The translations under genes were made by a program, and so were the position numbers. The notes under the pieces were generated by a model. The model worked only from the letters and a program-made list of their open reading frames with translations, searched no databases and had not been told where the DNA came from. Positions 1 through 50,636 of a stretch of 50,636 nt of DNA are shown here, one piece after another. The DNA comes from Escherichia phage vB_EcoM_50EP: sequence record OR472545.1. One strand, given 5' to 3'. How positions within the stretch are numbered: position 1 is the first letter of the stretch; every line of letters starts with the position of its first letter.

Positions 1-872
1 TATCCGGCGCTGGTCGTCGTGATGGCATTGGCTTGAAGTGTCCGATCGTAATCCACGACAAGGAATCAATTGAATCCGCCAAGCGTGGCGACGCCGCAGA
101 ATTGTCGGTTGGTTACAAGACCAATGACATTCACCGCGAAGGGTGGGGAAACGTCAATACTGGCGAGTATGTTTTCAAGGATGACGCGGAAGGTATGGAG
201 GCGCAATTCCCTAACGGAACTGTCATGACTGATGAATGGGAAGAGTTCGACGTACTGCAAACGAACATCATCCCAAACCACGTTGCCAAGGTAAAGCACG
301 GGCGTGCAGGTATTGCCAGATTAAACCTTGACGGCTCAGAAGAAATTAAATATGATGAGCATGTTCAATTAACCAATGAGGAAAGTAACATGACCGTAAA
401 AATCAAAATTGATTCCGCAGAAGTGGAAGTGTCCAAAGACGTAGCTGACCACATCGGCAAACTGCAAACCGCAGCAGAGCAAGCTGGTGCTAAAGTCGAT
501 GGCCTGCAAGCTGAGCGTGATGCGCTGAAAGCAAAGGTTGACGGCATTCCGGCTCAGATCGAAGCGGCTCTGGCGGAAGCAAAGGAAAAAGCTGACGCGC
601 TGGGCGCTGTTATCGCATTAGCTTCCGGAATGGGTATCAAGTGCGACGGCCTGGACGAGAAAGCTATCAAGCTGGCAGTCATTGACGAAGTTCTCGGCAT
701 TGACGCAAAAGAAAAATCCGACGCATACATTAATCAGTCTTATGAAATCGCACGCGATTCTGATAAGATGGCTGCTCAACGCATTAAAGTGCACGGCGAC
801 AAAGCTGATGGCGCTCAAGGCGGCAAAGATGATGACGCGATTCCTGATCCGCAGGCTCGCTTCCGTAAGTAA
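1..872 (+). CDS. prohead protease/scaffolding protein, C-terminal part (5' end lies at 50378..50636; frame continues across the window junction)
   Basis: ORF open from position 3 in the same phase as 50378..50636 when end is joined to start; Ala/Lys/Glu-rich coiled-coil-like C-terminal half typical of scaffold; sits between head morphogenesis and capsid genes. Confidence 0.45.
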   Translation, partial: SGAGRRDGIGLKCPIVIHDKESIESAKRGDAAELSVGYKTNDIHREGWGNVNTGEYVFKDDAEGMEAQFPNGTVMTDEWEEFDVLQTNIIPNHVAKVKHGRAGIARLNLDGSEEIKYDEHVQLTNEESNMTVKIKIDSAEVEVSKDVADHIGKLQTAAEQAGAKVDGLQAERDALKAKVDGIPAQIEAALAEAKEKADALGAVIALASGMGIKCDGLDEKAIKLAVIDEVLGIDAKEKSDAYINQSYEIARDSDKMAAQRIKVHGDKADGAQGGKDDDAIPDPQARFRK

Positions 873-925
873 TAAAATGGCGGTCGAAAGGCCGCTTAAT
901 CTCTAAGTGAAAAAGGAAAAATATC

Positions 926-1438
926 ATGGCACTAATCAAAGCATCTTATACGGTCAACCGTTCAAAGGCATATGCTGGTCAGCTGGCTGACACTTCTCTT
1001 TACAATGTCGACGGTGCTTGCGCTGCGGCTAAATCAGTTAAGGTTGGCGTTGTTGTTGCTCTTGACCCAACCGGAAAGGTAGTCGATGGTCACAAGGTAG
1101 TAACCGACACAATCTCGGCAGAAGCACCGAATCTGGTCGGCGTCGCCATCATGTCGCACGCATACTCTCCCGAAGGGGTTTATGATGAAGGCTCAGCAAT
1201 CAACGTACTGACCAACGGTCGCGCATGGGTACTATGTGCTAAAGACCTGCCGGAAGTTAACAAGGAGTTTAACAAGCAGGTTTTCCTGACAACCTCAGGC
1301 ACTGTGGCGGCAACTGGTATTGGCACCGCGTACACCACTACTGGCGAATGGTTGAAGACTGATGATGAGAACTTCGACATTATCAAAATCCAGGTTACTC
1401 AAGCTCAATTCCAGCTTCCGGCAAGTCCGGCAGCTTAA
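926..1438 (+). CDS. putative head decoration/structural protein
   Basis: 170-aa ORF between scaffold and major capsid genes, followed by strong terminator; position analogous to lambda D. Confidence 0.3.
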   Translation: MALIKASYTVNRSKAYAGQLADTSLYNVDGACAAAKSVKVGVVVALDPTGKVVDGHKVVTDTISAEAPNLVGVAIMSHAYSPEGVYDEGSAINVLTNGRAWVLCAKDLPEVNKEFNKQVFLTTSGTVAATGIGTAYTTTGEWLKTDDENFDIIKIQVTQAQFQLPASPAA

Positions 1439-1454
1439 TAGCTGAACCATAATA

Positions 1455-1479
1455 GGGAGCCGAAAGGCTCCTTTTTTAT
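1455..1479 (+). terminator. rho-independent terminator (GGGAGCCGAAAGGCTCC + T-run)
   Basis: GC hairpin followed by TTTTTT; same hairpin core recurs at 30143. Confidence 0.6.
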
Positions 1480-1516
1480 TGCCAGGAATAGCTCAAGCGC
1501 TTAACACAAAAAGCTG

Positions 1517-1548
1517 TTGACCGTTTAACAAAAAGTGCTATTATAGAG
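1517..1548 (+). promoter_or_regulatory. sigma70-like promoter (-35 TTGACC) with inverted copy of the 18-bp TAGCAC box between -35 and -10
   Basis: TTGACC at 1517-1522, box reverse complement at 1523-1540, TTATAGA after it; upstream of major capsid gene. Confidence 0.4.
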
Positions 1549-1591
1549 CCGTGAACTTAATCACGTCTTTCTAAACCAAAAGGAACAAATT

Positions 1592-2545
1592 ATGACTATG
1601 AAACTCGACTCTTTCGAACAGAACATGATCACTACTGGTATGCGCCAGCTTGGCGTTAGCGGCAACAAGGCCGACCAGCTTGGCATCTGGACCGTTAAAC
1701 AGATGACTCAGTTGCTTAAGCGTCAGTATGAAGCGGCTTACCCTGAAACTTCCGCTCTGGCTCTGTTCCCTGTCACTACTGAGATTAGCCCGACCGCTAA
1801 CCTGTTCGAATATCTCAAGTTTGACGGCGTGACCATGGCGAAGATTATCGCTGACTACACCGACGACCTGCCGACTGTTGACGCTACTCACAGTCTGGAA
1901 TCTGGTCGAGTTCACCGCCTCGGTAACGCGTGGCTGATTTCTATCGACGAGATCAAAACTGGTGCAGCGCTGGGTTCAAGTTTGTCAGATCGTAAAGCGA
2001 CTCTGGCGCGTGAAGGTCACGAAACACTTGTTAACCAGTTGGTTTTCAAAGGCTCCAAGCCTCACAAAATCATCTCTGTTTTCGACCATCCGAACATTAC
2101 CCGCGTAACCTCTGCCACTGGTGCATGGGCTGACGCAGAGAAAGCAAGCGAAGAACTGACCGACCTGATCGAGAAGATGGAAACCCTGACCAATGGTCAG
2201 CACAAGATCACCGACATCGTAATCCCGCCGTCTCAGCGTAAATTGCTCGCTAAGCGTATGCCGGAAACCACGATGAGCTATCTGGACTGGTTCAAGTCTC
2301 AGAACGGTGGCATCACCATCTCTTCCATCTCCGAACTGGAAGACATCGACGGCGCAGGCACTAAAGCTGTTCTGGCATATGAGAAAGACCCAATGAACAT
2401 GAGTATCGAGATTCCAGAATCTTTCAACATGCTCCCGATGCAGGCGAAGGATTTGCACTTTAAAGTTCCGTGCACCTCCAAGACCACTGGTCTGATCGTA
2501 TATCGCCCACTGACGATTATCATGCTGGTTGGCGTAGGTAAGTAA
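1592..2545 (+). CDS. major capsid protein
   Basis: 317-aa ORF with strong RBS and promoter, position after scaffold/decoration genes, followed by terminator. Confidence 0.6.
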   Translation: MTMKLDSFEQNMITTGMRQLGVSGNKADQLGIWTVKQMTQLLKRQYEAAYPETSALALFPVTTEISPTANLFEYLKFDGVTMAKIIADYTDDLPTVDATHSLESGRVHRLGNAWLISIDEIKTGAALGSSLSDRKATLAREGHETLVNQLVFKGSKPHKIISVFDHPNITRVTSATGAWADAEKASEELTDLIEKMETLTNGQHKITDIVIPPSQRKLLAKRMPETTMSYLDWFKSQNGGITISSISELEDIDGAGTKAVLAYEKDPMNMSIEIPESFNMLPMQAKDLHFKVPCTSKTTGLIVYRPLTIIMLVGVGK

Positions 2546-2550
2546 GGCAA

Positions 2551-2582
2551 AGCTCCTGATTAACGTCAGGGGCTTTTTTTAT
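2551..2582 (+). terminator. rho-independent terminator
   Basis: AGCTCCTGATTAACGTCAGGGGCT hairpin followed by T7. Confidence 0.6.
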
Positions 2583-2610
2583 TGACATGCAACATCAAAA
2601 CAATTACATT
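2583..2610 (+). promoter_or_regulatory. sigma70-like promoter (TTGACA-16bp-TACATT)
   Basis: consensus -35 TTGACA at 2583-2588, -10-like TACATT at 2605-2610. Confidence 0.4.
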
Positions 2611-2656
2611 GAACACCTAGGCAACACACTCGTTAAACTAATCAAAGGAAATAAAC

Positions 2657-2929
2657 ATGGCTAAGAAAAACGTCATTAAGAACATCGGCGCTTGCTTGGT
2701 TCGCATCGAAAAGCAAGACATGAAACCTGACGACACTCTGGAAGTAACAGAAGAACAAATCAAATCTCAGGCGTTAAAATACCTGTTCTTGCGCAAAGAC
2801 ATTGAGTTCGAAGATGATCCGAAGCGCACACGTGAGTACATCGCCGAAATCAAAAAGGCCGCGAAGGTTAAGCCGGAAAAAGAAGTAAAAGATATTGAAG
2901 ATCTTGAAACTGGCAAGGAATACAAATAA
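2657..2929 (+). CDS. hypothetical Lys/Glu-rich protein
   Basis: 90-aa ORF with RBS, flanked by terminators. Confidence 0.4.
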   Translation: MAKKNVIKNIGACLVRIEKQDMKPDDTLEVTEEQIKSQALKYLFLRKDIEFEDDPKRTREYIAEIKKAAKVKPEKEVKDIEDLETGKEYK

Positions 2930-2934
2930 CCTAT

Positions 2935-2962
2935 AGGGGCGCTGATGCGTCCCTTTTTTTTA
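2935..2962 (+). terminator. rho-independent terminator
   Basis: GGGGCGC-TGAT-GCGTCCC hairpin followed by T8. Confidence 0.6.
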
Positions 2963-2978
2963 ACATGAGGAAGCTACT

Positions 2979-3392
2979 ATGAATGAAGATCAGATTAAGG
3001 CGTTCGAATTTATGTGCCAGCTGGCCCCAGCATTACGAAAGGTTGATAGCGTCACCTTCCTAGCTTGGATGATGCTGGCTGAGTCATTCGTGTGCAAGAA
3101 CAAATTCGGCGCTGATTATTACAAAGCGCTGGCCCTGTATACCATGCACTTGATGTTTTTGGATGGTGCAATGAAGGGAGAGAATGAAAGTCTGGAGAAC
3201 TACTCACGGCGAGTAACGTCATTCTCCCTGAGCGGTGAATTTTCGACTGGCTACGGTTCTGTAACTCAGAACACTGATGGGCGTCAGGTTACACAAACCC
3301 CATGGGGCAAAATGTACGACGTTCTCAACAAGAAGAAAGGCGGCGGCTTCGGCCTTATCTCTGGTATTCGGGCGCGGGGGTGTGTGCGATGA
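2979..3392 (+). CDS. putative head-tail connector/adaptor protein
   Basis: 137-aa ORF in head-to-tail joining region; ATGA overlap with next gene. Confidence 0.3.
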   Translation: MNEDQIKAFEFMCQLAPALRKVDSVTFLAWMMLAESFVCKNKFGADYYKALALYTMHLMFLDGAMKGENESLENYSRRVTSFSLSGEFSTGYGSVTQNTDGRQVTQTPWGKMYDVLNKKKGGGFGLISGIRARGCVR

Positions 3393-3769
3393 TTGATTAT
3401 AACGAAGTCCAAAGGCTTACCGATCAGGGGATTAATGCCTTCTCTGGAAACGATGAGGTCGGATTCGACATCATCATCACTGGTGGCGGCGTCCAAATGG
3501 TTGACGGTGAAGAGGTGAAAGTGCCGGAGGTTCGAGGTAAAGTGTTCGGCGCTGTGAGAGCGATCAACTATCACATGATTGATGGCGAATCTATCAAGCT
3601 GGGAGACAAGCGTGCGTTCTTCTCTAACGTTACACCGATTGAGAATGGGATGATTATCATCCTTGAGGGCCAGCACTGGCGAGTCGTTGACAATCGACCA
3701 GTTAACCCGACTCAATCTCACGTTATCGCATACCGTCCGATCTTGCGTAAGGTGGCGGCACATGGCTAA
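3389..3769 (+). CDS. putative head-tail joining protein
   Basis: start ATG at 3389 overlaps upstream stop (ATGA); track ORF 3302 N-terminal extension rejected. Confidence 0.3.
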   Translation: MIDYNEVQRLTDQGINAFSGNDEVGFDIIITGGGVQMVDGEEVKVPEVRGKVFGAVRAINYHMIDGESIKLGDKRAFFSNVTPIENGMIIILEGQHWRVVDNRPVNPTQSHVIAYRPILRKVAAHG

Positions 3770-4205
3770 CTATATCGTCAGGAAATTCCATGGCGATATA
3801 GAGAAGTGGATTAAGCAGGTTAAATCGGGCCTTGATGACGTTATTCGTGAGTTCGTCAAGGCTGTACACGCCGATTTAGTTAAAGGCTCTCCAGTCGATA
3901 CAGGGCGATTTAGAGCTAACTGGCAGATAACCTATAACCACATCCCAATGTACGCGCTGAATGAGTATGACAAAACGGGTGACAAAACCATCGCCGCAGG
4001 TATACGAACAGCTAACGCATTGCCGTTAGGTCGTGGCGGCGCGGTAACTACCATCTATTTTTCTAACATGCTGATCTATGCAAATGCTCTGGAGTACGGA
4101 CATTCACAGCAAGCTCCCGCTGGCGTGCTTGGCCTGGTGGCTATCCGGTTGAGATCTTACATGGCAGAAGCAATTATTGAATCAAGGAATAAAAATGGTT
4201 TATGA
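3762..4205 (+). CDS. putative tail completion/minor tail protein
   Basis: internal ATG 3762 overlapping upstream stop; gene position. Confidence 0.3.
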   Translation: MANYIVRKFHGDIEKWIKQVKSGLDDVIREFVKAVHADLVKGSPVDTGRFRANWQITYNHIPMYALNEYDKTGDKTIAAGIRTANALPLGRGGAVTTIYFSNMLIYANALEYGHSQQAPAGVLGLVAIRLRSYMAEAIIESRNKNGL

Positions 4206-4596
4206 CGATTATGACCTGGCGGTCGCGGCGCGTAAGGCGCTACATGGTGAGTTCGGAAGTCGATTCCCTATCATGTATGAGAACGTAGCGTTCACTGAGC
4301 CTGACGATGGCTCTACGTGGTTGAAGTTTGATTACATTCCGGCAGAGAAGACGTACAAATCTTTGAGCCGGAAGTGTATCAGGATTCGTGGCCTTGTCCA
4401 AATTGGCATTGTTTTTTCGCCTGATACTGGCATGGATGACGCGCGCAAGCTCGCAAAAGAAATTGCTAATTTCTTCGAAGATGGTAAAATCCTTTCTGTA
4501 GGTTTTATTTTTGAAGGCGCGAGCCAAAAGCCCGTGCAGAAATCCCAAAGAGGCTGGTTAATTCCAATCCGCTTCACAGTACAATACGACGAATAA
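4195..4596 (+). CDS. putative tail terminator-like protein
   Basis: ATG 4195 with AAGGAA RBS; overlaps upstream stop; position just before major tail gene. Confidence 0.3.
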   Translation: MVYDDYDLAVAARKALHGEFGSRFPIMYENVAFTEPDDGSTWLKFDYIPAEKTYKSLSRKCIRIRGLVQIGIVFSPDTGMDDARKLAKEIANFFEDGKILSVGFIFEGASQKPVQKSQRGWLIPIRFTVQYDE

Positions 4597-4609
4597 AGGA
4601 GCATTAACT

Positions 4610-5281
4610 ATGGCACTTCCTAACGGTTCCCAAATCTTTATTGAGCAGACCCGATCCGCTACTGAAATTGACGCAAGCAAAGTAAGCAACGCGGATGATC
4701 CGGTAGCAACTGTTACATCGACTACTGGCATTGTGAAAGGCGATTACGTCCTGGTGCTGGAAAGCGTATGGGCTGCATTTAAAAACCGCGTAATGCGCGT
4801 AAAAGAAGTGGTTAGCGACACATCAATCACGCTTGAAGGCGACAAGAACACTTCCACGGCTGACCTTAACAAGTTCCCCGCTGGCGGAGCCTCCACCTTC
4901 GTTAAGATCGAAAGCTGGATTGAGATTCCATGCGTGAGCGACATCGCAAAATCTGGTGGCGAGCAGCAGTTCTATACCAAGCAGTGTCTTTCAGATGACC
5001 GTGAAAAGCAGATCCCGACCTTTAAATCTGCGACGTCCATCGCGTATACGTTCGACTTCGACTACTCCAACCCAATCACGCAGCTTCTGATTGGTTACGA
5101 CGAAGACGGCAAGACGCGCGCTATGCGAATGTTTGTACCGAAGGCAAGCTATCCGATCCGCACCTTCTCTGGTACGCCATCTTTCGATGACATCCCTAAC
5201 ACGGTGATGAACGAAGATGAAACGACCATCCTGACCATCTCGCTTGATGGCAAATACACGCACATGAAAGAATCTGAGTAA
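4610..5281 (+). CDS. major tail protein
   Basis: 223-aa ORF with AAGGAG RBS, directly upstream of the chaperone/frameshift pair and tape measure; terminator downstream. Confidence 0.5.
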   Translation: MALPNGSQIFIEQTRSATEIDASKVSNADDPVATVTSTTGIVKGDYVLVLESVWAAFKNRVMRVKEVVSDTSITLEGDKNTSTADLNKFPAGGASTFVKIESWIEIPCVSDIAKSGGEQQFYTKQCLSDDREKQIPTFKSATSIAYTFDFDYSNPITQLLIGYDEDGKTRAMRMFVPKASYPIRTFSGTPSFDDIPNTVMNEDETTILTISLDGKYTHMKESE

Positions 5282-5286
5282 TGCAA

Positions 5287-5308
5287 GGGGGCTATTGCCC
5301 CCTTTTTC
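5287..5308 (+). terminator. rho-independent terminator
   Basis: GGGGGC-TATT-GCCCCC hairpin + T-run. Confidence 0.6.
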
Positions 5309-5353
5309 TATTTGTGATTTAATATCACCAATTCAAACAAAGAGGAAAAAACC

Positions 5354-5671
5354 ATGAGCTTTAAAGTAACCCTATCTGAACGCCTGCCAGACTTCCCGCT
5401 TCCGGTTAAATTCGTATTGCCGAACGGCGTTGAAGCTTCGTTTTCATTCACTGTCAAGGCGCTAACGTCATCCGAACTTAACGCCACGCTGAAAAATGCA
5501 GAAAAACAGACTGGCGCTCAGTTTGTAAAATCCCTGGCTAGCGGGTGGGAACTTGAGGACGAGTTCAATGATGAAAACATCAATAAGCTTGTTGATAGTT
5601 ACCCTGCCGTTGTTGGTGGCCTGATCTCAACCTACACTCAAGCGCTGGCTGGCTACCGAGTAAAAAACTAA
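5354..5671 (+). CDS. tail assembly chaperone (lambda G-like)
   Basis: 105-aa ORF immediately upstream of tape measure, ends in slippery A_AAA_AAC. Confidence 0.55.
   Translation: MSFKVTLSERLPDFPLPVKFVLPNGVEASFSFTVKALTSSELNATLKNAEKQTGAQFVKSLASGWELEDEFNDENINKLVDSYPAVVGGLISTYTQALAGYRVKN
5662..5668 (+). other. programmed -1 ribosomal frameshift slippery heptamer A_AAA_AAC
   Basis: heptamer in zero frame two codons before the G-like stop; -1 frame stays open from 5644 to 5982. Confidence 0.5.
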
Positions 5672-5982
5672 AACGGGCGGTCGAGCTATTATTCAGGCGA
5701 GCGCCCACCGACTCAGAGCTTGAGGCATACGGATTAACCCGTGAAGACTACGACAACGAAGAGCCGGAGATATTGCAGTTCGACGAGGAAACATACCAGT
5801 CATGGGAAGTATTCACCGCGATGCAAACGCAATGGAGATCTGCCGGAGCCGGAGCCTACGGGCTTGATTATAATGTCTTGCCTATGCTATTTCGAATCTA
5901 TAAAATAGATTGTGAAGAAATGGCCTTAAATGATGTGCGTGTGATGGAAGCGGAAGCGCTTAAGCAGATGCACAAAAAATAA
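5668..5982 (+). CDS. T-like extension of tail assembly chaperone (G-T fusion via -1 frameshift)
   Basis: -1 frame relative to 5354..5671 has no stop between slip site and 5982; no independent ATG or RBS (track ORF begins with TTG). Confidence 0.45.
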   Translation, partial: LKRAVELLFRRAPTDSELEAYGLTREDYDNEEPEILQFDEETYQSWEVFTAMQTQWRSAGAGAYGLDYNVLPMLFRIYKIDCEEMALNDVRVMEAEALKQMHKK

Positions 5983-5983
5983 T

Positions 5984-6006
5984 AGCGCCTACGGGCGCTT
6001 TTTTCG
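5984..6006 (+). terminator. rho-independent terminator
   Basis: AGCGCC-TACG-GGCGCT + T6. Confidence 0.55.
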
Positions 6007-6018
6007 TATGGGGGTTTT

Positions 6019-8931
6019 ATGACAGATAAATTTGCAGGGCTATCGCTTGGGGTTGACGTATCCCAGGTTGATGCGGCGGTTAAATCTCTGGATGACTTAT
6101 CCAGGGCGAACAACACAGCCGGAAAGAGCTTTGACAATTTCATTGATGCTGAGCAAGTAGCAAAGCAGAAGATGAAAGAGTTCAACAACGAGGTTAAGCG
6201 CCAGAAGAAAGAATTTGCCGACGTAGAGAAAGCCATTGATCCTACAATCGGAAAAATGCGCCAGTTGCAGAAGGCGAGCGTTGACCTGGATAACCTCTGG
6301 AGTAAAGGCCTCGTTCCAGACGCCGAGTTCTTCAATCTGTCAAGCATGATTGAAACTCAGATCAATGCGCTTAACCGATCCAAGATGGCGCTGACCGAAG
6401 AAGGCCGTGCGGCTATGGCTAACTCAAAAGCCAAAGAGGCGGCAACAAAGGACGCTGACAGGTTCCTTAAATCACTGCAAGAACAAGCTAACGCTGCGAC
6501 AATGACCAAGACTGAGCTTCTCGAATTGAAGGCGGCACAGCTTGGCGTATCGACTCAGGCCGCACCTTTAATTGCAGCGATGAACAAGCAGACTGTAGCG
6601 ACAAATGCGGCTGGCCTTTCCGCTGGCGAGTACAAGAACGCGCTGCGCATCTTGCCAATGCAGATCACTGACGTTGTTACCTCCCTTGCTTCCGGTATGC
6701 CTGTATGGCTGGTTGCAATCCAGCAGGGCGGGCAGATCAAGGATTCGTTCGGCGGTGTTGGGAATACGTTTAAAGTTTTGCTTTCTTACCTTAATCCGGT
6801 AACGGTTGGTATGGGCGCTATGGGTATCGCACTTGCTGGCCTTGCTAAAGCTGGTTACGACTCCTACCGCTCCATCACAGATATGAAAAACGCCTTGATT
6901 GAGACTGGCGGATTTGCAGCGGCGAGCGCGGCGGACCTTGACCAGATCGCAAACAAAATTGCAGACACCAGCAACGCGACTATCGGATCTGTGCGAGAAA
7001 TTGCCACTGAGCTTGCAAAAAGCGGTAAGTACACTCAGGACCAAATCAGGAATATCACCCGCGCCACCGCTGAATGGTCAGCCGCAACGGGCCGAGCTAC
7101 GAGCGACATTATCAGTGACTTTGGCAAGATTGCAGATGATCCGGTGAAAGGGCTTGCGAAGCTGAATGAGCAATACAACTTCCTGGAGAAAGGCCAACTG
7201 ACCTATATCAACGGGATTGTTAAAACCAAGGGCGAAACCGAAGCCGTGACGGAGGCGACCAAGCTGTTTGCTGACACCATGGAAGAACGCATGAGCAAGA
7301 TTGCAGGTACTGCAACGCCGCTTGAGAAAATGTGGACCGACATTAAGAAATGGTCATCCGACGCCTGGGGGTGGGTTGGCGATCATACGCTTGGTGCTCT
7401 AAACCTCATAATTGACGTGGTTAGCGGTACGGTGATTCAGGTAAAAATGATTCTCGCCAAAGGTGACGAGTACATTTCTAACTTTATTGCCTCAGCAATC
7501 AAGGCAACGCAAAGCCTGCCTGGTATGAGTGATTTCGGTAAGGATATTCTCAACGAACAGCAGACTATCGTTAAGAACTCCAAAGACACCTATGACAGCC
7601 TCGCAAAAGATCTGGACGTGATTAACGCGCGAGTAGAAAAGGGCGAAATGGGTTACATCAACGCTCTCAAGAACCGACGCGATATGGAGAAGCAATACAG
7701 CAAGGAGACAAAGGAGGCTGTAGAGAAGGAAGCAAAAGCCATTGAAGAGCAGAACAGGAAGAAAACTAAGAGAAGCGGCGCAGTAACCAAGGGCGCTACG
7801 GAACAGCTTGATAAAGAACTTTACGTTCTCAAAGCTCAGCTTAAAGTTTTAGAAGATCACAAGTCGATTAACGACAAGATCTCAACACAGCGCCGTGCTT
7901 TGTGGGCTACAGAGGCTCAGATTTCAATCCTCCAGGATGCACAGAGTAAGCGCAAGCTGACCAACGAGGAAAAAGCATTGCTAGCCAGTCAGCAAAAGGT
8001 GCTTTCGTTAGCGAAGGAGAAAGCAGAGCTTGGTGATCAGATTGTTAAGCAGGAGCAGATCAACAAACTGAATGACGAATCAATGAAGTTCATCATGCAA
8101 ATTGACGCAGCGAGCAAAAGCCTTAACGCCACGCGCGCCATGGGTACACTTGAGGCAGAACGCCAGATTCAGCTTGAGAAGATCCGAGCGGATTACATGT
8201 CTAAGGGCGGCGGTCAGGATGATGAAGCTCTCAAGAAAATGATTGACAAGCAGAACGAGTATTACGCCAACGAGGATGAGAAGCGCGGAGACTGGCTTGC
8301 AGGCGCGCAACGTGCATTTGAAGACTACGGCGAAAGCGCAACGGATATGTACACCAACGTAGGCAACATCGCAGCTAACGCCCTGAACGGTTTGTCTGAC
8401 ATGATGACTGAGTTCTTGATGACGGGCCAGGCCAACTTTGCCGACTTTGCAAAGAGTATTATCAGCCAGATTATTAAGATGATCACGCAGATGGTAATCT
8501 TTAACTCACTGTCAGGTATGATGGGCGGTGGCAGCGGTAAGGGGTTCTCCTTCGCTAACTCAGGATGGTTCGCCACTGGCGGATATACCGGAGACGGCGG
8601 AAAGTATGAGCCAGCGGGCACAGTTCATAAAGGTGAATTTGTCATGACCAAGGAAGCTACCAAGCGAATTGGAGTCGATAACCTTTATCGAATGATGCGC
8701 GGTTATGCGAATGGTGGGATGGTTGGTGGAACTTCAAGCGGTGGCGGCGGTGGCGGCGCAATCATGGCTGGCGGAGTGACAATCGGAAGCATCCCTGTTA
8801 GCATCAATAACGGAAGCGATCCGAAGGGCATGGAGCAGGGCGTGAAAATGATTTTTAAGCAAATGATTCAGGAATCATGTTCCCAGGGTGGCGAAGTTTA
8901 CAATTACATCAACGGAAAAGCAGGAGCGTAA
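6019..8931 (+). CDS. tail tape measure protein
   Basis: 970 aa, coiled-coil-rich, Gly-rich C-terminus, located after G/GT pair. Confidence 0.8.
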
Positions 8932-8934
8932 TAA

Positions 8935-9282
8935 ATGGCCCTAGACGTTTTCAAGTGGTGCGTACAGGTTCAGGATGGTGGCGGTGTAATGACCGTCACC
9001 AACAATGACAGGCAGGTGCAGTTTGGTAATGGATTCCGCCAGGTTGCATCGTCTGGCTATAACACTGAGCGACGAGAGTACGCGATCAGTTATATCGGCA
9101 AGGACTGGAAAGAGGTGCGCGAATTTTTGCGATCGCACAGACTGAAAGCCTTTGCTTTTACCCCACCGGAGGACAAGATCGGCGTCTTCCTATTGAAGCC
9201 TGACACGCTGAATACTCAGCCAATCGGTCGTGGTCTTCTTGTCGTAAAATGCACCATTGTAGAAGCCTTCACAGCGGTGTAG
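8935..9282 (+). CDS. minor tail protein (lambda gpM-like)
   Basis: 115 aa directly after tape measure; conserved M-L-K-I-J order. Confidence 0.55.
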   Translation: MALDVFKWCVQVQDGGGVMTVTNNDRQVQFGNGFRQVASSGYNTERREYAISYIGKDWKEVREFLRSHRLKAFAFTPPEDKIGVFLLKPDTLNTQPIGRGLLVVKCTIVEAFTAV

Positions 9283-9287
9283 AATAA

Positions 9288-9310
9288 AGCCTCCTAACGG
9301 GGGCTTTTTT
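9288..9310 (+). terminator. rho-independent terminator
   Basis: AGCCTCC-TAAC-GGGGGCT + T6. Confidence 0.5.
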
Positions 9311-9325
9311 ATTGGAGGTAATCAC

Positions 9326-10072
9326 ATGACACCTAAATTTGAAAACGTATTGCAGGGGCTATTCCCTGGTGAGATCATGACGCTAATCGACGTTGACGGC
9401 ACGAAGTTCGGAGCAGACGTCTACCGGTTCCACAATGAGAACATCCAGTTTACGCCGGAGGAGATTCTCGCAGCCACGCAGCCAGGCGGTAGCCTTCAGC
9501 CAAAAACAATCACCTTTCAGGGGAATGAATATGGCGCTCGTCCTTTCGGCATATCAGGCATTGACCTAAACGGTAACGGAAAGGCAGGAAAACCACAGTT
9601 AACCTTATCCAACCTTGACAGCAGAGTATCGGCCCTTATCCGGTCCTACAACGGCATGATGCAGGCCAAGGTGACTATCTGGATAACCTCACGCGAAATG
9701 CTAGGCAGCACAGGTAACGTTGCGGCTGGTGACTTCCGAAAATACGTTTACTACGTTGAACGACCGAACTTTGTGGATCAGAACCTTGCGCGATTCGACC
9801 TGACATCACCATACGATATGGATGGCATTATGATCCCGCCGCGAGTTACTCAGAGTGTTTGCTTTTGGGCGCAGCGTGGATGGTATCGGAGCGGACGCGG
9901 TTGCGGTTATAATGGAGGCCGGATGTTTGACAAAGACAACAATCCAGTAACTGATCCATCACAGGACGTATGCGCAGGAACGGTAACTGCCTGCAAATTA
10001 CGATTTGGCGACAAAAATGAATTAGATTTCGGCGGCTGCGCGGTCGCATCACTTGACAGGAAAAACCAATGA
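9326..10072 (+). CDS. minor tail protein (lambda gpL-like) with C-terminal Cys cluster
   Basis: 248 aa; C-terminal cysteines (CFWAQ...CGYNGG...CAGTVTAC...GGC) as in gpL Fe-S region. Confidence 0.6.
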   Translation: MTPKFENVLQGLFPGEIMTLIDVDGTKFGADVYRFHNENIQFTPEEILAATQPGGSLQPKTITFQGNEYGARPFGISGIDLNGNGKAGKPQLTLSNLDSRVSALIRSYNGMMQAKVTIWITSREMLGSTGNVAAGDFRKYVYYVERPNFVDQNLARFDLTSPYDMDGIMIPPRVTQSVCFWAQRGWYRSGRGCGYNGGRMFDKDNNPVTDPSQDVCAGTVTACKLRFGDKNELDFGGCAVASLDRKNQ

Positions 10073-10794
10073 TTAACGGCAAAATCAAGATGGCAATCTT
10101 CGAACATGCAAAATCAGTTTACCCCAATGAATGTTGCGGGGTGGTTACTCAGAAAGGCCGAGTGCAAAAATACTGGCCTATTGACAACGTTCACTCAGAG
10201 CCGGAAAAAGGTTTTCAGCTTCATTCTGTACAGTACGCCTGCATTGAGGATGACGCCGAACTAACCACGATCGCCATCGTCCATAGTCACACTGGAGACG
10301 GGGCGACCACTTTACCAAGCGCACATGACCTATGCGTATTGAATGAGATGGAATTGCCATGGGTGATTGTAAGCCTGCCGGAAGGTGACATGAGAATTGT
10401 TCATCCTGAAGCCATGCCTCTGATTGGCCGCCCTTGGTCGCTTGGCTCTTTCGATTGCTGGGGGCTGGTTATGGCATGGCACAAAGAGCGCGGCGTAATC
10501 CTGAATGACTTCCGAAAGCCTTACGAGTGGTGGAAGCCTGAATATGGTGAGAATCTCTACCAGGACAACTACATCAAGGAGGGCTTTGTTGAAACCGGAA
10601 AGGATCCTGAGCCTGGCGATATGATCATCATGAAATTGCAAGCTGAGGTATGGAACCATGCGGGGATTTACCTTGGAAACAATCAACTCCTACATCACGG
10701 ATTTGGAAAGTTGTCAAAGACAGACATTTATTCAGGATGGTTCCAGGATCACACAGTAATGATATGTAGGCATAAGGAGTTAAGGAAATGTTAA
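10069..10794 (+). CDS. tail assembly protein K-like (MPN/JAMM + NlpC/P60)
   Basis: HSHTGDG JAMM-like motif; C-terminal Cys/His hydrolase-like half; ATGA overlap with L. Confidence 0.65.
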   Translation: MINGKIKMAIFEHAKSVYPNECCGVVTQKGRVQKYWPIDNVHSEPEKGFQLHSVQYACIEDDAELTTIAIVHSHTGDGATTLPSAHDLCVLNEMELPWVIVSLPEGDMRIVHPEAMPLIGRPWSLGSFDCWGLVMAWHKERGVILNDFRKPYEWWKPEYGENLYQDNYIKEGFVETGKDPEPGDMIIMKLQAEVWNHAGIYLGNNQLLHHGFGKLSKTDIYSGWFQDHTVMICRHKELRKC

Positions 10795-11381
10795 AAACAA
10801 TCAAGCTATCAGGTTCTCTCGGCCGTAGGTTCGGCGTCTTCCACAAATATGATGTTGACTCATACCCTGAAGCAATCCGAGCGCTGTCATCTCAGGTTGC
10901 AGGATTCAAGGAGTTCATGCAAAGCCAGATCGGATCTCGTATGCACTTCGCTGTGTTCGTTGATGGTAAGAACGTTGGGCCACATGATGAATCGGCATTC
11001 AGTTGCGCGAAAGAAGTTCGGATCATACCTATTCCAACAGGCTCAAAAAATGGAGGGATGTTCCAGATTGTTGTTGGCGCGGTGATGATGGTGGCGGCAT
11101 TCTACACTGGTGGCGCGTCACTGGCTCTTATGGGTACATTCGCAACGTCAGCATTTATGATGGGCGGCGCTATGGTCCTTGGCGGCGTGATGCAGATGAT
11201 TTCACCGCAGCAAGGCGGCTCAAAGATGGAGGTTCAGAGCAGCAAGAACAAGCCTTCATATGCGTTCGGTGGTGCAGTTAACACAACGGCAGCTGGAAAC
11301 CCGATCCCGGTCCCTTACGGGTATCGAACTGTTGGCGGAGCGACATTCTCAGCTTATTCAGTGGCGGAGGATATGTCATAA
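10788..11381 (+). CDS. tail assembly protein I-like
   Basis: 197 aa with Gly/Ala/Met-rich hydrophobic C-terminal half as in lambda gpI. Confidence 0.55.
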   Translation: MLKTIKLSGSLGRRFGVFHKYDVDSYPEAIRALSSQVAGFKEFMQSQIGSRMHFAVFVDGKNVGPHDESAFSCAKEVRIIPIPTGSKNGGMFQIVVGAVMMVAAFYTGGASLALMGTFATSAFMMGGAMVLGGVMQMISPQQGGSKMEVQSSKNKPSYAFGGAVNTTAAGNPIPVPYGYRTVGGATFSAYSVAEDMS

Positions 11382-11413
11382 TGAAAGATGAACATCCAGA
11401 CTTTTAAACATAA

Positions 11414-11437
11414 GCCCGCCTTGCGCGGGTTTTTTTA
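11414..11437 (+). terminator. rho-independent terminator
   Basis: CCCGC-CTTGC-GCGGG + T7. Confidence 0.55.
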
Positions 11438-11484
11438 CGCCTGTATAATGAATCTTCTATAAATCGCACGAAAGGCTAAACATC

Positions 11485-14400
11485 ATGATTAAAAATAATG
11501 TAGTGACGGGCCGAAAGGGTGGAGGCAGTAAGCCTCACACACCACAGGAGATGGAAGACAACCTGATCTCAATCAACAAGATTAAGGTTTTGCTCGCTGT
11601 CAGTGATGGTGAGGTTGATGAGAATTTCTCATTAAAGGACTTATATCTTAATGACGTTCCTGTGATTGCACCTTCAGGCGAAGTTAACTATGAAGGTATT
11701 AAGGCTGAGTTCCGCCCAGGCACGCAGACTCAGGATTACATCAAAGGATTCAACGACACGGCGGCTGAGTTCACTGTTGGTCGTGAATTGACGACTACGA
11801 CGCCTTACGTGATCTCAGTAACAAACAAGCAGCTTTCCGCCGTCCGCGTCAAGGTAATGATGCCTCGCGGCGTAAAGACGGAAGAAAACGGCGACATGGT
11901 CGGGGTTGTCGTCAATTGGGCTGTTGATATGGCTGTTGATGGCGGGAGCTATCAGGAAGTATTGTCTGACACAATAGACGGAAAGACAATTAGCGGGTAT
12001 GACAGGACTAGGCGCATTGACTTGCCGACATTTAATAGTCAAGTCCTTCTTCGGGTTCGTCGTATTACTCCTGATTCGAATAATGCAAGAGTTGTTGACG
12101 CGATCAACATTCAGTCATATGCGGAAGTTATTGACGCTAAATTCCGTTATCCTCTGACTGGTCTTGTTTACGTCGAGTTTAACAGCGATCTTTTCCCGCA
12201 GATCCCAAGCATTAGCACGAAAAAGAAATGGAAGATCATCAACGTTCCGAGCAACTACGACCCAGTGCTGAGAGAATACAGCGGCACATGGGATGGCAGC
12301 TTTAAAAAAGCGTGGTCAAATAACCCCGCGTGGGTGCTTTATGATTTGATTACCAATCAGAGATATGGACTCGACCAAAGAGAACTAGGGATCGCGGTCG
12401 ATAAGTGGTCGCTATATGATGCTGGTCAATACTGCGATCAGAAAGTTCCTGACGGTCACGGAGGTTTGGAGCCTCGCTACCTTTGCGACGTGGTAATCCA
12501 GTCTCAGGTTGAGGCTTACAATCTGGTTCGAGATATTTGCTCAATATTCCGAGGGATGAGCTTCTGGAACGGCGAGAGCCTTTCAATTGTCATCGACCGA
12601 CCGCGAGAGGCGTCTTATATTTTCACTAACGACAACGTCGTTGACGGCTCATTTGCCTATACGTTCGCAAGTGAAAAAAGCATGTACACGACTTGCAACG
12701 TCACATTTGACGATGAGCAAAACATGTACAGCCAGGATATTGAGGGCGTATTCGACCTTAACGCATCGTTACGGTTCGGGCACAACCCTACAAGCATCAC
12801 CGCGATCGGATGTACTCGACGAAGCGAGGCGAACCGACGAGGCCGCTGGGTTCTTAAAACAAACCTTCGCAGCACGACGGTGAGTTTTGCAACTGGCCTT
12901 GAGGGTATGATTCCGATGATTGGCGACGTAGTGGCTATCGCTGATAACTTTTGGTCAAGCAACCTGACGCTTTCATTATCAGGTCGTGTCATGGAAGTAT
13001 CTGGACTGCAAGTGTTCACTCACTTTAAAGTCGATGCTCGTGCTGGTGACTTTATTATCGTCAATAAGCCTGACGGTAATCCGGTTCGCCGTACTATTTC
13101 AAAGGTATCGGCAGACGGAAAGACGATTGAGCTTAATGTTGGTTTTGGTTTTGATGTTAAGCCCAACACTGTTTTCGCAATCGACAGAACTGACGTGGCT
13201 TTGCAGAAATACGTCGTAACTGGAATCACGAAGGGTGACGGTGATGATGAGTTCACATACAGCATCACGGCGGTTGAGTATGATCCCAATAAATACGACG
13301 AGATCGACTACGGAGTAAATATTGATGACCGACCAACCAGTATTGTAGATCCTGACAACATGCAGCCACCAAAAAACATTGTTGTTTCATCATACTCTCG
13401 AATTGTGCAGGGGATGAGCGTTGAGACAATGGTGATAGGGTGGGATAAAGTTCAGTACGCGAGCAAGTACGACGTGCAGTGGAGAAAGGATAACGGTAAC
13501 TGGATGAACGTACCGCGTACAGCAAGCTCAGAGGTTGAGGTTGAAGGGATTTATGCGGGTAATTATCACGTACGCGTAAGGAGCATATCAAGCGGTGGAA
13601 ACACGTCTCCATGGTCTGATGTTGTCAGCGTTGGGTTGACTGGTAAGATTGGGAAGCCAAATAAACCAACAGTCATAACCGCATCTGACGATCAGGTATT
13701 TGGGATCAGGGTTAAATGGGGATTCCCTGAAGGTTCTGGCGACACTGCCTACACTGAATTGCAGCAGATACCAGATAATGGTGCCGGAGGTCACACTGGT
13801 GAGGAGAATGCAAGTCTATTAACAATGATTCCTTACCCTCAGTACGAGTACTGGCACTCAACATTACCAGCAGGTTATGTAAACTGGTACAGGGCAAGAT
13901 TGGTAGACAGGATTGGTAACGCCTCTGACTGGTCTGACATTGTTCGCGGAATGGCAAGCGATGACGTTGAGTCCATCATTGGAGAAATAAAGGTTGATAT
14001 CGAGAATTCCGATGGGTTTAAGTACCTACAGCAGAACGCCATTGAGTCAAACGGAGCTATTCAGGCGCAGGCGGAATCAATTCTTGAAAACGCACTTGCA
14101 AACGATACTGACGTGCGACGAATGACCAAGGAGAACGGCAAGAGAAAAGCTGAATACGTTCAGGCAGTGAATCTTATTGCCGATGAAACTCAGGCTCGCG
14201 TAGAGGCTCTCACGGCCCTTAAAGCGCAGATAGATGATGAAGTTGTAGCATCGATTACAGAAGTTCAGACTGCATTAGCCACAGAGACAGAAGCAAGGAC
14301 TACAGCAGACACGGCTTTGAGCGCTCAACTTGGCGATACGCAGGCCGTGCTTAATGAAAAACTTGACTCTTGGGTAGATGCGGAATCTGCTGGCGCTCAG

Positions 14401-14868
14401 TACGGCGTTAAGTTAGGACTAAAATACAATGGGGTTGAGTATAGCGCAGGGATGAGCATGGAACTTGTTGGTAGTGGTGCTGGCGTTAAGAGTCAGTTCA
14501 TCTTTGACGCAAACAGATTCGCTATCAGTAATGGGATTGGATCTGGTTCCGGTCAGTGGGCATTGCCTTTTGTTGTTGAGAGCAATCAGGTGTTCATCCA
14601 GAGCGCTGTGATCAAGGACGGTTCAATCACGAACGCGAAGATTGGTAACAGGATCCAATCTAACAACTACGTTCAAGGAAGTCAGGGGTGGGCTATTGAT
14701 AAATCTGGTTTTGCTGAACTAAGTAATGCCACCGTTAGAGGAAGCCTTTACGCTAACAATGGTAACTTCGCGTTTAACGGAACAAGCAACACTGTTCAGA
14801 TTGACGGTAACGGAATCACTGTTAACCTGCCAGGTGGAGGAAGGGTTGTAGTTGGAGTATGGAGTTAA
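11485..14868 (+). CDS. central tail fibre / host specificity protein (lambda J-like)
   Basis: 1127 aa, follows I-like gene; fibronectin-like middle and Gly-rich C-terminus. Confidence 0.75.
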   Translation: MIKNNVVTGRKGGGSKPHTPQEMEDNLISINKIKVLLAVSDGEVDENFSLKDLYLNDVPVIAPSGEVNYEGIKAEFRPGTQTQDYIKGFNDTAAEFTVGRELTTTTPYVISVTNKQLSAVRVKVMMPRGVKTEENGDMVGVVVNWAVDMAVDGGSYQEVLSDTIDGKTISGYDRTRRIDLPTFNSQVLLRVRRITPDSNNARVVDAINIQSYAEVIDAKFRYPLTGLVYVEFNSDLFPQIPSISTKKKWKIINVPSNYDPVLREYSGTWDGSFKKAWSNNPAWVLYDLITNQRYGLDQRELGIAVDKWSLYDAGQYCDQKVPDGHGGLEPRYLCDVVIQSQVEAYNLVRDICSIFRGMSFWNGESLSIVIDRPREASYIFTNDNVVDGSFAYTFASEKSMYTTCNVTFDDEQNMYSQDIEGVFDLNASLRFGHNPTSITAIGCTRRSEANRRGRWVLKTNLRSTTVSFATGLEGMIPMIGDVVAIADNFWSSNLTLSLSGRVMEVSGLQVFTHFKVDARAGDFIIVNKPDGNPVRRTISKVSADGKTIELNVGFGFDVKPNTVFAIDRTDVALQKYVVTGITKGDGDDEFTYSITAVEYDPNKYDEIDYGVNIDDRPTSIVDPDNMQPPKNIVVSSYSRIVQGMSVETMVIGWDKVQYASKYDVQWRKDNGNWMNVPRTASSEVEVEGIYAGNYHVRVRSISSGGNTSPWSDVVSVGLTGKIGKPNKPTVITASDDQVFGIRVKWGFPEGSGDTAYTELQQIPDNGAGGHTGEENASLLTMIPYPQYEYWHSTLPAGYVNWYRARLVDRIGNASDWSDIVRGMASDDVESIIGEIKVDIENSDGFKYLQQNAIESNGAIQAQAESILENALANDTDVRRMTKENGKRKAEYVQAVNLIADETQARVEALTALKAQIDDEVVASITEVQTALATETEARTTADTALSAQLGDTQAVLNEKLDSWVDAESAGAQYGVKLGLKYNGVEYSAGMSMELVGSGAGVKSQFIFDANRFAISNGIGSGSGQWALPFVVESNQVFIQSAVIKDGSITNAKIGNRIQSNNYVQGSQGWAIDKSGFAELSNATVRGSLYANNGNFAFNGTSNTVQIDGNGITVNLPGGGRVVVGVWS

Positions 14869-14874
14869 AATATA

Positions 14875-14896
14875 GGCCCCTTCTGGGGCCTTTTTT
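14875..14896. terminator. bidirectional rho-independent terminator (GGCCCC-TTCT-GGGGCC flanked by A/T runs)
   Basis: perfect 6-bp GC stem between convergent genes. Confidence 0.6.
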
Positions 14897-15866
14897 AATA
14901 CATGTTTGGTATGTAAGGTAGCTGCATTGTGATGTTGGTGTTGAATGGGAACTGCGCGCCAGACTGCGTTGAGTAGTTACCATAAACACTTCCTTTATGT
15001 GCCCTAACCTGACCATTTGACATTGCAACGCCTTTGTATCGTAGGTTGTTGTACCCGCCAGTTACCTCAACCATTGCGCCGCATCTTAATATCGGGAAAA
15101 ACCCATTACCTATTGATTGGTATGAGTTAGACAGCTGAAGGAATCCGCTTAAGACAAAAGGCCTCTTCACGCTGGAAAACACTACCTGCCCAGCGGCGTT
15201 TGACATTGTTAAACCAGGTCCGGCGGTTGGTGCTGTATTGTTGAATATAACAAGATCGATAGTTACTGATGCTGAGACATTATCAATTCCTGTGTAGGTA
15301 TTGTTTCTACATAGTATTCTTGCCCCGTCAAACTCAAGGGTGACGTTTGGGTTATTCCACCTTCCGAATGGTATTCCAGTAACCGGAAGTGTATAGCTTC
15401 CATTAACCGTTACAGTTCCAACGTACTGAGCAGTAAGGAGCCTGCTGTTTGATGTTATGGCTGTGAAGTTTGTTGAGTCGCTAACGAATATACCCTCACT
15501 TCCAGGTGATGCGCCTAGAACCTCAAAGCCCTGCGCGCCAAATCCAATCAGGTGGCCTGGCGATCCGTTGAAGTTTCCTATACTTATCCTACCGGTTAAG
15601 TTATTAACCCTTGAGAATCCATTCATGAAATAAACCTCTGGTATGAAGTCGAAGTCATAAACGTCAACCGCCTTTGTGGGTAATATAAAGGCTGTAGAGC
15701 CTTGAGTCATTGTCAAGCTAAAGTCTCTAGCGCTGCTCGCAGAATCGAACGTAGAGCTGCTGCTAAGGCTACCCGTTACCGCCGGCGCCCTTAATCCAGC
15801 GGTTATCTCCATTCTTGGCCTTCCGTCATTAAGGTCTATTAAGATACCTTGAGGCATTATTTCCAC
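14895..15866 (-). CDS. hypothetical Gly/Ser/Thr/Asn-rich protein, possible receptor-binding/fibre accessory protein
   Basis: 323 aa, composition typical of fibre proteins; co-oriented and overlapping with upstream lipoprotein gene. Confidence 0.3.
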
Positions 15867-16087
15867 TCCTTTGTGCCGTGATCTTTAACTGATCCAGAGA
15901 AGTTCTTGATACCATCCCAGCGGATGTCAGTTTCACCTGAAGCTACAACCACACCGCCTTTCCATTTAGCAACACAAGAACCGTTAACTTCAGTCGCACA
16001 CCAGCCGTCAGGGCGCGGACCAGAAGAACATCCTACTGTCATGATTACTGCTGCTGCGATGATTGCTGATTTGATGAAGTTAGTCAT
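15857..16087 (-). CDS. lipoprotein, Cor-like superinfection exclusion candidate
   Basis: 76 aa; signal peptide with lipobox TVGC; located beside tail fibre genes as cor is in T1/phi80-like phages. Confidence 0.45.
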
Positions 16088-16127
16088 TTTCTAATCCTTA
16101 TTAAGCGTGTTTCGTTTCGATGGAGTA

Positions 16128-16171
16128 ACTATACATGCAACTAGCGCCCGAGTCTTTAGCTATTCGTGCTA
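16128..16171 (-). promoter_or_regulatory. TAGCAC-box promoter cassette (minus strand) upstream of lipoprotein gene
   Basis: rc reads TAGCACGAATAGCTAAAG ... TATAGT ... CATCGAAACGAAAC. Confidence 0.45.
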
Positions 16172-16225
16172 TTGTATACGCGTAACCGCTGTAACTCGGT
16201 GTATGCAATCTCGTCCGCGGAAAAT

Positions 16226-16340
16226 GATATACGCGCAGTTACGCCTAGTTACGCGATAGTTACATTAAAATATCTATATATATCAACCTTCTACTATAAT
16301 TATTATTATTATATATATTACTGTGTATATCGTGTAACCA
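16226..16340. repeat. AT-rich control-region core with AGTTACG iteron-like repeats and (ATT)n tract; homologous to 35789..35905
   Basis: three AGTTAC(G/A) repeats at about 10-bp phasing, TAAAATATC, ATTATTATTATTAT; about 100 bp alignable with second locus. Confidence 0.5.
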
Positions 16341-16604
16341 CTTCTATAGAGTATTCCGCTTATAAATTTCTAATATGTATATTCATACAGTATCTAATCA
16401 CGCATACACTAATGCACCATCCGCGAAAAGTGGTATACACGATATACACGCTGTTTACATCAAGCCATGGCTGGGCTGGACAGCCATTTTATGTAACTAA
16501 CGCCATTGCATACACGTGATTACAAATATCTACATGTAACCACTTGACTAACGCAACCAAGCGCGTATAGTTACCCACATCAACAACGAACGAGGATTAA
16601 AGAG

Positions 16605-17645
16605 ATGACTAAGCCACTGTTTCAATATTTCACTTCAGAAGAAATGAGCAACGATTTCTATCACAGCAAAAGTGAATGGACTGCTGAGTATGTGTCGGGT
16701 TCATCACTTAGTAAGATTCACAGCACTTGCCCTGCGGCGTGGAAGTTTGAAATGAACTCGACTACAAAGGCTCTTGTTTTCGGCACTCAGTCACACACCA
16801 ACTTTGAGAGCAAGGCGCTGTTTGAACGTCAGTATCGCCGAGCACCGAAAGAAAGCGAGATTGAAAACGTGATAACAAGCCAGGCGGCTTTGGCAACTAA
16901 GTTAAAATCATTTGGCCTGACTGGTACAAGCGGCAAGCAATATCCAGAGTTGATTAAAATGATGGTTGATTGTGGTGAAGACCTCAACGTCATGTGGCTG
17001 ATTGATATGATCGCACAGTGTCAGGCGCGGGCCGATGGCGTGGAACTTGTTAAGGCGGAAGACTACGACGCTTGCGTCAGTATGCGCCAGGTTCTTGAGA
17101 TGATTCCTGAACATAACGCCTGCATGAACAGTGAGACAGCATTTCGTGAGTATTCATTGTTCGGCGTAATTTGTGGCGTTAAAGTCAAGGTGCGACTTGA
17201 CCACGTTGACATTATTAAAGATCCAGAAGCAATCCGTCGCATGGGTTACGATCCTGACATTCATCCTGAAATTGTCGTCATCACTGATTACAAAACGACA
17301 ATGAGCGCTAACCCGACTGAGTTCCCGCGACTGGCATTCAATCATGGATACTATCTCAAGATGGCATTGCAGCGCGACTTGTTCGTTAAATGCTTTGAGG
17401 AAACAAGACCTGTGGTTGTTCGATTGCTGGCCCAGGAGAAGAAGGAGCCTTACTTGCCGATGGCGTACCGGATGAGTAGCGATCAGCTTAAGATTGGTCG
17501 TGCGCAGTACATGAGCGTGATACACACCTTCTCAATGTGCGAAGCCAACGACGTGTGGCCTTCATACAACAACGGAGAGCCGGAAATGGAGCTTGAGACG
17601 CCTGACTGGATCATGAAGCAGTTCAAGCATATCCTGGACGCATAG
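16605..17645 (+). CDS. PD-(D/E)XK recombination exonuclease (RecB/Cas4-like fold)
   Basis: RLDHVD ... ITDYKTT motif pattern; immediately upstream of ERF and SSB. Confidence 0.5.
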   Translation: MTKPLFQYFTSEEMSNDFYHSKSEWTAEYVSGSSLSKIHSTCPAAWKFEMNSTTKALVFGTQSHTNFESKALFERQYRRAPKESEIENVITSQAALATKLKSFGLTGTSGKQYPELIKMMVDCGEDLNVMWLIDMIAQCQARADGVELVKAEDYDACVSMRQVLEMIPEHNACMNSETAFREYSLFGVICGVKVKVRLDHVDIIKDPEAIRRMGYDPDIHPEIVVITDYKTTMSANPTEFPRLAFNHGYYLKMALQRDLFVKCFEETRPVVVRLLAQEKKEPYLPMAYRMSSDQLKIGRAQYMSVIHTFSMCEANDVWPSYNNGEPEMELETPDWIMKQFKHILDA

Positions 17646-17685
17646 CACTTTTTGCTAAACACGAACACGGTGATTTGCTATAATC
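17643..17685 (+). promoter_or_regulatory. TAGCAC-box promoter cassette
   Basis: TAGCACTTTTTGCTAAAC, 7-bp stem CGGTGAT/ATCACCG with TGCTATAAT in loop. Confidence 0.45.
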
Positions 17686-17721
17686 ACCGTAAATCAAACG
17701 AAGTAAACAAAGGTATATATA

Positions 17722-18378
17722 ATGCGTACATCAGAGAAGTTTTCGAATGTTTCAGCCGCTCTAATTGCAGCTAAAAAGCAGTTTGCCATAGCAAAAAAAT
17801 CAGGCTTTAACACTCACCTGAAAACCCATTACTCAAACTTAACGGACGTTTTGGAGGCCGTAGAGCCAGCGTTAAAAGAGCATGACCTTATGGTTATCCA
17901 GTCAAATCTGGACACGTCAACCGAAAAGGTAATGCACATTGAGACGCTCATCCTTCACAGTTCCGGCGAGTGGCTTGCGTTCCAGTACAACATGCCGATC
18001 GAGAAGATTAGCGCCCAGGCTTACGGATCAACAACTTCATACGGTCGCCGTTACGCATTATGCGCAGCGCTTGGAATCACTCAGAGCGATGACGACGCTG
18101 AAATCGCTAAGCGCACGGCAGCGGACTACAAAAAACTTATCACCAATTGTGAAAAGCTGGAAGACCTCCAGGTGATTTATAAGAGCGCTAAGGGTTCACT
18201 CGGAGCGGCGGAATGGAAGATTGCAGAGGACCACTTGCAGAAGCGCAAGGCTGAATTGAGTATTGGTAGCGCTCGCGGTTTCCAGCCAGCGAAAAAGGCA
18301 GATACGCAAAAGGTTGATGATAAGGTTGCCAATGCACCTTCCGAGCCTGTACAATCTGAATCCATCGAACAATTCTAA
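17722..18378 (+). CDS. erf: ERF-family single-strand annealing protein
   Basis: N-terminal region resembles ERF family; sits between exonuclease and SSB. Confidence 0.5.
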   Translation: MRTSEKFSNVSAALIAAKKQFAIAKKSGFNTHLKTHYSNLTDVLEAVEPALKEHDLMVIQSNLDTSTEKVMHIETLILHSSGEWLAFQYNMPIEKISAQAYGSTTSYGRRYALCAALGITQSDDDAEIAKRTAADYKKLITNCEKLEDLQVIYKSAKGSLGAAEWKIAEDHLQKRKAELSIGSARGFQPAKKADTQKVDDKVANAPSEPVQSESIEQF

Positions 18379-18416
18379 TTAACGGGGCTTCTGCCCCATC
18401 CAAAAAGGAAAATACA

Positions 18417-18875
18417 ATGCCACACGTAATCACTGGTCAGATCCGCAAAGCCCCATACACCAAAGAAGGCAGCAACAACAACGGTCGTTGGAAAATGTAC
18501 GCCGTTGAACTGTCAGAACGCATGAAGATTCGAAATCAAAATGGGGAGGATGAGACGGTTTACAGTAACTACCGCGCCACGTTCTTCGCAAAAGAAAACG
18601 TTATGCAGTGGTATGATGAAGCGTTCCAGGAAGGTAAGGTTGTATCAATTTCTGCCGACACGCTTCACCTGGCGTCACGCCAGGGTAATGACGGCACGGT
18701 GTATGTAACCGCCGAAATGATCCGGCCTCAGTTGCAATTCAGCCAGCGTGAACCAGCGCAGCATGGACAAGGTCAGCAACAACAACGCCAACAGGCTCAG
18801 CAACAGCAGCAACAACGCCAGCCTCAGCAGCAACCGAATCAATCAATGCAATTCGACGATGACATTCCTTTCTGA
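18417..18875 (+). CDS. ssb: single-stranded DNA-binding protein
   Basis: Gln-rich linker and canonical acidic C-terminal tip FDDDIPF. Confidence 0.75.
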   Translation: MPHVITGQIRKAPYTKEGSNNNGRWKMYAVELSERMKIRNQNGEDETVYSNYRATFFAKENVMQWYDEAFQEGKVVSISADTLHLASRQGNDGTVYVTAEMIRPQLQFSQREPAQHGQGQQQQRQQAQQQQQQRQPQQQPNQSMQFDDDIPF

Positions 18876-18883
18876 TAAAAGAT

Positions 18884-18908
18884 AAAGCCCCTTTCGGGGC
18901 TTTTTTAT
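18884..18908. terminator. bidirectional rho-independent terminator (AGCCCC-TTTC-GGGGCT)
   Basis: GC hairpin flanked by A-run and T-run between convergent genes. Confidence 0.6.
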
Positions 18909-21241
18909 ACCAGAACAGCTTGAAGTGATCCCGCGTTAGTGACGCTTATTTTATACCTCTTGGTTCCATCAGGTGTCCAAACGATAACGCCACCATTCGC
19001 CTTATCTATACTAACATCCTCAATAAATGGCGTGCTCATTGATGGGTTAATGTACCCGCTTGGCGCGTAGTTTGCTGCCTTCATGAAGCATCTGCATATA
19101 GGGAAAACACCACTGCTTGATGTTGTAATTCCATTAACAGATAGCACCATGTATGAAGCCGAGTTAGCCTCAATGTGACCAGTTATGAATGTATTAGCCT
19201 TTGTTGAATCTATAGATCTGTCAAAAATCACTGAATTAGACGCATTGTATATTCTTAACCTCAAGTTATATGAATTTGCCCATGTTAGTTCACCAAAAGT
19301 AAACCCAGCAAACCTAACGTTACTTGCCGAAGGGAAGTTAACTCTCAACTCAAAGCTGTCACCATTTGATAAAACTGGCGTTGTAGCTATATCACCAATC
19401 AGAGGTGAAAACATTCTTCCGGCGTTAGTAAGAGAAGACGACGATCCATTTACGGTAAGGGAAACTGTAGTAGGGTTCGTAAGTCTTCTTATTGAATACA
19501 GTAAGCAATCATCAGCAACAGCAATGTAGTGATTCGTTAATGGACTATGCGTATTCGCTGCAGTGTCCTCGGGTATGAAGTTCTGCGTTAGCGCACCTGG
19601 TTGTATTACCCTATTTTGCCCCTGAAACCTTTCAAACATCCACGTACCATATCTGTCGCAAGATCTGTTTGTCGACTCCGTGTTAAGACCAGTTACCTGA
19701 ACCACATTATCCCTGGGCTGCGAAAATCCAACAGAAGGATTAGCTAGCGTATTACTGGTGTAATCAAAAACTACAACAGGAACCTTAACTGTGTTAGGCA
19801 AGTCCCAGGCATGGAAATTAAAGGTATTTTGCCTTCCAGAGCAAAAAACGTACTGCTCGGTTATTCCTGGGTACCACTGAATATCAGTGTTTGTATAAGT
19901 GTTAGCTGAAATTTCAACTTTCAAGCTACCGTTAGGTGAAGCTCCTGGGTTCTCAATCCTAATGTTGTATTTGCATCTGTTTGTTGTTATCTCATTAAAC
20001 TTATTCGAGTTGTTCCAGATCGTGTAGCCGTCGTCACTGTAAGCAACTTGAGTTATTGCTTTTTCAAACCCCTCAATGAACACTCTGTCAACTTTGTTCT
20101 TCCAGCAATATTCATTGGACTTCTCCTGCGTCTTACCCTCACCCCAACTGCCAGCTAAAAGACAAAGCCCCCTTCCGGTCATCTTTGTAACGTCAGTAAC
20201 TATTCCGAATGAGTCGTTTGTATAATCAATCCAGCCATTTGTGATCCTGATATCTGAAACTATGTTGTCTATGCAACCTACTGTTCTTCCATTTCTTGGG
20301 GAGTAAAGTATAACTGCCGTGCTCGTATAGTTTGCAAGAGATGCTGAGCGCCTAACTTCCCCGTTACCTATCAGCTTACTCTCCCTTGACAGGTGAAAGC
20401 CGTCAACATCAGCCATTATTTCAACAAGCCCATCAAGTTGAACATAAACACCAATTGGTACGTGAATCGTTCTGTTTATCTGGTAGTTACCCTTGAACCA
20501 CGCTCTTTTCTTTGTTGAAACAGACATAGAAAGGCAAGCGTCAATTCTTTCATTGTCGTCACTACCCGAAAATTGTTCAGGGGTTAGATAAACTGAATCA
20601 TATACATCTGACTGGCCAATCCCAACATAAGTTGCACCAATAGCAGATGAAAGGTCGTTCTTTTTTACCAGATTGTCAGTGTTTAAAGAGGCAGCTGCAT
20701 CTGCCGCTTCCTGTGCGGACGCCGCCGCAGAGTTCTTGCTGATTTCAGCGGATGAGGCGCTTTGTGCGGCTGCATTCTTATCTTCGGTTACTTTGGCGGA
20801 GTCAATTGAAACCTGGGTTCCAATAGTGACAACATCACTATGCTGCGTATTAACCTGTGAAACCTTTGCGTCAAAGTCATTTGCATCGAAGTTGTTGAAA
20901 GCATCAACAGCATCGGCAACCTCTGTTTCGCGTGACTGATAGTAACGCAGAGTCTCTGCAACATCCTGAGCTAAACCCTGAACAGTAATCCCATCGTGAG
21001 CAAGGATTGCGTAACCAGTTCCGGCAGGAACGGTTTCAGAATTAGGGTTATAAACATTAATCTGCGTATCGCTGATAATTTCTGAGATGGTGTAAATCTG
21101 TACTGGTTCAGTTTTAAATACGATGGTTGCACCAACTCTGATCAGTGTAAGAGGCGCCTTCCATGTTGTCCCGACGCCATTCACCTCGCCATTCGCGGCT
21201 AGAGATGCTGTTCCTAAGTCATAAATTGCCATAATAATCAA
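18905..21241 (-). CDS. side tail fibre / tailspike protein
   Basis: 778 aa, Ser/Thr/Asn/Gly-rich with Ala/Ser-rich coiled segment near N-terminus; AT-rich codon usage. Confidence 0.6.
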   Translation of the reverse strand: MIIMAIYDLGTASLAANGEVNGVGTTWKAPLTLIRVGATIVFKTEPVQIYTISEIISDTQINVYNPNSETVPAGTGYAILAHDGITVQGLAQDVAETLRYYQSRETEVADAVDAFNNFDANDFDAKVSQVNTQHSDVVTIGTQVSIDSAKVTEDKNAAAQSASSAEISKNSAAASAQEAADAAASLNTDNLVKKNDLSSAIGATYVGIGQSDVYDSVYLTPEQFSGSDDNERIDACLSMSVSTKKRAWFKGNYQINRTIHVPIGVYVQLDGLVEIMADVDGFHLSRESKLIGNGEVRRSASLANYTSTAVILYSPRNGRTVGCIDNIVSDIRITNGWIDYTNDSFGIVTDVTKMTGRGLCLLAGSWGEGKTQEKSNEYCWKNKVDRVFIEGFEKAITQVAYSDDGYTIWNNSNKFNEITTNRCKYNIRIENPGASPNGSLKVEISANTYTNTDIQWYPGITEQYVFCSGRQNTFNFHAWDLPNTVKVPVVVFDYTSNTLANPSVGFSQPRDNVVQVTGLNTESTNRSCDRYGTWMFERFQGQNRVIQPGALTQNFIPEDTAANTHSPLTNHYIAVADDCLLYSIRRLTNPTTVSLTVNGSSSSLTNAGRMFSPLIGDIATTPVLSNGDSFELRVNFPSASNVRFAGFTFGELTWANSYNLRLRIYNASNSVIFDRSIDSTKANTFITGHIEANSASYMVLSVNGITTSSSGVFPICRCFMKAANYAPSGYINPSMSTPFIEDVSIDKANGGVIVWTPDGTKRYKISVTNAGSLQAVLV

Positions 21242-21257
21242 CTCCTATATTGTTTTT

Positions 21258-21275
21258 TAGCACTAATTGCTAAAG
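21258..21275. promoter_or_regulatory. TAGCAC box (TAGCACTAATTGCTAAAG) in leader of minus-strand tail fibre gene
   Basis: 18-bp box 17 bp upstream of ATG at 21241; TACAAT-like hexamer further upstream. Confidence 0.4.
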
Positions 21276-21293
21276 TGCATTGTATCACAACAA

Positions 21294-21320
21294 AGGAATA
21301 AAAAAACCCGCCGTAGCGGG
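21294..21320 (-). terminator. rho-independent terminator of primase gene
   Basis: on minus strand CCCGCTACGGCGGG + T7. Confidence 0.55.
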
Positions 21321-21326
21321 TAATTG

Positions 21327-22268
21327 TTATGAATACTTATCTATCAGATCCTGCGGTGTATATAGCTTTCTCTCAAGTCCCATTTTGAAGTTTCCGCCGT
21401 TCGGCACTACAACTTTTAAATCACGTTCATCTGCCATGTAAAGCGTTCGCAAATCATCAGCCGGACACGCTACGCGCAACTCCCGATCGCCACGATAACG
21501 ATAAGCAACAATCTCAAGATTCTCAGGGGAGAAAGTCACCCACACTTCCTGACTGGTTGCTATCTTCACTCGGTATCCATCAACAAGGTCGCTTGTCATA
21601 TATATAGCTGCATCAGCCTCGCCACTACCCAGCTTAACCACTGATCCGCGAGAATAATCACGCGCAAGGAAAGTGTATTCGCCATTATCATAAGCAAACA
21701 TGACGTTACACATATCCTCATCAATTCCGTCGGGGTGGACCATGTAGCACGGCAGTGCGTGTATTAGCTCTTCAGTGCCATTCTGACGCACTTTTACGCC
21801 AACATCATATGAATCTTCGGTTAGGCACTCATACACGCTTAAATCAGTGCTCTCGCGCTTCTCTGTGCGCTCCATTACGGCTACACACGACTCATGATCC
21901 GCCATCTTGCCAAGCCCTTTCTCCGGTACGCGTGACGCCCTGCGGTAAGCCTTGGCTTTGTAATCCTGCGGAACCTTACCAAGGAATCGACCAAGGATGT
22001 TAATCACTTCACTGTAAGGCTCACCAGTCAGTTTCATCATCCAGCCGACGCCTTTATCGTTACCACATCCGTTACAGATCGCGCCGCCGTCACCAGGGGA
22101 ATCCAGTTCATCAGTCCACCGGAATCGGTCCTTGCCGCCGCAGTAAGGGCATGGCTGGTGCTTCTTATTGAACACGCCGGACTGCAAGCCACAAATGGAT
22201 TGTAACGCTTCACGCCATAATCCCTTCATATACGGCAGCACTTCTTCTTTCTGGAACATCTCGTTCAC
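21327..22268 (-). CDS. putative DNA primase (zinc-finger containing)
   Basis: CPYCGG...C..CG Cys cluster near N-terminus; location in replication module beside helicase. Confidence 0.45.
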   Translation of the reverse strand: MNEMFQKEEVLPYMKGLWREALQSICGLQSGVFNKKHQPCPYCGGKDRFRWTDELDSPGDGGAICNGCGNDKGVGWMMKLTGEPYSEVINILGRFLGKVPQDYKAKAYRRASRVPEKGLGKMADHESCVAVMERTEKRESTDLSVYECLTEDSYDVGVKVRQNGTEELIHALPCYMVHPDGIDEDMCNVMFAYDNGEYTFLARDYSRGSVVKLGSGEADAAIYMTSDLVDGYRVKIATSQEVWVTFSPENLEIVAYRYRGDRELRVACPADDLRTLYMADERDLKVVVPNGGNFKMGLERKLYTPQDLIDKYS

Positions 22269-22278
22269 TGTGTTTACT

Positions 22279-22311
22279 CCAATAAAAAAGGTTGCACCAA
22301 TTATGGCACAA
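22279..22311 (-). terminator. rho-independent terminator after HTH gene
   Basis: on minus strand GGTTGTGCCA-TAAT-TGGTGCAACC + T-run. Confidence 0.55.
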
Positions 22312-22320
22312 CCTTGATTG

Positions 22321-22803
22321 TTATTCTTTAGCTTTCCGTGCTGCTTCGTTTGCTGCTTTAATTTTTCGCCATGAGCGACATTCAGGCTTAGTGGCTAGTT
22401 CAGCCTCGGTGACGACGCGCAGCATGTGACGCTTTTTGCAACGCAGCGTTAGCGGCTTGCCGTTCCCGTCGAATTGCAGATCAGGGCGGCAGAATGTAGC
22501 GCGGAACCCTTCGCCAGTTCGCTTATATCGGTTGTGCGCCAGTTGAGCGCCGCGCGCCGACATCATGCCGCGCTTAAACCATTCCTCAACTGCCTGTCGA
22601 GTAACTTTTAATTGCTTCGCCATGTTCGCCTTGCTGCCGTAGAACTCAAACACAATATCAAGTCGCGCTCTTAATCCGGCCTTTACTTCATCCTTGAGAA
22701 CATAGTAACCTGACGGTCGTTTGCGCTGCTTCTTATCTTCCGTGCGGATAGTTCCGTTGTTACCGTTAAGAGTACGCTTATCATTTGCATTCATTTTCAT
22801 CAC
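22321..22803 (-). CDS. basic HTH DNA-binding protein (candidate transcription regulator)
   Basis: segment KANMAKQLKVTRQAVEEWFKRG resembles helix-turn-helix; Lys/Arg-rich; divergent from helicase promoter. Confidence 0.4.
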   Translation of the reverse strand: MMKMNANDKRTLNGNNGTIRTEDKKQRKRPSGYYVLKDEVKAGLRARLDIVFEFYGSKANMAKQLKVTRQAVEEWFKRGMMSARGAQLAHNRYKRTGEGFRATFCRPDLQFDGNGKPLTLRCKKRHMLRVVTEAELATKPECRSWRKIKAANEAARKAKE

Positions 22804-22808
22804 CTCAA

Positions 22809-22851
22809 TAGCACTTTTTGTTAAACATTGGTTTCGATGGTTGTTATTATA
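22809..22851 (+). promoter_or_regulatory. TAGCAC-box promoter cassette upstream of helicase, 6 bp from divergent HTH gene start
   Basis: TAGCACTTTTTGTTAAAC ... TATTAT ... TCGAACGAAC. Confidence 0.45.
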
Positions 22852-22887
22852 ACGTCAATCGAACGAACATGAAAGGCATTTAATACT

Positions 22888-24990
22888 ATGGCTATACGCA
22901 TTAAATCCATTAAAAAACAGATAGAAGAACTTGGCCCGCAAAAGATTAAAGAGATTCAGGATAAATTCACATTTGGCGACATGGTTCCTTATGAGTATCA
23001 GTGCGTAATGTATGACGAGATCGGCAAGCGCATTGCTCGCTATAAGCATCCATTCATCGTTAAGGCGTCGGTGTCGGCAGGTAAAACAATCGGCTTTGCC
23101 ATGATCGCATCGCGCGTCAAAGAGATGGGCTTGTCGATGATGATTCTTGCACGCCAGGGCGACATTGTTGCTCAGGATAGTGAAGAGATCTCAAACTTCG
23201 GCGTTCCTAACTCAGTTTATTGCGCTGGCCTGAACACGAAATCAGCTTACTTTCCTATCGTTGTAGGTTCGGAAGGTTCTGTTGCAAATGGTCTGTTTAA
23301 GGCGCTTGGTGACTTTACACCCATGGTTCTTGGGATTGATGAGTGCCACCAGGTGGATTGGGAAGACCTTGCCGCCGCCATCGACAACGAAGAAACGATC
23401 GAGATGATGCTAACTGAAAAAGATGAGCGCGTATTTGTTGACTACCCGAAAAACAGCGAAGGTTATGTCAATGGATACCTTGACGGCGTAGAGGTTGGCG
23501 TCCAGGTGATGGATAAGCAATTGCTGATAAGCCGGAAGACTGGCGAGCCTGTTCTTGGAACAAAACGAAGCCAGTACACGATCATAATCACTGAATTGAT
23601 GCGCCGCTGCAAAGAGAAGAACGGGAAGGAATTACGCATCTTCGGCATGACTGGTTCGGAGTTCAGAGGAACAGCGCCAATTGTTGTCGATAACCCTAAG
23701 CTGCCAGGATTCTGGCGTGAGCAGGTTACTAACATCGACACCAGCTACCTGATTGAGTTCGGCTCTGTTGTTCCAACAATCTTCGGAAGTGTCGGTGACG
23801 CTGGATATGATCTGGATGAGTTTAAGGCGTCAAGTCAGGATGGAACGGCTGACTTTGGTCAGAAAGAAATGAAGGCGATGGAGAAGAAAATCCATGATAA
23901 CGCCAGCATGACCAAGCGAATAATGGGAATGGTAGTCGAAGAGGCGAAGAAGCGAAACGGTGTACTGATTACGTGTTCAGGCCAGCGCCATTGCAAAGAG
24001 GCGGCGAGCTATCTGCCACCTGACGCTACCTATGAGATCATCACGGAGAAGACGAACACCAAAAAACGACAAGCGATACTGGAGGCGGCGAACCGTGGCG
24101 AGATCAAATACATATTCCAGGTGGTAGCGCTAACCACTGGCGTTAACGTTCCGTTTTGGGATTTTTCGGTAATCCTGCGCAAGATCGGCTCACTTACCCT
24201 GCTAATACAGTTGCTTGGTCGAGGTATGCGATTGCTTAAGCCGTGGCAAAAAGCGATGGGAATGGTGAAAGAAGATCACCTGGTATGGGATTTCGCTGGC
24301 ACGATGGATGAGCTTGGTCAGCTTTACTTCGATCCGATTCTTGAAGAGGCTCAGTACCAGCGCCGCTTTGATGGTAAGAAAGAGCCGAAAAAATGTGAAC
24401 TGTGCGGAACCGAGAACAGCTTTTACGCCCGCCGTTGCATTCACAGAGACGAAAACGGCAATCGTTGTGAGTATTTCTGGAAATCTCGAATCTGTGAAGA
24501 CCAGATTGATGATCGCACTGGTGAGGTGATTGTTAAGGGATGTGGCGCTGAGAATGACGTAGTGGCGAGAATATGCCGTTGCTGTGATGTGAGCCTGAAA
24601 GATCCCAATGATAATCTGACTGGTAAGGCTTACACCAAAAACGACTGGTGCACAGTGAATGGTTTTGAAGTAACGCTGACACGCAATCAGACTGGTATTC
24701 TTTATCGTTACGATCTGACAGATTCAGTTGGAGTTAATTTCATCGCGTATGAAAAGTTCTTCCCGCAGTCAACGGCACAGGTATGTCACACGATATGGAA
24801 ACAGAAAGGGGTGCTGCCTCATGTGCATGACAGTAAGATCGCAAAGTTAATGGCAGCTTACAGAAGTGCTAAAATGATTTTAAACAACGCTCACCACATA
24901 GCGCATCCAGTGCGGGTAACTCACCGCAAGAATGCAAAAGGTGAGGACATCATTTCACGTAAGGATTTTGGATTGGACGGTAACTTATGA
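22888..24990 (+). CDS. SF2 DNA helicase
   Basis: Walker A ASVSAGKT, DECH box (GIDECHQ), C-terminal Cys-rich zinc-ribbon-like segment. Confidence 0.7.
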   Translation: MAIRIKSIKKQIEELGPQKIKEIQDKFTFGDMVPYEYQCVMYDEIGKRIARYKHPFIVKASVSAGKTIGFAMIASRVKEMGLSMMILARQGDIVAQDSEEISNFGVPNSVYCAGLNTKSAYFPIVVGSEGSVANGLFKALGDFTPMVLGIDECHQVDWEDLAAAIDNEETIEMMLTEKDERVFVDYPKNSEGYVNGYLDGVEVGVQVMDKQLLISRKTGEPVLGTKRSQYTIIITELMRRCKEKNGKELRIFGMTGSEFRGTAPIVVDNPKLPGFWREQVTNIDTSYLIEFGSVVPTIFGSVGDAGYDLDEFKASSQDGTADFGQKEMKAMEKKIHDNASMTKRIMGMVVEEAKKRNGVLITCSGQRHCKEAASYLPPDATYEIITEKTNTKKRQAILEAANRGEIKYIFQVVALTTGVNVPFWDFSVILRKIGSLTLLIQLLGRGMRLLKPWQKAMGMVKEDHLVWDFAGTMDELGQLYFDPILEEAQYQRRFDGKKEPKKCELCGTENSFYARRCIHRDENGNRCEYFWKSRICEDQIDDRTGEVIVKGCGAENDVVARICRCCDVSLKDPNDNLTGKAYTKNDWCTVNGFEVTLTRNQTGILYRYDLTDSVGVNFIAYEKFFPQSTAQVCHTIWKQKGVLPHVHDSKIAKLMAAYRSAKMILNNAHHIAHPVRVTHRKNAKGEDIISRKDFGLDGNL

Positions 24991-25415
24991 TTACAGATAA
25001 AGGCGACTACCTGGAATATTACACTCCAGACAAATCGGATACATGGACCGAAAGCAAACACCAGATCGATTGCGTGACCTGGACTAAAGTTAGGCATGGT
25101 GATTTGCTGTTCTGGCACGCCGTTAATGAGAACAAGAAGCACATCCACACGGCGCTAAAGGATGCTCAGAGCGGGTTATTGAAAGGGGTTAGTGATTTTG
25201 TATTCCTTTTAGGCCCGTTCGGTAAATATCCGTTCGGGGCCATAGAATTGAAGCGCGTCAATAAGAGCGGGAAAGGAAAGGCATCACCAGTCAGCAAGGA
25301 GCAGAAAGATTTCCTCCGGCGTGTCCGAGAGCGCGGCGGGTTTGCGGCGGTGGCATACGGGCAGGAGGAATACAAGAAAGCCGTTGCTGATATGCTGAAT
25401 AGCACGAATTGCTAA
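24987..25415 (+). CDS. VRR-NUC domain nuclease
   Basis: 142 aa; pattern D..FLLGPFG...AIELK ... KEQKDFL consistent with VRR-NUC. Confidence 0.45.
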   Translation: MITDKGDYLEYYTPDKSDTWTESKHQIDCVTWTKVRHGDLLFWHAVNENKKHIHTALKDAQSGLLKGVSDFVFLLGPFGKYPFGAIELKRVNKSGKGKASPVSKEQKDFLRRVRERGGFAAVAYGQEEYKKAVADMLNSTNC

Positions 25416-25442
25416 AGACGAATCGGCGGGGTGGTGTATTAT
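25400..25442 (+). promoter_or_regulatory. TAGCAC-box promoter cassette
   Basis: TAGCACGAATTGCTAAAG ... TATTAT ... CATCGAAACGAAGT; box overlaps upstream stop codon. Confidence 0.45.
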
Positions 25443-25481
25443 CACCTCATCGAAACGAAGTAACCAACCAAGGAAATCAAA

Positions 25482-25754
25482 ATGAAAAAGTCAATCATCG
25501 CTCTACTGGCAGTTGTGGCAATGGCAGGTTGTGCAGAAGATACCAAGTTTTACGATTGCGGTAAGGAATCATTCACAGTAACCAAGTCGCAGATTGTTTC
25601 AGACAAGGGCGTTGTTATTGAGCGTGAAGGCGATCACTATGAACTGCAAACTTTCTTGGGGAAGGCGGTTTACAACGTGACTGAAAGTCAGGTCAAAGTT
25701 AGCGTCGGCGGGTTCGTCGCTGTTAATAACTGCAAAGTTACCGAGGTTAAATAA
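25482..25754 (+). CDS. lipoprotein
   Basis: signal peptide + lipobox MAGC. Confidence 0.5.
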   Translation: MKKSIIALLAVVAMAGCAEDTKFYDCGKESFTVTKSQIVSDKGVVIEREGDHYELQTFLGKAVYNVTESQVKVSVGGFVAVNNCKVTEVK

Positions 25755-25755
25755 G

Positions 25756-26484
25756 ATGATCGACTCAAACGACAAGGATACTCATGACGCATTCGTTAGC
25801 TTTGAGCAGATCGAGCGTGAAAATTTTGTTACTAATGCGCTTGTTCCTGGCAATGGTCATTACCAAGCGGTTAAGCCAGACACCTTCTATCAGGTAACTG
25901 GAAACAGATACGCAGGAAGTAAGACGCCTGACGCAGTGCGTGACCTTTGGGCCACTGATCGAGAAGTGATCTCATGGATGGAGTCGCGTTATGGGAAGTA
26001 TGACATTGACGCCGCCGCCAGCGCTAACAATGCTGTTTGCGAAAAGTTCTATAGCGAACAAGTGAACTGCCTAAAAATCTGGTGGGGTAGCAATAAGCAC
26101 ATCTGGCTTAATCCGCCGTACTCACATCCAGATCCTTTCGTGAAGAAAGCGATTGAGCAAATGGAGCACAACAATCAGATTGATATGTTGCTTCCTGGTG
26201 ATAACTCTACGGCATGGTTTGCCGAGGCCCGTCGCAACGCGGCTGAAATCATCTGGATTGAGACTGACATCACAGAGATTGACAGTCAGGAATATTGCCG
26301 GACGGGGCGGTTGGCATTCATCTCTGGACTGACCGGAAAGCCTGTCGATGGCAACAATAAAGGTAGCGTGATTTTTGTCATGCGAAAACTGAAAGAAGGC
26401 GAGACGCAGAAAACGACATACGTTAGCGTTGCCGATATTTGTCCTGGCGTAAGCCGCAAGAAACCACGTAAACGGAGTGTTTAA
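25756..26484 (+). CDS. dam: DNA N6-adenine methyltransferase (phage Dam family)
   Basis: NPPY motif (WLNPPYSHPD); about 240 aa as in T1-type Dam. Confidence 0.65.
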   Translation: MIDSNDKDTHDAFVSFEQIERENFVTNALVPGNGHYQAVKPDTFYQVTGNRYAGSKTPDAVRDLWATDREVISWMESRYGKYDIDAAASANNAVCEKFYSEQVNCLKIWWGSNKHIWLNPPYSHPDPFVKKAIEQMEHNNQIDMLLPGDNSTAWFAEARRNAAEIIWIETDITEIDSQEYCRTGRLAFISGLTGKPVDGNNKGSVIFVMRKLKEGETQKTTYVSVADICPGVSRKKPRKRSV

Positions 26485-26485
26485 G

Positions 26486-26701
26486 ATGAGCGTAAAATCA
26501 AGTAATCAATTTCATTTATTTCGTGCGATCGTTTGCGATGAGTTAACGAGTTCAGGGTTCAAAGGTAACGCGTGGTTATTCTCAGGTGATCTTGATATGT
26601 CATTTGATGAGTTGAAAGATCAGTCAGTATCATCATGGCGCGCTGCAATACGGAAAGACCTTGAAGACTATATGCTTGCTTGCCCCGAAGATTTTGCGTA
26701 A
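26486..26701 (+). CDS. hypothetical protein
   Basis: ATG 26486 with GGAG RBS right after dam stop. Confidence 0.35.
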   Translation: MSVKSSNQFHLFRAIVCDELTSSGFKGNAWLFSGDLDMSFDELKDQSVSSWRAAIRKDLEDYMLACPEDFA

Positions 26702-26744
26702 TAGCACGAATTGCTAAACATACCCGCCGCCGCGCGGGTATACT
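26702..26744 (+). promoter_or_regulatory. TAGCAC-box promoter cassette
   Basis: TAGCACGAATTGCTAAAC ... GGTATACTTCTTTCATACC hairpin. Confidence 0.45.
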
Positions 26745-26774
26745 TCTTTCATACCAACGAGACGAGGAATCACC

Positions 26775-27008
26775 ATGAAGAAGCAACCTTTTAGCACTTA
26801 CAACCAGCAGGCATACCGTAAAAATATTTTACTGCCGCACCTGCTTCGCATGGCTAATGAGTGCGCAAGTGAAGCGCTGTCGCTTGGTAAGGACGGCGGT
26901 CTTGACGAAGTGATTGCCGTTACTTATCTCAAGGGCGCTTATGGTCACTTGCCGATCGCAGACTATCAAGCTATGTCAGGGAGCTTTGACATTTATGGTA
27001 ACTGTTGA
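26775..27008 (+). CDS. hypothetical protein
   Basis: ORF with RBS GAGGAA. Confidence 0.35.
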   Translation: MKKQPFSTYNQQAYRKNILLPHLLRMANECASEALSLGKDGGLDEVIAVTYLKGAYGHLPIADYQAMSGSFDIYGNC

Positions 27009-27240
27009 GGTAGGTCGTCAGGCTGTTTGGGATCACTGCAAGGAGGCAGGCATAAGTGATGATATTGCTCTTATAGCAAAGTATTTCGATATTAAAGATA
27101 TATGCGTCATTTTCAACGGAAAGATGACGTATATACACGAAAGGCCACGTAAGCTGATCAGGGTTCCGGCAAATCCGGTGAAGATTGACTACAAGGCCTG
27201 CATTCAAGCAACGAAAGACGCAGCGAGAAGATATAAATGA
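26995..27240 (+). CDS. hypothetical protein
   Basis: ATG 26995 overlapping upstream stop; track N-terminal extension rejected. Confidence 0.3.
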   Translation: MVTVEVGRQAVWDHCKEAGISDDIALIAKYFDIKDICVIFNGKMTYIHERPRKLIRVPANPVKIDYKACIQATKDAARRYK

Positions 27241-27488
27241 ACTTACCAGGCCTTGATTTTGACGCTGACAAATATCCGACTTGCAGCAACAACAATGAGA
27301 CGTTCGCGATCATCCCTTTCGCTGACTGGTTGCCTTCTGACTTCGAAGATGTGCCATGTTCGCGCGGTGGCGGCTATCGCCTGATGTATTTTAGCCCTTC
27401 AACTGGTATGATGGTTCCCAGCGAATCAGAGAATGCAGGTAAAGCGGTTGAACCAGATACTTTAACAACATGGCTGAAAAAGATTTGA
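27237..27488 (+). CDS. hypothetical protein
   Basis: ATGA overlap with upstream ORF. Confidence 0.35.
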   Translation: MNLPGLDFDADKYPTCSNNNETFAIIPFADWLPSDFEDVPCSRGGGYRLMYFSPSTGMMVPSESENAGKAVEPDTLTTWLKKI

Positions 27489-27571
27489 TGCTCTGCTTAA
27501 TTCCTGTATTATTACCGCCGCTAATTGGTTTTATTATCATCTACTTACTAACAAGATAAGGATTTACAAAA

Positions 27572-28714
27572 ATGGCTATTCAAAAAATAAGTGACGAACA
27601 ATTCATTGCTGAGCGCGAAGCTGGTAAGACACTGCGTCAAATAGCCCAAGAATACGGGATGAACATTCGAACCGTTGAGCAGCGCTCAAGCCGCCTGGCA
27701 AAGCGCGGTGAGTTCCACGGAAATAAACACGTAAGCGTACACGTACCAGAGGGTTTTCAGGTTAAAGGTACATCAACTATGATTCGCGCTGACGGTTCTG
27801 AGGTTGTGCGCTGGGTTAAGACCGATCAGGACAAGGAGAAGTTAGCCGCCATGATGAATGCTGCAATTGAAGCATTCTGTGATGAACTACCACGCGCGGC
27901 GGCTCAGCCTATCCTTGGCGAACCTCACTACGATGAAAATCTCCTGGCGCTCTATCCGGTATTCGATCTTCATATTGGCGCGATGGCACACAAGCATGAA
28001 TGCGGTGAGAACTACAGCACCGACATCTCAGAGAAAGTACTGAAAAACTTCTTTGATTATTCTGTCGGCGTATCTCCGAAGGCTAAGAAAGCAGTCCTGT
28101 TAATCGGCGGTGACTTCCTTCACTCTGATGGCCTGGACGCAGTAACGCCTGCAAGCGGTCACGTACTGGATCAGGATAGTCGATACGCCAAGCTAGTTCA
28201 CGTTGCAATCCGTTCCGTACGCCGCGCGGTGGCGCTAATGCTGGATAAGCACGAAGAAGTCGAAATCCAGATCATTGAGGGCAACCATGACCAGGCGGGT
28301 ATGATTTGGCTTCGCGCGGCAATGGCAGCATACTTTGAAGATGAGGCGCGCGTAACGGTTGATGTTTCACCTATGATTCTTCACCGTACTAAGTGGGGTA
28401 AAACATTGCTGGGATACACTCATGGTCACACCATGAAGAAAGCAGATACTCGACTGGCGGCAATGGCTACTGACTTCCGCGAAGAGTTCGGTACGAGCAA
28501 ATATATTTACACTCACTCGGGGCACTGGCATCACCAGACGATCACAGAAGGCACGCTTGGTATTGATGAGGTTCACGGTCAGTTGGGCGCGAAAGATGCC
28601 TATGCTGCGCGCGGCGGTTGGCGTTCATATCGCCAGGCGGCGGTAATTGTCTACTCCAAGGAGTTCGGCGAAGTAGGTCGCTTCGTTTACCGTCCTGAAA
28701 TGAGCGACATCTAA
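27572..28714 (+). CDS. calcineurin-like metallophosphoesterase with N-terminal HTH-like segment
   Basis: phosphoesterase motifs DLH, GGDFLHSD, GNHD, GHTH, GHWHH; N-terminal GKTLRQIAQEYGMNIRTV. Confidence 0.6.
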   Translation: MAIQKISDEQFIAEREAGKTLRQIAQEYGMNIRTVEQRSSRLAKRGEFHGNKHVSVHVPEGFQVKGTSTMIRADGSEVVRWVKTDQDKEKLAAMMNAAIEAFCDELPRAAAQPILGEPHYDENLLALYPVFDLHIGAMAHKHECGENYSTDISEKVLKNFFDYSVGVSPKAKKAVLLIGGDFLHSDGLDAVTPASGHVLDQDSRYAKLVHVAIRSVRRAVALMLDKHEEVEIQIIEGNHDQAGMIWLRAAMAAYFEDEARVTVDVSPMILHRTKWGKTLLGYTHGHTMKKADTRLAAMATDFREEFGTSKYIYTHSGHWHHQTITEGTLGIDEVHGQLGAKDAYAARGGWRSYRQAAVIVYSKEFGEVGRFVYRPEMSDI

Positions 28715-28757
28715 TAGCACGAATTGCCTAACACCATAGCGCCGGAAGGCGCTATAT
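28715..28757 (+). promoter_or_regulatory. TAGCAC-box promoter cassette
   Basis: TAGCACGAATTGCCTAAC ... GCGCCGGAAGGCGC hairpin ... TATATT. Confidence 0.4.
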
Positions 28758-28785
28758 TCATATCTCACTCACATAGGATTCAATC

Positions 28786-28959
28786 ATGGTTAAATTATTT
28801 TGCGTTAAGAACACATCTAAAACTCTGCCTTTCACTGTTAACAATCCGTACAGCGCCGAGTACCAGGGCGACGGGAACTACAAGATTTACGGCGACGATA
28901 TGACGTGGATTTTTGCGCCGATTGATGGTGCTTTGGTGGAATTCATTATAGAAGACTAA
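28786..28959 (+). CDS. small hypothetical protein (57 aa, below track threshold)
   Basis: ATG after cassette; ORF read manually. Confidence 0.3.
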   Translation: MVKLFCVKNTSKTLPFTVNNPYSAEYQGDGNYKIYGDDMTWIFAPIDGALVEFIIED

Positions 28960-29073
28960 GTTATAAAAAACATGAAGTTACAAAGAGGTGGCCTTTAAGG
29001 TCGCCTTTTTTCGTTTATGTCAAGGAGTAATATCTGGTATTATTTAAACAAATAAACTTGACGAGGCCGCAAC

Positions 29074-29289
29074 ATGAAACATTTCTATGACGCAGCCGCC
29101 TTATCCGGAAGCGGGGTAGCTATGGGTGGCGGTTTATCTGACAACACAATAATCGGAATTATCGGCTTAGTGGTAGCCGTGTGCTTTGGTATCTTTGGCG
29201 CATGGCTTCGCTGGCGTGATAGCCAGGCTCTACATCGTGCGCTGGAGGCTGGCGATATTCGGGAAGCCATGAAAATCAGGAGTAAATAA
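29074..29289 (+). CDS. holin (pinholin-like, two TMDs)
   Basis: 71 aa; Gly/Ala-rich weak TMD1 then strong TMD2, charged C-terminus; immediately upstream of endolysin. Confidence 0.5.
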   Translation: MKHFYDAAALSGSGVAMGGGLSDNTIIGIIGLVVAVCFGIFGAWLRWRDSQALHRALEAGDIREAMKIRSK

Positions 29290-29772
29290 ATGAGCATAAA
29301 GAATAAGGTTATTGGCTCCGCTGTTGCTGGGGCTTTGGCAATATCAGTTCCGTTTCTGAATGAATATGAGGGGGTTGAGTACAGGCCATACAAGGATGTT
29401 GCAGGGGTGTGGACGGTTTGCGCTGGTATCACTGGCTCAGATGTTGTTCTCGGTAAGGTTTACACTCAGCGAGAATGTGACGCCCTCCTTGTGAAGCATT
29501 TATCAATTCACCAAAAGGCCGTAGATTCTGCGCTAAAGGTGGATGTTCCCGTAAGTACCAGGGCAGCGCTATACTCTCTTAGCTTTAACATTGGCGCAAA
29601 TGCAATGAGAAAATCAACTGTTATCAGGCGCATGAATAGTGGCGACCTAAAGGGTGGGTGCAATGCATTCTCCATGTGGAATAAGATTACAGTTAACGGA
29701 AAGAAAGTGGTCAGCAAGGGCTTGGTTAACAGGCGCAACGGGGAGATTGAATTATGTTTAAAGGAATTGTGA
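29290..29772 (+). CDS. SAR endolysin (T4-lysozyme-type muramidase)
   Basis: N-terminal Gly/Ala-rich signal-anchor-release-like segment, E...D...T catalytic pattern. Confidence 0.65.
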   Translation: MSIKNKVIGSAVAGALAISVPFLNEYEGVEYRPYKDVAGVWTVCAGITGSDVVLGKVYTQRECDALLVKHLSIHQKAVDSALKVDVPVSTRAALYSLSFNIGANAMRKSTVIRRMNSGDLKGGCNAFSMWNKITVNGKKVVSKGLVNRRNGEIELCLKEL

Positions 29773-30140
29773 TTGCAGCGGTGATTATGCTTTCTGGTTG
29801 CTCTGCTACATCGGCTCTGACTGGTTTAATTGGCAGTAAGCCAGAAATTAGCGCGCAGGCTGGGGCCGAGAACGTGAAGCAAACGGTAGGCGTTACCGGA
29901 AAGGTGGATAAGTCAAACGACAACGACACCACTATCAAAGATTCAAAGGTAGGAAAGGTTGATACGTCAAACGGGAAGTCTGTCAGCACCTCAAGCATCA
30001 AGGCTGACACTATCATCGCTGATAAGATTGAGATCAGGAATGATGACTCTAAAGGTAATCTGATTTCCGGACTGGTATTCCTGTTCATCGGCATTGCGAT
30101 GATTGCTATTTCAATCTGGCTGGAACGACGCAAAAAATAA
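29754..30140 (+). CDS. unimolecular spanin
   Basis: N-terminal lipoprotein signal (LSGC) plus C-terminal TMD in one 128-aa protein, as in T1 gp11. Confidence 0.55.
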   Translation: MFKGIVIAAVIMLSGCSATSALTGLIGSKPEISAQAGAENVKQTVGVTGKVDKSNDNDTTIKDSKVGKVDTSNGKSVSTSSIKADTIIADKIEIRNDDSKGNLISGLVFLFIGIAMIAISIWLERRKK

Positions 30141-30142
30141 AA

Positions 30143-30167
30143 GGAGCCGAAAGGCTCCCTTTTTTTA
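30143..30167. terminator. bidirectional rho-independent terminator (GGAGCCGAAAGGCTCC + T8)
   Basis: same hairpin core as 1455; between convergent lysis and accessory operons. Confidence 0.6.
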
Positions 30168-30303
30168 TCCAAATCTTTGCACCAGCAGCAACAATTCTCC
30201 TTCATTGTTGCATAGAGTATGTTCATCACGTCGTCCGGCGCGCATGGATGAGTTAAGCATTGAAAGAAGGGCTTGGTTAAGCCCGTCCTCGCTAATCCCA
30301 TTC

Positions 30304-30678
30304 TCAGAACTGCATCTGATTATCGCGTCGATTACGACCTGGCTTTCCGAATAACTCTTCATCGCTCATCTTCTCTATGTTCATCATCTCCCATGTATAG
30401 CGATCGTTCTCACCGCCATAGCACCTGAAATGAAATTCAAATGGCCTTTTTTGCGCCCCTTTGGACCAGTACCAGTTGTTCACGCCGTCAAGGTATCCTT
30501 CGCCCATGCATCTTGCGATGAACTCCTTTGATGCTGATGATGCGAAGTAGCGAGGCGTAACTCCGGCAGCCTTCGCCAGTCGATCGCACTCCCTATGCTT
30601 GTATATGAATACCGCCAGGTGCTGACGGTTGAATTTTTCATAGCCTTCGCAAAAACGGTACAGATCCAGAAGAAACAT
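30304..30678 (-). CDS. hypothetical protein
   Basis: 124-aa ORF at end of minus-strand operon. Confidence 0.4.
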   Translation of the reverse strand: MFLLDLYRFCEGYEKFNRQHLAVFIYKHRECDRLAKAAGVTPRYFASSASKEFIARCMGEGYLDGVNNWYWSKGAQKRPFEFHFRCYGGENDRYTWEMMNIEKMSDEELFGKPGRNRRDNQMQF

Positions 30679-30681
30679 AAT

Positions 30682-32265
30682 TTACCCCAGCAGTCGCGGA
30701 TTAATGTAAATTTTATCACCAATCAGGCACGTATAGTTTTTCTCATCCAGCATAGGGATCAGATGGTCTTTGATGCGAGTCATTACACCAGCCTGGCCCT
30801 CGAATGGCTTAACCTTACGCGCCGCTTCATATAGGGATCGGACACCTACAACGCCTTTCCCGTTCTTGCCTTGCTTGATCAGGATGTCAATAAGCTTGTT
30901 CATCTCCGCATGGTCGCCAGCGTGACCAGCAGCGTTTGCAGATGACAGATAAGTTTTACTCAGTTCCTGGAACATAATTACAGCTTCTTGCATTGTATCA
31001 AGCTCAATCTCTCTGGACTTCTGCGGACTTCCGCCATTGGGATTAAACCAGTTACGCACAGTGTGAAGAACAGCCGCGATCCTGATAGCCTGCTTATCGA
31101 ACTTACCCAGCGCGCCGCGAAGCATTGTGTGTGAATACTTCCCGCCGTCCGCAAGGTGAGGTTCCATATCCTGACGCGCACGGTTGAGATATTTCATCGC
31201 CGACGTGCTCACTGTCAGGTTGACTTCGTGTTCGCTCATGATCTCATGGACCAGACGGAAGTAGTCCGCCTTGAGTCCTCCATCAATCGGCTCGTATGTT
31301 GATTCGCCTTTTTCGTCAACGAATACACGCTCGCCAAGGAATGACTTCTCACGCACAAGCAAGAAACGTTCTGACACACCGATACCACGCGCACCAGCAT
31401 TCATGATCGCGTTGATTGTTTCATCCTGTGCAATTACAGAGATGCAACCCATCGCAATAAAGCTCATGTTATTGTCTGCGTTCGCACGCGCGATAGATAC
31501 GTTACCAGCATCCCATGCTTTCAGCACAAGCTCGCTGTTCGTTTTCTTTGAGCCATCACCATAGGTCATGCCTAACAGTGAGTTTACGCTCGTCGCTTCA
31601 TCCGAGATCACAGAGAAGTTACCCTGGCGGTTGTTGATTCGCGCCAGACCTTCCGGCGTGGTGTCGGATACGGGGAATACGATGTCACAAAGGCGTTCCA
31701 GTTTTTCTTCCAGTTCTTCTTTTTCCTCAAACAGTGCCGCCATGTCGGACGGTGATTTTTCCTGCTTCATCTCCTTGGATAGAGCAGATAGTTTAGCCAT
31801 AATCTTCTTGCGGTCGCGCTTTCGGATCTCGTTGAGTCGTTCAGTCTCTGCGATCATCGGGGCCAGAGAAAGTGAGTTAATGGCTGATTTACCTGTCGAT
31901 GGTGGCTGACTGGTTACGACGTAAAGAGCGGTCGGCTGTTGTGTTCCGTGATACTCAACCGTAAATCGGCCCAGCATGGCGGCTGATATGCATCCGAGGA
32001 AATGCATGTAAGCGGACGACTCGGGGAACTGAACTGAACGAGCGGCATTGCTTGACAGCTTACCAACGACATCATAATCGTTACCAAGTGAGATAACCGG
32101 ATATTTGTCACCGCCTGAGTCAATTTCTGTTGGGGCTTTCCAGAATGATTGGCTCTGCCTGTATCCGTTCGCATTGATGGCAACGCGCAAAGGTGGCAGG
32201 TTATCGGCAGCGGCTACAGCCATTACCTGATCGATAGACAATTTATCTTCGTTAAAATCAAACAT
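30682..32265 (-). CDS. P-loop NTPase, unknown family (possible replication/primase-associated ATPase)
   Basis: Walker A-like PPSTGKS; 527 aa; N- and C-terminal ends shared with mini-paralog at 36693..37262. Confidence 0.5.
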   Translation of the reverse strand: MFDFNEDKLSIDQVMAVAAADNLPPLRVAINANGYRQSQSFWKAPTEIDSGGDKYPVISLGNDYDVVGKLSSNAARSVQFPESSAYMHFLGCISAAMLGRFTVEYHGTQQPTALYVVTSQPPSTGKSAINSLSLAPMIAETERLNEIRKRDRKKIMAKLSALSKEMKQEKSPSDMAALFEEKEELEEKLERLCDIVFPVSDTTPEGLARINNRQGNFSVISDEATSVNSLLGMTYGDGSKKTNSELVLKAWDAGNVSIARANADNNMSFIAMGCISVIAQDETINAIMNAGARGIGVSERFLLVREKSFLGERVFVDEKGESTYEPIDGGLKADYFRLVHEIMSEHEVNLTVSTSAMKYLNRARQDMEPHLADGGKYSHTMLRGALGKFDKQAIRIAAVLHTVRNWFNPNGGSPQKSREIELDTMQEAVIMFQELSKTYLSSANAAGHAGDHAEMNKLIDILIKQGKNGKGVVGVRSLYEAARKVKPFEGQAGVMTRIKDHLIPMLDEKNYTCLIGDKIYINPRLLG

Positions 32266-32297
32266 CTTATTCTCTCTCGTTGTTATCGATGGGTATA

Positions 32298-32341
32298 AAT
32301 ATACCCGCCGAAGCGGGTATTGTCATTAACAAAAAGTGCTA
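32298..32341 (-). promoter_or_regulatory. TAGCAC-box promoter cassette (minus)
   Basis: rc: TAGCACTTTTTGTTAATG ... CCCGCTTCGGCGGG hairpin ... TATATT. Confidence 0.4.
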
Positions 32342-32548
32342 TTTTTTGAAGTGCCCTGGCGCATAGCATTTTCCATCCTTCTTATGCAAAACCCACCCAG
32401 CAGATTTAAGTTGCCTTGCACAATCAGAAAAGTTCTCGCCAGCAGCGTCCGTATAGTGTGGCATAAAATAATGCCCATCATCATTTGACTCAGTTGAGCA
32501 CTTCTTGCAGTCGCAATAAACAGCGATGGAATAACCTGAAACAATCAT
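32339..32548 (-). CDS. small Cys-rich protein (possible zinc-binding)
   Basis: 69 aa with CDCKKC ... C ... C pattern. Confidence 0.35.
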   Translation of the reverse strand: MIVSGYSIAVYCDCKKCSTESNDDGHYFMPHYTDAAGENFSDCARQLKSAGWVLHKKDGKCYAPGHFKK

Positions 32549-32898
32549 TTGTAAGCCGCCTCAAACTTATACATCCCATAACCAACATCATATCCAACCT
32601 CATCATCACGAGTGAGTTGCCAGCCGTCGCCGTCATTGTCGTAGATGTAGCCGGCATTACGACCTAATCCAGCGTGCATGGAGATCTGATAGCGCTTTCC
32701 TTCAGTGAATGATTTCTTAAGTGGATTGCTGTGGTCAACTTTTGTACATAGCAGGGTTTTGGTCTTAATGTAGCGCCCCTTGACGTCCAGGTTAACCCAC
32801 TTGCCATCAACCTTGATTTGCTCTACCTCATCTTTCACGCGAGCTTTCAGCATGCGGTTATCTGATGTGACGAAGTTTTTGGTGATAGTGGTAGCCAT
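32545..32898 (-). CDS. hypothetical protein
   Basis: 117 aa, ATGA-coupled to downstream gene. Confidence 0.4.
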   Translation of the reverse strand: MATTITKNFVTSDNRMLKARVKDEVEQIKVDGKWVNLDVKGRYIKTKTLLCTKVDHSNPLKKSFTEGKRYQISMHAGLGRNAGYIYDNDGDGWQLTRDDEVGYDVGYGMYKFEAAYK

Positions 32899-32936
32899 GA
32901 TTATTTTCCTTTAGTGTGTTTCGTTTCGATGAGATG

Positions 32937-32979
32937 AATATACAGGAAAAGCCCCGAAGGGCTTTAGCAATTCGTGCTA
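32937..32979 (-). promoter_or_regulatory. TAGCAC-box promoter cassette (minus)
   Basis: rc: TAGCACGAATTGCTAAAG ... GCCCTTCGGGGC hairpin ... TATATT ... CATCGAAACGAAAC. Confidence 0.45.
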
Positions 32980-33489
32980 TCTTCCATGGTTTTCATGAAA
33001 ACCAAGCCTTGCATTGGCTGACATTCTCATGCATACAGCCTCAAACCAATCTTTTGACGTTCCGAGCTTTATATTTCTCCTTTTTCCACCATCCTTTATC
33101 TCAACCTGAGCCAGCCAAGTGTTTCTATCAGACCTCCACACAACGCCGCACACGCCGCTTTTGTTTAGTGGGCTTTTGCTGAAATTTCTACAATTTCCAG
33201 ATCTGGAAACAAGCCTGTGATTGCTGTCGGAATTGTCATCTCTTATGTGATTTATGTGATCAACCTCCATCCCCTCTGGTATCACGCCGTGCCTCATCTC
33301 CCAAATTATTCTATGATGAGGGTGGCATACTCCGTTAACCTCAGAATAAAGGTATCCATTCATTACATATCCTGCTAAATCGCCAGGTCTTATCTGATTA
33401 TTTCCTCTAATCCAAAAAAGCCTGTCATTCACTAGTTCAAAATGCTTTGTCCAGTCATTACTTATTGCTTTCATAAATCGCTCTCGCAA
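32977..33489 (-). mobile_element. HNH homing endonuclease with AP2-like DNA-binding domain
   Basis: HRIIWEMRHG ... VDHINHIRDDN ... N HNH pattern followed by GVCGVVW...W.A...GK AP2-like segment. Confidence 0.6.
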
Positions 33490-34126
33490 AACCTTCCGGT
33501 GTTAATGAGCGGAGTACCTTTGTCTTTGCAGACTTTCCGCCGCAGTATTTCCAGGCCCAGAAGAATCCAATGCTCTCAACTGGCTTTTTAATAGGTTCAA
33601 CAAATCCATTGCCACACCAAATGCAAGTCTTTTTATTGTAAGCATTACGAGTGGGCATTCTTGGGTGATAAACATCATCGTGATCAACGTAACCGCCATA
33701 ATCGCAAGGATTGAAATAGAAGTCAGGCTTACGCCACAGGCTTGACAGTTTGCCTACAGGATTCTCAACCATCCATGGGGCATTAAAGTGATTGCCGACT
33801 TCTTCGACTAACTTCGCGTTAGCCAGAGCATACGCCAGTTCATCTTCCCCGCGCTCATGCTGTGATCCAGACTGAGAGAACAGCGTGCAATCAGGAAAGC
33901 CGATAACCATTTGCGCCGGAGGCAGGCCGAGCAATTCACACTTATTGATGAAATCCTTGTCAATCCACATGTTGACGTAGTGGATGTTCTCATGCTTCAT
34001 CTTGATGTGATATTCGCCATGATTGCCGGAGTCCGCGTTGAAGCAGTAGACGGTGTGACCATCTTCCGCCCATGGGAGGCCAGCAATACCAGAACCGTCG
34101 AACAAGCAGTAAATTACCTTTTTCAT
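33458..34126 (-). CDS. putative DNA (cytosine-5) methyltransferase-like protein
   Basis: FDGSG (motif I-like), GFPDC..FSQSG (PC motif-like), ENPVG (ENV-like); short at 222 aa so uncertain. Confidence 0.4.
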   Translation of the reverse strand: MKKVIYCLFDGSGIAGLPWAEDGHTVYCFNADSGNHGEYHIKMKHENIHYVNMWIDKDFINKCELLGLPPAQMVIGFPDCTLFSQSGSQHERGEDELAYALANAKLVEEVGNHFNAPWMVENPVGKLSSLWRKPDFYFNPCDYGGYVDHDDVYHPRMPTRNAYNKKTCIWCGNGFVEPIKKPVESIGFFWAWKYCGGKSAKTKVLRSLTPEGFARAIYESNK

Positions 34127-34296
34127 TTCTTCTTTGCCTTCTCAATTGCTTTCTGTGTGATTTCAAAGCTGCTTTGTAGGTCGGATTCTGTTTTGCGGCT
34201 CATGTTTAGATCGCTTGCTGTAAGTCTATACCCTGGTCGCGAGATTCCCGCTACAACCTGCATATCACCACAATTCAAATCGGATGGCTTGAGCAT
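34123..34296 (-). CDS. small hypothetical protein (57 aa, below track threshold), translationally coupled to the methyltransferase-like gene
   Basis: manually translated; ATGA overlap at 34123-34126 and TAATG overlap at 34294-34298. Confidence 0.3.
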   Translation of the reverse strand: MLKPSDLNCGDMQVVAGISRPGYRLTASDLNMSRKTESDLQSSFEITQKAIEKAKKK

Positions 34297-34535
34297 TATT
34301 TCACCTCATCAAACGTTGCGATACCAGGGATAAACATTCCGACCTTCCAGCCTGCGATAGCAATCCAGCCAGAATCGTGCTTGTGCGGTCTCTCAGCGCC
34401 ATTAATCACCCATTCGTTCGGGATTGTCTTACCGTTAATGATTAGCGCCTCAGCGTCGTATACAGAGCCTTTTACGAACGGTGTCAAAACCTTCTTGTCG
34501 GTGCTGGTGATTACGTTAGTGCATTTTACTTTCAT
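34296..34535 (-). CDS. hypothetical protein
   Basis: 79-aa ORF in operon. Confidence 0.4.
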   Translation of the reverse strand: MKVKCTNVITSTDKKVLTPFVKGSVYDAEALIINGKTIPNEWVINGAERPHKHDSGWIAIAGWKVGMFIPGIATFDEVK

Positions 34536-34544
34536 GATCTCACC

Positions 34545-34760
34545 TTAGAACGGGATTCCGTCATCAAATTTTAAGCGGTAGTCGAAATCATCCCCGATCC
34601 CGTCTACTGACTGGTTGCTTTCGCTTTCCAGATCCATATCCATAACGCCCAATGCGTCATCGAGTTCGATGCATCCGTAAGCAACCTTGATCGCCCACTC
34701 TTCATTGAGTCCGGCTTCAAGTGCCGCGCGGTGGCGGCTCCAGAAATTATCTTGATGCAC
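34545..34760 (-). CDS. small acidic protein with SSB-like C-terminal tip (FDDGIPF)
   Basis: 71 aa; C-terminus DDFDYRLKFDDGIPF resembles SSB tail FDDDIPF of this phage's own SSB. Confidence 0.45.
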   Translation of the reverse strand: MHQDNFWSRHRAALEAGLNEEWAIKVAYGCIELDDALGVMDMDLESESNQSVDGIGDDFDYRLKFDDGIPF

Positions 34761-34762
34761 TG

Positions 34763-34987
34763 TTAGCTCCAGGAATTGATGTAAAGTGAGTTATCGTTTA
34801 ACAGGTTGACCATCTCAGCACGGGTAAGGCTACGGATGATTGATCCTGGATGAGTGCCAACAACGTAGCGGTCGAACTCACGGCGCGTAATGGTGATTTG
34901 GCTTACGCCTGCGGCGCGGTCCAGCTTGACGATTGCACGGCCTTTTGCTTCGATGTGTGCTACTACGTTCTGAGCTTTAACTGACAT
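34763..34987 (-). CDS. hypothetical protein
   Basis: 74-aa ORF after cassette. Confidence 0.4.
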   Translation of the reverse strand: MSVKAQNVVAHIEAKGRAIVKLDRAAGVSQITITRREFDRYVVGTHPGSIIRSLTRAEMVNLLNDNSLYINSWS

Positions 34988-35023
34988 TTTTACTTCCTCT
35001 TTGTGTACTTCGTTTCGATGAAA

Positions 35024-35068
35024 TGATTATGCCTCATTCCGTGAGGCTTCGTTTAGCAATTCGTGCTA
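35024..35068 (-). promoter_or_regulatory. TAGCAC-box promoter cassette (minus)
   Basis: rc: TAGCACGAATTGCTAAAC ... GCCTCACGGAATGAGGC hairpin ... CATCGAAACGAAGT. Confidence 0.45.
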
Positions 35069-35070
35069 TT

Positions 35071-35262
35071 TCAGAATTTAACTTTCTCGACTACCTGGAC
35101 CATCTCGTATCCAAGGCGGTAACTGTCACCAAGGATTAATCGGCCCATGAACTGATCTTGCGTGAAGCTCTCCTTGCCCATGGTCCGAAGCGCTCCGTGA
35201 TGGATGATGGTGTCGCCTACCTTCACGTCGTTCTTGTGCGTCAAAACAATTTCGTTAGCCAT
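35071..35262 (-). CDS. hypothetical protein
   Basis: 63-aa ORF. Confidence 0.35.
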   Translation of the reverse strand: MANEIVLTHKNDVKVGDTIIHHGALRTMGKESFTQDQFMGRLILGDSYRLGYEMVQVVEKVKF

Positions 35263-35275
35263 TATGCTGATCCCC

Positions 35276-35458
35276 TTACATGTGTTTCATGTAGAAAGCG
35301 ATTTCACGGATGTTGTCCTCTGGATGAGCCTTCACGACTACCGCGAACATCTTCTCAACCAGCGACTTGGTGCTCTCAGGGTTGTAACCTTCCTGGACCA
35401 GCATGGCGATAGTGTTTTCGATGGTAACTGGTGAGTTCTTGTTGATGCGCTTAGCCAT
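35276..35458 (-). CDS. hypothetical protein
   Basis: 60-aa ORF after cassette. Confidence 0.35.
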   Translation of the reverse strand: MAKRINKNSPVTIENTIAMLVQEGYNPESTKSLVEKMFAVVVKAHPEDNIREIAFYMKHM

Positions 35459-35494
35459 GATGATTTCCTTTAGTGCGTGCCGTTTCGATGAGGT

Positions 35495-35538
35495 AATAAT
35501 AGCTAATCACTCCTGATCGGTCATTAGCAAAAAGTGCT
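35495..35538 (-). promoter_or_regulatory. TAGCAC-box promoter cassette (minus)
   Basis: rc: TAGCACTTTTTGCTAATG ... TATTAT ... CATCGAAACGGCAC. Confidence 0.45.
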
Positions 35539-35552
35539 ATTCGTTCGATTTA

Positions 35553-35665
35553 TGGATTGTTGCAGCTATTGCAATGATTAACTTCACTATTGCACATATA
35601 GCAATATTGCATCCTTTGCAATGACGTTTTCGATTGTTGCGAATTGAGCAATGATTCATTGATGG
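35553..35665. repeat. cluster of at least 7 TTGCA(A/T) / GCAATGATT direct and inverted repeats
   Basis: ATTGTTGCAGCTATTGCAATGATTAACTTCACTATTGCACATATAGCAATATTGCATCCTTTGCAATGACG...TTGCGAATTGAGCAATGATTC. Confidence 0.5.
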
Positions 35666-35788
35666 GGGGAATGATGGGGTGAGATCTGATCCCCTGATCG
35701 CCTGGTAGGATTTTCCCGCCACACGTTTCTAGCGCATACGCGTTATGCATGTTATGCTCTGTAGACAAATCCATCCGGCGTGGAATCA

Positions 35789-35905
35789 GGTACGCATATA
35801 ACGCCTATTTACGCTATGGTTACAATAAAATATCCTTATATAACAACCCTTTATCTATATTATTATTATTATTATATATATATGTAGATAATGTAGATAA
35901 GGGAT
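35789..35905. repeat. AT-rich control-region core with GGTTACA motifs and (ATT)n tract; homologous to 16226..16340
   Basis: TTTACGCTATGGTTACAATAAAATATCC...ATTATTATTATTATTATATATATAT alignable with first locus. Confidence 0.5.
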
Positions 35906-36174
35906 ACGAGATATTGCGATAGTTTTCTATGATACATTCTGACACTTGTAAGAATGGGATGACATTGTAGGAATAAAAAGGCATATATGGGGCAATCCTC
36001 CGCGAAATTTGATGTACAAGCTGTACACAGTGGTTACATTGAGCTATATCTGGCCCGAGAGGTCGCAAAACGTAACTAAGTCGAACATTTGCATCAATAA
36101 CACTTGATAACATGTAACCACGCTGGTAATATTGCACCCATCTTAACGAAGACCACCAATCAGGAGTAACATCT

Positions 36175-36696
36175 ATGTCAAATCATAATCAACCCGTAAG
36201 CCTGGGCGATGTCGTCCGCTACATGGCGGAGCAGGCGCTCAAGTCCGAGAACCGCAGCTACCACGTTCCAATCCACCTGATAGCTCGCCAGATGTACGGC
36301 CTCACGGCTGATGATATGGGCAGAATCAATGCCGACGACCTTGAGGCTGGCGGTAAGTACAGCGTTGCAAAGCTGAAAGCCTCGTACGTCTCTAACACGG
36401 TTGCCAGGATGCCAGAGATTCAGGCGGCGAACGTTCGGGCCAAGCTGTCAATCAAGGATGGCGACTTCGGGGATGATGTAGATGTTCGATGTGCTTACAT
36501 CACCCTGGTTGATGGTGCGATCCAGACCGGAACACGACACAAGGGTGACGCGGAAAAGGAGGCGGTCATCGTTGAAAGGTTCAAGTCTCGGTTGCTCAAG
36601 ATCACACCGAACGTCATCGACCTGCAAGGTGAGCAGAAAGAAGGTGCGCTCATTGCCCTGGCTCGCTACCATGAAATGATCAAGGATACTAAATGA
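36175..36696 (+). CDS. hypothetical early protein
   Basis: 173-aa ORF, first gene after AT-rich region, RBS AGGAG. Confidence 0.45.
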   Translation: MSNHNQPVSLGDVVRYMAEQALKSENRSYHVPIHLIARQMYGLTADDMGRINADDLEAGGKYSVAKLKASYVSNTVARMPEIQAANVRAKLSIKDGDFGDDVDVRCAYITLVDGAIQTGTRHKGDAEKEAVIVERFKSRLLKITPNVIDLQGEQKEGALIALARYHEMIKDTK

Positions 36697-37262
36697 TGAG
36701 CATGTTTGATTTCAGTGAAGATAAACTAACAGATGAGCAGGTGATTGAAGTTGCCATGATTGATGGTCTACTTCCGCTGCGAGTTGCGATCAGTCATAAC
36801 GGATACCGACAGTCGTTCAAATACTGGTGCAGCGCGGAAGAGATGCTTCGTGTCAAGCTCGACAGAAAGCTCGCCGTCGTCACCCATAAGATACACGACC
36901 AGGCGAAAAGAGGTAAGGGAGTTGTAGGCATTCGATCAACATACGAGGCGATCAGGAAGTTGCATCCTTTCGTCGGGCGCAATGGTGTCATGAATGACCT
37001 GAATGATAACATTCTGCCAGCGCTCCAGGGCGCCGGAATAATTTGCGTTATTGGTGACAAGATATATGCTCACCCTGCATTGGTTGGTATGGATGGTCGC
37101 GACGTCTATAAGTGGTGCAACGCCTGGCGCGCTGTGGAGCGCCGCAAATCTCAGAGCAAATTGCAGTCCAGCTCAGATCTGATTCATGGCTATGATGCAG
37201 ATGAGGTCAGAAAGGCCATCCAGTTCTACCGGAAAGCGAAATCTCTCCTGAACGGTGAATAG
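36693..37262 (+). CDS. mini-paralog of the P-loop ATPase (N- and C-terminal segments only, ATPase core absent)
   Basis: MFDFSEDKLTDEQV...LPLRVAI..NGYRQS and KRGKGVVGIRSTYEA...GDKIYAHPALVG align to the ends of the 30682..32265 product. Confidence 0.45.
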   Translation: MMSMFDFSEDKLTDEQVIEVAMIDGLLPLRVAISHNGYRQSFKYWCSAEEMLRVKLDRKLAVVTHKIHDQAKRGKGVVGIRSTYEAIRKLHPFVGRNGVMNDLNDNILPALQGAGIICVIGDKIYAHPALVGMDGRDVYKWCNAWRAVERRKSQSKLQSSSDLIHGYDADEVRKAIQFYRKAKSLLNGE

Positions 37263-37302
37263 CACGAATTGCTAAACCAGTTCCGCAAGGACGCGGTATA
37301 TT
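37260..37302 (+). promoter_or_regulatory. TAGCAC-box promoter cassette
   Basis: TAGCACGAATTGCTAAAC ... CCGCAAGGACGCGG ... TATATT ... CATTGAAACGAAAT. Confidence 0.45.
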
Positions 37303-37333
37303 GAACTCATTGAAACGAAATAGGAACATCACC

Positions 37334-37564
37334 ATGAGCTACACGATCGCCACAATGCGCACATCCACCAGGGAGCAGCGAAAGAGCCGTAAGCAGGTTA
37401 TCACCAAGCGAATCGAACGTAATGCCATGAGATACATGACGGCTGAGCAGGCCGAGAGATTCATGCGCGCCATCAAGTCCGACCTTGTGGAATTGATGGA
37501 TATTGGAAGCGCCGCCGGATACCAGTCAGGCCGTAACGATGAGCGCAATAGCACGAATTGCTAA
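37334..37564 (+). CDS. hypothetical basic protein
   Basis: ATG 37334 with RBS AGGAAC; track N-terminal extension rejected. Confidence 0.35.
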   Translation: MSYTIATMRTSTREQRKSRKQVITKRIERNAMRYMTAEQAERFMRAIKSDLVELMDIGSAAGYQSGRNDERNSTNC

Positions 37565-37591
37565 ACAATAAATCGGGTAGTCAGCTATGAT
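37549..37591 (+). promoter_or_regulatory. TAGCAC-box promoter cassette
   Basis: TAGCACGAATTGCTAAAC ... TATGAT; box overlaps upstream stop. Confidence 0.4.
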
Positions 37592-37621
37592 TGCCCTATC
37601 AACAACGAAGAGGAAATGATT

Positions 37622-37828
37622 ATGGAAACTGTACGTATTGACGACGTTCACTTTGACCAAGCAGAGGTCAGCGTCACGATGGGAACCGCTCGTGGGCATG
37701 TTGTTAGCCTAGACTTTAATCCTGACGGCTACGCAGACTGTCAAACACTGATGCAATACTCACCTGATGCGGCCCGCAAATTAGCGGCGGCACTAATCCT
37801 GGCAGCAGAAGAGGCAGAAAATCAATGA
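37622..37828 (+). CDS. small protein, paralog family member A
   Basis: shares DFNPD...Y.P..AR.LAAAL..AAEE pattern with 37825 and 38603 ORFs. Confidence 0.4.
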   Translation: METVRIDDVHFDQAEVSVTMGTARGHVVSLDFNPDGYADCQTLMQYSPDAARKLAAALILAAEEAENQ

Positions 37829-38043
37829 GAGACATTCGAGTTAACTCATCATGGAATCAGGAAACGGAAATCTCAGTAATCAAGGTTCCGTTCGGAAAGA
37901 TGCGTAAGCGCGTGCACCTGGACCTTTCGCCGGATTCGCAAGTGGATGGCGCTGGCATGACATACACCGCAGAGCAGGCGCGCGAACTTGCTGCGGCACT
38001 CATCAAAGCGGCTGAGGAAGTGGAGGCGGAAGTCGATGAGTAA
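37825..38043 (+). CDS. small protein, paralog family member B
   Basis: LDLSPD...YTAEQARELAAALIKAAEE; ATGA-coupled to A. Confidence 0.4.
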   Translation: MRDIRVNSSWNQETEISVIKVPFGKMRKRVHLDLSPDSQVDGAGMTYTAEQARELAAALIKAAEEVEAEVDE

Positions 38044-38236
38044 ATTCAGGATCGCATTGATTGACACAACAACCGCCTTCGGTCATCCGGTCAAGTGGTA
38101 TGCCGTCCAAAAACGGGTGGCTTTGTTCTGGTGGGTTACGGTTGGGCACACCAGCCAGTTATCCCAGGCTCGCTACTGGCTGCATAAGTCCGGCGCACCG
38201 CATCGCAAAGAGAAAGTAGTGAGGATTATCGAATGA
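38036..38236 (+). CDS. hypothetical protein
   Basis: ATG 38036 overlapping upstream stop. Confidence 0.3.
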   Translation: MSKFRIALIDTTTAFGHPVKWYAVQKRVALFWWVTVGHTSQLSQARYWLHKSGAPHRKEKVVRIIE

Positions 38237-38523
38237 AGAAACTAATTTTATTAGCAGCACTGGCTCTGGCTGGATGTGATTTCGGAAGCACCCGCGTAGA
38301 TTCAGAGGCTCGGCAGAAGATGCCAGTGAATGTCAACGATCGCGTCCAGGTTGTGAAGATTCAGGAGTTCAGGGATGAACTGGCATATGAGAACGTCAGA
38401 GCGATATACGTCATCACCGATAAGGACACTGGTCAGGAATACATCGGCTTAAGCGGTGTCGGGATCGTGGAAGTTGGTCGCCATGGTTGCGGCAAGGGAT
38501 GCTCCAGAGAAGATGAGCGATAG
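38233..38523 (+). CDS. lipoprotein
   Basis: signal peptide with lipobox LAGC. Confidence 0.5.
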   Translation: MKKLILLAALALAGCDFGSTRVDSEARQKMPVNVNDRVQVVKIQEFRDELAYENVRAIYVITDKDTGQEYIGLSGVGIVEVGRHGCGKGCSREDER

Positions 38524-38563
38524 CACTTTTTGTTAAAAATGCCGTGAGTGCATTTGCTATAGT
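38521..38563 (+). promoter_or_regulatory. TAGCAC-box promoter cassette
   Basis: TAGCACTTTTTGTTAAAA, 8-bp stem TGAGTGCA/TGCACTCA with TTTGCTATAG loop, CATTGAAGTGAAAC. Confidence 0.5.
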
Positions 38564-38602
38564 GCACTCATTGAAGTGAAACAATCAACTAAGGGGTAAT
38601 TT

Positions 38603-38833
38603 ATGAGCACGACCGCCGTACGCATCGCTGACGACTCAGGCGAACAGGCCGAGGTAATGGTAAAGAAACTGCATAGCAGCGCCCATGGCTTCGCATTCAA
38701 GGTGTGCGTTGACTTCAATCCTGAAGAGTATGTTGACGCATCAAGTTACATGGCGTACACGCCAGACCAGGCGCGCCAGTTAGCGGCGTATCTGATGGAA
38801 GCTGCCAACCGCGCTGATAAGGGGGTTTTATGA
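38603..38833 (+). CDS. small protein, paralog family member C
   Basis: VDFNPEEY...YTPDQARQLAAYLMEAA. Confidence 0.4.
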   Translation: MSTTAVRIADDSGEQAEVMVKKLHSSAHGFAFKVCVDFNPEEYVDASSYMAYTPDQARQLAAYLMEAANRADKGVL

Positions 38834-39054
38834 TTAACGATTATGAAATTAAGAAAGAAAGCAAGATATTTAACGATTCAGATGGTGATTCTTGCTGCAT
38901 TTACACGAGAACTACGCTGGGAGTTGTAACCGTCGAGATGGTGATTGAACACGAATCAGGAGCGTTCCCCATGAGGGAGTCGACAACAGTCCGAGCAATG
39001 GGCGAGCACCTTATCAAAATGGCTGACTACATGGAGCGCCACAATGAACAATGA
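38830..39054 (+). CDS. hypothetical acidic protein
   Basis: 74-aa ORF, ATGA-coupled. Confidence 0.35.
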   Translation: MINDYEIKKESKIFNDSDGDSCCIYTRTTLGVVTVEMVIEHESGAFPMRESTTVRAMGEHLIKMADYMERHNEQ

Positions 39055-39259
39055 AGAAATGATTAAGATCCGCATTATCAAGTCACCTTACCACTGCGTT
39101 GACAAAAGCAAACTGCCAGTTGTGGCTATGGCCTTGCGATACGATGAGGGTGGAGAGGTTTTTTATAATGTTGACGCCGACTTCCTTCCTGCTATTGACA
39201 AGAAAGGAATTTCCCCTGGGTGCTGGCCTTTCAGAGAGGAAGAGGTTGAAGTGCTATGA
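39044..39259 (+). CDS. hypothetical protein
   Basis: 71-aa ORF overlapping neighbour. Confidence 0.35.
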   Translation: MNNEEMIKIRIIKSPYHCVDKSKLPVVAMALRYDEGGEVFYNVDADFLPAIDKKGISPGCWPFREEEVEVL

Positions 39260-39354
39260 AGTTCAAATTAGTTGACGTGCTGCAATTGCTGTGTGTTGGG
39301 TTATCCTGGGTGCTGTTGTTCCTGGTGATAATCCTCCTGGTTACTATCAAATAA
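39256..39354 (+). CDS. possible 32-aa hydrophobic membrane peptide (below track threshold)
   Basis: manually read ORF MKFKLVDVLQLLCVGLSWVLLFLVIILLVTIK; ATGA-coupled. Confidence 0.2.
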   Translation: MKFKLVDVLQLLCVGLSWVLLFLVIILLVTIK

Positions 39355-39360
39355 AGGTGA

Positions 39361-39609
39361 ATGAAAATGGTTTTCAATAAACAGACAATCTTTGATTTTA
39401 TGGACGACGTGAACAAGGCTATTCAGGAGTTTGCTGTTGCAATGGAAGCGGTAATCATTAGCTACTCAGTCGAATACGGAAGGATTGAGGTCCGGTACTA
39501 CCCTGCTAACGCCATAGCAGATGTGCATCCAGTGATGAGCATCTTGGTCGGTGATGCAAGTGAGCTTCGACGGATTACGTCTGGTGTGAGAAAGAGCACG
39601 AATTGCTAA
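39361..39609 (+). CDS. hypothetical protein
   Basis: 82-aa ORF. Confidence 0.35.
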   Translation: MKMVFNKQTIFDFMDDVNKAIQEFAVAMEAVIISYSVEYGRIEVRYYPANAIADVHPVMSILVGDASELRRITSGVRKSTNC

Positions 39610-39636
39610 AACGATATTCTCCCTGACTGGTATACT
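39594..39636 (+). promoter_or_regulatory. TAGCAC-box promoter cassette (GAGCAC variant)
   Basis: GAGCACGAATTGCTAAAA ... CTGACTGGTATACTTCTTTCATACC. Confidence 0.4.
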
Positions 39637-39664
39637 TCTTTCATACCAACAAGGGAGATACGAA

Positions 39665-39853
39665 ATGACTAACTACACCACGATTTACACTCACTGCGGC
39701 AAAGCGTTCACGGCACTGGCTGAGGATATTGAGTATCTGCCCTGGCACCAGGTATGGAAGATGCACAAGATTACTTCCACTGGAACGCAGGAGTGGTTCT
39801 TGAGAAAGATTTACGTGGCTGAGGTCATTCACCACAACGAAAAATTCGAATAG
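39665..39853 (+). CDS. hypothetical protein
   Basis: 62-aa ORF after cassette. Confidence 0.35.
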   Translation: MTNYTTIYTHCGKAFTALAEDIEYLPWHQVWKMHKITSTGTQEWFLRKIYVAEVIHHNEKFE

Positions 39854-39893
39854 CACTTTTTGTTAAACCTTCCGCAAGGCCATTTGATATAGT
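39851..39893 (+). promoter_or_regulatory. TAGCAC-box promoter cassette
   Basis: TAGCACTTTTTGTTAAAC, stem AAGGCCA/TGGCCTT with TTTGATATAG loop. Confidence 0.5.
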
Positions 39894-39933
39894 GGCCTTA
39901 TTGAAGCAAAGCAACCAATCAGAGGATTTGCAG

Positions 39934-40137
39934 ATGTTTACTGAAAAAGAGTTTGAGCAGTTTTTCCGCCTGGTCAATATGTCAGGCAGCGCGGACCAGA
40001 TGGATCGCATAAACAGCCGTCTTGAGATGCCAAAGTTCATCGAAGCGGTAGGCCGCAAGACGTGCGATAAGATGTGGCACTTAATTGAGCATTGCGGCGT
40101 AACACCAGCAACACTTAAATCGGAGCATATGAAATGA
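39934..40137 (+). CDS. hypothetical protein
   Basis: ATG 39934 with RBS AGAGGA. Confidence 0.35.
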   Translation: MFTEKEFEQFFRLVNMSGSADQMDRINSRLEMPKFIEAVGRKTCDKMWHLIEHCGVTPATLKSEHMK

Positions 40138-40523
40138 AAGTACGTTTACTTAACCCTAGCATCTATGCAGATCCTGAATACTTCAAGCTGCATCCGAAAG
40201 AGACTAGCCCTCGCGATCCTGGCTCTTACCCGATCGTTGTGGAAGGGTTTATTGTTGAGCCGATGGAGTTCGAGAAGAAATATGGAATTGAGTCTCCAAA
40301 TAACTCAATCAAGGTTGGCGGCGATGAACTGGATCGCGTATTCAAAAGCTATTTCAGTGACGGACGCCCGATGAACTCAATCTACGGTAGTGCTGCGGTT
40401 CTCGGTTGGTGGAATCATGAAGGCGAGCCGAAATCATGGGAGCCAGTAGGGCCGTTCGACTTCTGGAACAAATTAAAGGCATCACGCGAAATTGGTGAAA
40501 CAGTAGGGAAGGGTTACTTATGA
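40134..40523 (+). CDS. hypothetical protein
   Basis: 129-aa ORF. Confidence 0.4.
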   Translation: MKVRLLNPSIYADPEYFKLHPKETSPRDPGSYPIVVEGFIVEPMEFEKKYGIESPNNSIKVGGDELDRVFKSYFSDGRPMNSIYGSAAVLGWWNHEGEPKSWEPVGPFDFWNKLKASREIGETVGKGYL

Positions 40524-40708
40524 TTATTTATGATTATTTATGCATCGTGCTTTACATCCTTGGCGCACTTCCGGTTTACGCAATTGCAAAAGACGTTAGC
40601 AATAGTGATAACAAGTGGTACGACATGGTGATCGTTGCTGCTATCTGGCCCATTGCCATTGCGTTCGGAGCAATCAAAGGCATCTACCAAAAGTTGAAGG
40701 AGCAATAA
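40520..40708 (+). CDS. small membrane protein (2 predicted TMDs)
   Basis: two hydrophobic stretches; 5' end contains a 10-bp tandem duplication. Confidence 0.4.
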   Translation: MIIYDYLCIVLYILGALPVYAIAKDVSNSDNKWYDMVIVAAIWPIAIAFGAIKGIYQKLKEQ

Positions 40709-40710
40709 TC

Positions 40711-40929
40711 ATGCAAGTCTACACTAACAGTAAAGGCGTCGAATTTTGTGCAATCGGTGATGTGGTTCTGCGTACTGGCGGCGGATACGGGGTTATTAAC
40801 ATCTCAGGCATCACGCAGGATCAGTTGGTAAAGGGCATCCAGGCTGGCATCTTTACCTATCACTCATCACTGACGGCTAAGCAGTACGTCACACTTGAAA
40901 CTGCAATTCGCGCCGGATTCATCGAATAG
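40711..40929 (+). CDS. hypothetical protein
   Basis: ATG 40711 with RBS GAAGGAG. Confidence 0.35.
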   Translation: MQVYTNSKGVEFCAIGDVVLRTGGGYGVINISGITQDQLVKGIQAGIFTYHSSLTAKQYVTLETAIRAGFIE

Positions 40930-40969
40930 CACTTTTTGTTAAAACTTGCTCGGAGACATTAGCTATAGT
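40927..40969 (+). promoter_or_regulatory. TAGCAC-box promoter cassette
   Basis: TAGCACTTTTTGTTAAAA, stem GGAGACA/TGTCTCC with TTAGCTATAG loop. Confidence 0.5.
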
Positions 40970-41010
40970 GTCTCCTGTCAAGTGAACGCAAACCAACTGA
41001 GGAATCACAT

Positions 41011-41814
41011 ATGAACAGCATCAACCGTTATATCCCTGTGTCAGTGCCAACCAGCGTCAACATTCACGGCGTCGGAATGCAAGCCTGCGACGATGGAGCA
41101 TGGGTATCCTACGCAATGCATAAAAAAGAAATCGAGTCCTTACAGGCACGCTTAAAGGCCTTAGAATCGACTCAAAAACATCAAATTTCTGCACCGTCGA
41201 TTATCGCTGACCATGTTGAGCAGGCAATCAAAGAAGCTGTAGGTAAGCTGGTGCACGAAGCATGTGAGCAATTGCTCAAGGATTTGCCTAAGTACAATGG
41301 CGATCCGTGTCACAGCACTGTCGATGCATTCGTGAATGAGCTTGCGGCTGGCTCAGGGAAAACCGTCGTAGATGATGGCGTAAAGTTTGATTACCTGACG
41401 AAAGATGCCAAGTTCACTTTCGGTAGCAATTTCGGTGAAGGCAAGGCGCTTACCATGTCAACCGCGAAAATGGAGCCACGCAGCGGCGGTTACGATTATG
41501 GAAATCGTCACGTATGGGCGGTAGGTGAATGCGAATCTGCACGCGATCGCAAGGTGGCAGTTTGCTATTACGTTGGCGGGAATGGATTCGTAAATGGTGG
41601 AGAATATGAGTATGAAGAAGGAGAGTGCGAAACAGGTTCCAAACCGCGCGTTATTCACATCACGCAAGACGATTTCGTATCTGGATTAAAAGGTGACTAC
41701 CGCTGGAGAGCTATGAAGGTTGGTAATGTGATAAATGCTAATGGTGAGCTAGTTGACGCATACGCAACACTAAATATTAATGGCGGAGTAGTGGCTCAGT
41801 TCTATATCAAATAG
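41011..41814 (+). CDS. hypothetical protein with C-terminal Cys/Gly-rich region
   Basis: 267-aa ORF. Confidence 0.4.
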   Translation: MNSINRYIPVSVPTSVNIHGVGMQACDDGAWVSYAMHKKEIESLQARLKALESTQKHQISAPSIIADHVEQAIKEAVGKLVHEACEQLLKDLPKYNGDPCHSTVDAFVNELAAGSGKTVVDDGVKFDYLTKDAKFTFGSNFGEGKALTMSTAKMEPRSGGYDYGNRHVWAVGECESARDRKVAVCYYVGGNGFVNGGEYEYEEGECETGSKPRVIHITQDDFVSGLKGDYRWRAMKVGNVINANGELVDAYATLNINGGVVAQFYIK

Positions 41815-41854
41815 CACTTTTTGTTAAAAGGGGATTCATCCTGACTGGTATAAT
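41812..41854 (+). promoter_or_regulatory. TAGCAC-box promoter cassette
   Basis: TAGCACTTTTTGTTAAAA, stem GGGGATT/AATCCCC, CTGACTGGTATAAT. Confidence 0.5.
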
Positions 41855-41887
41855 CCCCACATCAACCACACGAAAGGAAGTTAACCA

Positions 41888-42340
41888 ATGAAAAGGATTG
41901 ATGAACTTGTAATTATTACATCATTAGAGACTGATGATTGCATAGATTGGACTTACGCAAAAACAAGAGATGGATACGGCCAGGTTAGATATCGTGGGGC
42001 AACCAGAAGGGCGCACAAGGTATCATACTGCATGTCAAATGGAATTGACTATGAGGATGTAAAAGGTGTTGTAATGCACTCATGCGATAATCCTTGTTGT
42101 GTAAACCCAAGACACCTAACAGTTGGCACTCAGCATGAAAATATTATTGATTGCGTCTCAAAGGGTAGATTTAGAAGTGTGGAGGGCATTAAGAATCCAA
42201 GGTCGATAGTGTCAAACTCTGACGCAGAGAAAATGCGCTCAATGAGGGAGATTGGAATGACTTATGGTGATATAGCGAAAAGCATGGGCGTTGGAAAATC
42301 AACGGCGTATAGAGTAATAACAACTGGATACTTATCATGA
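41888..42340 (+). mobile_element. HNH homing endonuclease with C-terminal HTH-like segment
   Basis: DGYGQV...HK..Y......V.HSCDNPCCVNPRHL..GT..EN pattern; markedly AT-rich relative to flanks. Confidence 0.55.
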
Positions 42341-42876
42341 ATCAGCTTTACACAATGATTAAACACCATATAGAAACATCATACAATAACAAGCCTGTTT
42401 ACTGTTTTGACTACGACGGCACGCTGTCGGACGGATCGCATCGCTTGCACAGGTTGCCGACAAAGGATTTGCACCTTACCGAGTCATGGTCTGAGTTCAA
42501 TAGATTGTCAATACATGATGAACCTATCGAATCAACCATTCAGGTGATGAATAGCCTGTTTGACTCAGGCGCGTTCATCATCATTCTAACAGGGCGTTCA
42601 GATGAGGTATGTGAGATTTCAACTCAATGGCTTCATGATGCTGGCGCAAAATATAACGTCATGGTAATGCGGCAGGCGAGAGACAATCGCAAAGACACTC
42701 TCATCAAAGAGGAGTTCTTGCGTTACATTGGCTTGCACCGCATCACCGCAGCGTGGGATGATAGCCCTAATGTTATCGCGCACTTCCGAAGCCTGCGAAT
42801 CACCACCTATCAAGTGTGTGACTATGGCGATAAGCTCCATGCCGGAGTAGGATCACACGGCGTGCATAATAAGTGA
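42337..42876 (+). CDS. HAD-superfamily phosphatase
   Basis: DxDGT motif (FDYDGTL) near N-terminus, ILTGRS motif II-like. Confidence 0.5.
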   Translation: MNQLYTMIKHHIETSYNNKPVYCFDYDGTLSDGSHRLHRLPTKDLHLTESWSEFNRLSIHDEPIESTIQVMNSLFDSGAFIIILTGRSDEVCEISTQWLHDAGAKYNVMVMRQARDNRKDTLIKEEFLRYIGLHRITAAWDDSPNVIAHFRSLRITTYQVCDYGDKLHAGVGSHGVHNK

Positions 42877-42996
42877 CGATATACGAACATATATTCAGCA
42901 GCAGGGGTATTGATATGCTCCTGCATTATGTAGACAAAAAATACGCAAACCTCATGCTTAAGACGCATGGTGGAAAAATAAAGAGGATTAAAGTAA

Positions 42997-43629
42997 ATGG
43001 CTAAAATTATCATTCTCAACGGTCCAGCTTCGGTTGGTAAAGACACGATCGGCAACGCGCTCGCAGCGGATTACAACTGCATCCCTACCAGCTTCAAGCG
43101 TCCGATGTTTGAGATTGCAGCATCAATCCTTGGTGCCAGGGCTTTCTCAAAGTTCATCACCGCATACGACGACCGCGATCAGAAAGAGCAGCCTCAGAGC
43201 TTTCTCGGTGGCAAGACCTGCCGTGAGTTCATGATCTGGATTAGCGAAACAGTGGTCAAGCCGCTTTTTGGCAATCAGCAGTTCGGCAAATTGATGAGCG
43301 AGCATATCCAACTGTGTGATCAAGGTTTCTGTTTTGTGTGTACTGATGGCGGCTTCCCTGATGAAGTGATCCAACTCCTTGAAGATGGTCACGATGTCAC
43401 CCTGGTTCGCCTGTTCATGGATGGCAAGACTTTCGATGGCGATAGCCGTGATTACATTCGTCTTAAGGAATTGTACTACCCTTATTACAAGAAATATAGC
43501 GAGCATGATGTGCATCTGGTGAATGGTGATATTTATGGCGGCGTCCTGGCGGTTGCTGAGGCTTGCGGTATTAGCTCACAAGTTCCAGAGGTTGATGTTT
43601 ACGAGTGGGAAGATGGATTACCATGGTAA
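42997..43629 (+). CDS. P-loop kinase (nucleotide or polynucleotide kinase-like)
   Basis: Walker A GPASVGKDT at residues 9-17; about 210 aa; adjacent to HAD phosphatase. Confidence 0.45.
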   Translation: MAKIIILNGPASVGKDTIGNALAADYNCIPTSFKRPMFEIAASILGARAFSKFITAYDDRDQKEQPQSFLGGKTCREFMIWISETVVKPLFGNQQFGKLMSEHIQLCDQGFCFVCTDGGFPDEVIQLLEDGHDVTLVRLFMDGKTFDGDSRDYIRLKELYYPYYKKYSEHDVHLVNGDIYGGVLAVAEACGISSQVPEVDVYEWEDGLPW

Positions 43630-43630
43630 A

Positions 43631-43673
43631 TAGCACGAATTGCTAAACCAGCTCCGGCGGGTTTTGTTATAGT
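43631..43673 (+). promoter_or_regulatory. TAGCAC-box promoter cassette
   Basis: TAGCACGAATTGCTAAAC ... TTGTTATAGT. Confidence 0.4.
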
Positions 43674-43702
43674 TAGCTCACACCAAACGAGAGGAAGGCA
43701 AG

Positions 43703-43861
43703 ATGATTACTATCAACCTGTCAGATAAGCAAGCCGCCACACTGAAACAGTTACTGGCCAGTCAGACTATGCAGTGCTCAGCCGATGAGTTCTCTGAGAT
43801 GGTCAAAGAGGTTCGCACTCAGATCAACAATCAGCAATTCGACGAAAACGAAGGGGAATAA
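43703..43861 (+). CDS. small hypothetical protein (52 aa, below track threshold)
   Basis: manually read ORF with RBS GAGGAAGG. Confidence 0.3.
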   Translation: MITINLSDKQAATLKQLLASQTMQCSADEFSEMVKEVRTQINNQQFDENEGE

Positions 43862-43863
43862 CC

Positions 43864-44262
43864 ATGAAATTACGTTGCGTTAAAATACATCCAGGGTTAG
43901 CGCCGCTGCTCGAAGATCACTTTCAGGTTGGTCATGTGTACGAAGCTAAACGCAGGCCAAACCGCCACCTCAACGTGGCTGATGTTATTGATGTGGATAA
44001 CGGCCTTACTTGGTACGCCATCCAGAAAGGCAGTAAGTTTAACCTGAATCTCGCAAGCGGCAAAGCAGTCACTTTCGCGGTAGTAAAAGGTCCGCGCCGC
44101 TTAGTAGTGACGGAAAAACGTGTAACTGGCGTCCTTAATGATAAGCGTAAGTTCCGCCGTATGTGTCGCCAGTATGGAAAGCTGCGATTCACCGAGCCTG
44201 GGATGTTCTGCTTCATCGCCTTTGCGGCAATGAAAAAGAATGCACGTAATCACCAGCGATAG
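43864..44262 (+). CDS. hypothetical basic protein
   Basis: 132-aa ORF. Confidence 0.4.
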   Translation: MKLRCVKIHPGLAPLLEDHFQVGHVYEAKRRPNRHLNVADVIDVDNGLTWYAIQKGSKFNLNLASGKAVTFAVVKGPRRLVVTEKRVTGVLNDKRKFRRMCRQYGKLRFTEPGMFCFIAFAAMKKNARNHQR

Positions 44263-44302
44263 CACTTTTTGTTAAAACTCAGAATCGGGGTGGCTGTATA
44301 GT
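44260..44302 (+). promoter_or_regulatory. TAGCAC-box promoter cassette
   Basis: TAGCACTTTTTGTTAAAA ... GGGGT...TGTATAGTTACCCC ... CATCGAAACGAACG. Confidence 0.5.
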
Positions 44303-44332
44303 TACCCCATCGAAACGAACGAGGAAGCAGAA

Positions 44333-44545
44333 ATGAAAATTGAAATTATCGACGTAGATTACCAGGTAGATACGGAAGTTCTCACACTGCGTGACTGTGG
44401 TTTCCAGGTTGGAGATGTAGTCGAGGTCTCTGGTTATTACCTTGATGGAGACCTTTCAATTCAGGCAATCCGTGAGACTGAGTTAGTGAATGTCGGCAAT
44501 GAAATCAGTATTAGCGAGCATGAATATAAGGTGATCGAAGAATGA
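44333..44545 (+). CDS. small acidic protein
   Basis: 70 aa, about 27% Asp+Glu. Confidence 0.35.
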   Translation: MKIEIIDVDYQVDTEVLTLRDCGFQVGDVVEVSGYYLDGDLSIQAIRETELVNVGNEISISEHEYKVIEE

Positions 44546-44736
44546 GCAAGGTGAAGATTAAGAGTGATGGAGCCGATCTTTATCTGCTCACCTCGCGAGC
44601 AAAGTATTACGGCGTGAAAGATGGTGATGAGCTTGACGTTATCACCGGATCTGTTGGTGGCACTATCACCGTTAGCAAGAAAGGCGGGTATCAGTTTATC
44701 TTACTGCCTGGCGAATACGAAGAGGTTAAACAATGA
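44542..44736 (+). CDS. hypothetical protein
   Basis: 64-aa ORF, ATGA-coupled. Confidence 0.35.
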   Translation: MSKVKIKSDGADLYLLTSRAKYYGVKDGDELDVITGSVGGTITVSKKGGYQFILLPGEYEEVKQ

Positions 44737-45059
44737 TTTACATTCACACTTACGGAGTCGGCAAATTTGGCAAAGAGATTCGCCGGACCGTTCACGAAAC
44801 GAAGGAATCAGCCGAAGCGGCACAGAAAGTTCTCGGCGGTGAGTTCAAGGCTTACCGCGAAGCGGAGGACTCGGTTGAATGCTGGCAGGTTGAGCACATG
44901 CGTAACGTTCTGGAAAGTGAGGTGTCAGAACTTATCGACAACATGACATGTCACGGCCCTGGCGGACCATGGGAAGAACCAGGCTCACCGGAATGGGATT
45001 GCGCCAAGGTTGACACAATGAACAAGATCAGCGAAATCATTGATGAGGTGCACGAATAA
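44733..45059 (+). CDS. hypothetical protein
   Basis: 108-aa ORF, ATGA-coupled. Confidence 0.4.
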   Translation: MIYIHTYGVGKFGKEIRRTVHETKESAEAAQKVLGGEFKAYREAEDSVECWQVEHMRNVLESEVSELIDNMTCHGPGGPWEEPGSPEWDCAKVDTMNKISEIIDEVHE

Positions 45060-45298
45060 TGTTTGGATTAACTGATCCGCAAATGAACGCAGTAAAGGCA
45101 AAGGCCAAGCAATTAAACGCAGCGTATGCCGATCTGAGCAAGAAAGATCGCAAAGATGATAAGCTGGTCGCATCAATTATTACCAAGCACCATGAGGCCG
45201 TGGCGACCATTATATCGCGTGACAAATTTGTGTGGATTGCTGGTTATCTTAAGGGGCTGGTTGGAAAACGTGAAAACGGAGATAGCATCTATGAGTAA
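45059..45298 (+). CDS. hypothetical protein
   Basis: 79-aa ORF. Confidence 0.35.
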   Translation: MFGLTDPQMNAVKAKAKQLNAAYADLSKKDRKDDKLVASIITKHHEAVATIISRDKFVWIAGYLKGLVGKRENGDSIYE

Positions 45299-45485
45299 GA
45301 TCAAGAAGGGTGACGTGATCAAGTGTATCGGCGCGCGCGGTTATGAGTTCTTTACTGGCTGCGAGTACACAGTGGAAAAAGTTGATTCCCAGGGATACGT
45401 TTACGTCTACAGTGACGAGGGGAACAAGGTCGCGATCGACTACCCTGTTTGCCCGACGTATGGAACTTTTAAAAAAGTTGATTGA
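45291..45485 (+). CDS. hypothetical protein
   Basis: ATG 45291 overlapping upstream stop; track N-terminal extension rejected. Confidence 0.3.
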   Translation: MSKIKKGDVIKCIGARGYEFFTGCEYTVEKVDSQGYVYVYSDEGNKVAIDYPVCPTYGTFKKVD

Positions 45486-45669
45486 CAGCCATCTCACTGA
45501 CTGGTATCTTTAATCTCGTAAACAGACGAGGCCACCAAGTGGTAACGAGCGGTTCGTAAGCCGCAAATTGAAATAGCGCATCGCCAAAAGCAAAGTGTAA
45601 GTCGCAAAAAATCGGGGCATTGTGAAAGCCCGCCGGACTCCGTAACCGGACCTAACAATGAGGTTTGAT

Positions 45670-45855
45670 ATGTTTGAGGTCAAGCTAACTATTTTGCTAA
45701 TGGGGCGCACATGCGCATCTTGTAAGCAAAACTTTGAAGCAAAGGTTGAGGCCAGTAGCGCCGAAGAGGCCGTTTCAAAGGTGAAGGAAATGATCGGAGT
45801 CGATACAACGACTCATAAATTTTTAGTTAATTATGTAAGGGGTATTTCATGCTGA
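45670..45855 (+). CDS. hypothetical Cys-containing small protein
   Basis: ATG 45670 preceded by GAGG. Confidence 0.3.
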   Translation: MFEVKLTILLMGRTCASCKQNFEAKVEASSAEEAVSKVKEMIGVDTTTHKFLVNYVRGISC

Positions 45856-46070
45856 CGTTTATTTATGGTTTTATTTTCGCTTCCGTCCTGATCATCTCGT
45901 TATCTTGCGCCTGGATTGCCAAGCTAATCAAGCGCGGGCAATTCGCTCAAGCGCGATACGATGAGAAGAAAAAGCAGTGGCGAGTATCCGGCAAGTTTAT
46001 CTCTGTGTTTAACGAGATTAACGACATTCGATCGGGGCGGAAGCCTGGGGCCATCAAATACGTTGACTGA
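45849..46070 (+). CDS. small membrane protein
   Basis: N-terminal TMD then basic tail. Confidence 0.35.
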   Translation: MLTFIYGFIFASVLIISLSCAWIAKLIKRGQFAQARYDEKKKQWRVSGKFISVFNEINDIRSGRKPGAIKYVD

Positions 46071-46077
46071 TTCATTT

Positions 46078-46103
46078 AAGCATCCTTCGGGGTGCTTTTT
46101 TTA
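46078..46103 (+). terminator. rho-independent terminator
   Basis: AAGCATCC-TTCG-GGGTGCTT + T7. Confidence 0.6.
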
Positions 46104-46109
46104 TGCCTG

Positions 46110-46125
46110 CAATCTGGTATAATTC
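46110..46125 (+). promoter_or_regulatory. extended -10 promoter (TGGTATAAT) for packaging genes
   Basis: CAATCTGGTATAATTC upstream of terminase small subunit. Confidence 0.35.
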
Positions 46126-46152
46126 ATTCCTATTCAACAAGGGGAAACAACT

Positions 46153-46689
46153 ATGAAAGACGAAAACTTCACCAGTCACGCGAACGAGAAGGTTCGAATC
46201 GGTAACTTCAAAGAGCTATACAATAAAAAGTATGGCGACATTGCCAACCTGAACCATCGTCACCCAATGACGCCTGAGACTGTATTCAACCTTGCGGTTA
46301 AATATTTCTCATGGGCCGAGGATCAGGCAATTAAGGCAATCGAAACGGCGAGCTTCCAGGGCGTTGTCACTGAGAACCTAGTGCACAAGCCGCGAGTGTT
46401 CACGCTCAACGGCTTCCAGCTTTATTGCGGCGTTACCTCCGGTGCGATCCAAAGCTGGCGCGCGTCGCCTGGATTCTCTGAGGTAATGGAGTTCATCGAC
46501 TCAGTAATTATTGAACAGAAATATCAGTTAGCTGCGTCCAACCTTATCAACGCAGGATTCGTAGGCAAAGACATTGGTATCGACAAGGCGGCAGAAGTGA
46601 ACGTGCAGAACAACGTATCTGCTGGCGCGGTGTCCGTGACTACTGATGAATTTAAAGAAGCCGTTAAGGATATTTTGGGGGAATTATGA
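46153..46689 (+). CDS. terminase small subunit
   Basis: 178-aa ORF immediately upstream of and overlapping the large terminase. Confidence 0.55.
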   Translation: MKDENFTSHANEKVRIGNFKELYNKKYGDIANLNHRHPMTPETVFNLAVKYFSWAEDQAIKAIETASFQGVVTENLVHKPRVFTLNGFQLYCGVTSGAIQSWRASPGFSEVMEFIDSVIIEQKYQLAASNLINAGFVGKDIGIDKAAEVNVQNNVSAGAVSVTTDEFKEAVKDILGEL

Positions 46690-48272
46690 TCCAGTGGGAA
46701 GATCTCGACCTTGCAAGAAAGCAGGCAATAAAGGCGCTCTCTGAGCAGTCATTCGAAAAGATGTTACGAATCTGGTTCCAGATCGGGCAGGCTCAGAAGT
46801 TCCAAAGCAACTGGCACTTCACTTACCTTTGCTGGAAGGTTGAGCAGATCATCAAAGGCGAGGCTCAGAACGTGATATTCAACATCACGCCAGGTTCCGG
46901 CAAAACTGAGATCTTCTCCATCCACATGCCAGTGTACGGGATGTTAAAGAGTCCGAAGGTTCGAAATTTGAACCTTTCGTTCTCTGACAGTCTGGTGAAG
47001 GATAACGGGATCAGGACGCGTGAGATTATCGGTTGCGATGAGTTCCAGGAGCTATGGCCTACCAAACTGGCTAAGGCGTCCGGTGGCGATATTACCGCAC
47101 TGAACGATAACGATAAGGCGTGGCTGACGTTAACATCACGTGCGATCGGCGGCCAGGTAACTGGTAAGCGTGGCGGGTACATGGAAGACCCCAGTAAACC
47201 CTGGAGCTTTACCGGAATGTTAACGCTTGATGACCCCGACAAACCGAAAGACATGTATTCGTCCGTTAAGCGCAAGGCGGCTCATACACTGCTAAAAAAC
47301 ACCGTGCGATCACGTCGTATGACTGACAGGACGCCATGCGTTGTTGTGCAGCAGCGACTGCACGTTAACGACTCGACGTGGTTCCTGATGAATGGCGGTA
47401 TGGGTGGCATGAAGTTTGAGCAGGTAATCATTCCGGCGCTGGTAACTGAGGAATACAGAGACACGCTTCCTGACTGGTTGAAAGAGGAATTTGATAAAGA
47501 CGTGCTATCGTCCCCGTCGGTAATGATTGACGGTGTTGAGCACTTCTCTTTCTGGCCTGCGAAGGAAAGCGCAGAAAGCCTACTGGCGTTGCGCGAAGCT
47601 GACCTGTACACCTTCGAGTCTCAGTATCAGCAGAAGCCCATTGCGCTTGGTGGCAATGCGTTTAAGTCGGACTGGTTCCAGTATTACGGCGACGGCGAGA
47701 AAGCCAATATGCCAAAACCGGATCGCTTCGAATACCTTTTTACCACTGCGGATACTGCGCAGAAGGCCGAGGAAATTCACGACTACAGCGTCTTTGTTTT
47801 GTGGGGCAAGTATAAGGATCGCGTATATTTCATCGACGGCATTCGCGGTAAGTGGGAAGCGCCGGACCTTGAGACGATGGCCCTTAACTTTTATGGCAAC
47901 TGCTTTAAGTGGGCGAAGGAGAACAAGACGTCATTACGCAAGGTTTACATTGAAGACAAGGCGAGCGGTACGGGCCTGATCCAGTCAATTAACAAGAAGC
48001 TCCCGATTGACATCACGCCAGTGCAGCGAGATACCGACAAGGTTACGCGTGCAATGGACGCAGCGCCAATCATGAAAGCAGGGCGAATCGTTTTTCCTGA
48101 ATCTCACCCAATGCTTACTGAAATGGAAGCGGAACTGGTAGGCTTCACCTTTGATGATAGCCATCCTCACGATGATATAGTGGATAACGTGGTTGATGCT
48201 GGAAACTTCGAAATGAACTTGCTTGATGATCCGGTAGCACGAATGAAACGATTAGCGGGAATGCGCAAATAA
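46686..48272 (+). CDS. terminase large subunit
   Basis: 528 aa; P-loop-like GSGKTE and C-terminal acidic nuclease-like region; followed by portal. Confidence 0.7.
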   Translation: MIQWEDLDLARKQAIKALSEQSFEKMLRIWFQIGQAQKFQSNWHFTYLCWKVEQIIKGEAQNVIFNITPGSGKTEIFSIHMPVYGMLKSPKVRNLNLSFSDSLVKDNGIRTREIIGCDEFQELWPTKLAKASGGDITALNDNDKAWLTLTSRAIGGQVTGKRGGYMEDPSKPWSFTGMLTLDDPDKPKDMYSSVKRKAAHTLLKNTVRSRRMTDRTPCVVVQQRLHVNDSTWFLMNGGMGGMKFEQVIIPALVTEEYRDTLPDWLKEEFDKDVLSSPSVMIDGVEHFSFWPAKESAESLLALREADLYTFESQYQQKPIALGGNAFKSDWFQYYGDGEKANMPKPDRFEYLFTTADTAQKAEEIHDYSVFVLWGKYKDRVYFIDGIRGKWEAPDLETMALNFYGNCFKWAKENKTSLRKVYIEDKASGTGLIQSINKKLPIDITPVQRDTDKVTRAMDAAPIMKAGRIVFPESHPMLTEMEAELVGFTFDDSHPHDDIVDNVVDAGNFEMNLLDDPVARMKRLAGMRK

Positions 48273-48280
48273 TGTATAAT

Positions 48281-48307
48281 GGCTAGGCTAACAACCTAGC
48301 CTTTTTT
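48281..48307 (+). terminator. rho-independent terminator
   Basis: GCTAGG-CTAACAA-CCTAGC + T6. Confidence 0.55.
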
Positions 48308-48323
48308 ATTGGGAGAAAAACAG

Positions 48324-49586
48324 ATGAGTAAAAAAAGCGTTAAGACCGACTCTTACAACAAGACGTTTAAGGGTGAAGGTACGGCAGGCGGCGCGCTTGC
48401 ATCGCTATACGATCAGATGTATGTGACGCAGTTTTACATTGATGATCCTATGGCTAAGAAAATTGTCGATGTTATTCCAGAGGAAATGGTTTTCCCTGGA
48501 TTCGGCCTGGACGGGGTGAAGGATGAGAAGGCGTTCAAATCTTTGTGGGATGGCATGAAGCTGAACAAGCAGATTGTCGAGGCGTTCTCATGGGAGCGGC
48601 TTTATGGTGGTTCCGCTATCGTTGCCGTCGTCCGTGACAACCGACTCCTGACATCACCAATCAAGGAAGGTGCGCAGCTTGAATCAATCCGAGTGTACGA
48701 GAAAGAGCAGATCCGCATCAAGGACCGCGAGAAGAACGCACGCAACCCTCGCTATGGTATGCCGAAGATTTACACCATTAACCCTGGCGGCAGCGTACCG
48801 GAATACGACGTACACTACACGCGAATCTATGTTAACGGCGGCGAGCGCGTACCTAACTCACTTCGCGCGCAGAATAACGATTGGGGCGCATCGGTGCTGA
48901 GTAAGGGCTTGATTGACGCCATCCTGGACTACAACTACTGTGAAGAACTGGCGACTCAGCTATTGCGCCGTAAGCAGCAAGGCGTATGGAAAGCAAAAGG
49001 ACTGGCTGATTTGTGCGACGATGACGAAGGGCGTTACGCGGCTCGACTGCGATTAGCTCAGGTTGATGACAATAGCGGCGTAGGCCGGACGATTGGCATT
49101 GATGCCACCGACGAAGAATACGACGTCCTTAACTCAGACATTGGCGGCGTTGATGCTTTCCTTGATAAGAAGATGGACCGCATCGTCAACTACTCGCAGA
49201 TTCATGAGATTATCCTCAAGAATAAGAACGTAGGCGGCGTGTCAGCGAGCCAGAACACAGCGCTTGAGACTTTCTATAAGATGATTGATCGCAAGCGTAA
49301 CGAGTATTACAGGCCTCTTCTGGAGTGGCTGGTTCCTATGATTATTCAGGAAGATGAATGGTCAATCCGCTTTGAGCCGTTATCAATGCCAAGCGAGAAA
49401 GAGCAGTCCGAGACGTTGAAGAATAACGTTGAGTCAATCTCAAAGCTGGTGGCGGATCAGGTCATTGACCGAGACGAAGCGCGTGATACACTTGAGGCGA
49501 TCGCAGACTTTATCAAGATTCAAGGCCCAGCGCCGGAGCTTGAAGAAATCGAACCAACTAACCCGCAGGTGAACAACGAGGAATAA
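48324..49586 (+). CDS. portal protein
   Basis: about 420 aa directly after terminase; track TTG start at 48309 replaced by ATG 48324 with RBS GGAGAAAAA. Confidence 0.6.
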   Translation: MSKKSVKTDSYNKTFKGEGTAGGALASLYDQMYVTQFYIDDPMAKKIVDVIPEEMVFPGFGLDGVKDEKAFKSLWDGMKLNKQIVEAFSWERLYGGSAIVAVVRDNRLLTSPIKEGAQLESIRVYEKEQIRIKDREKNARNPRYGMPKIYTINPGGSVPEYDVHYTRIYVNGGERVPNSLRAQNNDWGASVLSKGLIDAILDYNYCEELATQLLRRKQQGVWKAKGLADLCDDDEGRYAARLRLAQVDDNSGVGRTIGIDATDEEYDVLNSDIGGVDAFLDKKMDRIVNYSQIHEIILKNKNVGGVSASQNTALETFYKMIDRKRNEYYRPLLEWLVPMIIQEDEWSIRFEPLSMPSEKEQSETLKNNVESISKLVADQVIDRDEARDTLEAIADFIKIQGPAPELEEIEPTNPQVNNEE

Positions 49587-49588
49587 TC

Positions 49589-50368
49589 ATGAAGGTTAAC
49601 GGCATTGTAAATCAATGGAGTTACCCCGAAGCAAGCGAGCGGCAGCTTAGCCGCTCATTGTCAACCTTAGCAGGCGAGATGGCAAAGAAGGCCAGATCGC
49701 TTACTGGCGGGATGAGGTTCGACGCTTCGGACGAAGAAATCAATGACGCAGAAAGTGAGCTTGAGGAATACGCTGCCGTACTGATCGCGGCGATTGTTGC
49801 TACACTTCCTGCGATGGCCCTAACTATCTATAAGTTCAACTCAAAGCAATTTCTCAACGTGGCAAAGAAAGCAGGTGGCGGAAAGAATCAATCTGTAATA
49901 TTGCTTGGTGCGCTTGGGGCAAACGCCAATGAGTCGTGGTATAGAGAGAAGTCATCTCAATGGCGAGGTTCTGCTGAGGCGAGTATTCTAAAGTTAGCGA
50001 GAGACATCATCTCTGACTGGTCGCAAAACCTCCGAGTGGAAAACGTGCGCAATAAAACCAGTCAGCAGATTGATGAAGTTTTAAAGCAGCGCTACAAGGT
50101 GTATACTGGCTGGACCGTGAATCGCTCACGTGGAATCGTGTCCACATGGAACAGCGTACTGATGCGCCAGCGACTTGATGATGCTGGAGTAACTCACTAT
50201 TTCTGGCATGGTAAACTGGACGAGCGCGAGCGATTGCAGCACGTAAAATGGGAAGGTAAACGCATTGAGATCTCAGATGACCATCCGTTCCCTGGAGAGC
50301 CTTACGGTTGCAGATGCTGGGCCGTACCTGATTTCTCAACCAGCAAACAATCACAATTAATCACATAA
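49589..50368 (+). CDS. head morphogenesis protein (Mu F / SPP1 gp7-like)
   Basis: 259 aa after portal; C-terminal GEPYGCRCWAVPDF-type motif. Confidence 0.5.
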   Translation: MKVNGIVNQWSYPEASERQLSRSLSTLAGEMAKKARSLTGGMRFDASDEEINDAESELEEYAAVLIAAIVATLPAMALTIYKFNSKQFLNVAKKAGGGKNQSVILLGALGANANESWYREKSSQWRGSAEASILKLARDIISDWSQNLRVENVRNKTSQQIDEVLKQRYKVYTGWTVNRSRGIVSTWNSVLMRQRLDDAGVTHYFWHGKLDERERLQHVKWEGKRIEISDDHPFPGEPYGCRCWAVPDFSTSKQSQLIT

Positions 50369-50377
50369 GGGTAATAT

Positions 50378-50636
50378 ATGACCACTAAGCAACGATACGA
50401 TAGCGTGCAACTGAAAGCACGCTTTGACTCTAACGGATTCATGCATGATGAGCCAATCATTGCACGAATCGGTATTCAGGAATATATGCGTGCCGATGGA
50501 ACAATGCAGCGTGAGTTCCGACCAGCAAACGAAGTGTTCAAGGCCGAGGCGATGGAACTGTTTCGCGGTATGCCGATCGTAGAGGGCCACCAGGAAGTAA
50601 GCACAAGCAACGCGCGAAAGATTGTTGTCGGCTCAC
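50378..50636 (+). CDS. prohead protease/scaffolding protein, N-terminal part (continues at 1..872 across the window junction)
   Basis: ORF runs off the window end; phase matches open frame at positions 3..872. Confidence 0.45.
   Translation, partial: MTTKQRYDSVQLKARFDSNGFMHDEPIIARIGIQEYMRADGTMQREFRPANEVFKAEAMELFRGMPIVEGHQEVSTSNARKIVVGS

What the first reader, a model, noticed from the sequence alone, without database searches (positions are those of the whole stretch)
35459..36174. AT-rich divergent control region 2: second copy of the AT-rich core plus a dense TTGCA(A/T) repeat cluster
The region separating the minus-strand accessory block from the plus-strand early genes holds a 110-bp cluster of at least 7 TTGCA/TGCAA motifs (35553-35665, including two GCAATGATT copies), a GGGGTGAGATCTGATCCCC inverted repeat, the homolog of the region-1 core (35789-35905) with (ATT)n and GGTTACA motifs, and further CATGTAACCAC/GGTTACA copies near 36040-36120. 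Two homologous control regions 19.6 kb apart, both divergent, could be paired origins, a duplicated early promoter region, or recombination hotspots that generated the inverted accessory block.
Basis: seen in the sequence. Interest (0 to 1): 0.6.

Follow-up and report, generated by a model that had tools for sequence, protein, structure and literature searches.

The report
T1-phage packaging site plus origin-like element
This 716-base gene-free stretch of a T1-like coliphage holds the place where DNA packaging starts, two outward-facing promoters, and one of two very strongly conserved AT-rich repeat elements that are the best candidates so far for the unknown replication origins of this phage family.

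Summary
The window is a whole T1-like (Drexlerviridae, Nouzillyvirus) genome.

Region 2 (35459-36174) is non-coding and composite. It contains:
- a leftward promoter of the known T1-family "21-nt repeat" type;
- four 15-bp dyads, TTGC-N7-GCAA, at fixed 30/17/30 spacing;
- a G/T-rich tract with the genome's only triple-GATC cluster, where relatives have their mapped pac ends;
- an iteron / AT-core / iteron module homologous to region 1 (alignment z = 33 against shuffles);
- a plain sigma-70 early promoter.

In all six complete genomes examined, the two AT cores are the two least stable DNA segments.

Against Braunvirinae phages, most proteins are 40-65% identical and synonymous sites are saturated. 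The region 1 island is nevertheless 88-91% identical and the dyad array 84-86%.

Two unlinked proteins are also unusually conserved: a Cro-type helix-turn-helix protein (88-91%) and a DUF3987 protein (93%) that models as an MCM-like helicase with a winged helix.

My best reading is a pac region joined to one of two paralogous replication-origin-like elements (pac about 0.8, origin about 0.5). The main rival is that these are early-transcription operator regions. Recombination hotspots, RNA genes and chance similarity are rejected.

The parts
35459..35541 (-). Leftward promoter and leader for gene 35276-35458. It holds the T1-family 21-nt repeat (35520-35541; dyad TAGCA-N5-TGCTA at 35525-35539), the -10 hexamer TATTAT (35496-35501) and the leader CATCGAAACGG.
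   Evidence: Repeat families D1, D6 and D18. Promoter scan. Among 22 matches to the repeat, 19 have a 5-6/6 match to the -10 consensus 29-31 nt after the dyad centre. The repeat was described in the TLS paper PMC11447400.
35560..35651 (.). Array of four 15-bp dyad-symmetric sites, TTGC-N7-GCAA (35560-35574, 35590-35604, 35607-35621, 35637-35651), with start-to-start spacing of 30, 17 and 30 nt.
   Evidence: The same spacing is found in Msk and TH21 and in 13 of 13 IMG/VR loci whose DUF3987 is at least 90% identical and which reach this region. The block is 84-86% identical to Msk/12397V, where synonymous sites are at or near saturation (pS 0.60 in the co-conserved genes, 0.75-0.84 in typical genes).
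35652..35699 (+). G/T-rich TGAT tract with the conserved motif GAATGATGG (35669-35677), the only triple-GATC cluster of the genome (GATC starts 35683, 35688, 35696) and the imperfect inverted repeat GGGGTGAGATCTGATCCCC. This is the predicted pac cleavage zone (about 35680-35692), with packaging proceeding rightward.
   Evidence: Msk PhageTerm start at 36,862 lies 39 nt after dyad 4. The PhageTerm-reorganised UDF157lw record ends 33 nt after it, and the Rao1 record 29 nt after it. The T1 record opens here with repeat_region 1-2800. GATC clustering. The zone itself is poorly conserved, at 33-37%.
35790..35825 (+). Iteron set A: four phased repeats with a 9-10 nt period (GTACGCATAT / AACGCCTAT / TTACGCTATG / GTTACAAT). 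It is homologous to 16229-16264 in region 1.
   Evidence: The ACGC and TAC columns are conserved in 10 diverse Drexlerviridae.
35822..35900 (.). AT-rich core containing (ATT)n and (TA)n. GC is 0.20 over 100 nt (35796-35895). This is the candidate DNA-unwinding element, paralogous to 16262-16330.
   Evidence: The region 1 and region 2 cores are the two lowest-GC 100-nt windows in the window and in CJ19, Msk, 12397V, T1 and TLS. Duplex free energy over 60 nt is -56.6 and -55.6 kcal/mol, against a genome mean of -83.4 +/- 5.0. Repeat family D9: 81% over 72 nt.
35935..35976 (.). Conserved block found only in region 2, with three TGT(A/C)(A/G)GAAT half-sites: an inverted pair at 35935-35944 and 35947-35956, plus 35967-35975. 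It looks like an operator. Function unknown.
   Evidence: (I11). Identity is 78-84% across 35919-35998, and 98% to 12397V at 35939-35978.
36000..36040 (+). TCCGCGAAA followed by iteron set B: TGTACAAGC / TGTACACAG / TGGTTACAT, with a 9-10 nt period. It is homologous to 16421-16460 in region 1.
   Evidence: Triple repeats stand at the same place in T1 (CGATTAACA x3) and TLS (CGTGAACA x2 plus GGAACA).
36104..36174 (+). Rightward sigma-70 early promoter TTGATA-17-TAATAT (36104-36132), with CATGTAACCAC (36111-36121) in its spacer. It is followed by the leader CATCTTAACGAAG, the Shine-Dalgarno AGGAG, and the start codon at 36175.
   Evidence: The -35, the spacer motif ACAYGTAA and the -10 are conserved across genera.
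16172..16604 (.). Region 1, the paralogue of 35720-36174. Its conserved island runs 16180-16520: iteron set A, AT core, inverted iteron arms 16321-16340 and 16431-16451. The exo promoter TTGACT-16-TATAGT lies at 16544-16571.
22321..22803 (-). Cro-type helix-turn-helix protein (160 aa) encoded between primase and helicase. It is a candidate binder of the dyad array and/or the iterons. It is unusually conserved, as the cis elements are.
   Evidence: Weak Pfam hits to P22_Cro and YdaS. PHROG family "transcriptional regulator". Profile hits to P22 Cro and related Cro structures. 88-91% identical to Braunvirinae, where most proteins are 40-65%. The recognition helix is the most variable part between clades.
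30682..32265 (-). DUF3987 protein (527 aa): an MCM-like AAA+ helicase with a C-terminal winged helix. It is unusually conserved, as the cis elements are.
46153..46689 (+). Small terminase (TerS), P22 gp3 family. This is the packaging protein that must recognise pac.
   Evidence: Pfam GP3_package, 34.4 bits against a cut-off of 29.4. Pairwise identity is about 55% among the window, Msk and T1.

Best explanation
Region 2 is the "left-end" control region of a T1-like phage. It is made of five adjoining cis elements.

1. **Leftward promoter.** It belongs to the family's 21-nt-repeat class. Its dyad sits about 42 nt upstream of the transcription start, the position typical of an activator site.

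2. **Dyad array.** Four TTGC-N7-GCAA sites form a landing pad for a dimeric, phage-encoded DNA-binding protein. The Cro-type HTH protein 22321-22803 is the most likely binder. TerS is not excluded.

3. **Packaging start.** Immediately to the right lies a G/T-rich TGAT tract with three GATC sites. Here terminase makes the first (pac) cut, and headful packaging proceeds rightward.

4. **Origin-like module.** Phased iterons flank the least stable DNA of the genome on both sides. Region 1 holds a second, even better conserved copy. I propose these are the two replication origins, or an origin plus a cis helper, as in SPP1 oriL/oriR or P4 ori/crr. The divergent promoters on each side would supply negative supercoiling. 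The phage proteins would open the AT core and load the MCM-like DUF3987 helicase, with the separate zinc-ribbon primase priming synthesis.

5. **Early promoter.** A plain sigma-70 promoter for the small early genes, with one iteron-like site (CATGTAACCAC) in its spacer. This would tie early transcription to occupancy by the same protein.

**What is shown and what is inferred.**
- Shown here: the sequence anatomy, the paralogy, the extreme conservation, the unusual conservation of the two proteins in the same phage set, and the fold of the helicase.
- Shown in relatives only, from the literature: the pac ends.
- Inferred: who binds what, origin activity, and the role of Dam.

The confidence of 0.5 is for the composite reading as a whole. 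Taken separately, I put the pac assignment at about 0.8 and origin function of the paralogous islands at about 0.5.
For: **pac.**
- The T1 reference record opens inside the homologous spacer and annotates 1-2800 as the terminal repeat.
- TLS pac was restriction-mapped to the same spacer.
- The Msk PhageTerm forward start lies 39 nt after dyad 4. The PhageTerm-reorganised UDF157lw genome ends 33 nt after it.
- For SU57, a step in read coverage falls in the same untranslated region.
- A TerS of the gp3 family is encoded in the window.

**Origin-like module.**
- Homology of region 1 and region 2 gives z = 33.
- The two cores are the two lowest-GC windows in 6 of 6 complete genomes, more than 5 SD less stable than the genome mean.
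- In 14 region 1 upstream sequences printed, from the 42 distinct ones, the AT core lies about 350 nt upstream of exo.
- Clade-specific short repeats are shared by region 1 and region 2 of the same genome: GTTACA in the window and T1, GAACA/GTGAAC in TLS.
- Two iteron sets flank the AT core, as in PICI origins (PMC6092414).
- The region 1 island is 88-91% identical and the array 84-86% identical to Msk/12397V. Flanking genes are 30-45% identical at the nucleotide level. Synonymous sites have pS of 0.60 in the co-conserved genes and 0.75-0.84 elsewhere.
- The only proteins at least 86% identical to both Braunvirinae phages are the Cro-type HTH, DUF3987 and a 79-aa protein. They lie at unlinked loci.
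- The same set of phages carries the array, the region 1 island and the conserved versions of both proteins.
- DUF3987 models as an MCM-like helicase with a winged helix, the type used by SCCmec and SaPI replicons.
- The primase zinc ribbon is homologous to that of P4 alpha.
- No origin has been identified for this family.
Against: - There is no experimental evidence for replication initiation anywhere in this family, and none can be obtained with these tools.
- Region 1 lacks the dyad array. The two copies are therefore not equivalent, and the binder of the iterons is unknown.
- The AT core lies 140-170 nt from the array, unlike lambda ori.
- Both regions also carry two of the few plain sigma-70 promoters, and an iteron-like site touches each. 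A purely transcriptional role for a Cro-type regulator therefore explains much of the same data.
- The covariation rests on a few deep clades: the clade with DUF3987 at least 90% identical, the TLS-like clade, T1, and one intermediate phage.
- TerS is 55% identical between phages that share the array. That neither supports nor excludes TerS binding.
- The pac cut position is transferred from relatives, across a stretch that is itself poorly conserved (33-37%).
Confidence: 0.5

Rival explanations
1. The two homologous islands are early-transcription control regions, not origins. Operators for the Cro-type protein would switch off or tune the two host-polymerase early promoters, much as lambda OL and OR are two homologous operator regions. 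The AT core would serve only as a bendable or UP-like spacer.
For: - Each region ends in a plain sigma-70 promoter, while nearly all other promoters carry the 21-nt dyad. [quoted passage not shown]
- CATGTAACCAC lies in the spacer of the region 2 promoter and abuts the -35 of the region 1 promoter.
- The spacer motif ACAYGTAA is conserved across genera.
- The unusually conserved protein has a Cro-type HTH.
Against: - The conserved island spans 340 nt and is best conserved 250-400 nt upstream of the exo promoter. The promoter zone itself is about 40% identical.
- Near base-by-base conservation of the least stable DNA of the genome is not expected of a spacer.
- An MCM-like helicase is unusually conserved across the same phages.
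- The layout of iterons flanking an AT core matches known origins.
Confidence: 0.3
2. The TTGC-N7-GCAA array is the recognition site of the small terminase, that is, the pac signal proper, and has nothing to do with replication or transcription.
For: - It is the only strongly conserved sequence within 100 nt of the mapped ends in Msk and UDF157lw.
- Multi-site pac signals are known from established knowledge: the SPP1 pacL/pacR boxes and the P1 hexamers.
Against: - TerS is equally distant (54-57%) between the window, Msk and T1. Yet the window and Msk share a near-identical array, and T1 has only two sites plus different repeats.
- TLS-like phages carry TAGACCGATTGGTCTA dyads in that position. 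They share the G/T-rich TGAT tract with all clades, which fits a conserved TerS better.
- Presence of the array coincides with the conserved versions of the Cro-type HTH and DUF3987.
- Dyad symmetry suits an HTH dimer.
Confidence: 0.3
3. The repeats are recombination or module-exchange hotspots. They would be kept similar by frequent exchange, and they produced the inverted gene block.
For: - Conserved non-coding islands lie between highly diverged genes.
- The co-conserved genes have lower synonymous divergence (pS 0.42-0.62) than the rest (0.75-0.84). This suggests an old exchange of that gene set.
Against: - Orthologous copies cluster across genomes, and the paralogues within a genome are only 73% identical.
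- The islands diverge about ten times less than synonymous sites, even those of the co-conserved genes.
- The gene block is ancestral in T1 and TLS and is not bounded by the two repeats.
Confidence: 0.05
4. The conserved islands encode small non-coding RNAs or small proteins.
For: - RNA folding of the region 1 island gives z = -3.6.
- A terminator-like hairpin lies at 16467-16487.
- Some GenBank records annotate open reading frames here.
Against: - The fold signal is symmetric on both strands (z = -3.1 on the minus strand). Inverted iteron arms explain it.
- The right part of region 2 gives z = -1.2.
- There is no Rfam match at either threshold.
- The hairpin is not maintained in ESCO41, judged by eye from the alignment.
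- Open reading frames in region 2 show no codon-position bias and have in-frame stops in relatives.
Confidence: 0.04

Closest known systems
Bacillus phage SPP1 oriL / oriR (bound by gp38)
   Same: A virulent, pac-packaging siphovirus with two origins 13 kb apart. The two have similar organisation: direct repeats plus an AT-rich unwinding element. Those AT islands are among the strongest compositional features of the genome, and one origin lies in a non-coding spacer (PMC6316719).
   Different: The SPP1 initiator gp38 and its DnaB-type helicase gp40 are unrelated to the proteins here. oriL lies inside the initiator gene. Origin activity is proven for SPP1 and only inferred here.
Satellite phage P4 ori and crr (bound by the alpha protein)
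   Same: Two separated cis regions share the same short iterons (TGTTCACC) next to AT-rich DNA. The primase zinc ribbon of this phage is homologous to that of P4 alpha (36% identity, E = 3e-12). TLS-like relatives use GTGAACA repeats that resemble the P4 iteron.
   Different: The helicase here is DUF3987/MCM-like. It shows no detectable similarity to the D5_N / DUF5906 / Pox_D5 part of alpha. Primase and helicase are separate genes. The iterons of the window differ (GTTACA, TACAC, TTACGC).
Origins of PICI/SaPI satellites and SCCmec (Pri-Rep, Cch)
   Different: Those origins are single and lie next to the rep gene. Here the elements are duplicated and lie 4-15 kb from the helicase gene. An extra Cro-type protein is unusually conserved along with them.
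Lambda ori (four dyad-symmetric iterons plus an AT-rich region) and lambda OL/OR
   Same: There are four dyad sites in a row in the same spacer as an AT-rich segment. There are two homologous divergent control regions, together with a Cro-type protein. The comparison rests on established knowledge of lambda.
   Different: The AT core is 140-170 nt from the array and not inside an initiator gene. Pfam and NCBIfam scans of ten window proteins, including the replication-gene candidates, found no O-like protein. Region 1 has no dyad array.
T1 / TLS pac region and the T1-family 21-nt repeats
   Same: The position is the same as the pac-proximal end of T1 and TLS. The left edge carries the published repeat aaATAGCACnnnTTGnTAAAA.
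   Different: The papers read here do not describe the four-dyad array, the paralogy with region 1, or the conservation pattern. They state that no origin was found.
P1 pac (Dam-methylated TGATCA/G hexamers control cleavage)
   Same: The genome's only triple-GATC cluster sits at the predicted cut. The same holds in TH21 and TLS, and the phage encodes a Dam methylase.
   Different: There are three sites, not seven, and no flanking symmetry around a central cut is known. Relatives without a Dam homologue (Msk, 12397V) have no cluster yet still package from the same place.

Membership tests
pac site of a headful-packaging phage | Virion DNA ends, or a step in read coverage, map to the site | not testable with these tools
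   No reads are available for this phage. In relatives, the ends map 29-39 nt after the fourth dyad (Msk, UDF157lw, Rao1). The T1 and TLS records open in the same spacer.
pac site of a headful-packaging phage | The genome encodes a pac-type small terminase and a large terminase | tested here: met
   TerS matches GP3_package (PF16677) at 34.4 bits, above the cut-off of 29.4. A large terminase gene lies at 46686-48272.
pac site of a headful-packaging phage | The small terminase binds a defined sequence at the site | tested here: inconclusive
   The conserved array does not follow TerS divergence. The G/T-rich TGAT tract is shared by all clades.
iteron-type replication origin | Several phased copies of a short repeat | tested here: met
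   Set A has four repeats at a 9-10 nt period (35790-35825). Set B has three (36013-36040). Region 1 has the same sets. GTTACA/TGTAAC has 8 of its 26 genome copies in 0.9 kb.
iteron-type replication origin | An adjacent AT-rich DNA-unwinding element | tested here: met
   The two cores are the two lowest-GC and least stable windows in 6 of 6 genomes.
iteron-type replication origin | A cognate initiator whose specificity covaries with the repeats | tested here: inconclusive
   The Cro-type HTH and the MCM-like DUF3987 are unusually conserved in the same phages as the islands, and differ in clades with different repeats. Only a few independent clades are available, and there are no binding data.
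iteron-type replication origin | Replication initiates there, or the element supports autonomous replication | not testable with these tools
   This needs marker-frequency analysis, 2D gels or plasmid replication assays.
P4 ori/crr system | An alpha-type primase-helicase with a Pox_D5 origin-binding C-terminus | tested here: not met
   Only the primase zinc ribbon is homologous. DUF3987 shows no similarity to alpha. The alpha domains are listed.
P4 ori/crr system | Type-1 iteron TGTTCACC in both cis regions | tested here: not met
   The P4 repeats are confirmed in NC_001609. The window uses other words. Only TLS-like relatives have GTGAACA.
lambda-type ori | Four dyad iterons directly followed by the AT-rich region, inside the initiator gene | tested here: not met
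   Four dyads are present. The AT core, however, is 140-170 nt away, the region is non-coding, and Pfam and NCBIfam scans of ten window proteins found no O-like protein.
T1-family 21-nt repeat promoter | Match to aaATAGCACnnnTTGnTAAAA, oriented with transcription, upstream of a gene | tested here: met
   On the minus strand at 35540 the match has 1 mismatch. The -10 TATTAT begins 31 nt after the dyad centre, and the conserved leader follows.
sigma-70 promoter (early class) | -35 and -10 hexamers with a 16-18 nt spacer, conserved in relatives | tested here: met
   TTGATA-17-TAATAT, preceded by TG, at 36104-36132. It aligns with TTGAC(T/C)-17-(-10) in 8 other phages. Activity was not tested.

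The most novel reading that the evidence does not exclude
The T1 family replicates from two paralogous, strongly conserved origins, or from an origin plus a distant cis helper. A Cro-type helix-turn-helix protein would recognise them and load an MCM-like DUF3987 helicase. One origin is fused to the packaging start, whose cleavage is gated by Dam methylation of a unique GATC cluster. This would be the first identification of the replication origins and initiator set of Drexlerviridae. It would also be an example of an MCM-like helicase system with a dispersed, co-conserved set of specificity elements.
Probability: 0.35. Interest if true: 0.7.

Novelty: new variant of a known kind. Interest (0 to 1): 0.55.

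Why it matters
T1 is a classic phage and a notorious laboratory and fermenter contaminant. Its relatives are also widely proposed for therapy. Even so, recent papers still state that no replication origin has been found and that the function of its repeats is unknown.

This analysis gives precise, testable coordinates for the packaging start, the early promoters and two candidate origins. It also names two candidate proteins.

The conservation pattern is unusual. Non-coding DNA is 85-95% identical between phages whose proteins are about 50% identical. That makes these islands useful markers and engineering landmarks, for example for rebooting or minimising T1-like genomes, or for designing phage-dependent plasmids.

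Tried and rejected
**RNA genes.**
- Rfam at gathering and at E-value thresholds gave no match. There are no tRNA genes.
- The RNA structure signal in region 1 is equal on both strands, and inverted iterons explain it. The right part of region 2 is not significant.

**Coding potential.** Open reading frames in region 2 (35550-35774, 35749-35922, 35820-36137, 35537-35722) show no codon-position bias and have in-frame stops in relatives.

**P4-like system.** DUF3987 is not similar to P4 alpha. Sequence searches of DUF3987 against solved structures found nothing, so I used fold comparison instead.

**Plasmid origins.** The region 1 island has no match in 72,556 plasmids.

**GC skew.** It only follows the direction of transcription.

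**Record start positions.** Many GenBank records start at the array only because authors copy the T1 orientation. I therefore counted only ends based on PhageTerm or mapping.

**Separating the two candidate binders.** I tried to tell the Cro-type protein from DUF3987 using the intermediate phage (contig 2706796100: DUF3987 85%, Cro-type 69%). It lacks both the array and a detectable region 1 island, so it does not separate them.

**Literature.** The Rtp genome paper was not available. No paper was found on transcription-start mapping or origins in this family.

**Not done systematically.** I looked for DnaA and IHF boxes by eye only and found no convincing sites in the window.
Full report
**1. 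What the window is**

The window is a complete, circularly permuted genome of a T1-like phage. The nearest record is Escherichia phage CJ19 (Drexlerviridae, Nouzillyvirus), 95% identical over region 2.

Region 2 (35459-36174) lies between a minus-strand gene that starts at 35458 and a plus-strand gene that starts at 36175. Region 1 (16088-16604) lies between a cor-like lipoprotein gene on the minus strand and the exonuclease VIII gene on the plus strand.

**2. Check of the observation**

All listed motifs are present.

- TTGCA/TGCAA density reaches 7 per 113 nt only here. The genome mean is 0.33, and no other window reaches 5.
- The motifs resolve into four dyads, TTGC-N7-GCAA, at 35560, 35590, 35607 and 35637. 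The genome holds 9 matches against 1.79 +/- 1.46 expected, with four of them inside 92 nt.
- The G4...C4 inverted repeat is imperfect and is conserved only in the nearest relatives.

**3. Region 2 is non-coding**

Open reading frames inside it have no third-position bias and acquire in-frame stops in relatives. No Rfam family or tRNA matches.

**4. Anatomy, left to right**

*(a) Leftward promoter.* Positions 35520-35541 on the minus strand carry the published T1-family 21-nt repeat.

I find that this repeat is a dyad, TAGCA-N5-TGCTA. Among 22 matches to the repeat, 19 have a 5-6/6 match to the -10 consensus 29-31 nt after the dyad centre. That places the centre near -42, the geometry of an activator-dependent promoter.

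*(b) The four-dyad array.* In an alignment of 14 phages the whole block is nearly invariant.

*(c) The packaging zone.* This is a G/T-rich TGAT tract with the conserved motif GAATGA(A/T)RG, followed by three GATC sites within 17 nt (35683-35699). It is the only such cluster in the genome.

*(d) Iteron set A.* After a poorly conserved gap come ACGCGT and four phased TTACGC-like repeats (35790-35825).

*(e) The AT core* (35822-35900).

*(f) A block specific to region 2* with three TGTAGGAAT-like half-sites (35935-35976).

*(g) Iteron set B.* TCCGCGAAA is followed by three phased TGTACA / GGTTACA repeats (36000-36040).

*(h) Rightward sigma-70 promoter.* TTGATA-17-TAATAT, with CATGTAACCAC in its spacer, then a leader resembling the family leader.

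Region 1 has elements (d), (e), (g) and its own sigma-70 promoter. It lacks (b), (c) and (f).

**5. The packaging start**

Several independent lines place pac here.

- The T1 reference record opens inside the homologous spacer, with G + TTGCATGGTGTGCAA, and marks 1-2800 as the terminal repeat.
- TLS pac was restriction-mapped, and its record opens in the same spacer.
- For Msk, PhageTerm reported forward headful packaging starting at 36,862. That is 39 nt after the fourth dyad.
- The UDF157lw record was reorganised according to PhageTerm and ends 33 nt after the fourth dyad.
- For SU57, the authors chose the PhageTerm end that coincided with a step in read frequency, which places the terminal repeat in this untranslated region.

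Many other records begin here only by convention, so I did not count them.

Transferred to the window, the cut should fall at about 35680-35692, with packaging rightward. This step is an inference by homology, and that stretch is only 33-37% identical to Msk.

**6. The paralogous AT-core elements**

- In the window, CJ19, Msk, 12397V, T1 and TLS, the two lowest-GC 100-nt windows of the whole genome are exactly the region 1 and region 2 cores: GC 0.14-0.21, against 0.23-0.28 for the third lowest.
- In the window their 60-nt duplex stability is more than 5 SD below the genome mean.
- In region 1 upstream sequences from diverse T1-like phages, the core lies about 350 nt upstream of the exo gene. 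The exo promoter is a near-consensus TTGACT-N17-TATAAT.
- An unbiased k-mer test shows that, after pure A/T words, the most enriched words are clade-specific and shared by region 1 and region 2 of the same genome. These are GTTACA/TGTAAC in the window (8 of 26 genome copies) and in T1 (9 of 24), and GAACA/GTGAAC in TLS.
- Triple 9-10-nt-period repeats stand at the same relative place in all three clades.

**7. Conservation**

Compared with the Braunvirinae phages Msk and 12397V, window proteins are mostly 40-65% identical. Synonymous sites are saturated, with pS of 0.75-0.84.

The non-coding elements are far more conserved.

| Segment | Identity to Msk / 12397V |
|---|---|
| Region 1 island 16180-16360 | 88-91% |
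| Region 1 island 16361-16520 | 71-72% (65-88% in 40-nt windows) |
| Flanking cor and exo genes, exo promoter | 30-45% |
| 21-nt dyad plus array, 35524-35655 | 84-86% |
| Region 2 block 35919-35998 | 78-84% |
| Iteron set A plus AT core, 35790-35900 | 71-77% |

Orthologous region 1 cores cluster across genomes (89-92%). Region 1 against region 2 within a genome is 73%. The duplication is therefore old and each copy is maintained separately.

The region 1 island occurs in 112 phage records, all T1-like, and in no plasmid.

**8. Proteins that are unusually conserved in the same phages**

Only three proteins are at least 86% identical to both Braunvirinae phages:

- the Cro-type HTH protein 22321-22803 (88-91%);
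- DUF3987 30682-32265 (93%);
- a 79-aa protein, 34296-34535 (86-89%).

These genes have pS of 0.42-0.62 and dN/dS of about 0.04-0.06. They are old and strongly constrained, and somewhat younger than the rest of the genome. Even so, the islands diverge roughly ten times less than these genes' synonymous sites.

In IMG/VR, 13 of 13 loci whose DUF3987 is at least 90% identical and which reach region 2 have the four dyads at 30/17/30 spacing. These loci come from Rtp-like, Rogue1-like, phiEB49, Sf12, e4/1c, Sd1 and IME542 phages. The same contigs have the Cro-type protein at 84-93%. The region 1 island is detectable in the loci that extend far enough to contain it.

Other clades carry something else in the array position.
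- TLS-like phages (DUF3987 71%, Cro-type about 50%) carry two TAGACCGATTGGTCTA dyads.
- T1 and one intermediate phage carry ATTATTCCA repeats.

TerS is equally distant (54-57%) among the window, Msk and T1. It therefore does not follow the array.

**9. What the two proteins are**

The small protein matches the HTH of P22 Cro and related Cro structures. Its recognition helix is the most variable segment between clades.

DUF3987 gives a confident AlphaFold2 model, with pLDDT 87.6 and pTM 0.85.
- The Foldseek top 50 PDB hits are all MCM subunits.
- The C-terminal 70 residues have winged-helix topology and match ORC/Cdc6 winged helices.

The separate primase shares its zinc ribbon with P4 alpha. 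DUF3987 is not related to the alpha helicase part.

**10. Interpretation**

The pac assignment is well supported (about 0.8).

For the paralogous islands, the combination of features matches known iteron origins:
- iterons on both sides of the least stable DNA;
- two copies per genome across the family;
- near base-by-base purifying selection;
- unusual conservation, in the same phages, of a replicative-type helicase and a sequence-specific HTH protein.

The precedents are the two origins of SPP1, P4 ori/crr and PICI origins. Divergent promoters on each side would favour opening of the AT core; this step is inference.

I put the origin reading at about 0.5. The main rival (about 0.3) is that these are operator regions through which the Cro-type protein controls the few host-polymerase early promoters. 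The two readings are not mutually exclusive.

The binder of the dyad array is unresolved. Dyad symmetry and the conservation pattern point to the Cro-type protein. Proximity to the cut keeps TerS in play.

Recombination hotspots, RNA genes and chance similarity are rejected.

**11. Novelty**

The pac location and the 21-nt repeats are known. The following were not found in the papers I could search or read, which state that the origin is unknown:
- the four-dyad array;
- the family-wide paralogy;
- the conservation pattern and the unusually conserved proteins;
- the MCM-like nature of DUF3987 as part of that set.

Noticed in passing
window, 22 sites (for example 17642, 25399, 37259, 43630; minus strand 16172, 32980, 35069, 35540): The published T1-family 21-nt repeat is a dyad, TAGCA-N5-TGCTA. 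Among 22 matches, 19 have a strong -10 hexamer 29-31 nt after the dyad centre, so the centre lies near -42. This suggests binding sites for an unidentified phage activator, which bears on an open question raised in the TLS paper. The pac-side dyads (TTGCA-N5-TGCAA) differ from it by one base per half-site.
   Followed up: partly
window 35683-35699; TH21 L004 23629-23641; TLS L067 49856-49880; CJ19 L001 41370-41383: The only triple-GATC cluster of the genome (one of two in CJ19) sits at the pac zone in phages that encode Dam. Msk and 12397V lack a Dam homologue, have only 60-66 GATC sites in total, and have no cluster. This is a lead for P1-like control of pac cleavage by methylation.
   Followed up: partly
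[not shown]
   Followed up: yes
window 35935-35976: A conserved block found only in region 2, with an inverted pair and a third copy of TGT(A/C)(A/G)GAAT. It is up to 98% identical to 12397V and absent from region 1. Function unknown.
   Followed up: partly
window 16321-16340 and 16431-16451: Region 1 contains 20-nt inverted arms (TGTGTATATCGTGTAACCAC / GTGGTATACACGATATACACG) about 90 nt apart. The arms are made of TATACAC/GTTACAC repeats. They account for the symmetric RNA/DNA folding signal.
   Followed up: partly
TH21 locus L004 23405-24200: TH21 is 97% identical to the window through the array (window 35459-35729). Its sequence to the right is different, as is its first early gene (34% identical), although it keeps TTACGC repeats and an AT core. 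This marks a recombination junction just right of the pac zone.
   Followed up: no
TLS L067 1-588 and 28707-29117; P4 L068 9310-9413: TLS-like phages use GTGAACA/TGTTCAC repeats in both regions. These resemble the P4 type-1 iteron TGTTCACC, although the helicases are unrelated.
   Followed up: partly
window 34296-34535 (-) and 28786-28959 (+): Two small proteins of unknown function, a 79-aa protein (PHROG 4448) and a 57-aa protein (DUF7244), are also unusually conserved (86-89% and 80%). They may belong to the same functional set.
   Followed up: no
window 30134-30163 and 1451-1480: Near-identical GC-rich hairpins (GGAGCCGAAAGGCTCC) flanked by A and T runs. The one at 30.15 kb lies at the convergent junction that ends the minus-strand block, and it looks like a bidirectional terminator.
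   Followed up: no

What the first reader, a model, noticed from the sequence alone, without database searches (positions are those of the whole stretch)
37260..44345. Promoter cassettes with fixed 22-bp phasing, -10 hexamer inside a hairpin loop, and conserved CATCGAAACGAA leader
In nearly every copy a TATA(A/G/C)T hexamer lies 21-23 bp after TTG(C/T)TA, too far for a canonical sigma70 -35/-10 pair (17 bp). The hexamer sits in the loop or 3' arm of a copy-specific inverted repeat (e.g. TGAGTGCA..TGCACTCA at 38543, AAGGCCA..TGGCCTT at 39872, GGAGACA..TGTCTCC at 40950, GGGGATT..AATCCCC at 41832), often with a TGn extended -10. About 6 bp later comes CATCGAAACGAA, then RBS and ATG. The stem sequences differ while the structure is kept, which implies selection for the hairpin. 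This resembles the promoter-early-stem-loop modules reported in some T4-like phages, but in a T1-like backbone and with a different box.
Basis: partly seen in the sequence, partly recalled or inferred. Interest (0 to 1): 0.8.

Follow-up and report, generated by a model that had tools for sequence, protein, structure and literature searches.

The report
Phage promoter cassettes built on marboxes
The repeated intergenic cassettes of this T1-like coliphage are real promoter-plus-hairpin modules, and their puzzling upstream box is a perfect copy of the E. coli MarA/SoxS/Rob binding site placed exactly as in host promoters that need those stress activators, which gives a testable function to a phage repeat unexplained since 2004.

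Summary
The cassettes are real. The window is a Nouzillyvirus-like member of the Drexlerviridae. It carries 19 co-oriented copies, nine in the given range: upstream stop codon, TAGCACnnnTTGyTAAA box, 20 nt, a -10 hexamer (G at -14), A(+1), a CA-rich leader, SD, ATG.

The box is already published as an unexplained 21-nt repeat of TLS, T1 and Rtp. My reading is that TTG(C/T)TA is not a misplaced -35. The box matches the published marbox (GCAnnWWnTGnnAAA) perfectly: 18 hits against 0.96 expected. It lies forward, centred near -40, with the same 20-nt gap to the -10 as E. coli micF, the model class II promoter. There is no -35. At the capsid and tail-fibre promoters the box sits backward inside the core promoter, a repressing position.

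Hairpins are strongly enriched but not universal, and they fall into two preferred registers. One is terminator-like and lies upstream of the -10.

Homology with relatives breaks inside the boxes, the PeSL-like pattern of module gain and loss.

Binding by host MarA/SoxS/Rob is inferred, not shown. A phage Cro-like protein is the main rival reader of the box.

The parts
37260..37336 (+). Cassette 1. Box 37260-37276 (marbox 37262-37276); its TAG is the stop codon of ORF 36693-37262. -10 TATATT 37297-37302. Predicted +1 at A37309. Leader CATTGAAACGAA 37308-37319. ATG 37334. Weak hairpin.
   Evidence: z -1.6
37549..37618 (+). Cassette 2. Box 37549-37565; the upstream ORF stops at the TAA inside the box (37562-37564). 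Hairpin 37575-37583 / 37588-37596. -10 TATGAT 37586-37591 in the loop and 3' arm. ATG 37616.
   Evidence: -13.6 kcal/mol, z -4.45
38521..38605 (+). Cassette 3. Box 38521-38537 (TAG is the upstream stop). Class B hairpin 38545-38554 / 38561-38570. TGcTATAGT with the hexamer at 38558-38563. Predicted +1 at A38570. ATG 38603.
   Evidence: z -3.82
39594..39667 (+). Cassette 4. Box 39594-39610 (GAGCAC variant; upstream stop is TAA 39607-39609). TGgTATACT with the hexamer at 39631-39636. Nested structure: CUCCCU 39619-39624 pairs with SD AGGGAG 39652-39657, and GGUAU 39629-39633 pairs with AUACC 39643-39647. ATG 39665.
   Evidence: -17.4 kcal/mol, z -4.79
39851..39937 (+). Cassette 5. Box 39851-39867 (TAG stop). 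Class B hairpin AAGGCCA 39876-39882 / TGGCCTT 39893-39899. TGaTATAGT with the hexamer at 39888-39893. ATG 39935.
   Evidence: z -3.42. T1 3536 has the same hairpin behind the other box subtype.
40927..41013 (+). Cassette 6. Box 40927-40943 (TAG stop). Class B hairpin GGAGACA 40952-40958 / TGTCTCC 40969-40975. TATAGT 40964-40969. ATG 41011.
   Evidence: z -4.26
41812..41890 (+). Cassette 7. Box 41812-41828 (TAG stop). Hairpin GGGGATT 41830-41836 / AATCCCC 41852-41858. TGgTATAAT with the hexamer at 41849-41854. ATG 41888 of an inserted HNH endonuclease gene.
   Evidence: z -2.63
43631..43705 (+). Cassette 8. Box 43631-43647. Decayed terminator-like stem CCAGC..GCGGG 43648-43661 followed by TTTTGT; it is intact as CCCGC/GCGGG in relatives and ACCGC/GCGGT in Rtp. 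TGtTATAGT with the hexamer at 43668-43673. ATG 43703.
   Evidence: z 0.0
44260..44335 (+). Cassette 9. Box 44260-44276 (TAG stop). Class B hairpin GGGGTG 44287-44292 / TACCCC 44303-44308. TATAGT 44297-44302. Exact leader CATCGAAACGAA 44308-44319. ATG 44333.
   Evidence: z -3.02
16085..16171 (-). Cassette outside the range: box 16155-16171, exact leader 16111-16122, ATG of ORF 15857-16087.
17643..17724 (+). Cassette outside the range, upstream of the Erf-like gene 17722-18378. Class B hairpin, TGcTATAAT.
22809..22890 (+). Cassette upstream of helicase 22888-24990, divergent from the Cro-like HTH gene.
25400..25484 (+). Cassette with a class B hairpin (GAGGTG/CACCTC family) and exact leader 25448-25459.
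26702..26777 (+). Cassette with a class A, terminator-like hairpin ATACCCGC..GCGGGTAT 26720-26741 abutting the -10 TATACT.
   Evidence: passes the terminator scan; only the loop varies among orthologues
28715..28788 (+). Cassette with a class A hairpin TAGCGCC-GGAA-GGCGCTA abutting the -10 TATATT.
32263..32341 (-). Cassette (box 32325-32341) with a class A hairpin, upstream of helicase-like ORF 30682-32265.
32896..32979 (-). Cassette (box 32963-32979) with GCCC-TTCG-GGGC followed by TTTT directly after the box (canonical terminator form); exact leader 32920-32931.
34985..35068 (-). Cassette (box 35052-35068) with a class A hairpin; -10 CATAAT; exact leader 35009-35020.
35456..35539 (-). Cassette (box 35523-35539), the first leftward promoter next to the AT-rich non-coding region.
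1517..1544 (+). Major-capsid promoter TTGACC-16 nt-TATTAT. Its spacer is the box in backward orientation (1524-1538). ATG 1592.
   Evidence: conserved in CJ19, TH27, TH30, T1
21256..21274 (-). Palindromic box TTTAGCA-N5-TGCTAAA just downstream of TGaTACAAT on the minus strand, in an operator-like position at about +1 of the tail-fibre gene 18905-21241.
   Evidence: conserved in CJ19, TH27, TH30, TH21, Rtp, P817, T1
36104..36177 (+). Canonical sigma70 promoter without a box: TTGATA-17-TAATAT with TG, followed by the cassette-type leader CATCTTAACGAA (36139-36150). Drives ORFs 36175-37262.
22321..22803 (-). Cro-like single-HTH protein (T1 gp23 / Rtp52 homologue), the rival candidate for reading the box.

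Best explanation
Each cassette is a compact intergenic module that does three jobs.

(1) It is a sigma70 promoter of the class II activator type. It has a good -10, often with G-14 or TGn, and no -35. A consensus marbox, the binding site of the monomeric AraC-family activators MarA, SoxS and Rob (RamA in Klebsiella and Salmonella), lies in forward orientation centred at about -40, overlapping the position where a -35 would be. The 'TTG(C/T)TA 22 bp upstream' is the TGYYAA part of that marbox. The fixed phasing is the class II marbox-to-(-10) distance. The activator would recruit RNA polymerase through sigma region 4 and alpha-CTD, as at micF. The same box placed backward inside the core of the capsid and tail-fibre promoters would repress them. 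One factor would therefore switch early/middle genes on and two late promoters off.

(2) The otherwise free 32 bp between box and start site usually encode a copy-specific hairpin. It is not contained in the cassette's own transcript; it is transcribed only by read-through from upstream. In one register it looks like an intrinsic terminator whose U-tract is the -10 and discriminator. In the other register (-10 in the loop or 3' arm) it most likely attenuates read-through or protects the 3' end of the upstream mRNA.

(3) The conserved box supplies stop codons in two frames, and the box and leader supply homology patches at which gene modules are gained and lost by recombination.

Shown: the sequence match, orientation, spacing, absence of a -35, hairpin enrichment and recombination junctions. 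Inferred: the transcription start site, binding and activation by host MarA/SoxS/Rob, and what the hairpins do.
For: Marbox identity.
- The published patterns are gcannwwntgnnaaa (PMC12052159) and GCAHWWWWTGYYAAA (PMC6900184). The phage box GCAC(TTT/GAA)TTG(T/C)TAAA matches 15/15 of the first, and 15/15 or 14/15 of the second.
- Searching the window with the literature pattern gives 18 perfect hits against 0.96 expected. All 18 are the phage box.
- In 127 non-redundant cassettes the box varies only at -43, -42 (A/T only), -41 (A/T only) and -37 (C/T only). These are the degenerate N/W/W/Y positions of the consensus.
- The phage box is 15/19 identical to the E. coli mar promoter marbox.

Geometry.
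- Class II marboxes lie forward, overlap the -35 and cluster near -41/-41.5. Class II promoters lack a -35 (PMC10268841, PMC9638938, PMC8811837).
- In E. coli micF the marbox ends 20 nt before the -10. That is the phage modal gap.
- Every box with a -10 is co-oriented with its gene.
- The best match to TTGACA at 16-18 bp averages 2.7 of 6. A sigma70 scan finds no excess of canonical promoters (31 against 30.2).

Trans-factor site.
- The box lies backward in the spacer of the capsid promoter and at about +1 of the tail-fibre promoter, conserved from T1 to Rtp to Nouzillyvirus.
- No MarA homologue is encoded by six relatives (best phmmer E 1.1).

Hairpins.
- 96 of 127 cassettes have at least 6 consecutive pairs, against 50 (maximum 59) in shuffles. 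MFE is -7.2 against -3.55 kcal/mol. 36 % reach -9 kcal/mol or lower, against 2.8 % of shuffles.
- Chimeras and random genomic 32-mers give -4.2 and -4.0 kcal/mol.
- Two registers are preferred.
- Compensatory G:C to A:T changes occur in orthologues.
- The T1 RefSeq record annotates three in-cassette hairpins as rho-independent terminators.

Recombination. Box-to-box junctions lie at 37277|37547 and 40944|41806.
Against: - No binding or transcription data exist. The start site is predicted only.
- MarA and SoxS are scarce in unstressed cells. From memory, Rob is abundant but largely inactive, yet T1-like phages grow well on laboratory strains.
- A Keio screen with the T1-like phage LL5 does not mention rob, marA or soxS (PMC7229145). 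No single one of them is therefore essential, though redundancy and the extended -10 could hide an effect.
- The box has a 5-bp dyad (TAGCA-N5-TGCTA), and the phage encodes a conserved Cro-like HTH protein that could read it.
- A-48 and T-40 are conserved more strongly than the marbox consensus requires. The TAG stop codon explains part of this.
- Only micF could be aligned unambiguously as a reference class II promoter; sodA, fumC and nfo were ambiguous without start-site data.
- Class B hairpins have no U tract. In unselected sets, position-fixed covariation is modest (0.45 against 0.405; 17 of 1000 permutations).
Confidence: 0.6

Rival explanations
1. The box is the operator of a phage-encoded regulator, the conserved Cro-like HTH protein (window ORF 22321-22803, T1 gp23, Rtp52). 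The protein binds as a dimer to TAGCA-N5-TGCTA. It activates from about -42, as lambda cI does at PRM, and represses where the box overlaps a core promoter. The match to the marbox is coincidental.
For: - The box has a 5-bp inverted repeat with half-sites one helical turn apart. It is a perfect 7-bp palindrome at 21256-21274.
- The protein is conserved in all relatives examined and annotated as a transcriptional regulator in T1 and Rtp.
- Its AF2 model (pLDDT 86) matches Xfaso 1 Cro and N15 Cro over the HTH domain (TM about 0.7 on the target).
- Its own gene has a backward box between the intergenic -10-like sequence and its RBS (my reading), which fits autoregulation.
- The first rightward promoter, 36104-36132, is box-less and canonical. 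Some genes can therefore be expressed without any box factor.
Against: - Conservation is asymmetric. The flanks are AA-TAGCA on the left but TGCTA-AAA on the right. C-44 and T-40 are not complementary. A third of the boxes have T at -37, which breaks the dyad.
- The box is strictly oriented relative to the -10, as expected for an asymmetric reader.
- The predicted recognition helix varies among homologues (for example TRQAVEEW, SNSLLTTW, SRGVVVEW) while the box is invariant. This is weak evidence, because the boxes of those contigs were not checked.
- A coincidental 15/15 match to the marbox, including the W, W and Y positions and the micF spacing, is improbable.
- A phage-made repressor of the capsid and tail-fibre genes makes awkward timing.
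Confidence: 0.2
2. First reader's model. TTG(C/T)TA is a sigma70 -35 hexamer held at a non-canonical 22-bp distance. The copy-specific hairpin or cruciform around the -10 is part of the initiation mechanism, for example presenting the -10 or shortening the spacer under supercoiling.
For: - The phasing is fixed at 22 +/- 1 bp.
- Hairpins with the -10 in the loop or 3' arm are a preferred register: 16 of 127 cassettes against 2.6 expected.
- Stems differ between copies.
Against: - Conservation extends 11 bp upstream of TTG (aATAGCAC) and 3 bp downstream (AAA). That is far more than a -35.
- The hairpin is weak or absent in roughly a quarter to half of the cassettes. It occupies at least three registers, including ones wholly upstream of the -10.
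- Extruding a class B cruciform would remove the -10 from the duplex. Extruding a class A cruciform would shorten the spacer to about 10 bp or less. Neither gives a usable -35/-10 geometry (my reasoning).
- The same box occurs backward inside canonical promoters.
Confidence: 0.05
3. The box is read by RNA polymerase itself (an UP-element-like or extended upstream contact), or it is a 'stoperator' or enhancer site for an unknown factor, as suggested in the TLS paper. The hairpins are ordinary terminators that happen to sit next to promoters.
For: - The TLS authors proposed stoperator, enhancer or UP-element roles (PMC11447400).
- The ends of the box are A-rich.
- The extended -10 could give activator-independent activity.
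- T1 annotators called some of the hairpins terminators.
Against: - The G+C core GCAC..TG is invariant and unlike UP elements.
- The box also lies backward in promoter spacers and at a start site, which points to a trans-acting protein rather than an RNA polymerase contact.
- Stoperators act within transcribed regions in either position. Here 19 of about 22 boxes sit at one fixed distance upstream of a -10.
Confidence: 0.12

Closest known systems
Class II MarA/SoxS/Rob (RamA) promoters of Enterobacteriaceae, e.g. E. coli micF
   Same: - A consensus marbox (A site GCAC, B site YAAA) lies on the coding strand and overlaps the -35 position, centred near -41.
- There is no -35 hexamer but a good -10.
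- The gap between marbox and -10 is the same 20 nt as in micF.
   Different: - There are about 19 near-perfect copies in a 50-kb virulent phage. Host marboxes are degenerate and scattered.
- Each copy is fused to an upstream stop codon, a hairpin and a conserved leader.
- Binding and activation are untested here.
PeSLs (promoter-early stem-loops) of T4-like myoviruses (Arbiol et al. 2010, PMC2839356; Comeau et al. 2014, PMC4122927)
   Same: [quoted passage not shown]
- A promoter is combined with a stem-loop placed between the upstream element and the -10, or overlapping the -10.
- Stem sequences vary.
- Cassettes flank small ORFs of unknown function.
- Cassettes serve as recombination points for gain and loss of modules.
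   Different: - PeSL promoters are canonical -35/N17/-10. Here there is no -35 and an activator site stands in its place.
- The phage family is different (Drexlerviridae siphoviruses).
- These cassettes add a conserved leader.
- Terminator activity is untested here.
The 21-nt direct repeat aaATAGCACnnnTTGnTAAAA of phages TLS, T1, Rtp and Rogue1 (PMC11447400)
   Same: It is the same element. It points in the direction of transcription, lies about 76 nt upstream of start codons, and has A, T and G subtypes in its central triplet. In the window the box-to-ATG distance is 72-84 nt.
   Different: The paper leaves the function open (stoperator, enhancer or UP element). As far as I could read, it does not report the phased -10, the hairpins, the leader, the backward copies in late promoters or the marbox match.
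Marbox-mediated repression (pbpG; from memory also rob, purA, hdeA)
   Same: The marbox lies within the core promoter. At pbpG it overlaps the spacer, and MarA, SoxS and Rob repress the promoter. The phage capsid promoter has the box as its spacer, and the tail-fibre promoter has it at about +1.
   Different: The phage cases are late-gene promoters. Repression there is only predicted.

Membership tests
Class II MarA/SoxS/Rob-dependent promoter | Sequence matches the marbox consensus (gcannwwntgnnaaa / GCAHWWWWTGYYAAA; A site GCAC, B site YAAA) | tested here: met
   15/15, and 15/15 or 14/15. There are 18 perfect hits against 0.96 expected. Variation is confined to the degenerate positions.
Class II MarA/SoxS/Rob-dependent promoter | Forward orientation (consensus on the coding strand) | tested here: met
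   All 19 cassettes read GCAC..AAA on the strand of the downstream gene, as micF does.
Class II MarA/SoxS/Rob-dependent promoter | Site overlaps the -35 position, centred about -41 from the start site | tested here: met
   The gap to the -10 is 20 nt (19-21), identical to micF. The centre is at about -40 if +1 is the conserved A 7 nt after the hexamer. The start site is predicted, not mapped.
Class II MarA/SoxS/Rob-dependent promoter | No recognisable -35 hexamer; canonical -10 | tested here: met
   The best TTGACA match at 16-18 bp averages 2.7 of 6. T-12, A-11 and T-7 are near-invariant in the 54-cassette set, where they were not imposed (94, 100 and 100 %); the set was selected on TAnnnT, so its 100 % values are by construction. 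G-14 is 74-76 %.
Class II MarA/SoxS/Rob-dependent promoter | Bound and activated by MarA, SoxS or Rob | not testable with these tools
   Needs EMSA or footprinting, in vitro transcription and reporter assays in marA soxS rob mutants.
PeSL (T4-type promoter-early stem-loop cassette) | [quoted passage not shown] | tested here: met
   The stop codon lies inside the box in 8 of 9 in-range copies (TAG in 6, TAA in 2) and 1 nt upstream in the ninth.
PeSL (T4-type promoter-early stem-loop cassette) | Strong sigma70 promoter with -35 / N17 / -10 | tested here: not met
   There is no -35 at 16-18 bp. The conserved element lies 22 bp upstream.
PeSL (T4-type promoter-early stem-loop cassette) | Stem-loop between the upstream element and the -10, or overlapping the -10 | tested here: met
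   Two preferred registers; 96 of 127 cassettes against 50 in shuffles.
PeSL (T4-type promoter-early stem-loop cassette) | Stem-loop terminates or attenuates upstream transcription | not testable with these tools
   Class A stems are GC-rich and followed by a U-rich stretch, and T1 annotators called them terminators. Class B stems lack a U tract.
PeSL (T4-type promoter-early stem-loop cassette) | Cassettes are crossover points for indels between close relatives | tested here: met
   Junctions fall inside the box at 37277|37547 (against TH27, TH30, CJ19, P817) and at 40944|41806 (against TH21). Several other breaks fall at cassette edges.
Drexlerviridae 21-nt direct repeat (TLS 'DR') | aaATAGCACnnnTTGnTAAAA, co-oriented with transcription, about 76 nt upstream of start codons | tested here: met
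   It is also present in many 41-52 kb IMG/VR contigs.
Sigma54 promoter (TGGCAC-N5-TTGCW) | GG and GC elements exactly 12 bp apart, with the start site about 12 bp downstream | tested here: not met
   TAGCAC-N3-TTGC is 2 bp too short, has AG instead of GG, and is followed by a phased -10.
Intrinsic (rho-independent) terminator | GC-rich stem-loop immediately followed by a U tract | tested here: inconclusive
Met by copies such as 32979, 26702 and relatives of 43631. Only 26720-26741 passes the simple scan.

The most novel reading that the evidence does not exclude
T1-like phages wire their whole early and middle transcription programme into the host mar/sox/rob stress regulon. Pre-existing host activators (Rob, or MarA/SoxS/RamA in stressed cells) switch on about 19 phage promoters and hold the capsid and tail-fibre promoters off. 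The early-to-late switch then happens passively. The activator is titrated by thousands of replicated marboxes, or decays after host shut-off; from memory, MarA and SoxS are short-lived. Infection would therefore be tuned by bile salts, antibiotics or oxidative stress. The phage DNA would also act as a sponge for the regulators that control efflux (AcrAB-TolC) and porins, and TolC is a receptor for some of these phages.
Probability: 0.25. Interest if true: 0.85.

Novelty: new variant of a known kind. Interest (0 to 1): 0.65.

Why it matters
The repeat has been known in T1-like phages since the T1 genome paper. A 2024 re-annotation of TLS still lists it as unexplained, and these phages appear to have almost no recognisable sigma70 promoters.

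Reading the repeat as a class II marbox gives a concrete mechanism that can be tested with reagents that already exist: purified MarA, SoxS and Rob, triple mutants and chemical inducers.

If the reading holds, it would be a case of a virulent phage family that relies on host stress activators for its promoters. It could link phage success to antibiotic, bile or oxidative stress, and it suggests a timer for late genes based on titration or decay of the activator.

Whichever protein binds the box, the cassettes extend the PeSL idea of a portable stop codon, promoter, hairpin and RBS beyond T4-like phages. They also explain much of the mosaicism in the early region. Practically, they offer compact, possibly inducible, insulated promoter parts, and a better rule for annotating promoters in Drexlerviridae, which are common phage-therapy candidates.

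Tried and rejected
- Sigma54 look-alike (TGGCAC-N5-TTGCW). Rejected: the spacing is 2 bp short and a phased -10 follows.
- T4 MotA box, lambda CII (TTGC-N6-TTGC), IHF, Fis and LacI-family half-sites, compared from memory. None fits in register or position.
- Cruciform shortening of the spacer. The geometry does not work for either hairpin class.
- Phage-encoded MarA/AraC homologue. phmmer --max with E. coli MarA against six-frame ORFs of six genomes found nothing (best E 1.1). Pfam on ten early ORFs found no DNA-binding domain.
- Rfam. No family matches in the window.
- Simple sigma70 and terminator scans. No excess over shuffles.
- Other E. coli class II promoters as references for spacing (sodA, fumC, nfo). 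Ambiguous without start-site data, so not used.
- Position-fixed covariation on unselected cassettes. The signal is only modest, so the case for the hairpin rests on per-cassette folding statistics, register enrichment and a few orthologous compensatory changes.
- Literature searches for transcription start-site mapping in T1-like phages, and for any link between the marbox and phages. Nothing relevant in the held library. The T1 genome paper (PMID 14972552) is not held.
- The search for 'ATAGCAC' was uninformative.

Full report
WHAT THE WINDOW IS. The region 37260-44345 matches Drexlerviridae coliphages. The closest are TH27, TH30, TH21, CJ19 and P817 (genus Nouzillyvirus), at 83-90 % identity in several pieces. 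Rtp, T1-group and Klebsiella phages match more distantly.

OBSERVATION. The nine copies in the range share this layout: aa-TAGCAC-nnn-TTG(C/T)TAAA, 20 nt, TAnnnT, 5-6 nt, C-A, an A/C-rich leader, SD, ATG.
- The hexamer starts exactly 22 bp after TTG(C/T)TA in all nine.
- The box pattern occurs 23 times in the window against 0.73 expected.
- There are 19 full cassettes, always co-oriented with the gene downstream. They lie on both strands between 16 and 45 kb.
- In eight genomes, 138 of 174 boxes have TAnnnT 19-21 nt after TAAA, 102 of them at 20. In 128 sources that include IMG/VR contigs of 41-52 kb, the counts are 433, 64 and 66 at 20, 19 and 21 nt.
- TGn precedes the hexamer in 5 of 9 in-range copies. 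G-14 is present in about 75 % family-wide.
- The leader CATCGAAACGAA is exact in five window cassettes but in only one inside the range, with a second at one mismatch. Family-wide it is a consensus: C-1 65-68 %, A+1 80-89 %, GAAAC, AA.

THE BOX IS ALREADY PUBLISHED, BUT UNEXPLAINED. A 2024 re-annotation of phage TLS reports a 21-nt direct repeat aaATAGCACnnnTTGnTAAAA at 21 sites. [quoted passage not shown] The paper says the repeat is also present in T1, Rtp and Rogue1. It reports only three sigma70-like promoters in the genome and offers stoperators, enhancer sites or UP elements as possibilities (PMC11447400). I found the same cassettes in T1 and Rtp.

WHAT THE BOX IS. The 22-bp puzzle is resolved once the whole box is compared with the binding site of the monomeric AraC-family activators MarA, SoxS and Rob.
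- Published marbox definitions are 5'-gcannwwntgnnaaa-3' (PMC12052159) and 5'-GCAHWWWWTGYYAAA-3' (PMC6900184), with an A site GCAC and a B site CAAA (PMC9638938).
- The phage box reads GCAC(TTT/GAA)TTG(T/C)TAAA. That is 15/15 against the first pattern, and 15/15 (TTT type) or 14/15 (GAA type) against the second.
- A search of the window with the literature pattern alone returns 18 perfect hits against 0.96 expected. Every hit is the phage box.
- In 127 non-redundant cassettes the box varies only at -43, -42, -41 and -37. At -42 and -41 it alternates between A and T only, and at -37 between C and T only. These are the N, W, W and Y positions of the consensus.
- The box is 15/19 identical to the marbox of the E. 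coli mar promoter, which I located in MG1655.

Geometry fits as well.
- Class II marboxes lie in forward orientation, overlap the -35 and cluster near -41/-41.5. Class II promoters lack a recognisable -35 (PMC10268841, PMC8811837, PMC9638938).
- In E. coli micF, the class II promoter used for the cryo-EM structures, GCACTGAATGTCAAA ends 20 nt before the -10 TAGAAT. That is the phage modal gap.
- The phage cassettes have no -35: the best match at 16-18 bp averages 2.7 of 6. A canonical sigma70 scan shows no excess over shuffles.
- TTG(C/T)TA is therefore the TGYYAA part of a marbox, not a -35.

THE BOX ALSO SITS INSIDE LATE PROMOTERS, BACKWARD. Two further box positions are conserved from T1 to Rtp to Nouzillyvirus.
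- Upstream of the major capsid gene there is a near-consensus promoter, TTGACC-16 nt-TATTAT (1517-1544). Its spacer is the reverse-complement box.
- Upstream of the tail-fibre gene, an extended -10 (TGnTAYAAT) is followed after 4 nt by the reverse box, at about +1 to +17.
- This dual use indicates that the box is the site of a trans-acting protein, not a polymerase contact. It suggests that a single factor turns early/middle promoters on and two late promoters off.

WHO BINDS IT. No MarA homologue is encoded: phmmer --max against all six-frame ORFs of six genomes gives a best E of 1.1. Ten early ORFs show no DNA-binding domain in Pfam.

The phage does encode a conserved Cro-like protein (ORF 22321-22803; T1 gp23, Rtp52). 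Its Pfam hits to Cro and YdaS are weak. Its AF2 model has pLDDT 86, and its best PDB matches are Xfaso 1 Cro and N15 Cro. The box contains a 5-bp dyad, TAGCA-N5-TGCTA, so this protein is a serious rival reader.

Three points count against it. Box conservation is asymmetric: AA on the left flank against AAA on the right, C-44 and T-40 are not complementary, and T at -37 in a third of copies breaks the dyad. The box is strictly oriented relative to the -10. The predicted recognition helix varies among homologues.

I therefore favour the host activators at about 0.6, against about 0.2 for the Cro-like protein. This is inference. A Keio screen with a T1-like phage does not mention rob, marA or soxS, so none of them is individually essential.

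THE HAIRPINS. Hairpins in the 32 nt between box and start site are strongly enriched.
- In 127 non-redundant cassettes, 96 have at least 6 consecutive pairs, against a mean of 50 (maximum 59) in shuffles that keep the -10 in place. Mean MFE is -7.2 against -3.55 kcal/mol. 36 % reach -9 kcal/mol or lower, against 2.8 % of shuffles.
- Chimeras built from the halves of different cassettes, and random genomic 32-mers, give -4.2 and -4.0 kcal/mol.
- Seven of the nine in-range copies have z between -2.6 and -4.8.

The hairpin is not universal and has no single position. Two registers are preferred.
- Class A pairs about -30..-23 with -16..-9. It has a GC-rich stem, usually a tetraloop, and its 3' arm ends in the first bases of the -10. 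A U-rich stretch follows. This is the form of an intrinsic terminator, and the T1 RefSeq record annotates three of these as rho-independent terminators.
- A variant lies directly after the box and is followed by TTTT (32979; relatives of 43631).
- Class B pairs -24..-16 with -9..-1 and has TGnTAT in the loop. It has no U tract.

In every class both arms lie upstream of the predicted start. The hairpin therefore exists only in RNA read through from upstream.

Orthologues show two clean compensatory changes: GAGGTG/CACCTC to GAAGTG/CACTTC in TH27, and CCCGC/GCGGG to ACCGC/GCGGT in Rtp. They also show several wobble-preserving changes and variation confined to the loop. In unselected sets, position-fixed covariation is only modest.

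The best-supported role is PeSL-like: termination or attenuation of upstream transcription for class A, and possibly 3'-end protection for class B. The role of class B remains open.

In cassette 39594, the sequence CUCCCU upstream of the start pairs with the SD (z -4.8). This would mask translation only on read-through RNA.

RECOMBINATION. Homology with relatives breaks at the cassettes.
- The module 37278-37546 (one gene plus one cassette) is absent from TH27, TH30, CJ19 and P817, and the junction lies inside the box.
- The module 40945-41805 is absent from TH21 in the same way.
- Other breaks fall at box starts or at the ATG. An HNH endonuclease gene is inserted exactly at the ATG behind cassette 41812.
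- T1 carries the hairpin of window cassette 39851 behind the other box subtype.
- The box supplies the upstream gene's stop codon in 8 of 9 in-range copies, TAG or TAA, in two frames.

This is the modular shuffling described for PeSLs (PMC2839356, PMC4122927).

COMPARISON AND NOVELTY. The cassettes work like PeSLs but fail one defining feature, a -35/N17/-10 promoter. By sequence and geometry they meet every testable criterion of class II marbox promoters. The criterion that cannot be tested here is binding and activation. The repeat itself is known. In the held library I found no paper that links it to the marbox. I rate it a new variant of known kinds.

The most novel reading not excluded by the evidence is a host-factor timer: an early-to-late switch driven by titration or decay of MarA, SoxS or Rob, which would couple infection to host stress.

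Noticed in passing
window 1517-1544 (+), ATG 1592: The major-capsid promoter TTGACC-16-TATTAT uses the reverse-complement box as its spacer. The arrangement is conserved in CJ19, TH27, TH30 and T1. It predicts repression by whatever binds the box.
   Followed up: partly
window 21256-21274; minus-strand TGaTACAAT at about 21279-21287: A perfectly palindromic box (TTTAGCA-CTAAT-TGCTAAA) lies at about +1 of the tail-fibre gene promoter. The position is conserved in T1, Rtp and Nouzillyvirus relatives, and a bidirectional terminator lies just upstream (21301-21325).
   Followed up: partly
window 35540-36170: A non-coding, AT-rich region of about 630 bp lies between the divergent early gene blocks. 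It has many TTGCAAT/ATTGCA repeats (35556-35650) and a (TAT)n/(TA)n run (35858-35885). It may be an origin of replication or a regulatory hub.
   Followed up: no
window 36104-36177: The first rightward promoter is a canonical TTGATA-17-TGgTAATAT without a box, yet it carries the cassette-type leader CATCTTAACGAA. It drives a DUF7174 protein (36175-36696) and an unknown 189-aa protein. These are candidate immediate-early genes.
   Followed up: partly
window 41888-42340: An HNH homing-endonuclease gene is inserted exactly between cassette 41812 (at its ATG) and the polynucleotide kinase gene. It is absent at this site from all seven relatives compared.
   Followed up: partly
window 39619-39657: In cassette 39594, an anti-SD sequence CUCCCU upstream of the predicted start pairs with the SD AGGGAG (-17.4 kcal/mol, z -4.8). 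Only read-through transcripts would have the ribosome site masked. The sequence is identical in TH27, TH30, TH21 and P817.
   Followed up: partly
window 22321-22803 (-): A conserved Cro-like single-HTH protein (T1 gp23 / Rtp52) has about 35 N-terminal basic, low-confidence residues and a C-terminal extension. Its gene is divergent from the helicase cassette, and a backward box lies in its own leader.
   Followed up: partly
window 42877-42996: This intergenic region before the 210-aa kinase-like gene has no box. It contains a hairpin (GCAGG..CCTGC, about 42901-42926), unlike the neighbouring intergenic regions.
   Followed up: no
window 40511-40545: A short tandem duplication, TTATGATTATT x2, lies at the junction of ORFs 40134-40523 and 40520-40708 and creates alternative ATG starts.
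   Followed up: no
L039 (IMGVR_UViG_2595698971_000001, 176 kb contig): There is a single box plus -10 match in a 176-kb viral contig, outside the 41-52 kb size class of all other hits. It may be a chance match or a transferred cassette.
   Followed up: no

What the first reader, a model, noticed from the sequence alone, without database searches (positions are those of the whole stretch)
37622..39054. Tandem family of 3 (possibly 4) paralogous 70-76-aa early proteins, each behind its own box cassette
ORFs at 37622, 37825 and 38603 share a common architecture: an N-terminal strand-like segment (VRI.D...QAEV.V), D(F/L)(N/S)P(D/E), and a C-terminal helix Y(S/T)(P/A)(D/E)(A/Q)AR(K/E/Q)LAA(A/Y)L..AA(E/N). 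The ORF at 38830 may be a diverged fourth member. Paralog expansion of small early proteins through a cassette mechanism is the kind of diversification seen for anti-defence or host-takeover genes.
Basis: seen in the sequence. Interest (0 to 1): 0.55.

Follow-up and report, generated by a model that had tools for sequence, protein, structure and literature searches.

The report
Tandem small Gp4.5-like phage proteins
Four neighbouring genes of this T1-like coliphage encode diverged copies of one small acidic protein of unknown function that varies from one to four copies among related phages, and it resembles, distantly, the T7 protein Gp4.5 that disarms a bacterial toxin-antitoxin defence.

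Summary
The paralogy is real. The ORFs at 37622 (or 37616), 37825 and 38603 match pairwise at BLASTP E 9e-9 to 2e-15, and all three hit phrog_13316. [quoted passage not shown]

The window is the complete genome of Escherichia phage vB_EcoM_50EP (Drexlerviridae, Nouzillyvirus-like). No relative was found in bacterial genomes. Members occur in some Drexlerviridae and in Vequintavirinae but not in T1, with 1 to 4 copies per genome. Chimeric genes are common, variation concentrates in two loops, and dN/dS is 0.05-0.42.

"Each behind its own box" is wrong. There are two translationally coupled pairs, each behind one copy of the known T1-like 21-nt repeat.

My best reading is a diversifying set of accessory protein-binding inhibitors (anti-defence or host takeover). 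That function is inferred, not shown.

The parts
37550..37591 (+). Copy of the T1-like intergenic repeat (AGCACGAATTGCTAAAC, 37550-37566) plus a -10-like TATGAT (37586-37591), upstream of the P1-P2 pair
   Evidence: Exact match of the box; context alignment of about 25 boxes; promoter scan hit TAAACA-18-TATGAT; the repeat is described for TLS (PMC11447400)
37616..37828 (+). Paralog P1 (70 aa from 37616; probably 68 aa from ATG 37622); net charge -8, pI 4.2; the member found in every related locus examined
   Evidence: (P0003 = 100% identical annotated protein)
37825..38043 (+). Paralog P2 (72 aa); its start overlaps the P1 stop (ATGA); the member closest to T7 Gp4.5
   Evidence: (PF17574 E 0.016)
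38036..38236 (+). Unrelated 66-aa gene (phrog_2010) that travels with the lipoprotein gene, directly after P2 where P2 is present; lies between the two pairs
   Evidence: no similarity to the family, hhalign P 0.18
38233..38523 (+). Unrelated 96-aa predicted lipoprotein (MKKLILLAALALAGC; phrog_16585, weak Cor-like hit) between the two pairs
38522..38563 (+). Second repeat copy (AGCACTTTTTGTTAAAA, 38522-38538) plus an extended -10-like TGcTATAGT (38555-38563), upstream of the P3-ORF38830 pair
38603..38833 (+). Paralog P3 (76 aa); AF2 model: strands 2-9, 15-25, 29-37, 50-52 and helix 54-72
38830..39054 (+). Diverged fourth member (74 aa, phrog_16871); its start overlaps the P3 stop (ATGA); AF2 model: strands 10-15, 21-29, 32-39, 42-48 and helix 51-72

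Best explanation
The locus holds four tandem paralogs (three clear, one diverged) of a small family not found outside phage sequences here. The proteins are 68-76 aa, acidic, and fold as four beta-strands followed by one C-terminal helix. They are arranged as two translationally coupled pairs, P1-P2 and P3-ORF38830. Each pair follows one copy of the Drexlerviridae intergenic repeat and a -10-like hexamer.

The family is an accessory, fast-turnover gene set. Relatives carry 1 to 4 copies. Copies are gained, lost and recombined within the gene, while two loops at one edge of the sheet and the C-terminal tail vary on a conserved scaffold.

The family is a probable remote relative of T7 Gp4.5, which inhibits Lon protease and thereby blocks the sanaTA toxin-antitoxin defence. 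Most likely these proteins act stoichiometrically, probably as dimers, by binding a host protein (a protease, an ATPase or a defence component) rather than nucleic acid, with different paralogs covering different targets or target variants.

Shown: the paralogy, the family's distribution, purifying selection, the predicted fold, the acidity and the statistical similarity to Gp4.5.

Inferred: homology with Gp4.5, dimerisation, early expression, protein-binding inhibitor function and any anti-defence role.
For: - Paralogy.
- Real genes under purifying selection: dN/dS 0.05-0.42 against orthologs.
- Small, phage-restricted family: 260 clusters at 90% identity, in the top 120 mostly on short contigs or contigs of about 45-52 kb. 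Only 54 clusters at 50% identity among 1.84 billion proteins. No relative in 185,579 species genomes. Absent from T1. Present in Vequintavirinae phage A7_1.
- Copy number of 1-4 and chimeric genes.
- Variability confined to the beta2-beta3 hairpin, the beta3-beta4 loop and the tail.
- Acidity: mean net charge -6.2 and pI 4.8 over 163 members.
- Gp4.5 link, forward direction: Pfam PF17574 E 0.016 for P2 and 5.6e-4 for the best of 45 members. hhalign of the family against T7 gp4.5 gives P 7.2e-5, probability 63%, 62 colinear columns. Profile-profile comparison gives P 2e-4, probability 46%.
- Gp4.5 link, decoy tests: with a Gp4.5 HMM, 39 of the top 40 among 7,972 targets are family members. Family HMMs score T7 gp4.5 at 15.4-17.9 bits, against a maximum of 11.5-13.8 bits for 4,200 shuffles.
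- Gp4.5 function: PMC8230891 and bioRxiv 10.1101/2024.10.10.617714.
Against: - The Gp4.5 similarity is below Pfam's gathering score (15.7 against 27 bits), and hhalign probabilities are only 46-63%.
- Gp4.5 looks basic by inspection of its sequence and carries an extra C-terminal helix, so its Lon-binding surface need not be conserved here.
- Foldseek against viral models (BFVD) did not place Gp4.5 among the top 50 matches shown.
- No experiment or expression data exist for any member.
- The fold-level matches (PC4/PUR) point to nucleic-acid binders.
- P1 is found at the same position in every related locus examined, so it may serve the phage's own biology rather than counter-defence.
Confidence: 0.45

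Rival explanations
1. The proteins are PC4/PUR-like (type II PC4-like fold) dimers that bind single-stranded DNA or RNA and serve phage replication, recombination or transcription, as proposed for the phage T5 PC4 homolog.
Confidence: 0.15
2. Each paralog is a module-specific partner (chaperone, adaptor or regulator) of the genes that travel with it: P2 with the 66-aa gene and the lipoprotein, and P3 with ORF 38830 and ORF 39044. It would not be a stand-alone effector.
For: Linkage recurs in relatives. P2, where present, is followed by the 38036-type gene, and by the 38233-type gene in most loci. P3 is followed by the 38830- and 39044-type genes in 9 of 10 loci.
Against: P817, TH27 and BUCT-XGG-1 keep the 38036-38233 genes without P2. 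BUCT-XGG-1 keeps P3 without the 38830 type. P1-type genes occur alone in JulesPiccard, AugustePiccard, XT34, Opt-79 and A7_1. Linkage may reflect shared descent only.
Confidence: 0.1
3. The resemblance is chance or compositional, coming from an Ala-rich helix, and the ORFs are not a family or not genes.
For: The C-terminal helix is low in complexity and was masked by BLAST's filter in tblastn. Other small families share only this helix (DUF6907, DUF7739, phrog_2060).
Against: Composition-adjusted BLASTP E values are 1e-9 to 1e-15 and cover the N-terminal strands. The HMM matches are full-length. dN/dS is well below 1. Reversed and shuffled decoys do not score.
Confidence: 0.01

Closest known systems
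T7 Gp4.5 (Pfam PF17574, TA_inhibitor): a Lon-protease inhibitor that blocks the sanaTA abortive-infection toxin-antitoxin system
   Same: A small, non-essential phage protein. The alignment is colinear: IR(L/V)xD strand, W, a second and third strand, a variable loop, then M-T-(L/Y)-T-x-E-Q-A-x-x-L-x-x-A-L-x-K-A-A. Sub-threshold matches are reciprocal and exceed all decoys.
   Different: Below Pfam's cut-off. Gp4.5 is 87-105 aa, looks basic by inspection and has a further C-terminal helix, whereas this family is 67-78 aa and acidic. This family occurs in tandem arrays in siphoviruses and myoviruses, not as a single gene in T7-like podoviruses. Lon binding is untested.
PC4-like fold, type II (PC4, Sub1, YdbC, Borrelia Pur-alpha, PURA repeat III, T5 PC4 homolog)
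   Different: No sequence similarity, an acidic rather than basic surface, and no evidence of nucleic-acid binding. Unrelated COMM and KhtT domains score equally.
phrog_13316 and phrog_16871 (PHROGs families of unknown function)
   Same: P1, P2 and P3 fall in phrog_13316 and ORF 38830 falls in phrog_16871.
   Different: PHROGs treats them as separate families with no function. Here they are linked by HMM, hhalign and predicted fold.
Phage accessory-region genes (fast-evolving counter-defence or trigger genes; Silas et al., bioRxiv 10.1101/2023.04.06.535777)
   Same: Small genes in a variable region flanked by conserved genes.
   Different: This is an analogy of context only. No member of this family was identified in that study; my term search of it failed and was not repeated.

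Membership tests
T7 Gp4.5 / PF17574 TA_inhibitor | Score at or above Pfam's gathering threshold (27 bits) | tested here: not met
   P2 scores 15.7 bits (E 0.016). P1 and P3 have no hit. Only 2 of 45 members hit, best E 5.6e-4.
T7 Gp4.5 / PF17574 TA_inhibitor | Detectable remote homology by profile methods and against decoys | tested here: inconclusive
   hhalign P 7.2e-5 at 63% probability and P 2e-4 at 46%. Reciprocal HMM scores exceed all shuffled and reversed decoys. Suggestive, but not at conventional certainty.
T7 Gp4.5 / PF17574 TA_inhibitor | Binds and inhibits Lon protease; rescues phage from sanaTA | not testable with these tools
   Needs pull-down or plating assays. The function is taken from the literature.
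PC4-like fold, type II | [quoted passage not shown] | tested here: met
PC4-like fold, type II | Intermolecular dimer forming the two-sheet domain | not testable with these tools
   No multimer prediction was available. The two ATGA-coupled gene pairs are compatible with heterodimers, but that is inference.
PC4-like fold, type II | Sheet surface that contacts the nucleic-acid backbone and stacks bases on aromatic side chains, binding ssDNA or RNA | tested here: not met
   Net charge is -8, -5, -4 and -6 for the four proteins, and the family mean is -6.2. Conserved sheet residues include E17 and D33. Binding itself was not assayed.
phrog_13316 | Significant match to the PHROG profile | tested here: met
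   E 1.4e-12, 2e-8 and 3.3e-6 for P1, P2 and P3. ORF 38830 matches phrog_16871 instead.
DUF600 / YezG-like immunity protein (label on the CJ19 ortholog of ORF 38830) | Match to the Pfam model | tested here: not met
   ORF 38830 has no Pfam hit at E <= 1. The label comes from the CJ19 record only.

The most novel reading that the evidence does not exclude
The family and T7 Gp4.5 together form a previously unrecognised superfamily of phage inhibitors built on the PC4/PUR-like four-strands-plus-helix dimer, repurposed from nucleic-acid binding to protein binding or acidic mimicry. Translationally coupled gene pairs (P1-P2, P3-ORF38830) would make heterodimers, and their hypervariable loops would set which host protease, ATPase or defence sensor is neutralised.
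Probability: 0.15. Interest if true: 0.7.

Novelty: new variant of a known kind. Interest (0 to 1): 0.45.

Why it matters
Gp4.5 is one of very few known phage counters to toxin-antitoxin or Lon-dependent defences, and PF17574 matched only T7-like proteins in the search made here. If the link holds, a related, diversifying and multi-copy family exists in T1-like and rV5-like coliphages, including BASEL phages Bas01 and Bas03. That would give tractable candidates for new anti-defence activities and a first fold assignment for Gp4.5. If the link fails, this remains an ordinary accessory family of unknown function.

Tried and rejected
- PDB sequence search with the family profile: nothing below E 0.25.
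- Foldseek against PDB and BFVD: no hit at E <= 0.001.
- NCBIfam and PADLOC: no hits.
- IMG/VR scan: only 3 loci.
- Scan of 185,579 species genomes: no relative.
- T7 Gp4.5 has no solved structure.
- hhalign of the family against the other neighbouring small ORFs (38036, 38233, 39044, 39367, 39665, 39934): no similarity, P 0.08-0.6. I rejected my own suspicion that ORF 38036 ('SQLSQARYWL') is a member.
- ORF 37334 ('MTAEQAERF') was also not picked up by the family HMM.
- The DUF600 label on the CJ19 ortholog is unsupported.
- The PNAS 2026 daunorubicin paper and the BASEL paper gave no information on these genes.
- No paper mentions vB_EcoM_50EP.
- tblastn could not count paralogs per genome because the helix is masked as low complexity. 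A local HMM scan of the fetched loci replaced it.

Full report
**Source of the window.** The window is the complete 50,636-bp genome of Escherichia phage vB_EcoM_50EP. A 68-aa protein identical to P1 from ATG 37622 is annotated on a 50,636-bp contig of that name. The nearest records are Nouzillyvirus phages of the Drexlerviridae (TH21, CJ19, P817), at about 89% nucleotide identity over the region.

**The observation.**
- The ORFs lie at 37616/37622-37828 (P1), 37825-38043 (P2) and 38603-38833 (P3).
- BLASTP gives E 9e-9 (P1-P2), 2e-15 (P1-P3) and 3e-9 (P2-P3).
- All three match phrog_13316.
- Against orthologs in related phages, dN/dS is 0.05-0.42, so these are real genes under purifying selection.

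**The fourth ORF (38830-39054).**
- It fails BLAST, a narrow HMM, and sits in a different PHROG.
- An HMM from 45 diverse members, run on all 711 six-frame ORFs of the window, returns only P1, P2, P3 (E about 1e-28 to 1e-29) and this ORF (E 1.3e-4, 17.9 bits). The next hit is at E 2.3.
- Its orthologs score 18-23 bits, above every one of about 4,200 shuffled and reversed decoys.
- hhalign aligns it colinearly over 64-69 columns (P 7.5e-4 and 2.2e-3), whereas six other neighbouring ORFs give P 0.08-0.6.
- Its AF2 model (pLDDT 80.6, pTM 0.67) has strands 10-15, 21-29, 32-39, 42-48 and helix 51-72. This is the same order as the P3 model (pLDDT 79.6; strands 2-9, 15-25, 29-37, 50-52; helix 54-72).
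- I therefore count it as a diverged fourth paralog.

**Arrangement of the genes.**
- P2 starts within the P1 stop codon, and ORF 38830 starts within the P3 stop codon. Both are ATGA overlaps.
- Only two boxes are present. AGCACGAATTGCTAAAC lies at 37550-37566, followed by TATGAT at 37586-37591. AGCACTTTTTGTTAAAA lies at 38522-38538, followed by TGcTATAGT at 38555-38563.
- The unit is therefore two translationally coupled pairs, each behind one box, and not one box per gene.
- Two unrelated genes separate the pairs: 38036-38236 (phrog_2010) and a lipoprotein at 38233-38523.
- The box is a genome-wide element. About 25 copies lie on both strands, each followed after about 19-20 nt (often a GC-rich hairpin) by a TATAnT hexamer and a CATCGAAACGAA-like stretch.
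- The repeat has been described in phage TLS as a 21-nt repeat, aaATAGCACnnnTTGnTAAAA, of unknown function that also occurs in T1 and Rtp (PMC11447400).

**Distribution and dynamics.**
- The word-indexed search found 260 clusters at 90% identity; in the listed top 120 they sit mostly on short contigs or on contigs of about 45-52 kb.
- An exhaustive profile search of 1.84 billion representatives found only 54 clusters at E below 1e-3.
- No relative was found in one genome from each of 185,579 bacterial and archaeal species.
- T1 has none, while the Vequintavirinae phage A7_1 has one.
- A local HMM scan and synteny map of 18 related loci gave these copy numbers:

| Copies | Phages or loci |
|---|---|
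| 1 | JulesPiccard, AugustePiccard, XT34, Opt-79, SU57, A7_1 |
| 2 | P817, TH27, ETEP102, BUCT-XGG-1 |
| 3 | this phage, TH21, GaoY1-9D, one IMG/VR contig |
| 4 | TH30; CJ19 (one of its four 5'-truncated); PH1062 has three plus a helix-only relative |

- In the Nouzillyvirus and some other loci a P1-type gene directly follows the conserved pair 36175-36696 and 36693-37262; elsewhere (SU57, Opt-79, PH1062, this phage) extra genes intervene.
- Extra copies abut the preceding copy with no box. This argues against a box-mediated cassette mechanism of duplication.
- Chimeras are common. Examples are a P2 N-terminus with the P3 tail (P0010, P0018, P0093, P0043), a P1 N-terminus with the P3 tail (P0029, P0048), a P1 N-terminus with the P2 tail (P0004, P0012, P0078), and ETEP102's first copy, which joins a P1 N-terminus to the middle of another subtype.
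- Within each orthologous group, variation sits in the beta2-beta3 hairpin, the beta3-beta4 loop and the C-terminal tail. The first strand, QAEV, DFxPD and M-x-Y-T-P-x-Q-A-R-x-L-A-A-x-L are nearly fixed.

**Nature of the proteins.**
- They are acidic: net charge -8, -5, -4 and -6 for the four, with a family mean of -6.2 and pI 4.8 over 163 members.
- There are no significant Pfam, NCBIfam, PADLOC or PDB sequence matches.
- Foldseek against PDB and BFVD is not significant.
- This is the type II PC4-like topology, whose monomers dimerise (PMC7549692).
- The acidic composition and the lack of conserved basic or aromatic sheet residues argue against the nucleic-acid-binding function of that class.

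**Link to T7 Gp4.5.**
- P2 has a sub-threshold Pfam hit to PF17574 (E 0.016, 15.7 bits against a cut-off of 27). Among 45 members the best E is 5.6e-4.
- hhalign of the family against the single T7 gp4.5 sequence gives 62 colinear columns, P 7.2e-5, probability 63%.
- Profile against profile gives 58 columns, 31% consensus identity, P 2e-4, probability 46%.
- A Gp4.5 HMM was searched against 7,972 targets: 163 family members, 30 shuffles of each, the reversed sequences, and all ORFs of the window and loci. It puts 39 family sequences and one decoy in its top 40.
- Conversely, three family HMMs score T7 gp4.5 at 15.4-17.9 bits, against decoy maxima of 11.5-13.8 bits.
- Gp4.5 inhibits Lon and so prevents activation of the sanaTA system. 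It may also counter CcdAB and RADAR (PMC8230891; bioRxiv 10.1101/2024.10.10.617714).
- I rate homology at roughly two in three. The function cannot be transferred directly, because Gp4.5 looks basic by inspection of its sequence and carries a further helix.

**Conclusion.** Its organisation differs from what was claimed: pairs, not one box per gene. The evolutionary pattern (accessory, variable in copy number, mosaic, loop-variable on a fixed scaffold), the acidity, and the only characterised relative all point to protein-binding inhibitors of host or defence factors. That function, dimerisation and early timing remain inferences. The main rival is a PC4-like nucleic-acid binder. It is supported by fold only and contradicted by charge.

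Noticed in passing
window, about 25 sites on both strands (e.g. 25401, 26703, 28716, 32978(-), 35067(-), 37261, 37550, 39595, 43632): This is a genome-wide repeat, tAGCAC(GAATT/TTTTT)G(C/T)TAAAN. It is followed by about 19-20 nt (often a GC-rich hairpin), a TATAnT hexamer (often TGnTATAAT-like) and CATCGAAACGAA before the ribosome-binding site. It matches the 21-nt repeat reported for phage TLS (PMC11447400), whose function is still unknown. The TTGCTA inside the box lies too far (about 22 nt) from the -10 to be a normal -35.
   Followed up: partly
window 37263-37549 (ORF 37334-37564): A 76-aa ORF with no PHROG hit and no ortholog in any of the 18 related loci sits between two perfect boxes (37261 and 37550). 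All megablast alignments to relatives start at about 37545-37547. This looks like a box-flanked insertion unique to this phage. Its reading frame runs through the box, so the protein ends in STNC, as does ORF 39361-39609 and an ORF in T1.
   Followed up: partly
window 38233-38523: This is a 96-aa predicted lipoprotein (lipobox LAGC; phrog_16585; weak hit to Cor superinfection-exclusion protein, E 0.0018). It lies in the accessory region, far from the receptor-binding locus where Cor-like genes of T1-like phages are usually placed.
   Followed up: no
window 41888-42340: An HNH endonuclease gene (phrog_6254) lies upstream of the polynucleotide kinase gene. It is present in BUCT-XGG-1 but absent at this position from most related loci, so it is probably a mobile homing-type insertion.
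   Followed up: no
L005 5322-5507 (JulesPiccard bas03_0067); L011 3608-3814 (PH1062): A further small-protein type shares only the C-terminal strand-plus-helix motif (FMTPEQALELAAALVSAANEA) with the family. Its EQAL..L..AL version is the one closest to T7 Gp4.5's TDEQALRLVNAL. Sixteen of 45 family members also touch Pfam DUF6907 through this helix.
   Followed up: partly
L016 1844-2131 (SU57) and proteins P0079, P0090, P0119: Some gene calls for family members carry an N-terminal extension MDRVV(S/G)YDYPI(D/N)N.EEM. This is the in-frame translation of the conserved -10/leader part of the repeat cassette. It is probably an annotation artefact, and it shows that the 38830-type gene of SU57 sits behind the same leader as P1 genes.
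   Followed up: no
L006 5007-5216 (Vequintavirinae phage A7_1): A P1-type member (61% identical) occurs in 137-145-kb rV5-like myoviruses (A7_1, W70, A73, UPEC06). This indicates exchange of the gene between unrelated coliphage families.
   Followed up: no
window about 35070-36170: An approximately 1.1-kb divergent region lies between the leftward and rightward gene blocks. It has few convincing ORFs and carries boxes on both strands (35526 +, 35538 -). It may be a control or origin region.
   Followed up: no

What the first reader, a model, noticed from the sequence alone, without database searches (positions are those of the whole stretch)
50378..50636. Window is a circularly closed genome: protease/scaffold reading frame continues from window end into window start
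The ORF starting at 50378 runs off the end with one extra base. Joining that base to positions 1-2 gives a codon (CTA) in phase with the open frame at 3..872, for a roughly 377-aa protein. Together with the complete set of packaging, head, tail, replication, lysis and early genes, this indicates a complete phage genome linearised arbitrarily within a gene, as expected for a circularly permuted, headful-packaging phage assembly.
Basis: seen in the sequence. Interest (0 to 1): 0.45.

Follow-up and report, generated by a model that had tools for sequence, protein, structure and literature searches.

The report
Complete T1-like phage genome, cut mid-gene
The window is one complete copy of a T1-like E. 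coli phage genome whose sequence record happens to start and end inside the capsid-maturation protease gene; this is an ordinary by-product of assembling such phages, and its main effect is that the gene is mis-annotated in the record.

Summary
Observation and interpretation both hold. The ATG at 50378 opens a frame that leaves one base at the window end. C(50636)+TA(1-2) makes CTA, in phase with 3..872, giving a 376-aa ORF.

Homology is continuous across the join:
- PHROG 530 'head maturation protease' matches aa 1-375 in one stretch (E 8e-99), and Pfam DUF2213 covers aa 16-134, across junction residue 87.
- TH27 bases 14119|14120 equal window 50636|1, with no gap.
- The exact 376-aa protein is encoded internally on at least 24 independent metagenome contigs. 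One of them aligns over 16.8 kb at 97.5% straight across the join.

The window is a rotated, collinear, unit-length Drexlerviridae (Nouzillyvirus-like) genome with no terminal repeat.

Headful packaging is inferred, not shown. TerS is P22-gp3-like, TerL is 62% identical to that of T1, and pac/headful packaging is published for T1, TLS, MSK and Chapo. The likely pac region lies near 35.55-35.70 kb, about 15 kb upstream of the boundary.

The window is probably GenBank phage vB_EcoM_50EP. There the split gene appears as a 279-aa TTG-start 'hypothetical protein' lacking the invariant His71.

This is ordinary and of low interest. A side lead is a conserved internal SD+ATG (378-392) that may give a nested scaffold protein.

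The parts
50378..50636 (+). 5' part of the prohead protease/scaffold gene: codons 1-86 plus the first base of codon 87. It includes the invariant His71 codon (50588-50590).
1..872 (+). 3' part of the same gene: the last two bases of codon 87, codons 88-376, and stop TAA at 870-872. It includes the invariant Ser122 (105-107) and His180 (279-281) codons.
378..392 (+). Internal in-frame GAGGAA Shine-Dalgarno sequence (378-383) and ATG (390-392, Met217). It sits at the boundary between the protease domain and the helical C-terminal domain and is a candidate nested scaffold start (inferred).
   Evidence: (PHROG 36941 starts at aa 217)
33..872 (+). Truncated 279-aa TTG-start ORF. It is identical to WNO25441.1 'hypothetical protein' of Escherichia phage vB_EcoM_50EP and is an annotation artefact of the linearisation.
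49589..50368 (+). Head-morphogenesis / minor capsid gene (Mu F-like), directly upstream of the split gene.
926..1438 (+). Capsid cement/decoration protein gene, directly downstream of the split gene.
1592..2545 (+). Major capsid protein gene.
46153..46689 (+). Small terminase, Pfam GP3_package (P22 gp3-like). 56% identical to T1 TerS.
46686..48272 (+). Large terminase. 62% identical to T1 TerL.
48309..49586 (+). Portal protein (Phage_portal_3).
35540..35700 (+). Predicted pac region: a conserved block of about 30-nt TTGTTGC/TTGCAATGA repeats in the 700-bp non-coding divergent region. The ESCO41, XT34 and Rtp records start here, and the published MSK PhageTerm start maps to about 35,690 (inferred).
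   Evidence: PMC8421802

Best explanation
The window is exactly one unit length (50,636 bp) of a virulent T1-like siphophage genome (Drexlerviridae, Nouzillyvirus-like). It is very probably the GenBank record of Escherichia phage vB_EcoM_50EP.

Virions of this group carry terminally redundant, partially permuted DNA. It is cut from concatemers by a pac-initiated headful terminase. Reads therefore assemble into a circle, and the assembler or submitter opened that circle at an arbitrary point.

Here the opening fell inside codon 87 of the prohead protease/scaffold gene. It lies between the invariant His71 (at the window end) and the invariant Ser122 and His180 (at the window start). Joining the ends restores a 376-aa protein with three parts: an N-terminal protease domain of the T4-gp21/herpesvirus-assemblin fold (aa ~13-186), a disordered linker, and a helical scaffold-like C-terminal domain (aa 218-351).

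Shown: the join, its homology continuity, genome completeness and collinearity, and the fold assignment on a predicted model.

Inferred: the headful mechanism, the pac location near 35.55-35.70 kb, the catalytic role of His71/Ser122, and the scaffold role of the C-terminal domain.
For: Join and phase.

Continuity across the join:
- PHROG 530, aa 1-375, E 8e-99.
- Pfam DUF2213, aa 16-134, 91.6 bits against a cut-off of 22.
- ESCO41 protease aligns 1-375 in one HSP at 91.5%.
- T1 protease aligns 1-368 in one HSP.
- All of the 120 best homologues listed are 329-399 aa long, and nearly all cover 99-100% of the query.
- The exact 376-aa sequence occurs on at least 24 contigs and is internal in all five loci inspected.
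- DNA alignments cross the join without gaps: TH27, ESCO41, L007 and L009; L011 over 16.8 kb at 97.5%.

Unit length and collinearity:
- Window 42337-50636 matches TH27 5873-14119, and window 1-10787 matches TH27 14120-24901.
- Gene-by-gene transfer from ESCO41.
- No terminal direct repeat of 8-400 nt.
- Relatives are 49-52 kb long.

Packaging type:
- TerS matches Pfam GP3_package.
- TerL is 62% and TerS 56% identical to those of T1.
- The T1 record annotates a 2.8-kb terminal repeat region at its start.
- pac/headful packaging is reported for TLS and T1 (PMC11447400), Chapo (PMC7471380) and MSK (PMC8421802).
- The MSK start maps to window ~35,690.

Protein:
- AF2 domains.
- Invariant H71, S122 and H180 in 51 homologues.

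Identity of the record: WNO25441.1, 279 aa, on a 50,636-bp contig, equals window 33-872.
Against: - No sequencing reads or virion DNA data for this phage were available, so terminal redundancy, permutation and the pac cut are not demonstrated for it.
- No packaging experiment on any Nouzillyvirus was found.
- For one relative (SU57) no submolar pac fragment was seen (PMC7718038).
- The T1 record start does not align to the window's non-coding region, apart from an 18-nt dispersed motif. The pac mapping therefore rests on MSK and on where relatives' records begin.
Confidence: 0.92

Rival explanations
1. The genome is complete and closes on itself, but the phage packages by fixed direct terminal repeats or cos ends rather than by headful packaging. 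Circular assembly would look the same.
For: Closure alone cannot tell the modes apart. No reads were available. The SU57 study saw no submolar pac fragment (PMC7718038). The MSK PhageTerm result was class 'unknown' with a single forward terminus (PMC8421802).
Against: TerS belongs to the P22 gp3 family. TerL and TerS are 62% and 56% identical to those of T1, a phage with experimentally established pac-headful packaging (Ramsey & Ritchie 1983, cited in PMC11447400). TLS and Chapo data agree (PMC11447400, PMC7471380). SU57 DNA showed no cos behaviour (PMC7718038).
Confidence: 0.06
2. The window boundary is a real physical genome end, or the record is incomplete with bases missing or duplicated at the join.
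For: The source record is linear, and the gene there is annotated as a truncated ORF.
Against: TH27 positions 14119 and 14120 match window 50636 and 1. 180 nt around the join align without gaps to four sequences. The exact joined protein occurs in at least 24 other contigs. There is no terminal duplication. A physical end here would split an essential gene between its invariant His and Ser.
Confidence: 0.01
3. The window is a slice of a longer molecule (a prophage in a chromosome, or a concatemer contig) and only looks closed by coincidence.
For: None found.
Against: The whole window is collinear with complete virulent Drexlerviridae genomes of 49-52 kb and has no host flanks. The authors of the ESCO41 study found no integrase or excisionase gene in ESCO41 (PMC10269720), and no integrase appears in the gene transfer. 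A slice of exactly one unit length that joins to the base is what a trimmed circular assembly gives.
Confidence: 0.01

Closest known systems
Escherichia phage T1 / TLS / Rtp group (Drexlerviridae): pac-initiated headful packaging with terminal redundancy and partial circular permutation
   Same: Same gene order. TerS is P22-gp3-like, TerL is 62% identical to that of T1, and the protease is 48.5% identical. There is a divergent non-coding region where relatives' records and the mapped pac start lie.
   Different: Only 31% one-way intergenomic similarity to T1. No packaging experiment exists for this phage or its genus. The T1 pac-proximal sequence does not align with the window.
Nouzillyvirus (type: vB_EcoS_ESCO41, NC_047820); also TH27 and P817
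   Same: Collinear genomes. One-way similarity is 0.70 (ESCO41) and 0.78 (TH27, P817). Most proteins are 85-100% identical.
   Different: Below 95% similarity to all of them, so a different species-level lineage. The window lacks ESCO41's HNH and EndoVII homing endonucleases, its Rha gene and its tRNA-Arg, and carries its own HNH at 32977-33489. The tail-fibre C-terminus is unrelated. Their records are opened near pac. This one is opened in the protease gene.
T4 gp21 prohead protease and herpesvirus assemblin (serine proteases sharing one fold)
   Different: No detectable sequence similarity to any solved structure. The protein belongs to the Pfam family DUF2213/PF09979. It carries a fused C-terminal helical domain.
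Protease-scaffold arrangements: phage P2 gpO (fused protease + scaffold) and lambda C/Nu3 (scaffold nested in frame in the protease gene). Recalled from my own knowledge.
   Different: The protease fold family is not that of lambda gpC (ClpP/SppA-like, from memory). Internal initiation and scaffold function are untested here.

Membership tests
Unit-length circular assembly of a terminally redundant phage genome | Record end and start are contiguous in independent sequences, with no base missing or extra | tested here: met
   TH27 14119|14120 equals window 50636|1. Gapless 180-nt alignments to 4 sequences. L011 aligns over 16.8 kb at 97.5% across the join.
Unit-length circular assembly of a terminally redundant phage genome | A gene interrupted by the record boundary is restored by joining, with continuous homology | tested here: met
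   376-aa ORF. PHROG 530 covers aa 1-375. The exact protein occurs on at least 24 contigs.
Unit-length circular assembly of a terminally redundant phage genome | Complete gene set, collinear with complete relatives after rotation, with no leftover terminal duplication | tested here: met
   No 8-400 nt terminal direct repeat.
pac-type headful packaging (T1/P22-like) | Terminase subunits orthologous to those of phages with experimentally shown pac-headful packaging | tested here: met
   TerS matches Pfam GP3_package at 34.4 bits, above the 29.4 cut-off. TerL is 62% and TerS 56% identical to those of T1.
pac-type headful packaging (T1/P22-like) | Virion DNA terminally redundant and (partially) permuted; submolar pac fragment or a read pile-up at pac | not testable with these tools
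   No reads or virion DNA. Only literature on relatives is available (PMC11447400, PMC7471380, PMC8421802, PMC7718038).
pac-type headful packaging (T1/P22-like) | An identifiable pac site | tested here: inconclusive
   A conserved repeat block at 35550-35656 aligns to MSK just upstream of its published PhageTerm start. T1's own start does not align.
Drexlerviridae, genus Nouzillyvirus | At least 70% intergenomic nucleotide similarity to genus members (ICTV genus criterion, from my own knowledge) | tested here: met
   Approximate one-way similarity is 0.70 to ESCO41 and 0.78 to TH27 and P817. The value for the type phage is borderline, and the method only approximates VIRIDIC.
Prohead serine protease, DUF2213/PF09979 (gp21/assemblin fold) | Pfam family hit above the gathering score | tested here: met
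   91.6 bits against 22.
Prohead serine protease, DUF2213/PF09979 (gp21/assemblin fold) | Fold shared with T4 gp21 and herpesvirus assemblin | tested here: met
Prohead serine protease, DUF2213/PF09979 (gp21/assemblin fold) | Conserved catalytic His and Ser | tested here: met
   H71, S122 and H180 are invariant in 51 homologues down to 49% identity. Their spatial proximity was not measured.
Prohead serine protease, DUF2213/PF09979 (gp21/assemblin fold) | Proteolytic processing of capsid proteins | not testable with these tools
   Only indirect evidence: the T1 and TLS major capsid proteins are N-terminally cleaved (PMC11447400).
Nested or fused protease-scaffold gene (lambda C/Nu3, P2 gpO type) | C-terminal scaffold domain | tested here: met
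Nested or fused protease-scaffold gene (lambda C/Nu3, P2 gpO type) | Separate translation of the C-terminal part from an internal in-frame start | tested here: inconclusive
   Met at 217 in 43 of 51 homologues, plus Met at 219 in 7 more. GAGGA lies 7-9 nt upstream and is conserved to T1. PHROG 36941 starts at aa 217. There are no protein data.

The most novel reading that the evidence does not exclude
The DUF2213 prohead protease gene of T1-like phages may contain a nested, in-frame scaffold gene. On this reading, translation from the conserved GAGGA + ATG at window 378-392 (Met217) yields a ~160-aa helical scaffold protein in excess over the full-length protease-scaffold fusion, as with lambda C/Nu3. 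This product is not annotated in the T1, ESCO41 or P817 records. The internal SD is a better match than the one before the full-length start.
Probability: 0.4. Interest if true: 0.25.

Novelty: already known. Interest (0 to 1): 0.08.

Why it matters
There is little biological news. Circular assembly and arbitrary opening of pac/headful phage genomes is routine, and the phage belongs to a described genus.

The practical value is curation:
- As opened, the record splits an essential head gene. The public annotation then carries a 279-aa TTG-start 'hypothetical protein' that lacks the first 97 residues, including the invariant His71, and the 86-codon 5' part at the other end of the record is left separate.
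- Rotating the record to the conventional T1-type start (about window 35,560) would restore the gene. It would also make the genome directly comparable with ESCO41, T1 and Rtp.

Tried and rejected
- Sequence search of the joined protein and of TerL against PDB chains gave nothing meaningful.
I used the 99%-identical homologue P0001 with a 51-sequence alignment instead.
- Aligning the T1 record's first 700 nt and last 400 nt to the window found only an 18-nt dispersed motif, so pac could not be mapped from T1.
- No tRNA gene was found in the window.
- A literature search for vB_EcoM_50EP found nothing. The Nouzillyvirus description paper has no packaging data. PMC12803255 was read for T1 protease or scaffold information and was irrelevant. 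A search on DUF2213 gave no functional study.
- Rejected readings: a chance in-phase ORF, a true physical end at the boundary, missing or duplicated bases at the join, and a prophage or concatemer slice (see the rival explanations).

Full report
**1. The observation**

The sequence shows an ATG at 50378-50380, just after the TAA of the preceding gene (50366-50368). From 50378 to the last base there are 259 nt, which is 86 codons plus one base. That base (C) plus window bases 1-2 (TA) forms CTA. The frame starting at base 3 is the only open frame at the window start and runs to TAA at 870-872. At both ends the other two forward frames are broken by many stops. The window has no direct terminal repeat of 8-400 nt.

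**2. Is the join real?**

Profile searches:
- The joined protein matches PHROG 530 ('head maturation protease') in one uninterrupted stretch, aa 1-375 (E 8e-99).
- It matches Pfam DUF2213/PF09979 over aa 16-134, at 91.6 bits against a cut-off of 22.
- Both matches cross junction residue 87.

Comparison with public phage records:
- A 3-kb query made of the last and first 1.5 kb of the window matched Escherichia virus TH27 in one piece at 93.2%, inside that record.
- Whole-genome BLAST shows window 42337-50636 matching TH27 5873-14119, and window 1-10787 matching TH27 14120-24901. The window's last and first bases are therefore neighbours in TH27.
- 180 nt centred on the join align without any gap to ESCO41 (90.6%), TH27 (96.1%), an IMG/VR contig (99.4%) and a Logan contig (92.2%).
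- The IMG/VR contig carries the exact 47-mer across the join.

Protein-level evidence:
- The ESCO41 protease (375 aa) aligns 1-375 in one HSP at 91.5%.
- The T1 protease aligns 1-368 in one HSP at 48.5%.
- A database search returned 491 homologues. The 120 best listed are 329-399 aa long, and nearly all cover 99-100% of the query.
- The exact 376-aa sequence is present in the public collection. It lies on at least 24 contigs from independent metagenomes.
- In all five loci inspected it is an internal gene, flanked by the same head-morphogenesis and cement genes that sit at the window's two ends.
- One such contig aligns over 16.8 kb at 97.5% straight across the join.

The join is therefore exact.

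**3. What the window is**

- The closest records are Drexlerviridae of the genus Nouzillyvirus: ESCO41 (the type phage), TH27, P817 and others of 49-52 kb.
- Approximate one-way intergenomic similarity is 0.70 to ESCO41, 0.78 to TH27 and P817, and 0.31 to T1.
- Transfer of the ESCO41 annotation finds counterparts for the following (Pfam support):
  - packaging and head: terminase small and large subunits, portal, head morphogenesis, protease, cement and major capsid proteins;
  - tail: neck and tail proteins, tape measure, the tail tip L/K/I/J proteins and the lateral fibre;
  - recombination and replication: RecE-like exonuclease, Erf, primase, two helicases, two methyltransferases and a repair exonuclease;
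  - lysis and early genes: holin, endolysin, spanin and most small early genes.
- Missing are only the homing endonucleases (HNH, EndoVII), the Rha gene, tRNA-Arg and a few small ORFs.
- The window is thus a rotated, complete, unit-length genome.

One member of the protein cluster is NCBI WNO25441.1, 'hypothetical protein [Escherichia phage vB_EcoM_50EP]'. It is 279 aa long, lies on a contig of 50,636 bp (the window's length), and is identical to the TTG-start ORF at window 33-872. The window is therefore very probably that GenBank record. Because of the linearisation, the gene is annotated there as a truncated hypothetical protein.

**4. Packaging and where real ends should be**

This part is inferred.
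- TerS matches Pfam GP3_package, the P22 gp3 family.
- TerL and TerS are 62% and 56% identical to those of T1.
- The T1 reference record starts with an annotated 2.8-kb repeat region.
- TLS and T1 package by a pac-initiated headful mechanism. It gives three or four partially permuted, terminally redundant genome variants (PMC11447400).
- Chapo, a Tunavirus, has a pac cut at position 68/69 of a record aligned to the reference start (PMC7471380).
- PhageTerm on MSK gave a forward start at 36,862 (PMC8421802).

Mapping to the window:
- The MSK position aligns to window ~35,690. It lies just after a block conserved between MSK, ESCO41, TH27 and the window.
- That block consists of ~30-nt repeats with TTGTTGC/TTGCAATGA cores at 35550-35656.
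- It sits in a ~700-bp non-coding region between divergent transcription units.
- The ESCO41 and XT34 records begin at window 35,560, and the Rtp record begins at ~35,600.

The expected pac end is thus about 15 kb upstream of the window boundary. With redundancy steps of about 1-3 kb in a series of three or four headfuls (TLS and T1 figures, PMC11447400), the boundary is not expected to be a preferred physical end. No packaging data exist for any Nouzillyvirus. Circular closure by itself would also arise from direct terminal repeats, so I keep a small rival for that.

**5. The gene itself**

- An AlphaFold2 model was built for a 99%-identical homologue with a 51-sequence alignment. Mean pLDDT is 74.
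- The model has a confident N-terminal α/β domain (aa ~13-186, pLDDT mostly 80-90), a disordered linker (187-217), and a C-terminal β-hairpin plus long helices (218-351).
- The top Foldseek hits are the same proteases, but with weak E-values.
- His71, Ser122 and His180 are invariant in all 51 aligned homologues. The window boundary at residue 87 separates His71 from Ser122 and His180.
- 'Protease/scaffold' is therefore a fair description. Catalysis and scaffolding remain inferred.

A side observation concerns Met217:
- Met217 is present in 43 of 51 homologues, and in 7 more it is shifted to position 219.
- GAGGA lies 7-9 nt upstream, and this is conserved even in T1.
- A separate PHROG (36941, 162 positions) begins exactly at residue 217.

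This suggests a nested in-frame scaffold product, as in lambda C/Nu3 (my own knowledge). It is untested.

**6. Comparison with known systems and verdict**

Everything here is a known kind of thing. It is a T1-like phage of a described genus, with a typical circular assembly opened at an arbitrary point. Headful packaging is inferred from homology, and T1-type permutation is partial and starts at a pac site. The consequence is a curation problem, namely a split and mis-annotated protease gene. Interest is low.

Noticed in passing
window 1525, 17641, 22807, 32326, 35524, 38519, 39849, 40925, 41810, 44258 (plus weaker matches at 7989 and 32964): An 18-nt motif, TTA[A/G]CAAAAAGTGCTAT[C/T], occurs 12 times (up to 3 mismatches) against 0.04 expected by chance. 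Most copies appear to lie between genes. The same motif sits at T1 record positions 99-122. The TLS paper reports 18 intergenic 21-nt repeats (PMC11447400). It is probably a family-wide regulatory element. Its function is unknown.
   Followed up: partly
window 35460-36175: A ~700-bp non-coding region lies between divergent transcription units. It has three ~30-nt repeats (35550-35656) with TTGTTGC/TTGCAATGA cores, a TGATGGGG(G/T)GA doublet (35660-35682) and an AT-rich (TTA)n/(TA)n stretch (35860-35900). It is conserved to phage MSK (Braunvirinae), and several relatives' records start here. It is a candidate pac and/or origin region.
   Followed up: partly
window 50368/50378 and 32977-33489 (-): Homing-endonuclease presence/absence polymorphism. 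ESCO41, CJ19 and metagenome contig L014, and probably TH30 (a gapped match in an unannotated record), carry an HNH/AP2 gene inserted between the head-morphogenesis and protease genes, exactly where the window has a 9-nt spacer. The window instead has its own HNH_3 ORF at 32977-33489, which is absent at that site in ESCO41.
   Followed up: partly
window 50349-50636 and 1-~295: The first ~185 codons of the protease gene (the protease domain) cannot be aligned at DNA level with P817, XT34, p111 or GaoY1-9D, although the flanks are >90% identical. This is a mosaic allele swap of the protease domain within the genus.
   Followed up: no
window 33-872 (GenBank WNO25441.1): The public record (Escherichia phage vB_EcoM_50EP) annotates the split gene as a 279-aa TTG-start hypothetical protein. 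The 'M' (myovirus) in the phage name also sits oddly with a lambda-like siphovirus tail module (major tail protein, tape measure, L/K/I/J) and Drexlerviridae relatives.
   Followed up: partly
L005/L006 (P817, MZ826699) 1-1367 vs 49385-50751; L003/L004 (TH27) 3-263 vs ~51944-52205: Two relatives' public 'complete genome' records carry uncollapsed terminal duplications. P817 has the large-terminase region twice, with two TerL CDS annotated. TH27 has ~260 nt of the non-coding region (window 35615-35885) at both ends.
   Followed up: no
window 18905-20820 (-): About 1.9 kb at the C-terminal end of the 778-aa lateral tail-fibre gene has no DNA match in ESCO41, TH27 or P817, and only the N-terminal 141 aa match the ESCO41 protein. 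It is a swapped receptor-binding module.
   Followed up: no
window 45612-45670: ESCO41 has a tRNA-Arg(TCT) between homologous small ORFs at this position. ARAGORN finds no tRNA anywhere in the window.
   Followed up: partly
window 22888-24990 (+): The window has a single 700-aa helicase ORF. In ESCO41 the corresponding region is split into two ORFs followed by an HNH endonuclease gene, and identity is only ~50%. It is a divergent replication module.
   Followed up: no
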